64,000 nucleotides of DNA. Origin: Heterodontus francisci. Its lineage: Eukaryota. A program made the position numbers and the translations under genes. The notes under the pieces are model-generated. The model made no database searches. It was given only the letters and a program-made list of their open reading frames with translations, and was not told the origin of the DNA. Positions 1 to 64,000 of this stretch are shown here, in pieces (positions within the stretch are counted from its first letter, which is position 1; the number at the start of each line of letters is the position of its first letter). The stretch spans positions 2,418,001 through 2,482,000 of the forward strand of contig NC_090399.1 in NCBI RefSeq assembly GCF_036365525.1, written 5' to 3'.

Positions 1-1125
1 TTCACTCAAAGGATTGTGAATCTTTGGAATTCTTTTCCCAAGTGGGTTGTGAATGATCCATGGTTGAATATATTTAAGACTGGGATAGGCAGTTTTTTGG
101 TCTCTCAGGAACTCAAGGGGAATGGTAAGTGGGCAGGAAAGTGGAGTTGAATCCCAAGATCAGCCATGATCAGTACTGAATGGCAGAACAGGTTCAATGG
201 GTGATATTGTCTACCCTGCTCGTATTTCTTGTGTTCTTGTGTAAGCTGTGATGAGGACACAAAGATGTTGCAAAGAGATATCGACAGATAAAGACATTGG
301 TCAACAAGGTGGCAGATGGAGTATAATGTGAGGAAATGAAAGGTTATTCACTTTGACAATAATAGAAAAACAGAATATTTTTAAAAGGCATGAAACTTCT
401 AAAAGTTGATGTTGAGAGAGATTTGAGTGTGCTTGTACATGGATCACAGAAAGTTCGCATGTAGGTACAGCAAGCAATTAGGATGGAAAATGGCATGTTG
501 GCCTTAATTGCAAGGGGATTGGAGTACAAGAATAAAGAGGTCTTGCTACAATTATACAGACCTTTGGCGAGACCACACCTGGAGTACTGTGCTCAGTTTT
601 GGTCTCCATATTTAGAGGATATACTTGCCTTGGAAGCGGTCCAGCAAAGGTTCACTAGATTGGTCCTTGGGTTGAGTGGGTTGTCCTATGATGAGAGGCT
701 GAGTAAATTTGGCCTATACTCTCTGGAGTTTAGAAGAACGAGAGGTGATCTCGTTGAAACGTAAAAGATTCTGAAGGCGCTTTGCAGGGTAGACACAGAG
801 ATTGTTTCCCCTGGCTGGGGAATCTAGAACATGGGGATACAATCTCAGGATAAGGGGACGATCATTTAGGACTGTAATAAGGATAAATTTCCTCACTCAA
901 AATGTTGTGAATCTTTGGAATTCTCTACCCCAGAGGGTTGTGGATGCCCCATCACTGAGTATATTTAAGACTGAGATAAACAGATTATTGGTCTCTCAAG
1001 GAATCAAGTGATGTGGGCAGTGGGTGGAAAAGTGGAATTGAGGTAAGTGATCAGCCATGATTGTACTGAATGGTGGAGTAGTCTTGAGGGGTTGAATGGT
1101 CTACTCCTGCTTCTATTTCCTATGA
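1..1125 (+). mobile_element. Two tandem CR1-type LINE 3' fragments
   Basis: RPHLEYCAQFWSP, LYSLEFRR.RGDL, FTQRVVNLWNSLP motifs; CR1 3' UTR seen twice (about 1-240 and 240-1125). Confidence 0.85.
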
Positions 1126-1182
1126 TGTTATTTATCATCTGATGGGTAAAGCAGTTGAAAGTGTGGGAATTGAAGTAATTAC

Positions 1183-1284
1183 CTTTCTCAATGAATAACC
1201 AGTGGAGCAGTTTCAATATCCCGTACAGAACAAAAGCACAAATAAACATCCCAATGGCATCTTCAATGGAAGGACCGGCAGCTC
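1183..1284 (-). CDS. TAPBP: Tapasin-family exon 6 (connecting peptide plus transmembrane helix)
   Basis: 102 nt, phase 1-1; GAAGPSIEDAIGMFICAFVLYGILKLLHWLFIEK with the intramembrane Lys typical of tapasin. Confidence 0.9.
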
Positions 1285-4200
1285 CTGCATGGAGATCAAG
1301 AGAAATGCTGTTAATTACCTCTTGGTACCATTGCTCCTGCTAACAGTCAGATCCTAATCATGTACCTTTCCCTGTGTGAACCCTCCTCAGTCCAGAACCC
1401 AATGTACAATCTCACCGTGAGGATCAGGATCCCCTTCAAAGGTCAGATGTTTGTGAGGGCATCGGCCTCAAAATCAGCAAGATGTTCACTTGTTGTAAAG
1501 TTACACACCCAGCTTGGGACAGTCTGCCTGTTAATGGTAGTGGATGAAGAAACTCTGGCTGTGGGCGTGGGGAACCTGTGCTTGTCCGTGACTCAGGAGT
1601 ACCGAGGTGGAATTGGCTCCCCTCCGACACCAGCCCAATGTGGACAATTCAGGCCAAGTTTCAGTCTTTCCCCATCCGATGGAAAAGGTCGCCTGTTCTT
1701 TACAGAACCAGCTGCTTTTTAATGGAATGCAGATTGAGCCAGTTCATCCTCCCTACCAGGTAAAGACCAAAACCTGCCTCGTCAGTCAGCTCCCGCCAAT
1801 TGTCCAGTTATCCATTTAAGGCAGGGACGAGCAGATGGGGAGCCAGTCAAGATTCTGCATCCTCTCTGACACCAGAACAAAGGCAGTTTGAGAGAATGGG
1901 GCATTCACAATGGGTCATTAATATTAAATACATTGGAAGTCTGCTTTTCACAGGCTTATGAAGGAAGCTCTCAGACTAACCGTTATCTAACCGTGATCCA
2001 GAATATTCCTTTCAAACCCCAAAGTGTTCAGAAATAACCGCACCCCCCCCCCCGCCCCCACAAAAAAACAGTTAATTGTAATTCTCCCTCTAAAAGGTCG
2101 CTTTGAATTGGTGACTCATCAACAACAACAACTTGAATTTGTAGGGGGAAAAATTGTGGCCGATGCAGCTAAATAAATATACACGTATATACAAGATGAA
2201 AGTGTGTACAAAATGGAGTATTTACCCAAGGCATTGTGGGACAAGTTAGTTAGCTTGCAGTCTTGAGCATGGTACTGCTTAGCACAGGCAATTAGGCTGA
2301 CCAAAGAGGGCCCCTCATATCAGTGCTCAAGACCGCAGACGTCTAATTGCAGACTGCACAAAACAGCTAGGAAAGCAGGCCTGACAGAGGTAGAAAGATT
2401 CATTGTGAAGACTCAAGGATAGTTGATAAGGGGGCCTGGTAAACATCCTGAGATGGTCAGGGGCGTACCACGAGCTAGCCCCACAACCACATGATACCTA
2501 ATTCGTAATTTTATTGGTAATGAATGTAATCTATGTAATCAATAACCATTATGATTGGATTGTGTTCAGCCGGGATGGGCTGAGTAACCGTATGTCCGTT
2601 GTGGATTTTCCTTTGTTCAGTGGAGAAGTGCATGGTAAGCCCAGCATCTTACTCCACACCGGTGTAAAATAAACCTTTTGACAATTGGAACAGACCTGAG
2701 CATCAAGTGGTTCATTTTAGTCAATTCCACGCTAACAAATTTCTATAGTGCTTTTATCATAGAGAAACATTTGAAGACACTCCACAAATGTGTAATCAGA
2801 CCAAAACTGACACTGGGTCAAAGAATATAGGAAATTAGGGGATGTATGGAAGCTTGGCCAAAGAGGGGGGGGGGGTTATGTGGTGAGCAGAGAGAGGGGT
2901 TTAGGGAGGGAATTTATTTTTCTATTTGTTATCCATCCCTAATTGCCCTTGGCAGGCAAAATTGTAATGGAACAATGGCCTGCCTTAAAAGAGGAGGTAA
3001 TTTGGGTACAATCAAAGTACATTCCCATGCAGGGGAAAGGTGGGACAACGAAAGAGATAGAGAGTAAGATTAAGCAGGAACAGGGTGTATAGGACACATG
3101 TCAGATTGATAATACATCCTTACCTAAGGAAGGATATACTTGCCATAGAGGGAGTGCAATGAAGGTTCACCAGACTGACCCCTGCAATGGCAGGATTGTC
3201 CTATGAGGAGAGATTGAGGAGAATGGGCCTATATTCTCCAGAGTTTAGAAGAACGAGAGGTGATCTCATTGAGGCACACAGAATTATTACAGGGCTCAAC
3301 AAGGTGGATGCTGGAAGTTTCCCCTGGCTGAGCAGTCTAGAACCATGGGACACAGTCTCAGAATAAGAGGCAGGCCATTTAGGACTGACAATAGGGAGGA
3401 ATTTCTTCACACTGAGGGTGGTGAATCTTTGGAATTCTCTACTCCAGAGGGCTGTGGATGCTCAGTCATTGAGTATATTCAAGACAGAGATCAGTAGATA
3501 TCTAGGTATTAAAGATATCAAGGGATACGGGGATAGTGCGAGAAAATGGCATTGATCAGCCATGATCTAACTGAATGGCGAAGCAGGCTCAAGGGGCCGA
3601 ATGGCCTAGTCCTGCTCCTATTTCCTATATTCCTAACTAAGTGGCTTGCTAGGCCATTTCAGAGGGCATTTATGAGTCAACCACATTGCTGTGGGTCTGG
3701 AGTCACATGTAGGCCAGACCAGGTAAGGATGGCAGATTTCCTTCCCTAAAAGGACATTAGTGAACCTGATGGGTTTTTACATCAATCGACATTGGTCACC
3801 ATTATACTAGCTTTTAATTCCAGATTTATGAATTGAATTCAAATTTCACCATCTGCCATGGTGGGATTCAAACCCATGTCCCCAGAGGATTATTCTTGGC
3901 CTCTGGATTACTACTCCAGTGACATTACCACCACACTACCGCCTCCTCCTAAATTCCAGAGTGTGGGATTGGCAGCTGAAAGCTGAAGCCAATGGTGGGG
4001 CAAAGGCATTGGGGAATGTGGGATTGGCCAGATTGGAGGAGTGCTGAGTTCTTGGAGGCTTGTAGGGCTGGGGGATGTTCCAGAGATAGGGACAATACAG
4101 TCCAGAGGGAATGCTCGTACTATACAGAGCTGGATTCTGCAATGCCACAGCTGATTGCACTGAAAAAAGCATAACTCCTTCTTTAATTCGGATGTGCGGC

Positions 4201-7200
4201 TCTCTTTGATAGTGGATCCCGGCTCAAGCCTCCCTCTTTAAACTGTTGCAGGTGAAGAACGTTGGTCACTTGAGAGGGTCATAAGCTGGTGGGGGTGGAA
4301 ACACCTCATGAGCTCTCACTCCTGGTACAGAAACTCTTAGACCAGGTATGCGCACACTGGAATATCAAAGCATGAAGGCTAGAGACCATCTGTGCACAAA
4401 CTGGTAAAATCAGTCCCCATGTCTTGAACTCAAACCCCAGGGTTTAAAGGCATCAGGGTCCGGCACTAATTCAAACAGAAACTGTATTAACTCCTGGTTT
4501 GCACTGTCTTTACCTGCCACCTTCAGGGTTATGCTCTTCCGGACTGCTGACTTGACAGACATATGGTCAACATAGCAGGTATAGATGGTGTCGTGGTCGC
4601 CCGAGGTGGGCTTGACTGTGATGTAACTCGTCATGTTGTATGTGCCATCAGGATTCCGGCGGTGGCCACTCAGACAGCTCTTGGTGATGTGACTGGCAGT
4701 GCCATTACCAGCCTTCTTCTCCATCCATGTTACGCTGACATCCAGTGGATAGTAGGAGCTGATCTCACACAAGACATTGTGTTCCTGGCCAGGCATCAGG
4801 TACAAGGGATCCGGGTCCAGTGTGAGTTTTGGCGGCTCTGCGAATGTAAATTGAAAGAAATAACAACTAGCACATGGATGTCTACCAGCCATTAACTGTG
4901 GCTCAGTGGGTGACACTCACTACCGAGTCAGACAGTTGTGGGTTTGAGCCCACTCCAGAGACTCAAGCACGATGTAACTGCAGTGTGGTGCCGAGCATGT
5001 GAATAATCAGCACCCACTGTGGAACTGTACAGCACAATCACGGGTTCAATCCCTGGTTGGCACCGAGTTACCTGCTCGAAGGGGTGGCTGCTACAATTGG
5101 CATCAGTTCTGCTGATTGTTACCTTGTGACCCTACTGTAAAGCTCATGTGTGGGAAAAATCAGGCAGGGAAGTGGTTTGAGAGAGAGATCAGAAAAACCA
5201 GGGCACCTTTCACAGCAACGCAAAAGGTCAAGGGGAGAATTTTTTTCTTTCATGGGACGTGGGCATCACTGGATGTTGCTTATCCCTAATTGCCCTTGAC
5301 AACTGAGTGGCTTACTACGCCACTCAGAGGGCAGTTATGAGTCAACTACATTGCTGTGGGTCTCGAGTCACATGTAGGCCAGACCAGGTAAGGATGGCAG
5401 ATTTCCTTCCCCAAAGAGCATCAGTCAACCTAAGCGGTTTTTACAACAATCAATACCAGTTTCACTAGCTTTCAGACTGAATTAATCGAATTTAAATTCC
5501 ACCAGCTGCCGTGGTCGGACTTGAACCCATGTCCCCAAAGCATTAGGCTGAGCCCCTAGATTACTCGTTTGGTGATATTACCACAATGCCACCATCTCCT
5601 CCTCAGACAATGAGCTCAGAATTATGAGATTTCAGGTGAAACAATTTTTATAAGTTAGCGAGTCGATCATGAGAGGGAATAAATCTAACACGATCACCAG
5701 GAGATCAAAGGAGAATTTCATTTTATACAGTGTCCGGGTAGGAAATGGAAATAGTCGATTAGAAGCAGTATGGGATGCAGAATCGAAAACTGTTTTTTAA
5801 CAGAGAAGTGGGGAGAAATGGTTAAGGGAGTATGGAGAATGGGACTGAGGCAAACACTGTACCCCACCAGAGGGTCACACCTTAAGAAAATGGGGTTAGC
5901 AGACAGACCAAAATACCACAATCACTTCTTGTGACTGTTGCTGCTTCTGTGGTTCAGAGTTGCTCTTACAAAGAGCCAGCACAGACATGATGGGCTGAAT
6001 TACCTCCATCTGTGCTGTAAACTTCTTTTGTTCTACTGCCTGTAACATATGCTCTGTCGCACTTTCCCTGTCCCACTTTTCCGACCAACCCAATCTTGTT
6101 GTTAACTGTCTATATTCATTATGAGCAATGCCATTGGGAATTCTATTATCATGTCCTATTTACAATGGAACTGTTGACTACCTGTGATCTCGAGGTCAAT
6201 GGACTGCTGAGCATGCAGGTTTGGCATGTAAATTGTACAGATGTAGCTTCCTTCATGCCTGATGTTAACATTGCGAATCAGGAGCGAGGCGTTTCCACGA
6301 CTGTGAAGCTCGTAGAAAAACATTTCGGTCCCCTCCTCCGCTGTGTCCACGCGGTCTTGCGCCCCGTGATATGCGTACACCAAGTGCCCGCTGCCCTTAA
6401 ACTGGTAGCGCCACTCTACTGCAAAGCCAGTCTGCCTGTCCATAGCAAAGCCACAGTCCAACAGGACGTCCCGCTTCAGTTCCGTCCGCACTGTTGGCGA
6501 TCGAGTGAAAACATTCAGGACAACTGCAAAAGAAAAGGTCAGACCAAGAAGCAATGAATCATGGAAAGAAAGACTCACATTTGTAAAGCATCTTCTGCAA
6601 CCCCAGGATGTCTGAAAGTGATTTACAGCCAATGAAGTACATGTAAAGTGTGTAGCATGAGATTGTGGGTTCAAGTCCCACAACCAGGCCAGAATTTTAC
6701 ACACCCCCTGGGGAAGGGGACTGGGGGTGGGGGAGGGTGCCGTTCCTGTTGCCAACCTTCCCCTGTTGCCATTTTAGCAGCAGGAGAGGTTGAAAATAGC
6801 CTGCCCGTCCCATGCCAATTGAGGCCCTGAAGTGGCCAATTAATTGTCACTTAAGAGCCTCCTCCCGCTGCTGCGGGCTCTTTGCCACCTGGGGAGGCTG
6901 CCTGGTAAAACCTGGGACACCCACCAACTCCTCCCCCGCCCCCCCCCCACCCCGTGGCACAAGCTGCCCCTGCTGAAGCACCTCCCCCCACCCTCCTAAT
7001 TGACCCCCACCCCCCCTCGCCAGGGACCAGCCAATTTTTCACTCACCTTTCGGTGCTGGCACCTATGATGCAGCTCTGGGCTGGGTGCAGTCCCAGCAGT
7101 GGTTACTGCTCCCAGTGAACCCAGTTCCGAAGAAGGGTCACAGATCTGAAACGTTAACTCTGCTTCTCTCTCCACAGATGCTGCCAAACCTGCTGAGTAT

Positions 7201-10200
7201 TTCCAGCATTTCTTGTTTTTATCCCTAACTATTCTAAATCCATTTTACAGCACTTGGTCTGTAGCCTTGTATGTTATGGCATTTCAAGTGCTCATCTAAA
7301 TACTTCTTAAATGTTGTGAGGGCTCCTGCCTCTACCATCTCTTCAGTTTCTTCCTACCTACTCTGTCAAAACTCCCCTTAACACCTATGTCTTCACAAAT
7401 GAAGAGAGGGCATCACACAGCATCAGATTATATCGGAATATAGAAATTCCTAGGTGATAAAAGGCCTGGTAGTCACATGTTACAATGGGAATGGCTTTCT
7501 TGGCTAATCAGAGCATTCAATCCCTTTATCAATGAGTCTGTAACAGACCCAGACACGAGGCGAGGAAAACCCCCATTGGTGGAGTGCTTTGGGAACCAAC
7601 TGTCCAAAGTCACCCATTCCTCCTTTACAATGTACGCTGAGTCAGAACAGGATACTACATGAAGTTGGAGCAGGTTGGATACTGGAGGCTCAGTCAGTGG
7701 GAGCCCTCTTGTCAATGATACCTGATGTCTGACGGGGGGAGGTGTCCTCTGCTCTGCTGTGGCCAGAGATGACCCGATGGAGACTGGCCACACTGAACGA
7801 GTGATCAAATGTCTGGAGGTGGCTGCAGAACCAGGTGCTCGAGTCATAGGCAGGAGTCCTTTCATCCTCGGTCAGGTGCGTGGCCCAGTTTAAATTGGTC
7901 TCTTGGGGTAAATACTTATTAATCTCACAGTGTGGCTTCTCACTCGGATTTTTGGGCTTTTTGAAACCGGGGTGAGTGGTAATTCTTGAATCGTCTGTTT
8001 TTTTAAAAAAAAAAGAAGAGGGAATCAAGCACATGAAATAACTGAGAGATTTTGGTCAATCGTTTGTCTGTTACAGTTCACATTAACGTCAGACACTGCC
8101 ATCTATTAGAACACTGCCCTTTCACCTCAAGGACCCTGTCACTGATCGAGCTCAGTCGGATAGCAAAGAAGCCTTGTGCTTTCGGTTATAAGAGCTCTTT
8201 ATGTGAGATACATTGGAACAGTTTCTAATTAGCCCAACATGCTAGAGTTAGCCTGTAGCACCAACATGCAGTAATTTATAAATTCCACTGAGAGGAGCAG
8301 TCAGGGTGGAGATGGGAGTGTCGCAGCATAGCATGTAATTAGGGGAGAAAAATATGTTAGAACAGGAACAATCCGACAAGGCCAACCCTTCTGTGGAAGG
8401 AATGCAAATGGGATGATAAAGAAGTAATAATTTTTCAGTTAGACAGAGGGCCTTTGTTACTCCATTAACATTAACCACGTGAGGCTGTTTGCTCTGCAAC
8501 TTTCCTTTGATATAATGATTGAATTGGCGGTTGTTTAAGAGTCACATGGTATGTAGTTTAAGGTTTTAAACAGGGAGGCAGTGAGCAGCCTAGTGCACAC
8601 TGGGACAACAGGGCTTAAAGCTGGTGACAAGGTCAGGCACGTCCCAGATTTGATCAGTGGTCAGCACCGCAGCCTCACAGCTCTAGCGACCCGGGTTCAA
8701 TTCTGGGTCCTGCCTGTGTGGAGTTTGCAAGTTCTCCCTGTGTCTGCGTGGGTTTTCTCCGGGTGCTCCGGTTTCCTCCCACATGCCAAAAGACTTGCAG
8801 GTTGATAGGTTAATTGGCCATTATAAATTGTCCCTAGTATAGGTAGGTGGTAGGGAAATATAGGGACAGGTGGGGATGTGGTAGGAATATGGGATTAGTG
8901 TAGGATTAGTATAAATGGGTGGTTGATGGTCGGTACAGACTCGGTGGGCCGAAGGGCCTGTTTCGGTGCTGTATCTCTAAACTAAACTAAAACTAAACTA
9001 AACTTGCTTAGTCCATGGACACTGTTTGTGAGATAGAAACCTGAAGGTACAATTGTAATATTGCACAATTACTTTGTTCAATCTCTTACGCATAATAAAT
9101 ACTTTGTATACATTCAGCGTGTTAGAGTCTGCGGTCTTACCTCTCACATCAAAGAACATGCTTGGCTTGAGGTTGGAAGGAATGGCCAGATCCGAGGGTA
9201 ACTCTTTCTCCCCTCCATTTTGATACGGGACTTGGCGAAACAGCAGCAGAGCTTGATCCTGGGTAATGGAATTGGGGAAACTGCTTTTTCCACCACCCTC
9301 CTCCACAAACCAGCAGTCCACCACCGTGCCAATGTCCGACAAACCATCGAGACTTACCACTGTAGCGAGAAAGAGCTTTATTGTGACATTTGTCAACACA
9401 GTGAACTGGATGACAAGCATCTCTGCACAAATTCTAATCCTGACTTGATATCATTCCCTTGGAATTCTCATCTCCAAATTTCACATTAAGCTCATTGTGG
9501 TGCTTCCTCCCTATTGCCAGTGACGGGAGCCTTCCCAGTGCCATCCAGTTACAATTTGCACAAATATATTAAACTTCTGATGTCCATTTCCTGTCAGCAT
9601 TTAACCTTGTAAATTGCTTACCCATATTTATAATGGGAATTCTCTATGTAAACATGTCACGCTGTAAGTACACCCTCCCAGTAAGGGTGCTATACCATCA
9701 CCACTGCCGGGATGGTGTCATTACAGTCTGATATACTGAACACATTCCGCACTGTGTGCAACACCATAGGAGGTCGACTATTGGGCATGTTTTTTATTTG
9801 AATGCAGCCAGTAGATACCAAAACCACCTATAGCAAAAACTATGCACATCAAGCTATTGATTTCCATTGCTTATATCAGTAGAGTCCACTGCAAGGGGAG
9901 TGGGGGTTCCGGGAGTGTTTTAGCATTTACAGGGAGTCCTTGGGGAATGTGCCAGTATTCACAGGGGAAGTTCTGGCAGTGTGTTAGTATTTACAGGGGG
10001 TCCCCAGGGAGTGTGTCAATATTTACAGGGGGGGGCGGGGGTTACGGGAGCGTGTCAGTAGTTACATGGGTGGTGGGGGTGTTCCTAGGAGTGTGTCTGT
10101 ATTTACGGGGGGGGTCGTGGCAGGGATGGAGGGGAGAGCTCCAGGCAGGGTGTCAGTATTTACATGGGTGGTGGGGGTGTTCCTAGGAGTGTGTCTGTAT

Positions 10201-13200
10201 TTACGGGGGGGGTCGTGGCAGGGATGGAGGGGAGAGCTCCAGGCAGGGTGTCAGTATTTACATGGGTGGTGGGGGTGTTCCTAGGAGTGCGTCTGTATTT
10301 ACGGGGGGGGGGGGGGGGGGCGGGTCATGGCAGGGATGGAGGGGAGAGCTCCAGGCAGGGTGTCAGTATTTACATGGGTGGTCCTGGCAGTGTAGCGGCA
10401 TTTACAGGGGTCCCTGGCAGTATGTCAGTATTTACGTGGGGTGGGGGGGCGGTGCCCAAGAGTGTGTCAGTATTTGCAGGGGATCCCCAGGAGAGTGTCA
10501 GTATTTATAGGGGGTCCCGGGCCGTGCGTCAGTATTTACAGGGGGTGTCCTTGGGCATGTGTTAATATTTACCGAGGGTTCTTGCGAGTGTGTCAGTATT
10601 TATACACTATTTCTTGGTATTTACAAAAATCAGCTTTTCACCATGCCTTTTTTAAAATATTACTTCGAGGTTTGAGCATAATGGAGCTGAAATTGTTTTT
10701 GATGCAGTTGGAGAGCTGAAAGTGAAGGTGTCTGTTGAATAGTCCACCCTCAAGCTTCTTCATACCTTTGGCTGCTTTGTCACCTTCTAGAATCTATGGA
10801 CACTCATTTTTATAATGTGATTCCACATCTGGAACTTGCAGGAAATGTTAGTGAGCTTGGTCTTCAAGGATGTAACGTGAAATACGAGGGTTGCGATTAT
10901 TGTGCGACTGAACTGGTGTATTGCTTCTGGGAAAAAGCATATAAATTTGTCACTGGACAAGACTGCGGTCAGGCCTCAGTTAGAATACTGATCCCGTTTT
11001 AACCTCCTCACATAGTGAGGATTTGGAAAAAAAAAATTTATTTCCAAAATATACTTTATTCATAAAAATCTATAGAAAAAAAAATACATGACAAAACAGT
11101 TCTAAACAGCACCAAGTCAAAAATTACAAACAGTGCAAAGGAGGTCAGTTTCCTTCAATACAATCATGAGTTGCTTCACAACCCTTCCATTTCATTTTTC
11201 ATGCCATATACATTTTACAGCAAACGAAAATTTTCCCGATACTGCCTGAGGGGTTTCCCATGGATCCAGCCCCTCAGTTCAGCTTGGTGGGGGGACCTTA
11301 CACTGTGGTCTTTCCCCCATTGAGCCTTTGCTGCGGCTGCCCCAAGCTTTAGTGCATCCCTCAGCACGTAGTCCTGGACCTTGGAATGTGCCAGTCTGCA
11401 ACATTTGGTCGTGGACAACTCTTTGCGCTGGAAGACCAGCAAGTTCCGGGCAGACCAAAGGGCGTCTTTCACCGAATTGATATTCCTCCAGCAGCAGTTG
11501 ATGTTTGTCTCGGTGTGCATCCCTGGGAACAGCCCGTAGAGCACAGACTGCTGTGTTACAGAGCTGCTTGGGATGAACCTTGACAAAAACCACTGCATCT
11601 CTTTCCACACCTGCTTTGCAAAGACACATTCCAGAAGGAGGTGGGCGACCATCTCTTCCCCACCACAGCCCCCGCGGGGGCATTGTGCGGAGGGGGTGAG
11701 ACTTCGGGCAGGAAGGATCTGACGGGGAGGGCTCTTCTCACCACCAGCCAAGCTACATCTTGGTGCTTGTTTGAAAGTTCTGGTGATGAGGCATTCCGCC
11801 AAATGACTTTGGCGGTCTGCTCGGGGAACCATCCGACAGGATCCACCGTCTCCTTTTCCCGTAGGGCCTTGAGGACATTCTGTGCAGACCACTGCCTGAT
11901 GGATCGGTGGTCAAAGGCATTTTTCCACAGAAACTGTTCGACGAAGGATAGGTGGTACGGCACGGTCCAACTGCATGGAGCGTTCCACGGCAATGTGACC
12001 AGGCCCATCCTTCGCAACACCGGGGACAGATAGAACCTCAGCACGTAGTGACACTTGCCGTTTGCGTACTGGAGGTCGAAACACAGCTTGATGCAGCCAC
12101 ACCCGAAGGTAGTCATCAGGATGAGGGCCACGTTGGGTACATTTTTCCTGCCCTTATCCAGAGGTTTGAACATCGTGACATGGTGCAGAGCAGCATCATA
12201 GATTAATTCCCAGTTTAAGTCATCTTAGTTATCAAGATAGGCTAATAGTGCTGGGATTCTACTCTTTACAGTAGTGTAGACTATGAGGGTGTTTTGAATG
12301 AGGTTGATAAGATAATGAAAGGAATAGATTGTGTTTCATTTGACAGTTTGTTCCAATTTAATAGTTTCAGGGTCACAATTTTAACTTGTAGATAAGACCA
12401 GGTTGCTCTCAACCTCCCCCTTAATTGTCTGTGTGAGGCACTCCTTTAAACTCACCCTCCCCTTTTAATAGTCTGTGTCAGGCACTCCTTTAAACTCACT
12501 CCCTCCTTTAAGTGTATTGCTGCTAGTTACAGTTCCTGTGAAGTGTTTCACTCACCTTTTGGCTGTGTTATGGAATGGGTTCTTTCCACAATTTGCCTGC
12601 TGATGTATTTTGTTGTAGTATTTGTGTAATTGCACCTCATGACACTGTAAAACAGCTCCTGCCAAACACTTTGCAGCATTTCGCTTGCACGCAGTGTGCA
12701 CATGGCAGGGTATGAACCACAGACTGACAATATATGGGTCCCTGCCTCTCTCGCTCTCCGCTCTATCACAACTTCAATAACCCTGCGGATAAGCTACTCA
12801 CAGTATTAGGCTGAATGTATTTTTAAACCAGGATTTACTCCCTTTCTCTGGGGGTGGCTGCAATACAAAGCTGAGAAAGTGATTCTTGTTGTACAGAGCC
12901 CTGCTTAGACCCCATCCATAGTAACTGCAATCAGTTCTGGGCACCGCACCTCACGATGGGTATACTTGATTTGGAGGGGATGTTCACCAGAATGATACCC
13001 TGGCTCAGTGGGTTAAATTATGAGGACAGGTTGCTTAGACAAGGTTTGTATTCCCTTGTGTATGGAAGATTATTGGGTGCTATACTTAAGGTTTTGATGA
13101 ATCCAGAACATGGAGGTACAATCTCCAAATTAGAGCCAGGCCGTTCAGGAGTGTAAGATTATTAGATTACTAGAAAGTTACTAACCAGAACACTAATTGT

Positions 13201-16200
13201 TAAAATCTAGCTATTCAAAACTAACAAATGGCTTATCATAAACTAACATTTAGCTTTATTCGAACCATTCTTTTTCGTATGATAAGCAAAAAAACCTAGG
13301 AAATAGGGCCTAGTATAGACAAAATGTCAGGCTGGAGGAATTCTGGGAGATTATGTCAAGTGTTAAAATGCTTACTTGCAGTAAAAGCGTGAGACCTTGA
13401 GAGCAGACAGTGAAAACAGTTTCTGTACGAACAAAATGTAGATTTGTGTCGTAACGAGATAAGGGACCACGAAATGTAAAAGCATCGAGATAAAGTCAAC
13501 AAAAAGGGTATTACCTATGTAAATCAAAAAAGTTAGCAACAGCCAAAGAATGATCCTTGATTGGTTAAGAAAGCTATCCTTTGAACACAAAGCTAAAGAT
13601 GATTGGGGGTAGGAAGGGTTAATTAGAAAGCAGCCAAGATAAAGGAAGCCTTGACTTTGTCCTGTACGGCAGAGAATTTTCAAACAAGAAACGAGAGAGT
13701 GAGACACACCCACATTAAAAAAAAACTTAAAGACCAGAAGCTGCAGGAAAAAAAAAAGTTGGGCACTCTGCCATGCAGTCTCTAATATAGGTAGTATCTG
13801 TATTAGACTGTTAATCACTGCCTGAGTTTGTAACTATGGCGTTTGGTATACAAATGCAATACTGTACCAATGTGCCTCCTGGCTTGTCGTAGTCATGTGA
13901 CCTCTACCATGAGGCACTCTGACTGGAGGCAGCCATAGATAAGCAGTTTCAACAAAGACAGAGTATACAGCAGACCCTTAAAGGAACAAAGAAATAGCTG
14001 AAAGCACAGTGTAAGACAATGGCTGCAAATTTTCCTCTGCCTGCGCCGGTCGAAATGAAAGGTAATATGAATCAGATCTGGCAGTTTTTCCTTTAGCAAT
14101 GGCAAAATTATGAAATTGCGACAGATTTAATTAAGAAACCAGAGCAGCTGTGAGTAGCTACACTTTTATAACTGTTGGGGAGAGATTGTTACAAAGTATA
14201 TTCCACCCTAAATCAAAAAAAAAAGGACAGCAGAAGTCTTGAAAGCCTTGAAGGCAGGCTTTGAACCCAAAGTGAATGTAACCTATGAACGGTATGTGTT
14301 CAATATTAGGGGCCCAAGGTGAAAAAGAGTCCATTGATCAATATGTGACTGCATTAACACAGCTCACAGAATCCTGTGAATCTGCACAACTAAAAGTAGA
14401 TCAAAATAAAGACAGGACTGTATTAGGCATAAGAGATCCTGCAGTAAGAGCACTTAGAACATAGAACATAGAACAGTACAGCACAGTACAGGCCCTTCGG
14501 CCCACGATGTTGTGCCGAACCTTTAACCTTTAACTAAGATCTAAGTAACTACCTACCCTTCATTCTACTATCATCCATGTACCTATCCAAGAGTCTCTTA
14601 AATGCCCCTAATGTACCTGCTTCTACTACCACCGCTGGCAGTGCATTCCACGCACCCACCACTCTCTGTGTAAAGAACCTACCCCTGACATCTCCCCGAA
14701 ACCTTCCTCCAATCACCTTAAAATTATGCCCCCTGGTGATAGCCCTTTCCGCCCTGGGAAAAAGTCTCTGACTATCCACTCTATCTGTGCCTCTCATCAT
14801 CTTGTACCCCTCTATCAAGTCACCTCGCAACCTTCTTCGCTCCAATGAGAAAAGCCCTAGCTCCCTCAATCTTTCTTCGTAGGGCATGCCCTCCAGTCCA
14901 GGCAGCATCCTGGTAAATCTCCTCTGCACCCTCTCGAAAGCTTCCACATCCTTCCTATAATGAGGTGACCAGAACTGAACACAATATTCCAAGTGTGGTC
15001 TAACCAGGGTTTTATAGAGCTGCAGCATAACCTCGCGGCTCTTAAACTCAATCCCCCTGTTAATGAAAGCCAACACACCATACGCCTTCTTAACAACCCT
15101 ATCAACTTGGGTGGCAACTTTGAGCGATCTATGGACATGGACCCCAAGATCCCTCTGTTCCTCCACACTACCAAGAATCCTGTCTTTAAGCCTGTATTCC
15201 GCATTCAAATTCGACCTTCCAAAATGAATCACTTCACACTTTTCCAGGTTGAACTCCATCTGCCACTTCTCAGCCCAGCTCTGCATCCTGTCAATGTCCC
15301 GTTGCAACCTACAACAGCCTTCCACACTATCCCCAACTCCAGCAACCTTTGTGTCATCGGCAAACTTGCTAACCCAGCCTTCCACTTCCTCATCCAAGTC
15401 ATTTATAAAAATCACAAAGAGCAGAGGTCCCAGAACAGATCCTTGTGGAACACCACTGGTCACCGAGCTCCATGCTGAATACTTTCCATCTACTACCACC
15501 CTCTGTCTTCTATGGGCCAGCCAATTTTGTATCCAGACAGCCAACTTTCCCTGTTTCGCATGCCTCCTTACTTTCTGAATGAGCCTACCATGGGGAACCT
15601 TATCAAACGCCTTGCTAAAATCCATATACACCACATCCACTGCTCTTCCTTCATCAATGTGTTTTGTCACATCTTCAAAGAATTCAATAAGGTTTGTGAG
15701 GCATGACCTGCCCCTCAAAGCCATGCTGACTGTCTCTAATCAAACCATGCTTTTCCAAGTAATCATAAATCCTGTCTCTCAGAATCCTCTCCAATAATTT
15801 TCCCACTACCGACGTAAGACTGACTGGTCTATAATTCCCAGGGTTATCCCTATTCCCTTTCTTGAACAAGGGAATAACATTTGCCACCCTCCAATCATCC
15901 GGTACGACTCCAGTGGACAGTGAAGACGCAAAGATCATCGCCAACGGCACAGCAATCTCTTCCCTCGCTTCCCGTAATATCCTTGGGTATATCCCGTCTG
16001 GCCCCGGGGACTTATCTGTCCTCGTATCATTCAAAATTTCCAACACATCCTCCCTCTTAACCTCAACCTGTTCGAGCATATCAGCCTGTTCCACACTGTC
16101 CTCACAAACGACCAGGTCTCTCTCACTAGTGAATACTGAAGCAAAGTATTCATTTCGGACCTCCCCTACCTCCTCCGACTCCAGGCACAAGTTCCCTCCA

Positions 16201-19200
16201 CTATCCCTGATCGGCCCTACCCTCACTCTGGCCATCCTCTTGTTCCTCACATAAGTGTAGGACGCCTTAGGATTTTCCTTAATCCTACCCGCCAAGACTT
16301 TTTCATGTCCCCTTCTAGCTCTTCTAAGTCCATTCTTCAGTTCCTTCCTGGCTACCTTGTAACCCTCTAGAGCCCTGTCTGATCCTTGCTTCCTCAACTC
16401 AGCACTTCTAATGAGAGAGGAAAAACTGACTCTCAGGAAAGAGATCGACGTGTGCAGAAAAGCTGAGTTGTAAATCAGCAGCTACAGCATATTCATGGCT
16501 GAACAGACCAGGCCTTGCATTATGCTGACAGACATTCCAGACTGAAAGGGCAGAAAGATAACAAAGGGCAGGACATCACGCACAGGAAAAGAAAGCATAT
16601 CCAGCGTGGGGAGAGCAGTCTTCTCACTGTAAGAAGCGGAATCATTTTGCACGCAAGAGCTCGGTTAGAAGGAAGCACAACAAGAAAGTACAGATGGCCA
16701 CTGGAGAGACATCAGCCGAAGATTCTGACAGGTTGATCAGCCGACAGGTTGGTTCAGACAGGTTTGTGACTGTTGGAATGATGACTGCAAAAGGAGAACA
16801 TCAAGTCAACATAAAGTGACAGATAGACACCGATGCATCATACAACATCATGACCTTCACAGACCTGTGCAAAGTGGCTCAACGTGGCGATCCAAAAATG
16901 AAGCCCTCAAAAATAAGGTTGAGGCTATATGATGGCACCGTACTAGTGTTAAGAGGACAAGTTACTCTAAGAGCCCAGTGCAATGACGAGAACGAAGATC
17001 CGGAGTTCTAAATCATAGGTGGAAAGCAAAAGCCACTCATCGCAACAGAAGCAAATCTAAAGCTTGGACTGGTTACCCTCAACATGCAAAAAGAGAAAGC
17101 CCAGGAGATGGCCTAAAGAGCGGGCACTGGAACAAGAAGAACGCCTTTGTCAGTGGCAAGGTGACACGAGACATATAGGCACCAAGGAAGAGGGAGATCT
17201 GGCAGTCATCTGCTCAGGCGCCCCAGGTGGAGGCTTTGGGAAAGGAATGCTCGGATTCAGGAGAGCGGGCAGACAAAAATCAAGGTGAAATGGCAGAAAG
17301 CCAAATTTCATTTTGACAAAACTGCCGAAATATTGCCAGAATTGAGCAGCAGAGAGCCAGTCAGGGTACAAACCTTCAATGCGCTCAACAAGAGTCAGCC
17401 CAAGTGGTAACTTGGGACCTTCGGAAAACAGTTGTCACCCTGATCGTACACGGTGGCAGTGAAGGACCAGAGGTACCGTCACAACCGCAGGCACGTACGC
17501 ACAACTGGAGAAGCTGTTCCTTCATGGCAGGCGGCCATTCAGGAAGATGAGAACTCACCAACAGCACAGACCACAGAACAACCATCAGCCCCAGAGGTCC
17601 ACAGCACCCCAACAATGGAAATAGAGCAACAACAGCTACCAGGGCAACAAGTGAACAACACTTGTCAGAGAAGGAAAATCAACCAGATGAACAGCCAACA
17701 ACAACGTGCACCATTAAGAGACCGGCACAATTGAAAGACTGCGTGCAATGCATGTGCAGAGACTGACGAGAATGACAAACTGCTAATGCATGAAAACAGT
17801 TGTGTGCATCGTGAGTAACTTGGGCAACTCACAGTGTCAATGATAATACATGCAAGTTTTTTTTTGTTTTTTTGTATGAAAGGGGGGGGATGTTTATGAA
17901 GAGATACAGCACTGAAACAGGCCCTTCGGCCCACCGAGTCTGTGCCAACCATCCACCACCCATTTATACTAGTCCTACATTAATCCCATATTCCAATCCC
18001 CCTACCTATACTATGGGCAATTTTTTTGTGTGTGGGATAGAAATGTAATACTGTGTCAATGTGCCTCCTGGCTTGCTGTAGTCATGTGACCTCTACCATG
18101 AAGCACTCTGAGACTGCAGGCCGCTATAGACAAGCAGTTTCATTAAAGACAGACTGGTGTCCTGTGAACTCGTAACACATGGTTTATCTGAAAATTTAAT
18201 TAACTTGTCCTTACCTTTATCTCAATAAAGTCGATTCACAATATAGCTTTTGCTGCCAAGTCTTTTCCTGCCTTAGGAAGGGGCATAAACCATCCCTAGT
18301 TTATCTAATCTTACAGGAATGAAATCAGGAAGCACTTTCACTGCACAAAGGTTTGCGGAAATTTGGAATGCTCTGCCCCACAAAAGGCTGGGTGGAGCTC
18401 AGATGTAATCTTTAAGACTGGGATAGATAATTTTTTTATTAGGTAAGGGTATTAAACAGGGTTGCCAACTCTGGCTGATGAATTTATTTCTCCCTTCCAT
18501 GGCCCCGCCTGCACACTCCAACCATTGGTCACTTAACATGTCCATCTTCACAACACCCCTCATCTCATTGGACGATTCATGAACTGTCAGTCAAACTGCC
18601 TTTCTTTCACCCAACATTTTTACAATTACAAAACAAAAATGTTGAAAGTATTTTTATTTTTTTTAAATGCCTTATGTTGTTCTCCCAGCAGGGTCCAAGA
18701 GATTATTCTTTAATTCCGGGAAACTCCATGCAAACCTGGATGGTTGGCAAATCCTAGTATCAATGGATATGAAGCCAAGGCATGTAAAATGGAGTTACCA
18801 TACAGATCAGCAACGTTGTAACTGAACGACAGAACAGGCTTAAGGGGCTGAATGACCTCTTCCTGTTCCTATGCAGTGCTCACAGGATTTAAGTTAATTT
18901 AATAAATGAGCAACCAGCAGTGAAAGAGTTAGATTTCTATGCTATGTCTACAGGTTCTAAATTACAGATTAGGACATTGCCTGGAGTACACAGTCCAAGA
19001 ACATGCCATGTTACACTACACGATCAGATTACACATTCTAACTTCACCCTGTCTGAAGAATATTACCATGGAATATACAGCAGAGAAATCAGGCCATTCA
19101 GCCCAACCAGTAAGTCATCTCTGTATTTTTCAGTTGCACAACTAAAATTAACCTGCACTCTAAGGTGGTTTATTAAAACCATATCTCCACATTGTCAAGC

Positions 19201-19693
19201 ATATGCCTCGAAGGGCCAAACATGGGGAACTTCTTCAGTAAGCAGTGAGGCTCAAGCCAATTTTATTTTAAATGATTCCGAGCGTGTGGGCGTTGCTGGC
19301 AAGGCCAGTATTTGTTGCTCATCCCTGAATTACTCTCGAGAAGGTGCTGGTGAGCCGCCTTCTTGAAAGCAACTGAGTGTCTTGCTAGACATTTCAGAGG
19401 GCAGTCAAGAGTTAACCACGTCGCTGTGGGTGTTGAGTCACAGATCGGCCATGGAAGGTCGGGCAGATTTCCTTTTCTAAAGGACATTAGGGAACCAGAT
19501 GGGAGCCTAGCTTTTTATTCGAGATTTATTATATTCATTGAATTTAAATTCCCCCAGCGACACCCCATAAAGGAAGCAGCAGATTTAAGAGACTCTGACG
19601 CCCGTCTCGTCCTCGACTCATAGTAGCTGAGCGGTGCTTACCTGGGACGGAACAAATGGTGAGGATCAGCGACAGCTTGTACATACTGTCCAT
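1183..19693 (-). CDS. TAPBP: Tapasin-family gene (TAP-binding protein), spliced; exons 19642-19693, 9141-9359, 7722-7994, 6182-6523, 4514-4837, 1183-1284; 3' incomplete (tail exons outside window)
   Basis: Six exons with GT-AG boundaries, all introns phase 1, join into an open frame of 437 codons: signal peptide, DCWFVEE, PHCEINKY..W..LT, IgV (LDCGF..VEWR..GNASL..YIC), IgC1 (LCEIS.YYP..W..YTC.VDH), then TM GPSIEDAIGMF..AF.LYG.LK, which resembles tapasin GPSLEDSVGLF..AF.LLG.FK. Family is certain; TAPBP versus another paralogue needs phylogeny. Confidence 0.85.
2140..2737 (+). mobile_element. Solo LTR (598 bp)
   Basis: Begins TGT and ends ACA, flanked by 4-bp TSD AATT (2136-2139 and 2738-2741); AATAAA near the 3' end; splits a common repeat tail (caacaacttgaatt|tctatagtgctt). 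Confidence 0.75.
2945..3635 (+). mobile_element. Degenerate CR1 LINE fragments
   Basis: CR1 ORF2 C-terminal and 3' UTR sequence similar to the other copies in the window. Confidence 0.75.
3636..3945 (-). mobile_element. tRNA-headed SINE (family of the 45276-45670 copy)
   Basis: Reverse-complement match to the 45276 copy (gtagtgtggtggtaatgtcactggag..gggtttgaatcccacc). Confidence 0.7.
4514..4837 (-). CDS. TAPBP: Tapasin-family exon 5 (IgC1 domain)
   Basis: 324 nt, phase 1-1; EPPKLTL..VLCEISSYYPLDVSVTW..DGTYNMTS..YTCYVDH..ITLKVA. Confidence 0.92.
5245..5600 (-). mobile_element. tRNA-headed SINE with LINE-derived tail (family of the 45276-45670 copy)
   Basis: Same head and body; tail junction gcccttga|caactgagtggc. 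Confidence 0.75.
6182..6523 (-). CDS. TAPBP: Tapasin-family exon 4 (IgV-like domain)
   Basis: 342 nt, phase 1-1; VVLNVFTRSP..LLDCGFA..VEWRYQFKGSGHLV..GNASLLI..HEGSYICTIYMPNLHAQQSIDLEIT. Confidence 0.92.
7722..7994 (-). CDS. TAPBP: Tapasin-family exon 3 (N-terminal domain)
   Basis: 273 nt, phase 1-1; KPHCEINKYLPQETNLNWATHLT resembles tapasin APHCEMSRFVP..AKWASGLT; donor G|GTATCA. Confidence 0.9.
8655..9003 (+). mobile_element. V-SINE (HE1-like)
   Basis: tRNA-like head (GGTTCAATTC B box), V-domain gtggagtttgc..gtgggttttctccgggtgctccggtttcctccc, (ACTAA)n tail. Confidence 0.85.
9141..9359 (-). CDS. TAPBP: Tapasin-family exon 2 (N-terminal domain)
   Basis: Acceptor ctttctcgctacag, donor G|GTAAGA, 219 nt; (V)VSLDGLSDIGTVVDCWFVEEGGGKSSFPNSITQDQALLLFRQVP...FFDVR. 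Confidence 0.9.
9890..10625. repeat. G-rich minisatellite with GTGTCAGTATTTAC core, containing a ~98-bp unit repeated about three times
   Basis: Direct inspection; identical ORF segments offset by 98 bp (10066, 10164, 10262). Confidence 0.9.
11030..12175 (-). mobile_element. Tx1/L1-clade LINE 3' fragment
   Basis: ORF2 C-terminus with CPRGGCGGEE..HLLLEC zinc motif, WRNASSPELSNKHQDVAW; AATAAA-containing 3' end near 11050; frameshifted. Confidence 0.8.
13850..18179 (+). mobile_element. Degenerate, internally deleted Gypsy-like LTR retrotransposon
   Basis: Similar LTR blocks at ~13856-13960 and ~18047-18152; gag remnants (MAANFPLPAP..WQNYEIAT, NVTYERYVFN..ESIDQYVTAL); protease-like IDTDAS at ~16822; YRHNRRH at ~17474; PPT GAAAGGGGGGGGA then TGT at 17891; ends ..AACACA at 18179. 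Confidence 0.75.
14456..16400 (-). mobile_element. Young 5'-truncated CR1 LINE inserted in the Gypsy gag
   Basis: Near-intact RT ORF2 (391 aa plus 237 aa, one frameshift at ~15715; [15 protein letters not shown]), (TTCTATG)n tail, 7-bp TSD AGCACTT at 14449-14455 and 16401-16407. Confidence 0.95.
19270..19560 (-). mobile_element. SINE fragment (45276 family) with a longer LINE-derived tail
   Basis: Body matches the 45276 copy; the tail extends to ..gccgccttcttgaa before caactgagt. Confidence 0.65.
19642..19693 (-). CDS. TAPBP: Tapasin-family exon 1 (signal peptide MDSMYKLSLILTICSVP)
   Basis: ATG at 19693, hydrophobic 17 codons plus 1 nt, donor G|GTAAGC; phase 1 matches exon 2; lies just downstream of the ISRE/NF-kB motifs. 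Confidence 0.8.
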
Positions 19694-19811
19694 TTACCTC
19701 GAGCTCCAGCAGTTAGGGACGCTTTACAGGGAAGGTTAAAGGTTCCTAAATCTCCCCCCCAGTTCAATGCAGATTCGAGCCTGTTGTAGTTGCGGAAAGC
19801 TTTTGACTTTT

Positions 19812-19829
19812 ACTTTCATTTCTGTTTCC
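19812..19829. promoter_or_regulatory. ISRE / IRF-binding element upstream of the tapasin-family ATG
   Basis: ACTTTCATTTCTGTTTCC: three TTTC (GAAA) half-sites, including a TTTCNNTTTC core at 19819-19828, about 120-135 bp upstream of the ATG. Confidence 0.7.
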
Positions 19830-20086
19830 TATAACACCCTGTACCAAGTGGAGAGAGGGGAAGGGGTGGGAAGGAGTGATCCATCCAGAAATGTTCAGAC
19901 CAGGTGCCGGCACCTTAGACCCACTGAAAGAACAGTTTTTTTTTTATTCACTTTCTGGCAGCCCCAGGATCTCTGCGTGCCAGAGGTGAGATTAAAAGCC
20001 ACTTGCTTAAAGCCTGGGACTGAAAACGCTCCTTCCTCCGACTGGAGTGAGCTCGGCCCGGAGCGCCGCTGCCAAAACTGTCTGCT

Positions 20087-20110
20087 GGGGACTTTCCAGC
20101 AGAATTCCCC
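20087..20110. promoter_or_regulatory. Paired NF-kB sites
   Basis: GGGGACTTTCC (20087-20097, canonical kB) followed by AGAATTCCCC (GGGGAATTCT on the minus strand, 20101-20110), about 400 bp upstream of the ATG. Confidence 0.65.
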
Positions 20111-21064
20111 ACAATCGGCCAACAACAAGAAGCAACCCTCTTGGGGCAGAGACTGTAACATCACATGGGAGGGAGCTGGATAACTGACAATAAAGAGGGT
20201 TACAGGATACAGGGACCTGCGATTAGGACAAAAACCTCCACTTGATGAGCCAGCACCAGCATACTTGTAACGGGCCGAATGGCCGCCTTTTGCGCTGCAA
20301 TTTCTATGATTTTTCTAATTATAGAAATCAGTACAAGGAGTTTTTTGGTAAGGTTTTTTTTATTGAATTGCATCAAAATTGAAAGAGAGTAACTATTAAA
20401 CAGATGGAAAATGTTTCAAATATTCTAAATCAAGGTGTATCTGAATCTATCTATCAGCCTGAAAGTACTGGCAGCCACTGGCTATTTGTAGATTTACTGG
20501 GAGAGAGAGAGAGACTGTGTCCATGTACTCAGGTGTTCGCAGTTATATAAACTACTGGTGAGAGGCAGATGAGCAGTGGACAATCTACAGAAAATCATCC
20601 CCCTAGTGGCACAAGAATTGGGGTTTGTCGCCATTAATGGTCACTGGATCAATACAAAGGTAGTTCTGGAGACTCTGTCTGATGCAGGCTGTCTCAGTCA
20701 GCCAGTCTTCAAGAAAGAACTTCCATTTCTACAGCATCTTGCACGACCTCATATTGGCTTCACAGCCAATGAAGCACTTTTGAAATGTAGTTCCAGTTGG
20801 AATATAGGGAAATGGGGCAGCCTATTTGTGCACCACAAGAACTCACAAATAGCAATGCGATAAATGGACTGAGAGTGTACCTCAGGTGTCAGTTCAGGGA
20901 TAAATATTAGCTAGGACTCCCCCTGCTGTTCATTCAGAAGTGGATGTGGGATCTTGTACCTCCACTTGAGTGGGCAGACAGGGCTGACACCAAAAGATGG
21001 CACTTCTAACAGTGTTGCATTCCCTCAGTACTGTAGTGGCGGCCTGAATTAGGCACTCAGGTCT

Positions 21065-24000
21065 CCTTGTTAGTGCTACTAGGGAGGGTTTAAACTAACC
21101 TGGCTGGATTGTGGGAGCCAGGAGGTAATATTAGAGAGTGCATAGAGAATTGAGAGAGACAGATAGCACTAGAGTAGATAATAATAAGCTATTAGGTAGT
21201 CAGAGAAAGAGACAATGTAATAATGTCTGAATTAGGTTTACCATGGATGTATGTGAATGGGTGGAGTGTGGTAAGGTTGGTGAGCTGCAAGCTCAAATAG
21301 CCACGTGGAAATATGATGTGGCAATAACAGAGACCTGGCTCAACAAAGGTAGGATTGGGTATGAAATATTCCTGAATACAAAGTGTTCAGGAAAGATAGG
21401 GAAGAAAAGCAAGGAGGATGGGTGGCAGTATTAATTACAGAAAATATTATAGTGCTGGAAAGAGAGAATGTTGTAGAGGAGTCACGGACGGAATCTATTG
21501 GTTGGAGCTAAGAAACAATAGAGGTACCATTACACTACTGGGTGTATTCTATAGGCCACCAACTAGTGGGAAAGATATAGAGGAACAAATCTGCAAGGAA
21601 ATTACAGAGAGGCGCAAGAATTATAGAGTAGTTATAATGGGGGCTTTAACTATCTTAATATGACTGGAGCAGTAATAGTGTAAAGGGCACAGAGGCAAGA
21701 GTTTCTAGAGTGTATACAGGAAAATTTTCTATATCAATGTGTTTCCAGTCCAACAAGAAAGGAGACACTGCTAGATGTGGTTCTTGGGAATGAGGTGGGC
21801 CAAGTAGATCAAGTATCAGGAGGAGAGCATTTAGGGGACAGTGATCATTGTATCATAAGGTTTAAGTTGGCTATTGAAAAGGAACAATCTAGAGTAAAAA
21901 TAATTAATTGGGGGAAGGCCAGCTTCAATGGGGTAAAAACGGATCTGGCCCAAATAAATCGGAATCAAAGACTGGCAGACAAAACTATAACGGAACAATA
22001 AGCTGTCTTTAAATAGGAGACAGTTCGAGCACAGTCAAGGCATATTCACAGAAAGAGGAAAGGTACAGCAAACAAATCCAGAGCTCCCTGGATGGCTGGC
22101 AGTGATTAGTGGGGTACTGCAGGGATCAGTGCCAGGACCCCAGCTATTCACAATACATATTCATGATATAGATGAGGGAATTAAATGTAATATCTCCAAG
22201 TTTATCTCCACAAAACTGGGTGGGAGTGTGAGCTGTGAGGAGGATGCAAAGAAGCTCCAGTGTGATTTGGACAGGTTGAGTGAGTGGGCAAATACATGAC
22301 AGATGCAGTCTAATGTGGATAAATGTGAGGTTATCCACTTTGGTGGCAAAAACAAAATGGCAGATTATTATCTGAACGGTGACAGATTGGGAAAGGGGGA
22401 GGTGCAACGAGACCTGGGTGCCCTTGTGCACCAGTCACTGAAAGTAAGCATGCAGGTGCAGCAGGCAGTTAAGAAGGCAAATGGTATGTTGATCTTCATA
22501 GCGAGAGGATTCTAGGACAGGAGCAAGAATGTCTTGCTGCAATTATACAATTGGTGAGAGGAGACCACATCTGGAGTATTGTGTGTAGTTTTGGTCTCCT
22601 TATCTGAGGAAGGATGTTCTTGCTATGGAGGGAGTGCAGTGAAGGTTCACCAGACTGATTCCTGGGATGGCAGGACTGACATATGAAGAGAGTTTGGGTT
22701 AATTAGGCTTGTATTCGCTAGAGTTTAGAAGAATGAGAGGGGATCTCATAGAAACCTACAAAATTCTAACAGGATTGGACAGACACGACGCAGGAAGGAT
22801 GTTTCCGATGGCGGGGGAGTCCAGGACAAGGGGTCACAGTCTAAGGATAAGGGGTAAACCATTTAGGACTGAGATGAGGAGAGATTTCTTCACCCAGAGA
22901 GTGATGAACATGTGGAATTCTAATTGAGGCCAAATCATTAAATATATTCAAGAAGGAGTTAGATATAGTTCTTTGGGCTAAAGGGATCAAGGGATACGGG
23001 GAGAAAGCGGAAACAGGGTACTGAGTTTGGATAATCAGCCATGATCGTATTGAATGGCGGTGCAGGCTCTAAGGGCTGAATGGCCTACTCCTGCTCCTAT
23101 TTTCTATGTTTCTATGAGAGAGTAAGATGAAGCAGAAAAAAGGGTGCATATGACAGATGTCAGTTGGATAATACAATTGAGAACTAGACTAGAGAATATC
23201 AAAGGTTCAGAGGGGAAGTGAAAAATCAAATAAGAGAAGCAAAGCGAGAGTATGAGAAGACAACATAAAATAGAATCTCAATATCTTCTATAGACATATA
23301 AATAGTAAAAGAGCGGTAAAACGAGAAGTGAGGCAATTAGAGACCTAAAAGGGGATTTACGCATGGAGGCAGGGGGCATGGTTGAGGTACTAAAACAGTA
23401 CTTTACATCTGTCTTTACCAAGGAAGAAGATGCTGCCCAAGTCATAGTGAAAGAGGAGGTAATGCAGACACTGGATGGGCTGAAGATTGATAAGGAGGAG
23501 GTATTAGATAGGCTGGCTGTGCTTAAAGTTGACTTCACTAGGACCGGATCAGATGCATCCAAGGATACTGGGAGAAGTAAAAGTGGAAATTGCGGAAGCG
23601 CTGGCCATAATCTTCCAATCCTCCTTAGATACAGTGGTGGTGCCAGAGGACTGGGGAATTAGAAATGTTACACCTTTGTTCAAAAAGCATGTAAGGATAA
23701 GCCCAGCAACTACAGGCCAGTCAGATTAACCTCAGTGGTGGGAAAGCATTTAGAAATGATAATTCGTGACAAAATCTAGTCACTTGGACAAATGTAGATT
23801 AATTAAGGAAAGCCAGCACTAATTTAAGGGCGAATCATGTTTAACTAACTTGCTGTAGTTTTTGACGAGGTAACAGTGGGCGGCACAGTGGCGCAGTGGT
23901 TAGCACCGCAGCCTCACAGCTCCAGGGACCCGGGTTCGATTCTGGGTACTGCCTGTGCGGAGTTTGCAAGTTCTCCCTGTGTCTGCGTGGGTTTCCTCCG

Positions 24001-25420
24001 GGTGCTCTGGTTTCCTCCCACATGCCAAAGACTTGCAGGTTGATAGGTTAATTGGCCATTATAAATTGCCCCTAGTATAGGTAGGTGGTAGGGAAATATA
24101 TAGGGACAGGTGGGGATGTGGTAGGAATATGGGATTAGTGTAGGATTAGTATAAATGGGTGGCTGATGGTCGGCACAGACTCGGTGGGCCGAAGGGCCTG
24201 TTTCAGTGCTGTATCTCTAAAACTAAAAAAAAACTAACAGAGAGGATTGATGTTGTGTACATGGATTTTCAAAAGGAATTTGATAAAGTGCCACATAACA
24301 GGCTTGTCAGCAAAGTTAAAGAGCTCGTGGAATATCAGGGATAGTAGCAGCATGGATATGAAGTTGGCTGCGTGACAGGAAACAGAGTGGTCTTGAATGG
24401 TTGTTTTTCAGACTGGAGAAAGGTATACAGTGGGGTTCCCCAGGGGTCAGCGTTAGGACCTCTGCTTTTCTCGATGTATATTAATGACCCAGACTTGGGT
24501 GCACAGGGCACAATTTCAAAATTTGAGGATGATACAAAACTTGCAAGTATTGTGAACTATGAGGAGGATAATGATAAACTTCAAGAGAACATAGACAGGC
24601 TGGTGGAATGGGAAGACAAGTGGCAGATGAAATTTAATTCAGAGAAGTGTCAGGTGATTCATTTTGGTTGGAAGAATGAACAGAGACAATATAAAATAAA
24701 GGGTACAATTCTAAAGTGAATGTAGGAGCAGAGGGACACATATATCCTCAGGGTATATGTCCACAAATCATTGAAGGTGGCAGCGGAGGTTGAAAATGTG
24801 GTTAATACAGCATATGGGATTCTGGGCTTTATACAAAGAGTACAAGAACAAGGAAGATATACTTAGAAAAAACTGATTCGGCCTCAAATGGAGTATTGTG
24901 TCCAGTTCTGGGCACCACACTTTAGGAAGGATGTGAAGGTGTTAGAGAGGATGCAGAAAAGATTCATGAGAATGGTTCCAGGGATGAGGAACTTTAGTTG
25001 TGTAGATAGACTCGAGAAGCTGTGCCGTTCTCCTTGAAGAAGACAATGTTAAGATGAGATTTGATAGAGGTGTTCAAAATCATGAGAGGTCTGGACAGAG
25101 TGGAAAGGCAGAAACTGTTCCCGTTAGCGAAAGGATTGAGAATCAGAGGACACCAATGTAAGGCGATCGGCAAAAGAAGCAACAGTGACATGAGGAAAAA
25201 CTTTTTTGTGCAGCGAGTGGTTAGGATCTGGAATGCACTGCCCGAGAATGTGGTGGAGGCAGGTTCAATCATGGCTTTCAAAAGGGAACTGGACAATTAT
25301 CTGAAGACAGAAAATTTGCAGGGCTATGGGGAAAAGGCAAGGGAGTGGGAGTAGGTGAGTTACTCTTGGAGACACGATGGGCCAAATGGCCTCCTTCTGT
25401 GCTTTAACCATTCTATGATT
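21065..25420 (+). mobile_element. Degenerate long CR1 LINE with a nested second CR1 (~22093-23115) and a nested V-SINE
   Basis: Endonuclease (AITETWL, GVFYRPP, GDSDH) and RT fragments in order, interrupted by an RT-to-tail copy of another CR1 subfamily. Confidence 0.85.
23877..24234 (+). mobile_element. Full-length V-SINE (HE1-like) with TSD
   Basis: A box TGGCGCAGTGG, B box GGTTCGATTC, V-domain; TSD TAACAG at 23871-23876 and 24235-24240 splitting CR1 codons FDEVT|ERID. Confidence 0.92.
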
Positions 25421-25496
25421 GTATGAAATGGGTCTTAAACTCATGGACTTCTGACTGAGAGGCAGAGTACTAACTTCTGACTGAGCCATTTTAAAT

Positions 25497-25841
25497 TTTA
25501 TTTAGAGATACAGCACTGAAACAGGCCCTTCGGCCCACCGAGTCTGTGCTGACCATCAACCACCCATTTATACTAATCCTACATTAATCCCATATTCCTA
25601 CCCCATCCCCACCTTCCCTCAATTCCCCTACCACCTACCTATACTAGTGACAATTTATAATGGCCAATTTACCTATCAACCTGCAAGTCTTTGGCTGTGG
25701 GAGGAAACCGGAGCACCCGGAGAAAACCCACGCAGACACAGGGAGAACTTGCAAACTCCACACAGGCAGTACCCGGAACTGAACCTGGGTCACTGGAGCT
25801 GTGAGACTGCAGTGCTAACCACTGCGCCACTGTGCTGCCCA
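25497..25841 (-). mobile_element. Full-length V-SINE (HE1-like)
   Basis: Reverse complement of the 23877 copy. Confidence 0.9.
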
Positions 25842-26837
25842 TGAAATGCCTTAAATGGTGGAATGGAAGAGGATTCTGTTACACATCCCTATTACCAATG
25901 AGAAAACACAGTAATGGGATGCTGCAATTTTCCTGCTCATTGTCTGGACTTTAAGGGGTTAACAGGGTGTAAACGCTTCCTGTGAATGAGCTGCTCACAA
26001 TGATCTGTCATTTCATTTAAATGGAGGGGAAATGATCAGCTGCTGACACCTGAAAGCACTTGAGCTGCAGGGGAATATGCCTCAGTCTGTCTAATGACGT
26101 TAATGTTGAAGGTCCAGTGGTACATTGTCACAGAGGTGTCTGTCACAGTCTGCCTTCATCTCCTGACCTGACGCGTGTGAATTAAAAACTCCTGCATGTA
26201 CCTAAACCTCTGCTAACTTTACCCCTGGTGTGTCTGATCAGATTGGGGAGATAGCCTGGCAATATTTTTAATGAGTTAGCTCTTCTCAGCCAGGGTACTG
26301 GTATTTGCTTAATAATATAAAAGCAAGATACTGCAGATGCTGGAAATCTGAAATAAAAACAAGAAATGCTGGAACCACTCAGCAGGTCTGGCAGCATCTG
26401 TGCAGAGAGAAGCAGAGTTAACATTGCAGGTCAGAGCCCCTTCTTCAGAACTGGTATTTGCAACTGGCCTCGCTGACTCGGGATAAACATGAAATAAAAA
26501 TAATCAGTCAGGGTTCCCACTCCTGATCATTGTCCCAGGGAGCATGATGCATGAAATTCCAGGAGAGGGCTGTAGCTGTGGGGTTGTCCCCTTAGCACTG
26601 GAATAGGCTGCTGGTACTGATTGTCAACGCTTGCGCAGGAATAGTGACCCCTCTCAGATGAGGTACATCTTAGGAGACAGAAGGGGAAACTAAACAAATG
26701 AAATAGACAAAGCAGACCTTAAAGGAAGAATGTGGGAGACAGGAGAGTTTAAAAAAGCACCAAGCAATTAGACAGGTTGTTGCAGGAGCCTCTCCCATCG
26801 CTGGTGTGCTGGATTGGGCTAACGTGGCTCAGGGACA

Positions 26838-26937
26838 TCATGCTGCCGACTGTGACCGCCCGTACCTGGCTGAACACCTGGGCATTCCAAAGGACAGGTA
26901 CCAAACTTCATTGTGCCGACTGAATAACGTCAGAGGC
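26838..26937 (-). CDS. SOUL-family C-terminal exon
   Basis: Acceptor cctttctgcag; (G)PLTLFSRHNEVWYLSFGMPRCSAR, then either read-through YGRSQSAA-TGA (stop 26838-26840) or a donor AG|GTACGG after 26866. Confidence 0.8.
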
Positions 26938-29900
26938 CTGCAGAAAGGACATCGTTGGCCCCAATAAAAATAAAACAGGACAATTAGTCAACAGATAAAG
27001 TTTTCCTCCTTTCCAATTTGCTCAGCAGCTTTGTCATCAAATGTGATCAGATCACACCTTGGCTCAAGTGGGTGGAAAGAGGGATCAGTGGAATAAAACT
27101 GTTTGTGAGATGGAATTGGTGGTCCCAAGACGGGATGCAGCAACACAGGACATAAGGGCAGGGAAATACCTGTAATATAGATATGGTTCTGTTATGTTAT
27201 TGAACTAATAATTCAGGTAGAAGGTGAGTTCCAATCACACACAGGGCCTTTGAGAAAACAGTTTTTTTTTAAATTCTAGAAATAGAAAAGTTGCTGTGGG
27301 TAAAAGAGACTCTGCATCTGCGAGGATTGTCAGAAAAACCCAGTCGGTTCAGTAAAGGGTAGAAACATGCCCCGCTTTACCCAGTCTCGGCCGAAAGATG
27401 ACTTCAGTAGAGCCCCCACACATCCCCCATAATCAGCCTTGTTGGCTCTTAGTTGTCCTCTGAAGAGGCTCAGAAAGTTTTGTATTAAGCAGTTGAATGC
27501 TGATCCACACCTTCTCAGGGTAACTGCTGTGGGGCAATAAGTGCTGGCCTTGCCAGTGATGCCCCATCCTGGGAACGAATGATAAAAGGGAAGGAGTTTG
27601 ATCATAAGGAGTCTGCATCTTTGGGGTGCCTCACTGCCCCGTGTCCCGCTATGGTCACCAGTTTCCTTCGGGAGGTGAGGGGACCCCACTGTATCAGGAG
27701 GCTGTACCCCAAAGAACTTCTCAATCAGCCTGCCTGCATAATGACAGAAAGCGACATGGCCGGATTCTAGGCAAAGGGCAGGACGTTATCCTCACCCAAC
27801 AGCAGACTGCGACATCTCCAGCACCAACTTAACCCCATGTTCTTCCCAGAGATCACGGACAAACACACTCCGGGGGTGGGGGGGAGGGCGGATGGTTCAG
27901 TTCCTGTACCTCAGTGTCTCTGTGTTCCCCTACCCCGGTGTCTCTGTGTTCCCTGTACCTCGGTGTCTCTGTGTTCCCTGTACCTCAGTGTCTCTGTGTT
28001 CCCCTACCCCGGTGTCTCTGTGCTCCCTGTACCTCAGTGTCTCTGTGTTCCCTGTACCTCAGTGTCTCTGTGTTCCCCTACCCCAGTGTCTCTGTGTTCC
28101 CTGTATCCTGGTGTCTCTGTGTTCCCCTACCCCGGTGTCTCTGTGCTCCCTGTACCTCGGTGTCTCTGTGTTCCCTGTACCTCAGTGTCTCTGTGTTCCC
28201 CTACCCCGGTGTCTCTGTGTTCCCTGTACCTCAGTGTCTCTGTGTTCCCTGTACCTCGGTATCTCTGTACCCCGGTGTCTCTGTATTCCCTGTACTGCGG
28301 TATCTCTGTACCCCGGTGTCTCTGTGCTCCCATATCCTGGTGTCTCTGTGTTCCCCTACCCCAGTGTCTCTGTGTTCCCTGTATCCTGGTGTCTCTGTGT
28401 TCCCCTACCCCGGTGTCTCTGTGTTCCCTGTATCCTGGTGTCTCTGTGTTCCCCTACCCCGGTGTCTCTGTGTTCCCTGTACCCCGGTGTCTCTGTGTTC
28501 CCTGTACCCCGGTGTCTCTGTGTTCCCTATACCCCGGTGTCTCTGTGTTCCCCCATCCCGGTGTCTCTGTGTTCCCTATACCCCGGTGTCTCTATGTTCC
28601 CTGTACCCCGGTGTCTCTGCGTCGCCCCCTACCCCGGGTCTTTGCGTTGCCCCCTATCCCAGTGTCTCTGCATCGTCCCCTATCCCAGTGTCTCTGCGTC
28701 GCCCCCTACCCCGGGTCTCTGCGTCGTCCCCTACCCCAGTGTCTCTGCATCGTCCCCTATCCCAGTGTCTCTGCGTCGCCCCCTACCCCAGTGTCTCTGC
28801 ATCGTCCCCTATCCCAGTGTCTCTGCATCACCCCCTACCCCAGTGTCTCTGCATCGTCCCCTATCCCAGTGTCTCTGCGTCGCCCCCTACCCCGGGTCTT
28901 TGCGTCGCCCCCTACCCCAGTGTCTCTGCATCGTCCCCTATCCCAGTGTCTCTGCATCAACCCCTACCCCAGTGTCTCTGCATCGTCCCCTATCCCAGTG
29001 TCTCTGCATCGTCCCCTATCCCAGTGTCTCTGAGTCGCCCCCTACCCCGGGTCTCTGCGTCGCCCCCTACCCCAGTGTCTCTGCATCGTCCCCATCCCAG
29101 TGTCTCTGCATCCCCCCCTACCCCAGTGTCTCTGCATCGTCCCCTATCCCAGTGTCTCTGCGTCGCCCCCTACCCCGGTGTCTCTGCGTCACCCCCTACC
29201 CCAGTGTCTCTGCATCGTCCCCTACCCCAGTGTCTCTGCATCGTCCCCTACCCCAGTGTCTCTGCATCGTCCCCTACCCCAGTGTCTCTGCATTCCCATG
29301 CATCAGTTCACGTTCCCATGTTCTGGTTCATGTCCCCCTACCCCATGCTCAGTCTGTGTTCCCATACCCTGTCTCTGCGCCCCAGTTCTGTGTTCCCATA
29401 CCCTACTCCTGGGTTCTGTGTTCCCATACCCCTGGGTCTCTGTTCCTATACCCTGGTCTGCGTTTCCATGCCCTGGTTCGCGTTCCCATGTCCCTGTACC
29501 TCACACTCGGTCTGTGTTCCCACACCCGAGTCTATGTCCATGTGCCCTGGTTCATGTTCCCTTATCCCGTACCCCGGTTGATGCTTCCGTACCCATTGTA
29601 TTGTGCAGTGTAGAAGCGATTCTGCAGAAAGCTCTCCCTTTGGCGAAGCAGGTCCTCAAAGAGATCTTGCGCTTTTTGCCGTATATTTGTGAACCAGCCT
29701 CCAAACGACTTCACAAAAACAGTCATTGGAGGGAACTGTTTTATGAATACCTGCAATACAAAACCAAGGGTTTCCATGATGCACTGCCTATCCTGGGAAG
29801 ATGTGATTCTACGCTGTACTGTTTCTATATCATGACAGCGAAAACCTGAATCTTCACAGATACCTTACAAACACTCACTCTGTAGCCCCTACTTCGCACC

Positions 29901-32900
29901 TGGCACCGAGAGACTGATGTCAATACCTGGGGGTGCTTGAAAATAAAATCAGCTGATGTGTCAAACAAGAGATGGTGCATTTCCAGGTTCCTGTTCCCGT
30001 TCCTGAGCACAATGAGGCTGGGATCGAGGCAGCTGCAGACTGGATGTAGTCTGAACGAGAACTGTGGGTGTGGGGGAAGGGAAAGTCTCTGGTGGTGGGT
30101 GAGGGAGGAAATGTCCCCTTGGGTAGGATAGGGAGGGAATGTACCTGTGGAAGGGTGTGGGAGGGAGGGCACGTTTCTGGGAGTGGGGGAGGGAGGAATG
30201 TCCCCGTGGGTGGGTGTGGGAGGAGGGAATGTCTCTGGGAGTGGGAGAGGAATGGAGGGAATGTCCCCGTGGGTGGGTGTGGGAGGAGGGAATGTCTCTG
30301 GGAGTGCGAGAGGAAGGGAGGGAATGTCCCCGTGGGTGAGTGTGGAAGGGAGGGAATGTCTCTGGGAATGGGGGAGGGAGGGAGGGAATGTCTCTATGGG
30401 TAGGGGTAAGGAGGGAATGTCGCCGTGGGTGGGTGTGGGATCATAGAATAGTTACAACACAGAAGGAGGCCATTCAGCCCATCGAATCCATGCTGGCTCT
30501 CTGCAACAGCAACTCACTCGTCCCACTCCCCTGCCTTTTCCCCATAGCCCTGCTATGCAAAACTTTTCCACTTCAGATAATTATCCAATTCTCTTTCGAA
30601 AATCACAATGGAATCTGCCTCCAACACACTCTCAGGCTGTGCATTCCAGATCCTAACCACTCGCTGCATAATAGTTTTTCCTCAAGTCGCCAACTTGCCC
30701 ATCCATTTCACCAGCTTAAGTGCTCTTGAAATTTATCGCTATCCACCTCACAGGTCACAATATTTCCAAGTTATGTTTAATCACAATTTTGAAATTGTGC
30801 CCTGTACACCAAAGTCTAGGCCATTAATATACATCAAGAAAAAACATTTGTCCTAACACCAACCCCTGGGTATCCCTCTATATATCTTCCTCCAGTCTGA
30901 AAAATTACTGTTCACCACGACAATTTGTTCCCTGTCATTCAGCCAACTTCGTATCCATGCTGCCACTTCCCTTTGATTCTAGGCTCACAAGCCTGTTGTG
31001 TGGCACTTTATCAAATGCCTTTTGGAAATCTGTGGACACCACATCAACTGTATGACTCTCATCAACCCTCTCTGTTACCTCATCAAAAAACTCGCAAGTT
31101 AGGTACGCACAATTTGCTTAACAAATCAATGGTGGCTTTCCTTAATTAATCCACATTTGTCCAAATCTTCTTCTTCTTCTTTGGCCTCCTTGTCTCGAGA
31201 GACAATGTGTAAGCACCTGGAGGTGGTCAGTGGTTTGTGAAGCAACGCCTGGAGTGGCTATAAAGGCCAATTCTAGAGTGACAGACTCTTCCATAGGTGC
31301 TGCAGATAAAATTGGTTGTCGGGGCTGTTACACAGTTGGCTCTTTTGTTCAAATGACTGTTAATTATGTCTTGAATTATCATTTCTAAAATTTATCCCAC
31401 CACTGAGGTTGAAGTGACCAGCCTGTAGTTGCTGGGCTTATCGTTACATGCTTTTTTGATCAAAGGCATAACATTTGCAATTCTCCAGTCCTCTGGCACC
31501 ACCCGCACTGATGCCTTTGACCCTATTCCCACTAATCTCTTGACCATCCAACTGGCCACCTACTAGCAGACACTGTAAATGGCTCCCTTTCCTCAGACAC
31601 TGTCCAAATCCCCTTCAAAATAGTCATCATCATATCACCCTCTCAAAAAAAAAACCCGCTCTTAACCCCTCAGCTATTACACATTATAACCATATCTTCA
31701 AACTCACTTTCCTCTCTAAAAGTCATTGAATATGTTGTCTCCTGGATCCATACCCATCTATCCTGCAACTCCCTGTTTAAATCCCTTTCATCAGGTTTCC
31801 ATCCTTTGCATAGCACTAAAGAGGCCAAAACTAGTCATCAATGACAGTGACTATGGTGCATTATCCTTTCTGTCCTCCACAACCTCAGATGCTTTTGACA
31901 GTCAACCACAACTTCTCTAATACCTGTACTCCAGGGATTGCCCTCACTTGTTCCAATTAGGGAGGGCATGTCACTGGGAGTGGGGTAGGGATGGAATATT
32001 GCCGTGGGTGGGTGTGGGGGAGGGAAGGAAAGTCCCTGAGGGTGGGTTTGAGGGAGGGGGTGTCCCTGTGGATGGGGGTGTTGTCTTGAGGGAAAAGTCC
32101 CTGTGGGTGGGGGGTGTGGGCTCGAGGGAAATTCTTTGTCGGAGGGGGGCTCGATGGAAGGTCTTTGTGGGTGGGGGGTGTGGGCCTCAGGGAAAGTTCC
32201 TGTTGGTGGGGGGTGTGGGCTCGAGGGAAAGTCTTTGTCGGAGGGGGCTCGAGGGAAGGTCTTTGTGGGTGGGGGATGTGGGCTCAAGGGAAAGTCCCTG
32301 TGGGTCAGGGGGTGTGGGCTTGAGGGAAAGTCCCTGTGGGTCGGGGGTTTTGTGCTCGAGGGAAGGTCTTTGTGGGTGGGGAGGTGTGGGCTCGAGGGAA
32401 GGTCTTTGTGGGTGGGGGGGTGTGGGCAAGAGGGAAGGTCTTTGTGGGTGGTGAGTGTGTGCTCGAGGGAAGGTCTTTGTGGGTGGGGGGTGTGGGCTCG
32501 AGGGAAGGTCTTTGTGGGTGGGGGTTGTATGCTCGAGGGAAGGTCTTTGTGGGTGGGGGGGTGTGGGCTCAAGGGAAGGTCTTTGTGGGTGGGGGCGTGT
32601 GGGCTCGAGGGAAGGTCTTTGTGGGTGGGAGGGTGTGGGCTCAAGGGAAGGTCTTTGTGGGTGGGGGGGGTGTATGCTCGAGGGAAGGTCTTTGTGGGTG
32701 GGGGGGGTGTGGGATCAAGGGAAGGTCTTTGTGGATGGGGGGGTGTGGGCTCGAGGGAAGGTCTTTGTGGGAGGGGGGGTGTGGGCTCGAGGGAAGGTCT
32801 TTGTGGGTGGCGGGGTGTGTACTCGAGGGAAGGTCATTGTGGGTGGGGGGTGTATGCTAGAGGGAAGGTCTTTGTGGGTGGGGGGGTGTGGGCTCCAGGG

Positions 32901-35900
32901 AAGGTCTTTGTGGGTGGGGGGTGTGGGCTCAAGGGAAGGTCTTTGTGGGTGGCGGGTGTGTGCTCGAGGGAAGGTCTTTGTGGGTGCGGGGTGTGGGATT
33001 GAGGGAAGGACTTTGTGGGTGGGGGGGTGTGGGCTCGAGGGAAGGTATTTGTGGGTGGGGGGTGTGGGCTCGTGGGAAGGACTTTGTGGGGGGGGGGTGT
33101 GGGCTCGAGGGAAGGTCTTTGTGGGTGGGGGGGTGTGGGCTCAAGGGAAAGTCTTTGTGGGTGGGGGGTGTGGGCTCGAGGGAAGGTCTTTGTGCGTGGG
33201 GGCGTGTGGGCTCAAGGGAAGGTCTTTGTGCGTGGGGGGGTGTGTGCTCGAGGGAAGGTCTTTGTGGGTGGTGGGTGTGTGCTCGAGGGAAGGTCTTTGT
33301 GGGTGGGGGTGTGTGCTCGAGGGAAGGTCTTTGTGCGTGGGGGCGTGTGGGCTCAAGGGAAAGTCTTTGTGGGTGGGGGGTGTGGGCTCAAGGGAAGGTC
33401 TTTGTGCGTGGGGGTGTGTGGGCTCGAGGGAAGGTCTTTGTGCGTGGGGGAGTGTGGGCTCCAGGGAAGGTCTTTGTGGGTGGGGGGTGTGTGCTCAAGG
33501 GAAGGTCTTTGTGCGTGGAGCGGTGTGGGCTCAAGGGAAAGTCTTTGTGTGTGGGGGGTGTGGGCTCAAGGGAAGGTCTTTGTGCATGGGGGGGTGTGGG
33601 CTCAAGGGAAGGTCTTTGTAGATGGGGGGTGTGGGCTCAAGGGAAGGTCTTTGTGGGTGGGGGTTGTGTGCTCAAGGGAAGGTCTTTGTGCGTGGGGGGG
33701 TGTGGACTCAAGGGAAGGTCATTGTGGGTGGGGGGGTGTGGTCTCCAGGGAAGGTCTTTGTGGTTGGGGGGGTGTGGGCTCAAGGGAAGGTCATTGTGCG
33801 TGGGGGGGTGTGGGCTTGAGGGAAGGTCTTTGTGGGCGGGGGGTGTGGGCTCGAGGGAAGGTCTTTGTGGGTGGGGGGGTGTGGGCTCAAGGGAAGGTCT
33901 TTGTGGGTGGTGGGTGTGTGCTCGAGGGAAGGTCTTTGTGGGTGGGTTTTGTGGGCTCGAGGGAAGTCTTTGTGGGTGGGGGGGGGTGTGGGCTCGAGGG
34001 AAGGTCTTTGTGGGTGGGGGGGTGTGGGCTCGAGGGAAGGTCTTTGTGTGTGGAGGGTGTGTGCTCGAGGGAAGGACTTTGTGGGTGGGGGGGTGTGGGC
34101 TTGAGGGAAGGTCTTTGTGGGTGGGGGGGTGTGGGCTCAAGGGAAATCTTTATGGGTGGGGGGGTGTGGGCTCGAGGGAAGGTCTTTGTGGGTGGTGGGT
34201 GTGTGCTCGAGGGAAGTTCTTTGTGGGTGGGGGGGTGTGGGCTCGAGGGAAGGTCTTTGTGGGTGGGGGGGTGTGGGCTCGGGGGAAGGTCTTTGTGGGT
34301 GGGGGTGTGTGGGCCCGAGGGAAGTTAGGACAGAGTTGCTGGGCCAGCCCCTGGAAGTGGCACTGTTTGCAAAAGGCTGGTTTCCACACTATGGACACTC
34401 AGTTGGAGAGTGAGGAAGGACCTGATCTGCATCATTGCAGCAATCTGATACCCAAGTCAATGCTGGACGTTAGGGACGCCTTCGGCATCTTTTGACCCAG
34501 CATCACTGAGGGGCTTGAAGACAGAAATCATGTCCTGTATTTGCACACGGGTGGGTAAAAGGAGTCAAGTCCAAGCATAACTGGGTCTCACTATAATTTC
34601 TACCCCCACCTCTATTTTCCTCTACTCGCCCTCAGTCCAGTTATAAAGCCGAAGGGAATTCACTGCTAATGTCTCTGAACTAGCAGAAAGAGGGCTGTGA
34701 AAGGAACATGTTGAACATTTGTCAGCTAATCAGCTAATATTATCAATAGGGAACTCCAGTTCCACATCCCCTGGTATCGACTGCCTGTTCACGGTGCTGC
34801 ACAGAGTACCGAGAGGCAGAAATATCTCAGCTTTGCCAGCAAAGCTCCTATTCAGCATGGATATTATGAATGCTTGGATCAGCTACCGGAAGAGGTCTAA
34901 AAGCCATACTCACAGTCACATCTCTGGGAATTGGGGGATTGTTGAACAATCTTCTGGGAAGCATGGAATATACACTTGTCTCTGTGGGAACCCCATTGAT
35001 GTTCACGAAGATAGTGAGTATAGGAGCTGTTCTCTCTATCTGTATCCCTGCAGAAACAGGAAGAAAAGTCATCAGCTCCATGTTAACCAGATCCACACTG
35101 TCCCAGAAACACACTGATGGACAGCAACAAAGCAATGGAATTATTATGATGTTTTAAGCAGTTTGCAACTTGATTGTAAACAGAAATTTATCACTACAGT
35201 AAAAATGCACCCATTTGGTTTAGTTTTCTTTCATTTGATTTAGTTTAGTTCAGCACAGTTTAATTTAGTTTAGGTTGACTTTGATGTAGTTTAGTTTACC
35301 TTGGTGCAATTTGGCTCAGTACATAGCTTGGTTAGTTAGGTGCCAAACACTCCTTCCAGGTGAAGCAGCGACTTACTTGTACTTCTTTCAATTTAGTATA
35401 CTGTATTCACTGCTCACAATGCGGTTGCCTCTATGTTGGGGAGACCAAACGCAGATTGGGTGACTGTTTTATCGAACACCTCCGCTCAGTCCGAAAGCAT
35501 AACTCCGAGCTTCCAGTTTTTTGCCATTTAAACCCCACCAACACCATCCCCCCCGCTCTCATGCTAACATTTCTGTCTTTGGCCTGCTGCAGTGTTCCAG
35601 TGAACATTAACTCAAGCTCGAGGAACAGCACCTGACCTTTCGATTAGGCACTCTACAGCATTGCGGACTGAACATTGACTTCAACAATTTCAGAGCATGA
35701 CTGGCCTTTTTTCTATTTTTCCATTTTTTTTTAACCATGTGCCTGTTTTTCATGTAGTCAGAGCTGCTCATTATTCTGCCATTAACACTCTCTGGACTAA
35801 TGCTTTGCCTTTCACCACAAGCACCAACGTGCTCTTTGCCTTTGTCCCAGGACAGCTTTATCATTTATATATAAAAGCAAAATACTGCAGATGCTGGAAA

Positions 35901-38900
35901 TCTGAAATAAAAACAAGAAATGCTGGAACCACTCAGCAGGTCTGGCAGCTTTATTATTTAATCTCCCCTGCCCTCTGCCCAATCACACATCTCCCTTTTG
36001 TTCTCTTCCCCACCTCCAGCCCCCTCCCCCCCACTTGCTTAAAACCTAATTCTTTTCTAACTTATGCCCATTCTGATGAAAGGTCACAGACCTGAAATGT
36101 TAACTCGGCTTCTCTCTCCACAGATGATGCCTGACCTGCTGAGTATTTCTAGCACTTTCTGGCTTTTATCTCAGATTTCCAGCATCTGCAGTCTGTTGCT
36201 TTTATTATTACGTAAACAATCCCTGTCTGGTCATGAAGCTGTGAAATGAGATAAGCACATATCAGTCCCATAAAGTGATCACTGTGGAACAATAGCCACA
36301 TCAGGGCGGCACTGGATCAAGATATGACCTTTAATGAAGGAGATCATAGAGTCAAGGAAGCATAAACCAGGTGCTAAGAGGTTGTGAAAACTGTGGATTA
36401 TGTGCCAGGCTCAAACAAGTTACCACCTTAGAAAAGCAGTAATTACTGACCAATCAGATGGTTGGAAAAGGAATTCTACCTAAATTAGCACCGAGCCAAG
36501 CTGGGAAAGGTGTATAAAGTAGAACCTGTAAGACCCCAAAAGCGGCATCATCATCAAGAAGAGAAGACAGAAGATAGATTTTAATCAAGAGACAAGGCAC
36601 CCAGTTAACTGGAGGCTGAGGAGCAGTGTTCCATTGTGAACGCAGCTGCTGACCACTGCCCTTTGCTAATTATCACCATTTTGTGCTTATTGTGGAAAAC
36701 TTAATAAAGTCTGTGAAGCTTCTGAAAACACCCTTGTACCTGTGTGGTTTTGTACCTAGTCTGAGCTGAAAGTACCTTTTAGATCTGCTCTCCCAACTTA
36801 GTCTGTAATTGTAATTGACCTAAATCTTACATTTAAATTAAATCAAATGGCAGATCTTAAATTAGTTTGAATTGGTTTGTCTTGGCTTGGATTGGATTGT
36901 TTTGTTGTGGTCTTAGTTCACTTGGTTTGACTCGAATTAGTTTGGTTTGGTTTGAATTGGTTTGGCTTGGCTTAAATTAGTTTAATTTGGATCGGGAATT
37001 GCTGCAGTGTTCCAGTGAACATCAACGCAAGCTCGAGGAACAGCATCTCATTGACCAATTAGGCACTCTACAGCCTGCCGGACTGAACTGAGTTCAATAA
37101 TTTCAGAACATGATGGGGCCCCCCCTTTTTATTTTTATTTTTAGTTATTTTTTATTTTTTATTTTTATGTGTTTATTTTATTTTAGTTTGTTCCTACCGT
37201 GCCTACCCACTTTTTTCATGTTTGTGTTTGGGGCTAGGCTGCTCAGTTTTCTGTCAATTAACACCCTCTCTGTACTAACACTTTGTCTTTCAGCACACCA
37301 TTAACATACCGTTTGCCTTTTCTCCATGACCTTCTAGTCAGTTATTCTCTGTGACCTTGTCCTATCAACACCTTTTTTTTTTGGATAACTCTAGCCCCAT
37401 CCCCACTTTACTTGCTTAATTCCTTTTACATTTCTAATGTCTGCCAGTTCTGATGAAGGTTCACGAACCTGAAACGTTAACTCTGCTTCTCTCTGCACAG
37501 ATGCTGCCAGACCTGCTGAGTATTTCCAGCATTTCTTGTTTTTTATTTCAGATTTCCAGCATCTACAGTATTTTGCTTTTATTATTATTAATCTGGATTG
37601 GCTTGGCTTGAATTAGTTTGATTTGGTTTGAATTAGTTTGGTTTGGTTTGGTTTGGCTTGGCTTGAATTAGTTTGGTTTGGTTTGACTTGGCTTAAATTA
37701 TTTTGGTTTAGCATGGTCTTTTTGGTTCTGTTTGGATTGAATTAGTGTGGTTTGGTTTGAATTAATTTGGTTTGGTTTGCCTTGGCTTGGATTGAATCAA
37801 ATTAGTTTGGCTTAGTTTGGTTTGGCTTGGATCAAATTAGTTCGGTTTGGTTTGGATTCAATCAAAATGGTTTGATTTTGGTATGGCTTGGATCAAATTA
37901 CTTTGTTTTGGCTTGGCATGAGTTAGTTTGTTTTGATTTGGCTTGGCTTGGATTGAATTGGTTTGATTTGGCTTGGCTTAGATCAAATTAGTTTGATTTG
38001 GTTTGGCTTGGATCAAATTAGTTTGGTTTGGCTTCGTCTTCTTAGGTTAAACATAAGAAGATAAGAAATAGGGGCAGGAGTAGGCCATTCAGCTCCTCAA
38101 GCCTGCCCCACCATTCAATAAGATCATGGCTGATCTGTCCCAGTCCTCAACTTCTCTTCGGGCCTGCTCTGCCTAACCCTCGATTCCCCGAGATTTCAAA
38201 AATCTACCTCCTACTTAAATACATTTAGTGTCCTAGCCTCCACAACTCTCTGAGGCAGAGAATTCCAGAGATTCGCCACCCTCTGAAAGAAGAAATTCCT
38301 TCGCATCTCAGTTTTAAATGTGTGTCCCCTTATTCTGTAATTATGTCCCCGAGTTCAAGATTCCCCCACCAGTAGAAACATCTTCTCAACATCTACCCTG
38401 TCGAGCCCCCTTAAAATCTTGTATGTTTCTGTAAGATTACCTCTCATTCTTCTAAACTCCAATGAATAAAAGCCTAACCTGTTTAGCCACTCTTTAAATG
38501 ACAGCCCCTTCATCCCAGGAATCAGCCCAGTGAACCTTTTCTCAACTGCCTCCAATGCTAGTATATCCTTCTTTAAATACGGGGACCAAAACTGTACGCA
38601 GTATTCCAGGTGTGGCCTCACCAACACCCTGTACAGTTGTAACAGGACTTCCCTATTTTTAAACTCTAACCCCCTAGCAATAAAGGCCAAAACTCCATTT
38701 GCCTTCCTAATTACTTGCTGCACCTGCATGCTAACCTTTTGCAATCCCTCTGTACTGCAGTATTTTGTAGTCTTTCCCCATCTAAATAATAGTCTACCTC
38801 TTTATTCTTCCTACGAAAGTGGATTACCTCACATTTTCCCACATTGAACACCATCTGCCAAATTTTTGCCCACTCACTTAACCTACTTATATCCTTGTCT

Positions 38901-41900
38901 ATATCTATATAGGTTGAGTTCGATTTGTATTCCTTTCATGTGATTAGTTTGCTTTCTTGCTGTGCATTATTTTAGATGTAATTCTAGGGCTCTTCTTCAC
39001 TTAACTCATAGGCTCGTCCCCTGCCTATCTCTGTAATCTCCTCCAGCCTCACAACCCTCTAAGAAATCTACGCTGCTCTAATTCTGGCCTCTTGACCATC
39101 CATTGATGGCTGCGCCTTCAGTTGCCTCGGGCCCAAGCTCTGGAATTCCCTCCCTACACCCCTCGCTTACCTGGTAAATTTTTCTTATTAAAGTATTCTG
39201 ATAGGCGAGCAACGGCACGGTACCTCCCCTCTCTGGGAAAAATACGGGTCCCAATCCACGTACTGGGTTCATAGGCACGTGTCTGTTGGGAGAAGCAAAG
39301 TCTGAACATGATTCACTTGCTCAGATTACACACAATAAGTCCAGATATCAGAGGCACACATATATAAAAGCAAAATACTGCAGATGCTGGAAATCTGAAA
39401 CAAAAACAAGAAATGCTGGATTCACTCAGCAAGGTCTGGCAGCATCTGTGGAAAGAGAAGCAGAGTTAACGTTTCGGGTCAGTGACCCTTCTTCGGAACC
39501 CCGAGGGTCACTGACCCGAAATGTTAACTCTGCTTCTCTTTCCACAGATGCTGCCAGACCTTGCTGAGTGAATCCAGCATTTCTTGTTTTTGTATCAGAG
39601 GCACACCTCTGGCTGACTTTCCAATTTTGCTCCTTTATTGAAGAGCTTCATTTATTATTTATACAATTTTTAACAATCTCTAAGTTCTAAATATTAGTGC
39701 TTGATGGATTTGCTTTTGATTTTTGGAAAGGATAAACCTGTACATTTATCATGCCATTCATAGCCTCTGAACATCACAAAGCATTTCACAGCCAATGGAG
39801 TACAATGAAGGCAATATGCCATTTTTGTATCTAGATGTTTGGGGTACAGTGGTTATATTACAACAACAACTTAAATGTATATAGCACCTTTAACGTCATA
39901 AAACATCCCAAGGCGCTTCACAGGATCATTATAGAATAAAGTATGACACTGAGGATAAAAGGAGATATTAGGTTAGATGACCAAAAGCTTGGTCAAAGAG
40001 ATAGGTTTTAAGGAGTGTCTTAAAGAAGAAAAACAAGGTGGAGAGTTGTAGGGAAGGAATTCCAGAGCTGAAACAACTGAAAGTGCAGCCACCAATGGAT
40101 GCACAAGAGGCCAGAATTAGAGGAGTGCAGAGATCTTGAAGCGTTCTGGGGCTGGAGGAGATTACAGAGACAGGGAGGGGATGAGGCCATGGAGGGATTC
40201 GAAAATAAGGAAGAGAATTTTAAAATCAAGACATTACTTGACCAGGAAGCAATGTAGGTCAACAAGCACAGGGGTGATAGCGAAATGGGACTGGGTGCGA
40301 GTTAAGACACGGGCAGAGAATTTTGGAAATCCTCAAGGTTACAGAGAGTAGAATGTGGGAGACCAGCCAGGAATGCTTTGGAATAGTCAAGTCTAGAGGT
40401 AACAACGGTGCGAATGAGGGTTTCAACAGCAGATGAGCTGAGACATCAGCAAAGTCAAACGATGTTGCACAGGTTGAAATAGGCGATCTTAGTGATGGCA
40501 GGAATATGAGGTCAGAAGCTCATCCCAGGGTCAAATGTAACACTAAGGTTGCAAACAGACTGCTTTAAGCTCAGACTTGCCAGGGAGCGGGATGGAGTCG
40601 GTAGCTTGGGAATGCAGTTTGGAACAGAGACTGAAACAATGGCTTGCGTCTTCCCAATATTTAACTGGAGGAAATATCTGCTCATCCAGTACTGGATGTC
40701 AGATAAGCAATCTGATAATTTAACAACAGTGGAGGAGTCAAGAGAAGTGATGGTGAGGTACAGCTGAGTGTCACCAGCATATGTGTGAAAACTTAACAGT
40801 GTGCTTTCCGACAATGTTGCTGAGGGGCAGCATGTAGATGAGAAATAGGAGGTGGCCAAGGATAGATCCTTGGTGAAACACCAGAGGTAACGGTATGGGA
40901 GCAGGAAGAGAAGCCATTGCAAGTGATTCCCTGGTTATGATTAGATATATATGAAGAGAACCAACTGAAAGCAGTCCCAACCAGCTGGATAACAGTGGAG
41001 AGGCATTGAAGGAGGATGGTGTGGTCAATCGTGTCAAAGTCGAGAGGATGAAGAGGGAAAGTTTACCTCCACAATCATATAAGCTATCATTTATGACTTT
41101 GATGAGAGCTGTTCTGGCACTGTGGCAGGGGAGGAAACTTGATTGGAGCGATTCAAACGTGGAGTTCCGGAAAAGATTGGGATGCGACAACACGTTCAAG
41201 GACTTTGGAGAGGAAAGGGAGGTTGGAGATGAGATGGTAGTTTGCAAGAGTGGTAAGGTTAAGAGTTGTTTTTTTCTGAGGAGAGAGGTGATGACGGCAG
41301 ATTTAAAGGAGAGAGGGACAACACCTGAAAAGAGAGAACTGTTTACAATATCAGCTAATATGGGGACCAGGAGGGGAAGTTGGGTGAACAGCAGCTTGAT
41401 GGGAATAGGAGCGAGGGAACAAGAGCCGGGTCTCATGGACAAGATGAGCTCAGAGGGAGCATGAGAGGATACCAGCGAAACTAGGGGAAGATGCAAGTTC
41501 AGGTCCAGCGTGGGGGGGAACATTATAGGAAGTTTGGCCCAGTGGGCTAGTGGAAGGGAGGTATGGGGCAGAGGCAGCTGATTGGATGGCCTCGATCTTA
41601 GTGACAAAGAAGTCCATGAGCTCCTCACACTTATCGTTGGAGGTGAATGTGGAGGGGACAGGGGAGGGGGTTTTAAGGTAAAAGTTTGCAGTAGAGAAAA
41701 GAATGTTGTCCGCCATATCCTTTCAAGTCTGCATCCCTTGGACTTAAGGGAGCGGAGATGAGGGCCATACCGGGGATCAGCCTGGGTGAGAGAGACTGAT
41801 CATTTTATTGGGGACTAGGGCATCAAAGGTGGAGGTGAGGGTGCTTGAGCAAATCAGTCGCTGTGGAAACATTCTGGAGAATGGAGGACCGAAGGCTAGA

Positions 41901-44774
41901 CAGTTAACACTAGTAATGCTGAGGATGTGAGTTCTAATCCCCCCAACGCAGTCTGACAATTTGAATTCAGTTTTTAAAATCTGGAAATAGAAAGCTGGTG
42001 CCAGTAAAAATCACCATGAAGCTATTAGATTGTCATAATTGGTGCAAATTTTACAGGCACCCCGACATTGGGGGTGGTGGTGGGCCGGAGAATGCCTCCA
42101 GCAGAGGCCCGCCACGGGCCTCGATGTTGGGAAGGTCGGGATGATATTGCTGGCGGCAGCGAAGCCTCGTGGTGGCCTCCCCTGCCACTCAGCGACGGGA
42201 CATCCATTAACATATTTACATCCATTAAAATTAATGAATTAAGCCGACCTGCACCTCCGCATTCCATCCCCCTGCAATATTAGTGTTGGTGGCCGGTACT
42301 CTCGCGCCTGAGGTGGAACATTGATGGGGACGGGGGAGCAGGTAGGTTTCTCAGTGCAGGGGTGGGGGGAAGAGGCGTCAAAGTAATTTCATTGGTGTAG
42401 GCGTTGGTGGGAAGGGGTAAAGTTAAAAGCTTATGAACCTTTGCGGGGGAAGGGGAGGTGCTCAAAGTAAATGTTCTGTTGGGGGGAGAGAGCAGGTAAT
42501 TAATTCCATGGTTATTGGGGGGGGGTGGGAGTTGGACTAGAGACATTAATTTTTTTTAAAATCCATTTTACATCAATATATCTTTAAATATTTAAAGTAA
42601 AATGTTGGGCTCAAAGCCCTTTAAAAATGGCGCCAGCACCAGCACAAAGGCTGCTGACGCCGTTGCCAGGGATGGACGGCCCGCTCCCTCGTCATCGGGG
42701 TGGGCGATCCGCCCCAGCTATTTAAATGAGCAGCGCAGTGGCTCCGCTGTGCGGGCCGCCATTTTTATCCGGCCGCCACCGTATAAACTCCAGCCCAATT
42801 GTCTTTCAGGGAAGGAAACCTGCTATGCTGGTCACATCAATGTGGTCGACTCTTAGCTGCCCTCTGAAGAAAGCCACTTGGTTGTCTCTAAACCACTTCA
42901 GGTTGGGCAAAAAAAAAGCAGACCACATTACAAGAAAGGATAAATTCTAAAAAAGTACTGTTGGCAATGATAACAGAAGAACACCCTGGCTTACAGGGAT
43001 GACAAAATAAATGGTCTGAAACCTCGATGAGAATTGGTGGAAATTGATGATCAGATGCGAATGTCAAGCTTTTATCTGCTAATATCTATTGTTTTAAAGT
43101 CAGCACTGTAAGGTCAGGTAAAGATGGGAATACATAGCTGATTTCTCTGGTTTCTAGGTAATGGTTGCTCCACCTTTTGTGATCGTGTTATTTTACTTTG
43201 TCATTGCATCAACAAAGCAATATTGTCCCAGCTATTTCTCTAAGCCACTGCCAACATACAGGCTGCTTGAGCACAAACGATCCTTTGTTCGTTTTCCCCT
43301 TTTTCTCATTAACGCTAATTAACAGCAGAAACGGGGCACACTTCAGGCACCCGCCAACCTTCTGACAACCTCAAAAATCTTAAACATCTAAATTAGAGTT
43401 GGGCCCATTAGGAGTGAAATCAGGAAATACTTTTTCACACAAAGGGCTGAGGGAGTCTGGAACTCTCTCCCCAAAAAAGGTGTCACAATTGGAATTTTCA
43501 TAACTGACAGCGACAGATTTTTGTTTTACTCTCAAGAGATATGGAGAAAAAGTGGGTAAATGGAGATTAGGTAGAAATTAGCCATGTTTTAGTGGTAGGA
43601 CAGAGAAGGCGTTAAGAATTGAATGGCCTCCTTCTGTTCCCGTGTAAGAAATAGAACATTATAATCAGACCAACTTAAATCAATTGTGCATCTCAACTTT
43701 CTACATTTGACCATTTAATGAAATATATTGATGCGTGAAGGTGGATGCTCAGCAGTTGGCATAAAACTTGTAAGTATTGTGAACTGTGAGGGGGATAGTA
43801 ATAAATTTCAAGCGGACATAGACAGGATGGTGGAATCGGCAGACACATGGCAGATTAAATTTAATGCAGAGAAGTGTGAAGTGATTCATTTTAGTTGGAA
43901 GAACAAGGAGAGGCAATATGAATTAAAGAGTACAATTTTAAAGGGGGTGTAGGAGTAGAGGGACCTGGGAATCTATGTGCACAAATCATTGAAGGTTGCA
44001 AGGCAGATTGAGAAAGCGGTTAATAAAGCATATAGGATTCTGGGTTTTATAAATAGAGGCATAGAATACAAAAGGAAGAAGTTTTGTGCCTCAACTAGAG
44101 TATTGCGCCCAGTCTGGGCACTACACTTTAGGAAGGATGTGAAGGCATTGGAGAGAGTGGAGGAAACATTTCTGAGAATGATTGCAGGGATCAGAGACTT
44201 CCGTTAAGTGGATAGATTGGAGAAGCTGGGACTGTTCTCGTTAGTGAAGAGAAGGTTGAAAAGAGATTTGATTAGCTGTTCAAAATCATGAGGGGTCTGG
44301 ACAGAGTGGTTAGGGAGAAACTGTTCCCATTGGCCGAAGGGTAGAGAACCAAAGGAAACCAAGTTAAACCGACTGACATAAGGAAAAATCTTTTACACAG
44401 CGAGTGTTTTGGGTCTGGAATGCACTGCCCGGGGGTGTGGTGAAGACAGATTCAATTGTGGCTTTTAGAAAGGAATTGGATAATTATCTGCAGAGAAAAG
44501 ATTTGCAGGGTTATGGGGCAAGGACAGGGAAGTGAGGCTAGCTGAGTTGCTCTCGCAGAGAGCAAGCACAGACACAAAGGGCCAAATGACCTCCTTCTGT
44601 GTTGTAACCGTTCTATGATTTCAGAATGCATTAATGCCCACTGGTGGCTCACTGTGATTAGTTTTATTAGCATCGGACTGACTGTCCAAGATTACCTCGT
44701 ACTCTGAATCCCTGCAGACGGTCATGAAGGAGTAACAATCCTCAGCCTCAGCACAGAAGTACGGCCTCCTGTTC
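26838..44774 (-). CDS. SOUL/HEBP2-family heme-binding protein (Cys-rich N-terminal type), spliced; exons 44696-44774, 39171-39282, 34914-35047, 29593-29750, 26838(or 26866)-26937; 5' end unresolved
   Basis: Phases 0,1,0,2 join into NRRPYFCAEAEDCYSFMTVCRDSEYE/TRAYEPSTWIGT..RLSEYFNKKNLP/GIQIERTAPIL..NPPIPRDVT/VFIKQFPPMTVFVKSFGGW..FYTAQYN/GPLTLFSRHNEVWY. These match the SOUL motifs YE.R.Y...W, TAP, PP.P, V.V.SF.G, Y.A.YN.P and R.NEVW. Confidence 0.88.
27895..29590. repeat. C-rich minisatellite, 24-26 bp units (CCCTGTACCTCAGTGTCTCTGTGTT grading into CCCCTATCCCAGTGTCTCTGCATCGT)
   Basis: Direct inspection; produces spurious 400-570 aa repetitive ORFs in all three plus frames. Confidence 0.95.
29593..29750 (-). 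CDS. SOUL-family exon
   Basis: Acceptor ttttgtattgcag, donor GG|GTACGG, 158 nt; VFIKQFPPMTVFVKSFGGW...FYTAQYN. Confidence 0.88.
30065..30440. repeat. G-rich tandem repeat (GGGAGGGAATGTC core)
   Basis: Direct inspection. Confidence 0.85.
31960..34325. repeat. G-rich ~36-bp minisatellite (GAGGGAAGGTCTTTGTGGGTGGGGGGGTGTGGGCTC)n
   Basis: Roughly 60 units; source of the spurious Gly/Val/Trp-rich ORFs. Confidence 0.95.
34914..35047 (-). CDS. SOUL-family exon
   Basis: Acceptor ttcctgtttctgcag, donor ACT|GTGAGT, 134 nt; (G)IQIERTAPILTIF..MLPRRLFNNPPIPRDVT. Confidence 0.85.
35340..36210 (+). mobile_element. Penelope-like element 3' fragment (GIY-YIG endonuclease plus pseudo-LTR)
   Basis: NLVYCIHCSQCGCLYVGETKRRLGD.F.EH GIY-YIG motif with Cys pair; pLTR with a hammerhead-like core at 36073. 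Confidence 0.85.
36995..37590 (+). mobile_element. Penelope-like element 3' fragment
   Basis: Same endonuclease tail and pLTR sequence as the 35340 copy. Confidence 0.8.
37446..37482 (+). ncRNA. Minimal type I hammerhead ribozyme motif in a Penelope pLTR
   Basis: AGTT-CTGATGA-AGGTT(CACG)AACCT-GAAA-CG-TT-AACT: intact core, 5-bp stem II, palindromic mini stem III, 4-bp stem I. Confidence 0.7.
38050..38900 (-). mobile_element. CR1 LINE 3' fragment
   Basis: ORF 38355-38744 with RPHLEYCVQFWSP; CR1 tail. Confidence 0.88.
39171..39282 (-). CDS. SOUL-family exon
   Basis: Acceptor cttctcccaacag, donor G|GTAAGC, 112 nt; TRAYEPSTWIGTRIFPREGRYRAVARLSEYFNKKNLP. Confidence 0.85.
39360..39592. mobile_element. 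Penelope pLTR foldback insertion with TSD
   Basis: 90-bp inverted arms (39400-39489 and 39504-39593, one mismatch), 14-nt loop, TSD TATCAGAGGCACAC at 39346-39359 and 39593-39606. Confidence 0.88.
39860..41860 (-). mobile_element. Degenerate L2-clade LINE
   Basis: FKSAVIT.LL.K, LQS.F..CHS..TAL.KV.ND, LSDCLSDIQYWMS..FLQLN..KT motifs typical of L2 RT. Confidence 0.8.
43760..44620 (+). mobile_element. CR1 LINE 3' fragment
   Basis: WQIKFNAEKCEVIHF and FRKDVKALERV motifs, CR1 tail. Confidence 0.85.
44696..44774 (-). CDS. SOUL-family exon (Cys-rich N-terminal segment)
   Basis: Acceptor ttttgcag, donor GAG|GTAAT, 79 nt; NRRPYFCAEAEDCYSFMTVCRDSEYE. Confidence 0.8.
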
Positions 44775-45029
44775 CTGCAAAATCCAATGACACAATTTAA
44801 TCCTTAAATGTCATTGCACCATGAGTCAGTCAACCACAGTGAAACCCGTTCATAATCTGCGGAAAGGCTCCCTAGAGAGTCAGTGGAATCAGTTAGTTTA
44901 ATTCATTCAAATACAAATTAAATAGATTTCTTCAGAAAGCATGATTTCAGGATACAATATAGGAGTAATTTGAGACATGACGTGGTAAGTGTATTGTATG
45001 CAGGAGGAACAGGTGACTTTGGACCTGTA

Positions 45030-46055
45030 CTGGGAAGGATATTGAGAAGTGTAGGGGAGCAGAGGGACCTTGGAGTACATGTCCACAGATCCCTGAAGGT
45101 GACTGGGCAGGTAGATAAGGTGGTTAAGAAGGCATACAGGATACTTGCCATTATTATTGTATGAGGCATAGAGTATAAGGTCAGGGAGGTTATGTTAGAA
45201 GTGTATAAAACACTGGTTAGGTCAGTGCATGCAGTTCTGGTCACTGTATTACAGGAAGGATGTGATCACACTAAAGGGGAGGCGGTGGCGTAGTGGTAAT
45301 GTCACTGGACTAGTATTCCAGAGCCCAGGCTAATTCTCTAGGGACATGGGTTTGAATCCCACCACGGCAAATGGTGAACTTTGAATTTAATTAATAAATC
45401 TGGAATTAAAAGCAAGTCTAATGGTGAAAACCATGAAACCATTGTCGATTGTTGTAAAACCCCATCTGGTTCACCAATATCCTTTAGGGAAGGAAATCCG
45501 CCGTCCTTACCTGGTCTGGCCTACATGTGACTCCAGACCCACAACAATGTGGTTGACTCTTAAATGCCCTCTGAAATGGCCGAGCAAGCCACTCAGTTCA
45601 AGGGCAATTAGGGATGGGCAATAAATGCTGGTCTGGTCAGCGATGCCCACATCCCCCACAAATGAATTTTGAAGAGACTGTACACAGGAGATTTATACAG
45701 GAATGGAGAATTTTAGTTTTGAGGAAAGACTGGATAGGCTGGGGTTCTTTACTTTGGAACAGAGGAGGCTGAAGGGAGATTTAATTGAGGTGTATAAAAT
45801 TATGAGGGGCCTGGAAAGGTGGAATTTTTTTCACCCACAGGGTGGGAGCCTGAAATTCACTTCCTGAAAGGATGGTAGCGGCAGAAAACCCTCATCACAT
45901 TTAAAAAGTACTTGAATATACACTCAAAGTACCGTAACCTACAGGGCTCCGGACCAAGTGCTGGAAAGTAGGATTAGGCTCCATAGGTCTTTTTCAGCAG
46001 GCACAGACATAATGGGCCGAGTGGCCTCCTTCTTGCGGTAAATTTTCTATGTTTC
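45030..46055 (+). mobile_element. CR1 3' fragment interrupted by a SINE
   Basis: EQRDLGVHVHRSLKV.. resumes after 45670. Confidence 0.75.
45276..45670 (+). mobile_element. Full-length tRNA-derived SINE with LINE-derived 3' tail
   Basis: A box TGGCGTAGTGG, B-box-like GGTTTGAATCCC; tail agggcaattagggatgggcaataaatgctgg closely matches the 3' end of the 48650-51720 LINE. Confidence 0.85.
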
Positions 46056-48649
46056 TAGGGCTGTGTTTCTGTGGTTCCCAAGGCCCTCCACTCCTCAGAC
46101 CTTTCCTCACCTCATGCCTGGGTCTGCTGTAAATGAACTGATTGAGAATGATTGCCATCATTTGTCAACAACTCCATTATTACTGTATAATGTGACTACC
46201 AGGCTGGTAGATGATGCACTAGATGGACCTTGCTCTTTTCTTGTTTAGCAATTTCTCTGTTTCTAAGACAATCATCGAGCTTGGTTTTCACTAATATTGA
46301 AAATGCAAAATGGTTCATTACCACTGAGCCAAAACACCTTGAGACAGCAAATGCAAAGTCATCATTAACACTGGAAGCATTTTACCAGCTCGGCTATGTC
46401 CAAGATGTGATCACTGCAAGCTGGAGAACAGAGAAAAATCCAACAGGTTAGCTCCAAGTCTTTACTGCTTAATATTTGTTACCAATTCATTTCCCTCTCC
46501 TCCTCCCCTTCTACCATTCATCCCTCCTCAGGAGTCCTTGCTGGGGTTCAAGTTGCATGAACTCCCAAAACCCTCCAGTTCTTCACATAAGCAGCTGTTA
46601 GTAAAGCGTGAGCCTTGGCAGCAAGTGTTGAGAGGCTATTCAACTATTGTAGCATCTCTGCTGAGGACAATCTTTTCTTCACCTGAAAAACCACATGTAC
46701 AGCTCCAGCAAGGGTTGTGGAGGTGATGATGGTGGGAGCAGGGGAGGAGGGAGGGAGGGCTGATGTTGAGCCATCAGGAGCAGGAACTTTATCCTAGAAG
46801 CACTGAAGACAACTGACTTAGCCCAAACAACAGATCGAACGTGGGACCTTCCTGCTCTGTGTGGCTCAATGAGTAATCTCACCAAGGCATTGGGATCATC
46901 CCCCGATCTGTTCAAGGATGTTCCTCTGGTATCAACCCCACCAGAAATGTCTTTGGACCTGCAGTGAACCATGCTCTCAGTTTCTCTGCTTCAGACGTTG
47001 GCCCTTTATCTATGCCCTAGGGTTCTGGTTCTGTAACTGGCAGGACACATCCAAGACCTTTCAGTAAACTCCATTAAAAGGACATGCTGCCGCAGGAGCG
47101 ATAAAAGCAATAAAATAAATAGGTTCATTAAAAAAAGAGCAAGGAATGTCCCACAAATACATTCTCACAAATTGGTAGCAAAGTAACGGGAATCTTTACG
47201 TCCAATCTTTCTTTCGAACATACGAACATATGAATTAGGAGCAGGAGTAGGCCACTTGGCTCTTCAAACCTGCTCCGCCATTCAATAGTTCAGGGCTGAA
47301 CTGATTACTCCACATTTCCACCTACCCCCGATAACTTCCACCCCTTCTCTTTATTCCTCTATCGGTATCAAATTTAACTGTAATTCATCCTCCATCTCTG
47401 TTGTTCACTCTATTTCTCCCTCGATCCTTAAGTTGCAATTGTTAAGGAGATTCCCATTGCCCTCGCTGCACTGCTATCAATTCACATTTCCAGCAAAGTG
47501 TAACGCAAAAGTAATACGACCTGAAGGGTGAGGAAAAAACATCGACTTCATACTGGCTGCTACAACATGCTCAACTCCAGCAATTTCTGGGCCATTAACT
47601 ATTCAACATTGCAAAAGCTCATTTCTGAGCTCAGTGTGTGTTCAAAGCCTTCTTCGGGGCACTTTCCCTGATCTGTTAGCAGTATTTACGTGGGTCACAA
47701 AAGCTCAGACCCCCGGCCATGCCAGCTTCCCATTTACATAACAGCAGGTAACACCCACCTGTGTACAGGACAAGCAAACCCCCACCGTGACTGTCTGACT
47801 CGGGCCTCGACCTGAAGACAGCCAGTTTCTCAACTGCTTAAATTTCTACCTTTACCCAGTTGTTCATGACAATACCAAAGCCAATTACAGAGCCCACTGC
47901 CGACTGGTATTAGCACTCCCGTAGACAGCTCAGCACCAAAAGAGTCCAAGGCAGAAAACACTTATATAACACAGACTTACTCCCTGCTGTGATCTTCCCA
48001 GCTGATGTAGCTGGCTGGCTGTCTGTGTTTATATTAACTCGAACACCCCATCTTTCCTCATCTAATTAGGAAATTGACACACACATACACAGCAGGGTGT
48101 ATGCCAGATTTTCTGCAACATTTAATTATTTTGATACTTGGTGACCACAAGTGACTTGTCAGCATTAACTGTCTCCCCTGTCTATGAAAGTGTACAGTTG
48201 CTCAATGTAATCGTAGTGCAAGGCAGACTCTCTCACTTTCCTCTTTATTTTTTAGGTGCTTTCTGTGCCATGTCTACTGAGTTACACAACAGGGGTCACT
48301 GGATTGTGGGAGCTGTGGGGAGAGGGAGGAGTGGGTGAGGGAAGCAGGAGGGATTGGGTGGGTTAGGGGCTACAATAATAAAAGAAAGAACTTGCATTTC
48401 AATAAGGCCTTTCACTACCTCAGGAGATCCCAAAGTGCTTTACAGCCAATGAAGTACATTTTTGAATTACACTTGTAATGTAGAAAATGCAGCAGCCAAG
48501 TTGCACCCAGCAAGCTCTCACAAATAGCTATGAGATAAATGACAAGATAATCTGTTTTCATGATGTTGATTGAGGGATGAATATTGGCCAGGACACCAGA
48601 GATACACCCCTGCTCTGCTTCGAAAAGAGCAGTGGGATTTTTTTTTTAC

Positions 48650-51600
48650 TATTCGTTGATGTGATGTGGGCGTCGCTGGCCAGGCCAGCATTTATTGCCC
48701 ATCCCGAATTGCCCTTGAGACGGTGGTGGTGAGCTGCTTTCTTGAACCACTGCAGTCCATGCGGGGTAGGTACACCCACAGTGCTGTTAGGAAGGGAGTT
48801 CCAGGATTTTGACCTGGCAACGGTGAAGGAATAGCAATATAGTTCCAAGTCAGGATGGTGTGTGCCCTTGTCCTCGTCGGTAGTAGAGGTCGCAGGTTTG
48901 GAAGGTGCTGCCTGAGGAGCCTCAGTATGTTGCTGCAGTGCATCTTGTAGACGCTGCACACTGCTGCCACTGTGCGTCGAGGGAGTGCATATTCATGGAC
49001 AGGGTGCCAATCAAGCGGGCTGCTTTGACCTGGATGGTGTCGAGCTTCTTGAATGTTGTTGGATCTGCACCCATCCAGGCAAGTGGAGAGTATTCCATCA
49101 CACTCCTGACTTATGTCTTGTAGATGGCGAACAGGCTTTGGGGAGTCAGGAGGTGAGTTACTCGCCGCAGGATTCCTAGCCTCTGACCTGCTCTTGTAGC
49201 CACGGTATTTATATGACTACTCCAGTTCAGTTTTTGATCAATGGTAACATGGTAACCCGCAGGATGTTGAAAGTGGTGGATTCAGCAATGGTAATGCCAT
49301 TGAATGTCATGGGGAGATGGTTACATTCCCTCTTGTTGGAGATGGTCATTGCCTAGCATTTGTGTGGCGCGAATGTTACTTGCCATTTATCAGCCCAAGC
49401 CTGGATATTGTCAGGTCTTGCTGCATTTCTACACGAACTGCTTCAGTATCTGAGGAGTCACGAATGGTGCTGAACATTGTGCAATCATCAGCGAATATCC
49501 CCACTTCTGACCTTATGACTGAAGGAAGGTCATTGATGAAGCAGCTGAAGATGGTTGGGCCTAGGACACTACCCTGAGGAACTCCTGCAGTGATGTCCTG
49601 GAGCTGAGGTGATTGACCTCCAGCAACACAATCATCCTCCTTTGTGCTAGGTGTGACTCCAACCAGCGGTGAGTTTTCCCCGTGATTCCCATTAGCTGTA
49701 GATTTACTAGGGCTCCTCGATGCCATACTTGATCAAATGCTGCCTTGATGTCAAGGGCAGTCACTCTCACCTCACCTTTTGAGTTTAGCTCTTTCTTCCA
49801 TGTCTGAACCAAGGCTGTAATGAGGTCAGGAGCTGAGTGGCCCTGGTGGAATCCAAACTGAATGTCACTGAGCAGGTTATTGCTAAGCAAGTGCCGCTTG
49901 ATAGCACTGTCAATGACACCTTCCATCACTTTACTGATGATTGAGAGTAGGCTGATGGGGCGGCAATTGGCCGGGTTGGATTTGTCCTGCATTTTTGTAC
50001 AGGACATACATGGGCAATTTTCCACATTGCAGGGTAAATGCCAGTGTTGTAGCTGTACTGGAACAACTTGGCTTGGGGCACGGCAAGTTCTGGAGCACAG
50101 GTCTTCTGTATTATTGCCGGAATATTGTCAGGCCCCATAGCTTTTGCAGTATCCAGTGCCTTCAGTCGTTTCTTGATATCATGTGGAATGAATCGAATTG
50201 GCTGAAGTCTGGCATTGGTGATGCTGGAGACTTTCGGAGGAGGCCAAGATGGATCATCAACTCAGCGCTTCTGGCTGAAGATTGTTGCAAATGCTTCAGC
50301 CTTATCTTTTGCACTGATGTGCTTGGCTCCTCCATCGTTGAAGATGGGGATATTTGTTGAGCCAACTTCTCCTGCTAGTTGTTTAATTGCCCACCACCAT
50401 CCACGGCTGGATGTGGCAGGAGTGCAGAGCTTAGATCTGATCTGTTGGTTGTGAGATCGCTTAGCTCTGTCTATCACATGGTGCTTACGTTGTTTGGCAT
50501 GCAAGTAGTCCTGGGTTGTAGCTTCACCAGGTTGACACCTCATTTTGAGGTATGCCTGGTGTTGCTCCTGGCATGCCCTCCTGCACTCTTCACTGAACCA
50601 GGGTTGGTCCCCCAGCTTGATGGTAATGGTAGAGTGGGGGATATGATGGGCCATGAGGTTACAGATTGTGGTTGAGTACAATCCTGCTGCTGCTGATGGC
50701 CCACAGCGCCTCATGGATGCCCAGTTTTGCATTGCTAGATCTGTTCGAAATCTATCCCATTTAGCACAGTGGTAGTGCCACACAACACGATGGAGGGTAT
50801 CCTCAATGTGAAGACGGGACTTCGTCTCCCCAAGGACTGTGCGGTGGTCACTCCTACCAATACTGTCATGGACGATGCATCTGCGGCAGGTAGAATAGTG
50901 AGGATGAGGTCAAGTATGGTTTTCCCTTTTGTTGGTTCCCTCACCACCTGCCGCAGACCCAGTATAGCAGCTATGTCCTTTGGAACTCGGCCAGCTCGGT
51001 CAGTAGTGGTGCTGGTGATGGACATTGAAGTCACCACCCAGAGTACGTTCTGCGCCCTTGCCACCCTCAGCACTTCTTCCAAGTGGTGTTCAACATGGAG
51101 CAGTTGTGATTCATCAGCTGAGGTGGGGGGGGGGGGGGTGGGGAGAGGAGGGCGAGGGCGGTATGTTGTAATCAGCAGGAGGTTTCCTTGCCCATGTTTG
51201 ACCTGATGCCATGAGACTCGATGTGGTGCGAATGTTGTGGACTCCCAGGGCAACTTTCTCCCGACTATATACCACTGTATACCACAAGCTCCCAGATGTT
51301 AGTAAGGAGGACTTTGCAGGGTCGACAGGGCTGGGTTTGCCATTGTCGTTTCCAGTGCCTGGGCCAATGCCGGGTGGTCCGTCCGGATTCATTCCTTATC
51401 GACTTTTTAGTAGTTAGGTACAACTGAGTGGCTTGCTAGGCCATTTCAGAGGGCATTTAAGAGTCAACCACATTGCTGTGGGCCTCAAGTCACATGTAGG
51501 CGAGAGCAGGTAAGAGCTGCAGATTTCCTTCCCCAAAGAACATCAGTGAACAAGATGGGTTTTTGTGATAATCGACAATAGTTTCATGGTCATCATTCGA

Positions 51601-51720
51601 CTAGCTTTTTTTTATTCCAGATTTTTTTATTAATTGAATTCAAATTCCACCTTCTGCACTGGTGAGATTCAAACCCATATCCCCCCCACCTCTGGGTTAC
51701 TAGTCCAGTGACAATACCAC
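48650..51720 (-). mobile_element. Degenerate near-full-length APE+RT LINE (CR1/L2 group) whose 5' end is the SINE head and body
   Basis: APE remnants (LLITTYRP, ILDLILT), RT ([41 protein letters not shown]); 51421-51720 matches the 5' part of the 45276 SINE. Confidence 0.85.
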
Positions 51721-52369
51721 AGAATGGACACTGTCTTGATTTAGCATCTCATCCAAATGGCCCCACCTCTGACAGCGCAGTACTCCCTCAGCACTGCACT
51801 GAAGTGGAGACTGGACTATGTGCTTGAGTCTCTGCAGTGAGTCTCAGAGCTGAGACTCCTACCACTGAGCCAAGGTTGTCACTTCAGTAACAAAGGATGG
51901 GGAATAAGTTGTAATGGTTCACTGGGATATCATGGAGTATCTGTTCAGGGGAAGGAACAACACTGAGCCTCTGTCACCTTGTGACCCCACTTTTCTCTAA
52001 ACTCCTCGTGGGTCTCTTCGGATCCATCTGGTAGGAATGTGTAATGAGACAGGATTAATTACTAATATCATAGTAATGGATCCTCGAGGCAAGTATTATC
52101 ATAACATGATAGAATTTCACATTCAATTTGAGGTTAAAAACTTGGGTCTGAAACTAGCATTTTTAATTTAAATAAAGGCATTACAAAGGTATGAAGACAG
52201 AGCTGGCTACAGTGGACTGGGAAAATGGATTAAAAGGTAACACGGTAAATAAGCAGTGGCAGACACTTGAGAAGATATTTCATAACTCTTAACAAAGCAA
52301 TATACCATTGAGAAAAAAAGACTCTTGACAAAAATGCACCATCCGTGACTAACTAAGAACATTAACTAA

Positions 52370-52625
52370 AGAGACCACAGAGAGAGAGAAAAAAAAAGTG
52401 GGAGCAGAGCTTTAAAAAGCGTGCCAAAAGGAACAGAATCAGAGACCACAGAGAGAGAGAGAGAAAAAAAACACAGTGGGAGCAGAGCTTTAAAAAGCGT
52501 GCCAAAAGGAACAGAATCGGAGACCACAGAGAGAGAGGGAGAAAAAAAACACAGTGGGAGCAGAGCTTTAAAAAGCGTGCCAAAAGGAACAGAATCGGAG
52601 ACCACAGAGAGAGAGAGAGAGAGAG
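52370..52625. repeat. ~70-bp tandem repeat, about three copies (GAGACCACAGAGAG..GTGGGAGCAGAGCTTTAAAAAGCGTGCCAAAAGGAACAGAATC), probably CR1 5' UTR-derived
   Basis: Direct inspection; embedded among plus-strand CR1 fragments. Confidence 0.8.
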
Positions 52626-52894
52626 GGTATTTTAAGGGAGTAAAAACAGAGAGAGAAAAAAGAGTGACATCACAGGAAAACCACAAGTTCATTGGTTGGC
52701 AAGTAACTGCTAGTTGAATTACCTATTCTAAATTGATTTCAGATTAAAGGTGAGTAGGAGAAATATTTCACAGATTAAAAACTAAAGACCAGTCGGAAAT
52801 TTAAAAAAAACAAATTAAAATCTGATCAAATAAAACAGAGATATGGGAGCTGGTGGACCCCATTGTGGTTCCTGGTGACCACATCTGCAGCAAG

Positions 52895-53430
52895 CCTTGC
52901 ATCAGTCGTGGGGAAAATGCTAGAGTCTGTTATAAAGGATGTGATAGCAGAACACCTGGAAAGCATAAACAGGATTGGACAAAGTCAGCAGGGGTTTTCG
53001 AAAGGGAAATCATGCTTAACAAATCTACTGGAGTGTTTTGAGGATGCAATTAGTAGAATAGATAAGGAAGAGCCAGTGGATGTGGTGTATTTGGATTTTT
53101 AGAAGGCTTTTGATAAGGTCTCACAGAAGAGGATAGTGTGCAAACTTAAAGCACATGGGATTGGGGGTAATATACCGGCATGGATTGAGAGATTGGTTGA
53201 CAGACAGGAAACAGAGAGTAGGAATAAACGGGTCTTTTTCCGGGTGGTAGGCTGTGACTAGTGGGGTACCGCAGGGATCAGTGCTTGGGCCCCAGTTATT
53301 CACAATATATATTAATGACTTGGGTGAGGGAACTAAATGTAACATTTCCAAGTTTGCAGACGACACAAAACTTGGGGGGAATGTGAGCTGTGAGGAGGAT
53401 GCAAAGAGGCTCCAATGTGATTTGGATACT
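52895..53430 (+). mobile_element. CR1 RT fragment
   Basis: [33 protein letters not shown]. Confidence 0.88.
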
Positions 53431-53434
53431 TTGG

Positions 53435-56400
53435 ATAAGAAAATAGGAGCAGGAGTAGGCCATTTGGCCTTCGGACCTGCTCCGCCATTCAAAACAATCA
53501 TGGCTGATCGTCTAATTCAGTACCCTGTTCCCGCTTTCCCCCATATCCCTTGATCCATTTGGCATTAAGAAATATATCCATCACCTTCTTGAACATATTT
53601 AATGACTTGGCCTCCACTGCCTTCGGCGGTAGAGAATTCCAAAGGTTCACCACCCTCTGAGTGAAGAATTTTCTCCTCATCTCGGTTCTAAATGGCATAC
53701 CCCGTATACTGAGACTGTGACCCCTGGTTCTGGACTCCCCAGCCATCGGGAACATCCTCCCTGCATCTAGCCTGTCTAGTCCTGCTAGAATGTTATAGGT
53801 TTCTATGACATTCTCTCTCATTCTTCTAAACTCTAGTGAATATAGGCCCAAAATCTCCTCATACGTCAATCCTGTCATCCCAGGAATCAGCCTAGCAAAT
53901 CTTCTTTGCACTCCCTCCACAGCAAGAACATTCTTCCTTAGCTAAGGAGACCAAAATTGCACACAATACTCCAGATATGGTCTCACCAAGGCCCTGTATA
54001 ACTGCAGTAAGACATCCTTGCTCCTGTACTCAAATCCTCTTGCAATGAAGGTCAACATACCATTCACCTTCCTAACTGCTTGCTGCACCTGAATGCTTGC
54101 TTTCAGCGACTGGTGTTCAAGGACACCCAGGCCTCGTTGCACCTCCCCCTTTCCCAATCTATCACCATTTAGATAATAATCTGCCTTCCTGTTTTTACAA
54201 CCAAAATGGATAACCTCACACTTATCCACATTATACTGCATCTGCCATGCATTTGCCCACTCACCCAACTTGTCTAAATCACATTGGAGCCTCTTTGCAT
54301 CATCCTCACAGCTCACATTCCCCCCCAGCTTTGTGCCATCTGCAAACTTGGAAATGTTATATTTAGTTCCCTCACCCAAGTCATTAATATATATTGTGAA
54401 TGGCTGGGGCCCAAGCACTGATCCCTGCGGTACCCCACTAGTCACTGCCTGCCACCCAGAAAAAGACCCGTTTATTCCTACTCTCTGTTTCCTGTCTGTC
54501 AACCAATTCTCAATCCATGCCAGTATATTACCCCCAATCCCATGTGCTTTAATTTTGCACACTAACCTCTTACGTGGGACCTTATCAAAAGCCTTCTGAA
54601 AATCCAAATACACCACATCCACTGGTTCTCCCTTATCTATTCTACTAGTAATATCCTCAAAAAACTCCAGTAGATTTGTTAAGATTTCCCTTTCGTAAAC
54701 CCATGCTGACTTTGTCCAATCCCGTTTATGCTTTCCAGGTGTTTTCTGCTATCACATCATTTAGAATAGACTCTAGCATTTTCCCCACTACTGATGTAAG
54801 GCTAACTGGTCTGTAATGCCCTGTTTTTTCTCTCCCTCCTTTTTTAAATAGTGGGGTTACATTTGCCGCCCTCCAATCTGTAGGAACTGCTCCAGAGTCT
54901 ATAGAATTTTGGAAGATGACCACCAATGCATCCACTATCTCCAGGGCCACTTCCTTTAGTACTCTGGGATGTAGATTGTCAGGCCCTGGGGATTTGTCAG
55001 CCTTTAACCCCATTAATTTCCCTAGCACTATATTTTTTACTAATACTGATTTCCTTCAGTTCCTCCCTCTCATTAGACTCCTGGTTCCCTAACATTTCTG
55101 GGAGGTTATTTGTGTCCTCTTTTGTGAAGACAGAACCAAAGTATGTGTTTAATTGTTCTGCCATTTCTTTGTTCCCCATTATAATTTCCCCTGTTTCTGA
55201 CATTTGTCTTCACTAATCTTTTTCTCTTCATATATTTATAGAAGCTTTTACAGTCAGTTTTTATGTTCGCCACAAGTTTACTCTCATACTCTATTTTCCC
55301 CCACTTAATCAACCTCATGGTGCTCCTTTGCTGAATTCTAAACTGCTCCCAATCCTCAGACCTGCTGCTTTTTCTAGCAATTTTATATGCCTCCTCTTTG
55401 GATCTAATGCTATCCCTAATTTCTTTTGTAAGCCATGGTTGAGCCACTTTTCTGGTTTTAATTTTTGCACCAGACAGGAATGAATAATTGTTGTAATTCA
55501 TGCACACGTTCTTTAAATATTATCCATTGCCTATCCACCATCAACCCTTTGAGTAAAGTTTTCCAATCTAACATAGCAAACTCACACCTCATACCTGCGT
55601 AGTTTCCTTTACTTAGATTCAGGACCCTAGTTTCAGATTCAACTACTTCACTCTCCATCTTGATGAAGAATTCTATCATGTTATGGTCGCTCCTCCCCAA
55701 GGGACCCCACACAACAAGATTGTTAATTAATCCTTTCTCATCGCACAATACCGTGTCTAGGATAGCCTAGACTCTATTGCTTCTCTAGTTGGTTCCTCAA
55801 TGTATTGGTCTAAAAAACCATCGCGTACACACTCCAGGAAATTCTCCTCCACAGTATTATTGCTAATTTGGTTTGACCGATCTATATGTAGTCACCCATG
55901 ATTACAGTTGTACCCTTATTGCATGCATCTCTAATTTCCTGTTTAATGCCATCCCTTACATCTCCACTACTGTTTGGGGACCTGTAGACAATCCCCCACC
56001 AGCGTTTTCTGTCCCTTGATGTTGCTTAACTCCACCCATACAGATTCCACATCATGATTTTCCGAGCCAATATCCTTCCTCACTATTGCATTGATTTCCT
56101 CCTTTACTAACAATACTACCTGACCTTCTTTTCCTTTTTGCCTGTCCTTCCTAAATATTGAATATGCCTGGATGTTCTGTTCCCATCCTTGGTCATCCCT
56201 GCAGCCATGTCTCTGTAATCGCAACTAGATCATAACCATTTATATCTATTTGCGCTGTTAATTCATCTACCTTATTGCGAATGCACCACGCATTAAGACG
56301 CAATGCCTTTAGACTTGTCTTTTTAACATTGTTAGTCATCTTAACCCTCCCCCACAGCACTAGCAACCCCCCCTCCCGCTCCGAGGAAATTGGTCCCGGT

Positions 56401-57490
56401 CCTGCCTAGATGCAACCCATCCAGCTTGTACTGATCCCACTTTCCCCAGAACTGGTCCCAATGTCCCAGGAATCTGAATCCCTCCCCCCGACACCATTTC
56501 TCCAGCCACGTATTCATCTGATATATCCTGCTATTTCTGCTCTCGCTAGCATGTGGCACTGGTAGTAATCCTGAGATTACTACCTTTGAGATGCAACTTT
56601 TTAATTTACGTCCTAACTCCCTATATTCAGCTTGCAGGACCTCATCCTTTTTTTACCTGTGTCATTGGTACTGATACATACCATCAACTGGCTGCTTGCC
56701 CTACTGCCTCAGAATGCCCTGCAGCCACTCAGAGACATCCTTGACCCTAGCACCAGGAAGGCAACATACCATCCTGGAGTCTCTTTTGCAGCTGCAGAAG
56801 CACCTGTCTGTTCCTCTTACAATTGATTCCCCTATCACTGTCGCCCTGCCATTCTTCTTCCTTCCCTCCTGTGCAGCAGAGCCACCCATGGTGCCATGAA
56901 CATGGTGCTTGCAGCTTTCCCCTGAGCCATCTCCCCAACAATATCCAAAGCGGTATATCTGTTAGAGAGAGGGATGGCCACAGGGGACTCCTGCACTACC
57001 TGCCTTCCTCTACTCTGCCTGGTGGTCACCCATTCCCTTTCTGCCTTTGCAGCATTTGCCTGCGGTGTGACCACCTCGCTAAACGTGCCATCCATGATGA
57101 TCTCAGCATCGCGGATGCTCCACAGTGAATCCACTACAGCTCCAGCTCTGTAATGCGGGTAGCCAGTAGCTGCAGATGGATCCACTTCCTGCATACATGG
57201 TCGTCAGGGACACTGGAAGCCTCCTGATTTCCCACACAGTGCAGGAGGAGTATATCACGGGTGCAAGATCTCCTGCCATGACTTACCTTTAGATTACTTA
57301 GATACTCCCTTTAATTAAAAGATACTAATTACGCTAGGGGCCTTGTTCTACTCCAAACACTGCCCACTACAATCTAAAGTCCTTACCTTTACTTTTGAAG
57401 CTAATGGACTGCAGTAGTACAAATAGTAGAAAAAGTAGAAAAACTCACCTGAACCTACTTACCAATCAGCTGCTTCCCTGCGCCCAGGTC
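53435..57490 (-). mobile_element. Near full-length degenerate CR1 LINE (ORF1 esterase plus ORF2)
   Basis: ORF1 SGNH-esterase remnants (VIGESIVRGTDR..CLPGARVKDV, KLDGLHL), endonuclease (ESVWVEL, GRSDHNMI), RT and tail, all in order. Confidence 0.9.
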
Positions 57491-58239
57491 ACTTTTTGAA
57501 TCCTGATGTCACTTGGAATTCCACCGCCTGAAGGTCCCGAAGGTAGGCCTCTCCTCAGCTCCTCTCAGGTCTCGGCCTCTCTACCTCTGTTTGCATTCTT
57601 TATCTCTGTCTCTCGCCCCGCCTCTCCTCAGCTCTTCTCGGGTATCCCGAGAAGAGCCTCACAGGAATTTTGCCACTAGTGGAACGGCACCACCGCTGCA
57701 TGCTGAGGCCGCCAGCTCAATGGAAGCAGCCTCCCTACAGCAGCATGTGGCAGGGGGGGTGGTTGGCATCGATGTGCCAGAGGATCCATGACAGGGCCGT
57801 GGGCAGCAGCACATGTGGCCCAAGCGATTCCTCTACAGGGGTTTCCCCTCCGCTGCGAGGGGCCTCTGATGGTGCTCAATGTTGAGGTGCCCTTGTAATC
57901 CACGACCTGCCTCAACAGCACTCACCTTTCCTGGTGGGGCTGCCGAGGCTCCGGACCTGCGCCACTAATTGGGCCTGCAGAATCGGTAGTCCTCCTCCCA
58001 TCCTCAATAAAATAGTGAGCTCAGAGGTGGCCAATTAGCAGTCCACCTCCTGGAAGATTGTGCTGCCAAGCTCGCTGCCGGAAAGCATGCGTTCTGCACC
58101 CCCATTTGGTCCTGAAGTCCACGGTAAAACCCAGCCCACTCAGTTGTCAAGGGCAATTCAGGATGGGCAACAAATGCTGGCCTTGCCAGTGACACCCACA
58201 TTTCATGAAAAAATAAAAAATACCTCTGTTTGACGTAAA

Positions 58240-58940
58240 ATGGCATTATCAGCATCAAATCCCTCACTATCAACATCCAGCCATTGACCAGAAATCTAAA
58301 TGGTTTCCATATAAATGCTGTGGTGACAAATGCTGTGGTGACAAGAGCAGGTTAGAGGCTGGGAATTCTACGGCAAGCAACTCACCTTCTGACTCCCAAA
58401 GCCTGTCTACCATCCAAAGGCACAAGTCAGGGGTATGATGGAATACTCTCCACTTGTCTGGTTGAATGCAGCTCCAATAACACTCAAGAAGCTCGACACC
58501 ATCCAGGATAAAGCAGTCCGCTTGATCGGCACCCCATCTACAACCTTCAATATTCACTCCTTCCAACACCAACGTACAGTGGCAGAAGTGTGTACCATCT
58601 ACAAGATGCACTGCAGCAACTCACCAAGGCTCCTTCGACTGTACCTTCCAAACCTGCAACCTCTACCACCCAAAAGGATAAGGACAGCAGATGCATGGGA
58701 ACACCACCGCCTGTAAGTTTCCCTCCGAGTCACTCATCGTCCTGATTGGAACTATATCACCATTCCCTCACTGTTGCTGGGTCAAAATCCTCCCTTCCTA
58801 ACAACCCTGTGGGTGTACCTACACCACATGGACTGCAGCAGTTCAAGAAGGCTCTCCACCACCAACATTTGAAAGGCAAGGAATGGGCAACAGATGCTGG
58901 TTTTGCAAGTGACGTCCACATCCCATGGCTGAATAAATAA
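58240..58940 (+). mobile_element. 3' fragment of the same LINE family as 48650-51720
   Basis: MEYSPL.W..AAP.TLKKLDTIQDKAVRLIG; same tail. Confidence 0.8.
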
Positions 58941-59249
58941 AAGGAAACATCTTGGGTCAGTACAATCTGACAACTTAGATATACTGCCCTCCATTCTCAA
59001 ATCTGGGTCATTTACACATTGAGAGAAACTGCAGCATAAACAACAGCACCTGGGAGTCAGAAAATGTCAACGAATGCAATCCAGAGGATACATTTTACGC
59101 CAATTCTGAAATCCTATATCTCAACCAAATTTCCATCCATACCGTGGCATTATATCCAATTCCAGGCATTCAATGTCAGCGAGCAGGATCATGTCAGTTG
59201 AAGATAATCAGTTTAAACGACAATAAAATAGTTCCTGATATCTAACTAA

Positions 59250-59680
59250 CCTGGATTACGGCACCGCCTGATATAATACTCTCTGAGAAAACAGTCGCCG
59301 ATACGTCACTGCCCTGGATTACAGCACAGTTTGATATAATACTCTCTAATAAAACAGTCACTGATATATCATTGCCCAAGATTACAGCACAGTTTGATAT
59401 AATACTCTCTGAGAAAACAGTCGCCGATACGTCACTGCCCTGGATTACAGCAACATCTGACATAATACTCCTTGATAAAGCAGTCACCGATATATTTCTG
59501 CCATGGATTACTGCACCATCAGAAATAATGCTCTAAGATAAAACAGTCACCAATATATCACAGCCCTGTATTACAGCACCATCTGATATAATACTGCACG
59601 ATAAAATAGTCACTGAAATATCACTGCCCTGTATTACAGCAACGTCTGATATAATACTCCCTGATAAAACTGTCACCGAT
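59250..59680. repeat. Degenerate edge of the 63-bp minisatellite
   Basis: About 7 diverged units of CTGCCCTGGATTACAGCA..GATATAATACTC..AAACAGTCAC.GATA. Confidence 0.88.
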
Positions 59681-62030
59681 AGAGTCATAGTGTTATACAA
59701 TACAGAAACAGGCCCTTTGGCCCATCGTGTCTGTGCTGGCCATCAAGCACCTATCCTAATCCCATTTTCCAACACTTGGCGCGTAGCCTTGTATGCTATG
59801 GCATTTCAAGTGCTCATCTAAATTCTTCTTAAATGTTGCGGGGGTTTGAGCCTCTACCACCCTCTCAGGCAGTGTGTTCCAGATTCCAACCAACCTCTGG
59901 ATGAAAAAATATTTCCTCAAATCCCCTCTAAACCTCCTGCCCCTTACCTTAAATCTATGCCCCCTGGTTATTCACCCCTGTGCTAAGAGAAAAAGTTTCA
60001 TCCTATCCATCCTATCAATATCCCTCATAATTTTGTATACCTCAATCAGGTCTCCCCCCTCAGCTTCCTCTGCTCTCAGGAAAACATCTCTAGCCTATCC
60101 AGTCTCTCTTCATAGCCGAAATGCTCCAGCCCAGGCAACATCCTGGGGAATCTTCTCTGCACCTTCTCCAGTGCAATCACATCCTTCCTATTGTGGTGAC
60201 CAGAACTGCACACAATACTCCAGCTGTGGCCTAACTAGGCTTTTATACAGCTCCATCATAACCTCCCTGCTCTTATATTCTATGCCTCGGCTAATAAAGG
60301 CAAGTATCCCATATGCATACCTAACCATCTAATCTACCTGTGCTGCTGCCTTCAGTGATATATGGACAAGTCACCAAGGTCCCTTTGGCCCTCTGTACTC
60401 CTCGGGTCCTACCATCCATTCTATATTCCCTTGCCTTGTTAGTCCTCCCAAAATGCATCACCTCACACTCCTCAGGAATAAATTCCATTTGCCACTGCTC
60501 TGCCCACCTTACCAGCCCAGCTATATCGTCCTGTAATCTAAGGCTTTCCTCCTCACTGTTTACGATGCCACCAGTTTTCGTGTCATCTGCGAATTTACTG
60601 ATCATATCTCCTATATTCACGTCTAAATCATTAATGTACACTACAGACAGCAAGAATCCCATCACCAATCCCTGCGGTACACCATTGGTCACAGGCTTCC
60701 ACTTGCAAAAACAACCCTTGATCATCACCCTTTGCCTCCTGGCTCTAACTCAATTTTGGAACCAATTTGCCAAATTGCCTTGGATCCCATGACTTCTTAC
60801 CTTTTTAACCAATCTCCCATGCATGACCTTATCAAAAGCCTTACTGACGTCCATGTAGACTACATCAACTACTTTATCCTCATCTACACATCTACTCACC
60901 TCCTCGAAAAATTCAATCACCTTTGTTAGACATGATCTCTCCCTGACAAAGCCATGCTGACTATCCTTGATTAATCCCTGCCTCTCCAAGTGGAGATTAA
61001 TCCTGTCCCTCAGAATTTTTTCCAATAGTTTCCCTACCACTGATATTAGACTCACCGGCCTGTAATTACCTGGTTTATCCCTGCTATCCTTCTTGAATCA
61101 TGGTACCACATTCACGGTCCTCCAGTCCTCTGGCACCTCTCCTGTGAAAATTTGTGTCAGAGCCCCTGATATCTCCTCCCTTGCCTCACATAACAGCCTG
61201 GGATACATCTCATCTGGGCCTGGGGATTGATCCACTTTTAAGCCTGCTAAAACAGTTAATACTTCCTCCCTATCAATGCTAATTTGTTCAATTACATCAC
61301 AAATTCCCCTCCCTGATCTCTACACCTGCATCATCCTTCTCCATAGTGAACACAGATGAAAAGTAATCATTTAAAACCTCACCTATATCTTCTGACTCCA
61401 CACACAGATTGCCACTTTGGTCCCTAATGGGCCCTACTCTTTCCCTGCTTATCCTCTTGCCCATAATACAATTATAAAATGCCTTGGGATTTTCCTTTAT
61501 CTTGCCTGTCAGTGTTTTTGCACGTCCCTTCTTCGCTCTCCTCATTATTTTTTTAAGTACCCCCAACACTTTCGATACTCTCTAGGGCCTCAGATGTTTC
61601 AGCACTCTGAATCTGCCATAAGCTTCCTTTATTTTGCTCATCCAATCCTCTATATCCCTTGACATCCAGCATTACCTGGACTTGTTGGTCCTACCCTTCA
61701 CCTTTATGGAAACATGTTGGCCCTGAATACTCACAATTTCCTTTTTGAATGATTCCCGCTGGTTGGATGTAGACTTTCCTACTAGTAGCTGCTCCCGGTC
61801 CACTTTGGCCAGATTCTGTTTTATCAAATTGAAATTGGCCTTCCCCCAATTCAGTACTTTTATTTCTGGTCCCTCGTTGTCCTTTTCTATAACTATTTAA
61901 GTTCTCCCCCACTGACACGTCTACCACTTTTCTGGCTTCATTCCCTTGGATTAGGTCCAGTATCAACCATTCTCTTGTGGGACTTTCGATGTGCTGGCTC
62001 AAAAAGTTCTTCGTAAGATTTCCGCCCCCT
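59681..62030 (-). mobile_element. CR1 LINE inserted in the minisatellite
   Basis: RT motifs (SQHGFV..SCLT, GVPQG, KFADD), endonuclease end, tail at ~59685. Confidence 0.88.
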
Positions 62031-62032
62031 TT

Positions 62033-64000
62033 CAGCTCTGGATTACAGCACCGTCTGATATAATACTCTCCAATAAAACAGTCACCAATATATCACTGCC
62101 CTGGATTACAGGACTGTCAGATATAATACTCCCTGATAAAACAGTCACCGATATATCACTGCCCTGGATTACAGCACCGTCTGATATAATACTCTCCAAT
62201 AAAACAGTCACCAATATATCACTGCCCTGGATTACAGCACTGTCAGATATAATACTCCCCAATGAAACAGTCACTGATATATCACTGCCCTGGATTACAG
62301 CACTGTCAGATATAATACTCCCCAATGAAACAGTCACTTATACATCACTGCCCTGGATTACAGCACTGTCAGATATAATACTCCCCAATGAAACAGTCAC
62401 CGATATATCACTGCCCTGGATTACAGCACTGTCAGATATAATACTCCCCAATGAAACAGTCACTGATATATCACTGCCCTGGATTACAGCACTGTCAGAT
62501 ATAATACTCCCCAATGAAACAGTCACTTATACATCACTGCCCTGGATTACAGCACTGTCAGATATAATACTCCCCAATGAAACAGTCACTGATATATCAC
62601 TGCCCTGGATTACAGCACTGTCAGATATAATACTCCCCAATGAAACAGTCACTGATATATCACTGCCCTGGATTACAGCACTGTCAGATATAATACTCCC
62701 CAATGAAACAGTCACTTACACATCACTGCCCTGGATTACAGCACTGTCTGATATAATACTCCCCAATGAAACAGTCACTGATATATCACTGCCCTGGATT
62801 ACAGCACTGTCAGATATAATACTCCCCAATGAAACAGTCACCGATATATCACTGCCCTGGATTACAGCACTGTCAGATATAATACTCCCCAATGAAACAG
62901 TCACTGATATATCACTGCCCTGGATTACAGCACTGTCAGATATAATACTCCCCAATGAAACAGTCACTGATATATCACTGCCCTGGATTACAGCACCGTC
63001 AGATATAATACTCCCCAATGAAACAGTCACCGATATATCACTGCCCTGGATTACAGCACTGTCAGATATAATACTCCCCAATGAAACAGTCACTTATACA
63101 TCACTGCCCTGGATTACAGCACTGTCAGATATAATACTCCCCAATGAAACAGTCACCGATATATCACTGCCCTGGATTACAGCACTGTCAGATATAATAC
63201 TCCCCAATGAAACAGTCACTGATATATCACTGCCCTGGATTACAGCACTGTCAGATATAATACTCCCCAATGAAACAGTCACTTATACATCACTGCCCTG
63301 GATTACAGCACTGTCAGATATAATACTCCCCAATGAAACAGTCACTGATATATCACTGCCCTGGATTACAGCACTGTCAGATATAATACTCCCCAATGAA
63401 ACAGTCACTGATATATCACTGCCCTGGATTACAGCACTGTCAGATATAATACTCCCCAATGAAACAGTCACTTATACATCACTGCCCTGGATTACAGCAC
63501 TGTCTGATATAATACTCCCCAATGAAACAGTCACTGATATATCACTGCCCTGGATTACAGCACTGTCAGATATAATACTCCCCAATGAAACAGTCACCGA
63601 TATATCACTGCCCTGGATTACAGCACTGTCAGATATAATACTCCCCAATGAAACAGTCACTTATACATCACTGCCCTGGATTACAGCACTGTCAGATATA
63701 ATACTCCCCAATGAAACAGTCACTGATATATCACTGCCCTGGATTACAGCACTGTCAGATATAATACTCCCCAATGAAACAGTCACTTATACATCACTGC
63801 CCTGGATTACAGCACTGTCAGATATAATACTCCCCAATGAAACAGTCACTGATATATCACTGCCCTGGATTACAGCACTGTCAGATATAATACTCCCCAA
63901 TGAAACAGTCACTGATATATCACTGCCCTGGATTACAGCACTGTCAGATATAATACTCCCCAATGAAACAGTCACTTATACATCACTGCCCTGGATTACA
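62033..64000. repeat. Homogeneous 63-bp minisatellite with 189-bp higher-order period; runs off the window edge
   Basis: Unit CTGCCCTGGATTACAGCACTGTCAGATATAATACTCCCCAATGAAACAGTCACTGATATATCA; a CACTTATACATC-type variant recurs mostly every third unit. Confidence 0.95.

What the first reader, a model, noticed from the sequence alone, without database searches (positions are those of the whole stretch)
1183..19693. Tapasin-family protein that is a mosaic of tapasin and TAPBPR features (ancestral-type or third-lineage peptide editor)
Seen, tapasin-like: CWFVE, PHCE..W..LT, TI.MP.L, LSG.R.NPDG, and a TM segment GPSIEDAIGMF with an intramembrane Lys. Seen, TAPBPR-like: LLFRQVP, a canonical IgV disulfide (LDCGF/YIC; mammalian tapasin lacks it), AQQ.I.L.I, YYPLDV.VTW, GTY..S. 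Established: tapasin docks on TAP through its TM helix, while TAPBPR acts outside the peptide-loading complex. Inference: this may be the basal jawed-vertebrate tapasin or a third paralogue, informative about how class I peptide editing arose. Some of these TAPBPR-like traits also occur in teleost tapasins, so the mosaic may simply be the ancestral state.
Basis: partly seen in the sequence, partly recalled or inferred. Interest (0 to 1): 0.7.

Follow-up and report, generated by a model that had tools for sequence, protein, structure and literature searches.

The report
Ordinary shark tapasin gene
This is a shark's ordinary, spliced and already annotated tapasin gene, whose protein likely helps load peptides onto MHC class I immune molecules; it looks like a hybrid only because mammalian tapasin has drifted, and the shark's two other tapasin-family genes lie elsewhere in its genome.

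Summary
The gene is real and was read correctly: six exons in the window give 437 aa, and two more just outside complete a 454-aa protein identical to public record P0005, ending in a KxKxx motif. It is the TAPBP (tapasin) orthologue, not a mosaic or a third paralogue. The genome holds three family genes; this one falls with tapasins (100/100 support, and in each domain's own tree), the other two with TAPBPR and with the third lineage TAPBPL, published in 2018. It lies on the MHC chromosome beside a SOUL gene and near VPS52, like the sawfish gene labelled TAPBP in a 2023 supplement. The 'TAPBPR-like' traits are mostly old states that mammalian tapasin lost: the IgV cysteine pair is in 112 of 118 tapasins, and the 6 exceptions are mammalian-type. 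What remains of interest: a TAPBPR-length editing loop with Phe at TAPBPR's Leu30 position, no ERp57-linking cysteine, and a position about 63 Mb from TAP and PSMB8. The scan earlier noted TAPBPL and tapasin genes in other sharks and rays.

The parts
19642..19693 (-). Tapasin exon 1 (coding part): ATG and predicted signal peptide, residues 1-17
   Evidence: GT donor, phase 1; matches P0005; not covered by the read-laying run
9141..9359 (-). Exon 2: N-domain start, Cys33, editing loop with Phe45, residues 18-90
   Evidence: ungapped but weak alignment to human TAPBPR 12-55 (E 0.23-0.46); 5-residue gap in human tapasin
7722..7994 (-). Exon 3: N-domain, Cys113/Glu114 (human C71/E72), Thr137 at human Cys95, residues 91-181
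   Evidence: joined to exon 4 in 4 of 4 runs
6182..6523 (-). Exon 4: IgV domain with Cys205/Cys277, E218/R220/Q222/Q287, sequon N259, residues 182-295
   Evidence: Pfam V-set E 1e-12; spliced
4514..4837 (-). Exon 5: IgC1 domain, Cys319/Cys383, residues 296-403
   Evidence: Pfam C1-set E 4e-12; spliced
1183..1284 (-). Exon 6: connecting peptide and transmembrane helix with E411, D412, F417, F421, G425, K428, W432. Exons 7-8 (tail, KxKxx) lie 2.6 and 3.7 kb further on, outside the window
   Evidence: aligned without gaps to human tapasin 385-414; spliced to exon 5; tail exons
19814..19828 (-). ISRE-like tandem GAAA run, 121-135 bases upstream of the ATG
   Evidence: the pattern was fitted to the site after seeing it, so its chance figure is not a test; the stricter prior pattern did not match here
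20088..20097 (+). Canonical NF-kB-type site about 400 bases upstream of the ATG
   Evidence: 4 matches in the window against 0.16 expected; the other 3 lie in a tandem-repeat tract near 32 kb. Consensus recalled; function untested
14549..16481 (-). LINE reverse-transcriptase fragments in intron 1
   Evidence: Pfam RVT_1 E 1.6e-24 and 4e-4
29565..29864 (-). Open frame holding an exon of a SOUL/HEBP2-like neighbour gene, same strand, about 10 kb upstream (synteny marker, not part of tapasin)
   Evidence: Pfam SOUL 30.2 bits over cut-off 27; same order as sawfish chr34 table

Best explanation
This is the shark orthologue of tapasin (TAPBP), an intact eight-exon gene on the MHC chromosome, whose protein likely stays in the ER, likely docks on the TAP peptide transporter through its membrane helix, and is predicted to hold peptide-receptive MHC class I and exchange weak peptides for strong ones. 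Shown here: gene structure, three splice joints, orthology, chromosome position and residue conservation. Inferred from human tapasin: ER retrieval through KxKxx; TAP docking through E411/D412/F417/F421; class I binding through E114 and E218/R220/Q222/Q287; peptide release helped by a loop whose Phe45 would play the part of the leucine in human tapasin and TAPBPR. It has no cysteine at the Cys95 position, so it likely works without the covalent ERp57 link. The apparent mosaic arises because sharks kept old states (IgV disulfide, YYPLDV, long loop) that TAPBPR also kept and mammalian tapasin lost.
For: Tree of 47 proteins: TAPBP (22 rows, with the query), TAPBPR (11) and TAPBPL (14) each one side of a 100/100 branch, each with one gene of this genome. 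N, IgV and IgC trees built apart keep the query with tapasins (SH-aLRT 99, 94, 90). AU tests reject shark group + TAPBPR (p 0.006) and + TAPBPL (p 0.020). With an outgroup all 22 TAPBP rows form one clade, SH-aLRT 96. All seven TAP-facing or motif residues named in PMC12758552 (E391, D392, F397, F401, G405, K408, W412; passages) are identical. Tail KxKxx. C29 carries 61 of 64 MHC class I matches, TAP1-, TAP2- and PSMB8-like exons at 65.1-65.9 Mb, VPS52 0.4 Mb and SKIV2L 2 Mb away, a SOUL exon next door, matching the white shark and sawfish TAPBP neighbourhoods (supplement of PMC10751288). Model pLDDT 83; Foldseek ranks 1-9 are tapasin, TAPBPR starts at rank 10.
Against: No binding or editing was tested. 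On the two Ig domains alone (223 columns) an AU test does not reject putting the shark group outside all three families (p 0.27). The IgV exon alone scores higher against human TAPBPR (48 bits) than human tapasin (39 bits), and exon 2 found only TAPBPR chains at E up to 10. One motif, [RK]xV, is in 7 of 7 cartilaginous-fish TAPBP and 5 of 11 TAPBPR but 0 of 15 bony-vertebrate TAPBP. The tree inside TAPBP does not follow species order (sharks with coelacanth, lungfish, newt, caecilian; 98/86), probably from unequal rates. DAXX and WDR46 lie on other small contigs in this assembly. The shark TAP2 first exon aligns only weakly to human TAP2 (E 0.32; Arg at R80, no Asp at D16). PMC12758552 says K408 is not a direct TAP contact, so the intramembrane Lys is a family marker rather than proof of docking.
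Confidence: 0.9

Rival explanations
1. It is the third-lineage gene (TAPBPL in Grimholt's sense) or a new fourth paralogue.
For: Source label is only 'tapasin-like'; a cysteine follows the W-F motif (Cys147), recalling the extra cysteine that PMC5824609 describes for TAPBPL; far from the class I core.
Against: TAPBPL is a separate gene on C30 (P0271); AU p 0.020. Cys147 is at W+2, not W+3 as in the gar and salmon TAPBPL rows, and is in only 2 of 118 tapasins. The query has the GPSIED and membrane-Lys traits (0 and 1 of 14 TAPBPL) and lacks the KPY end (12 of 14). The IgV search found only 3 strong family matches among 14 hits in the genome.
Confidence: 0.02
2. It is a true chimera, with tapasin N-domain and membrane helix and TAPBPR-derived Ig exons or loop exon gained by exon shuffling or gene conversion.
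For: All five introns in the window are phase 1, so exon swaps would keep the frame. Mean identity of the Ig domains to TAPBPR (35, 34%) equals or exceeds that to mammalian tapasin (34, 30%).
Against: Identity to non-mammalian bony tapasins is higher in every domain (27, 51, 39, 52% against 19, 35, 34, 13% for TAPBPR); each domain tree keeps it with tapasins. Exon 2 was not given a tree of its own.
Confidence: 0.03
3. It is the tapasin orthologue by descent but works like TAPBPR, free of TAP, or can do both.
For: TAPBPR-length loop with Phe at the Leu30 position; no Cys95; not linked to TAP; weak conservation of the shark TAP2 docking domain.
Against: Complete TAP-facing helix motif and KxKxx; a dedicated TAPBPR gene exists; TAP1-like first exon has a TMD0-like stretch; trout tapasin, which has the same kind of loop, is reported to bind class I (review PMC6523485, passage).
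Confidence: 0.07

Closest known systems
Elasmobranch TAPBP as tabulated by Verissimo et al. 2023 (PMC10751288 supplement: white shark LOC121291533, sawfish LOC127585928)
   Same: Near one end of the MHC chromosome, with VPS52, SKIV2L and (sawfish) a HEBP2-like gene directly upstream on the same strand; far from TAP1/TAP2/PSMB8 (about 47-48 Mb white shark, 16 Mb sawfish, 63 Mb here). Sawfish 'tapasin-like' P0017 is in the query's clade; that P0017 is the product of that locus is inferred from species and name.
   Different: Another species; DAXX and WDR46 are not placed on C29 here. The passages of the main text found by term search do not discuss tapasin's position.
Human tapasin (TAPBP; PDB 9rcv_B, 6eny_C, 3f8u)
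   Same: Best solved-structure match, E 3e-48; C7/C71, E72, E185/R187/Q189/Q261, N233 sequon, membrane motif and K408 all matched; dilysine tail.
   Different: Shark has the IgV disulfide, a loop 5 residues longer with Phe where human has L18 in a short loop, no Cys95, Phe for H190, and lacks the mammalian IgV insertions.
TAPBPR (human gene symbol TAPBPL; PDB 5wer, 5opi; here P0287 on C1032)
   Same: Fold, IgV disulfide, loop length, YYPLDV, AQQ, GT[YF].
   Different: Query lacks the LHADC-type motif with Cys94 (11 of 11 TAPBPR), has the TAP-facing helix motif (0 of 11) and a dilysine tail (2 of 11); separate 100/100 clade.
TAPBPL, third lineage of Grimholt 2018 (PMC5824609; here P0271 on C30)
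   Same: Fold, IgV disulfide, N233-type sequon, dilysine tail.
   Different: Query has the membrane Lys and GPSIED that TAPBPL lacks, and no KPY end; separate 100/100 clade.

Membership tests
TAPBP (tapasin) | Falls in the TAPBP clade | tested here: met
   100/100; per domain 99/94/90; rooted 96
TAPBP (tapasin) | On the MHC chromosome among extended class II / class III framework genes | tested here: met
   DAXX and WDR46 on other contigs; ZBTB22 not searched
TAPBP (tapasin) | N-domain + IgV + IgC1 + membrane helix | tested here: met
TAPBP (tapasin) | TAP-facing helix motif E391, D392, F397, F401, G405, K408, W412 | tested here: met
   7 of 7 identical (residues from PMC12758552)
TAPBP (tapasin) | C-terminal dilysine ER-retrieval motif | tested here: met
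   KxKxx at the end of exon 8
TAPBP (tapasin) | Class I-binding residues E72 and E185/R187/Q189/Q261 (the four-residue TN6 set is recalled) | tested here: met
   E114, E218, R220, Q222, Q287
TAPBP (tapasin) | Cys95 link to ERp57 (a trait of mammalian tapasin, not of the whole family per PMC5824609) | tested here: not met
   Thr137; the cysteine is in 7 of 118 tapasins: one lizard, platypus and five bat-cluster rows
TAPBP (tapasin) | Binds TAP and class I and edits peptides | not testable with these tools
   needs bench work; no complex prediction was run
TAPBPR | Falls in the TAPBPR clade | tested here: not met
   AU p 0.006; P0287 fills that place
TAPBPR | LHADC-type motif with Cys94; no TAP-facing helix motif | tested here: not met
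   Cys94 position from PMC5824609 supplement
TAPBPR | VAMP1/CD27 neighbourhood | tested here: not met
   none of 10 synaptobrevin matches is on C29 (nor on C1032, so the test says nothing for P0287); CD27 not searched
TAPBPL (third lineage, Grimholt 2018) | Falls in the TAPBPL clade | tested here: not met
   AU p 0.020; P0271 fills that place
TAPBPL (third lineage, Grimholt 2018) | No membrane Lys; lineage-specific cysteine; KPY-type tail | tested here: not met

The most novel reading that the evidence does not exclude
Shark tapasin is a living model of the first peptide editor: a TAP-docked tapasin that edits with a TAPBPR-length loop and a Phe45 lever, without a covalent ERp57 partner. The short loop would then be a therian invention and Cys95 an amniote one, so the textbook loop difference between tapasin and TAPBPR would be a mammalian peculiarity; and since the gene lies tens of megabases from class Ia/TAP/PSMB8 in three elasmobranchs, it would be a generalist that cannot co-evolve with class I haplotypes as chicken tapasin does.
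Probability: 0.4. Interest if true: 0.45.

Novelty: already known. Interest (0 to 1): 0.17.

Why it matters
As a gene it is routine: annotated, with orthologues already labelled TAPBP in print. It confirms that all three tapasin-family genes were in place in cartilaginous fish. Two side results could interest MHC specialists. First, the long editing loop is the rule among tapasins (24-30 residues in 108 of 114 measurable rows), so work that swaps the 'short tapasin loop' for the 'long TAPBPR loop' (PMC7117912) describes a mammalian contrast, and shark tapasin offers a natural test protein. Second, tapasin is outside the tight class Ia region in sharks and rays, which limits the idea that tapasin was part of the ancestral co-evolving block.

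Tried and rejected
Third lineage because of Cys147: rejected. Domain chimera: rejected for N, IgV and IgC. Rooting test on Ig domains alone lacked power (p 0.27); shark group as sister to all bony tapasins is not rejected (p 0.43), which is simply the species tree. MHC class II beta search found nothing and is uninformative. Genome-wide SOUL search missed the neighbouring exon, later found by Pfam scan. Synaptobrevin search gave no link for the TAPBPR paralogue. The prior ISRE pattern did not match the promoter. No complex prediction was run: a textbook pair would pass by likeness. One feature row (L130T131) was mis-indexed and is ignored. Seven literature searches listed no paper devoted to shark tapasin's loop or position; the library lacks most subscription papers, and supplementary figures 7-8 of PMC8271027 (cross-species loop comparison) were not seen and may already cover the loop point.
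Full report
Observation. The listed motifs lie on the minus strand in six exons between 19693 and 1183, with GT-AG phase-1 introns, and give 437 aa. The window is G000:C29:2418001-2482000. Two more exons lie 2.6 and 3.7 kb past exon 6, outside the window; all eight translate to the 454-aa public protein P0005, which its source labels 'tapasin-like' from horn shark. The protein ends in KxKxx. One contig in each of 4 of 4 runs laid bridges exons 3-4-5-6 at the predicted sites; three runs of one sample have no differences from the window in these exons and a run of a second organism has 17. The runs are only guessed to be RNA, but the joints are canonical introns.

Three family genes. The IgV exon finds three strong matches among 14 in the genome: itself, C30 (46%) and C1032 (42%). 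Their full proteins are P0271 and P0287. Grimholt 2018 (PMC5824609; passages and supplement part 26) already defines three lineages, TAPBP, TAPBPR and TAPBPL, and a review repeats this (PMC9586880, passage). I chose 47 full-length proteins to span species and lineages; the many further teleost hits and partial proteins were left out. The maximum-likelihood tree has three 100/100 groups, each with one gene of this genome, and the query lies with tapasins. AU tests reject joining the seven cartilaginous-fish sequences to TAPBPR (p 0.006) or TAPBPL (p 0.020) and allow them as sister to bony tapasins (p 0.43). Trees of the N, IgV and IgC parts agree (99, 94, 90). With four unnamed V-C1 outgroup proteins all 22 TAPBP rows form a clade (96), but on those 223 columns an older position for the shark group is not rejected (p 0.27).

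Why it looks mosaic. In one search the path from the TAPBP stem is about 0.58 changes per column to the query and about 1.85 to a bat, so mammals have drifted most. Against human structures the IgV exon scores better on TAPBPR than on tapasin, while exon 3 and the whole protein score best on tapasin. Counts in the 47-row alignment (cartilaginous TAPBP 7, other non-mammalian TAPBP 13, mammalian TAPBP 2, TAPBPR 11, TAPBPL 14): IgV cysteine pair 7, 13, 0, 11, 14; GT[YF] 7, 12, 0, 11, 13; YYPLDV 7, 3, 0, 10, 11; AQQ 5, 4, 0, 8, 0; GPSIED-type 6, 12, 2, 0, 0; membrane Lys 5, 9, 2, 1, 1; LHADC-type 0, 0, 0, 11, 0. The traits called TAPBPR-like are shared across families and missing in mammalian tapasin, so they are most simply old; the traits called tapasin-like are confined to TAPBP. 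In a wider set (118 of 132 proteins kept, 400-500 aa, mostly teleosts) the cysteine pair is in 112, and the six without it are platypus and a bat cluster.

Position. C29 is the MHC chromosome: 61 of 64 class I matches lie on it, from 32 to 67 Mb; TAP1-like exons at 65.13-65.32 Mb, TAP2-like at 65.66 Mb (scoring about equally on ABCB9 and TAP2) and PSMB8-like at 65.90 Mb. Tapasin is at 2.42-2.44 Mb, about 63 Mb away, with a SOUL exon 10 kb upstream, VPS52 at 2.84 Mb and SKIV2L at 4.46 Mb. The supplement of Verissimo et al. 2023 (PMC10751288; abstract, part 1 of the results, term hits, supplement parts 7 and 16) labels as TAPBP a white shark gene at 112.5 Mb (TAP1 64.3 Mb) and a sawfish gene at 0.92 Mb (TAP1 17.2 Mb), the latter directly after a HEBP2-like gene; it lists tapbp as not found in catshark. 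DAXX and WDR46 are on contigs C645 and C2038 here.

How it likely works. Shown: residues. Inferred: function, from human tapasin. The membrane helix matches all seven residues that PMC12758552 (passages) names, including the E391/D392 pair and F397/F401 that face TAP; that paper finds K408 not to be a direct contact. E72, which PMC8271027 (passages) ties to release of the peptide's C-terminus, is E114 and is in 118 of 118 rows. E185/R187/Q189/Q261 and the N233 sequon are matched (their role is recalled, and noted in the Grimholt passages). Cys95 is Thr137. The editing loop is five residues longer than in human tapasin and aligns without gaps, though weakly, to human TAPBPR, putting Phe45 on Leu30, the 'leucine lever' of PMC6307860 (listing and passages). 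The loop spans 27 residues in the query, 25-29 in all 21 non-therian tapasins of the tree, 22 in the bat, and 27-32 in 10 of 11 TAPBPR; the lever column holds Leu or Phe in 103 of 118. The model is unsure in this loop (block pLDDT 69). PMC7117912 (passages) treats the short loop as the tapasin state; the longer fish and chicken loops are visible in Grimholt's alignment. On the partner side, the TAP1-like first exon has a TMD0-like stretch; the TAP2 one aligns too weakly to judge. A kB site and an ISRE-like run upstream suggest inducible expression, untested.

Verdict. A routine tapasin orthologue, already annotated. Earlier notes of the scan describe TAPBPL in other sharks and skates and tapasin in rays; none concerns this place. 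Interest 0.17; the loop and the position are the only points a specialist might pick up.

Noticed in passing
window 29565-29864 (-): Exon of a SOUL/HEBP2-like gene directly upstream of tapasin; other exons not mapped.
   Followed up: partly
G000:C29:65.13-65.15 Mb and 65.25-65.32 Mb (L033-L036): TAP1-like exons occur twice; the second copy is slightly different and one exon is a residue shorter in the matched stretch: duplicate, pseudogene or assembly artefact.
   Followed up: no
window 4674 (exon 5, residue 350): Cys350 is unique among 118 tapasins; run X5 of a second organism reads the base that gives Trp, as in most relatives, so it is a recent change. Cys147 is shared with one other shark only.
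   Followed up: partly
L044:5872-9659 (G000:C29 about 2.518-2.522 Mb): Endogenous retrovirus remains: reverse transcriptase, RNase H, integrase and env fragments spread over several broken frames. Observed only.
   Followed up: no
L044:1693-2565 (+): 291-aa open frame with a SCAN domain, probably a retroelement gag or SCAN zinc-finger piece.
   Followed up: no
L051:5672-5992 and C29 7.4-9.4 Mb: IgV exons, the one read resembling butyrophilin (by eye), as in the sawfish table's butyrophilin cluster.
   Followed up: no
window 9900-10700, 27700-34400, 59200-59800, 62000-63100: Long GC-skewed tandem-repeat tracts that give spurious long open frames.
   Followed up: no
P0120: A snakehead record fusing PSMB8 and tapasin, probably a gene-prediction merge of neighbours.
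   Followed up: no
G000:C29 32-67 Mb: At least 61 class I exon matches spread over 35 Mb, a large class I expansion.
   Followed up: no
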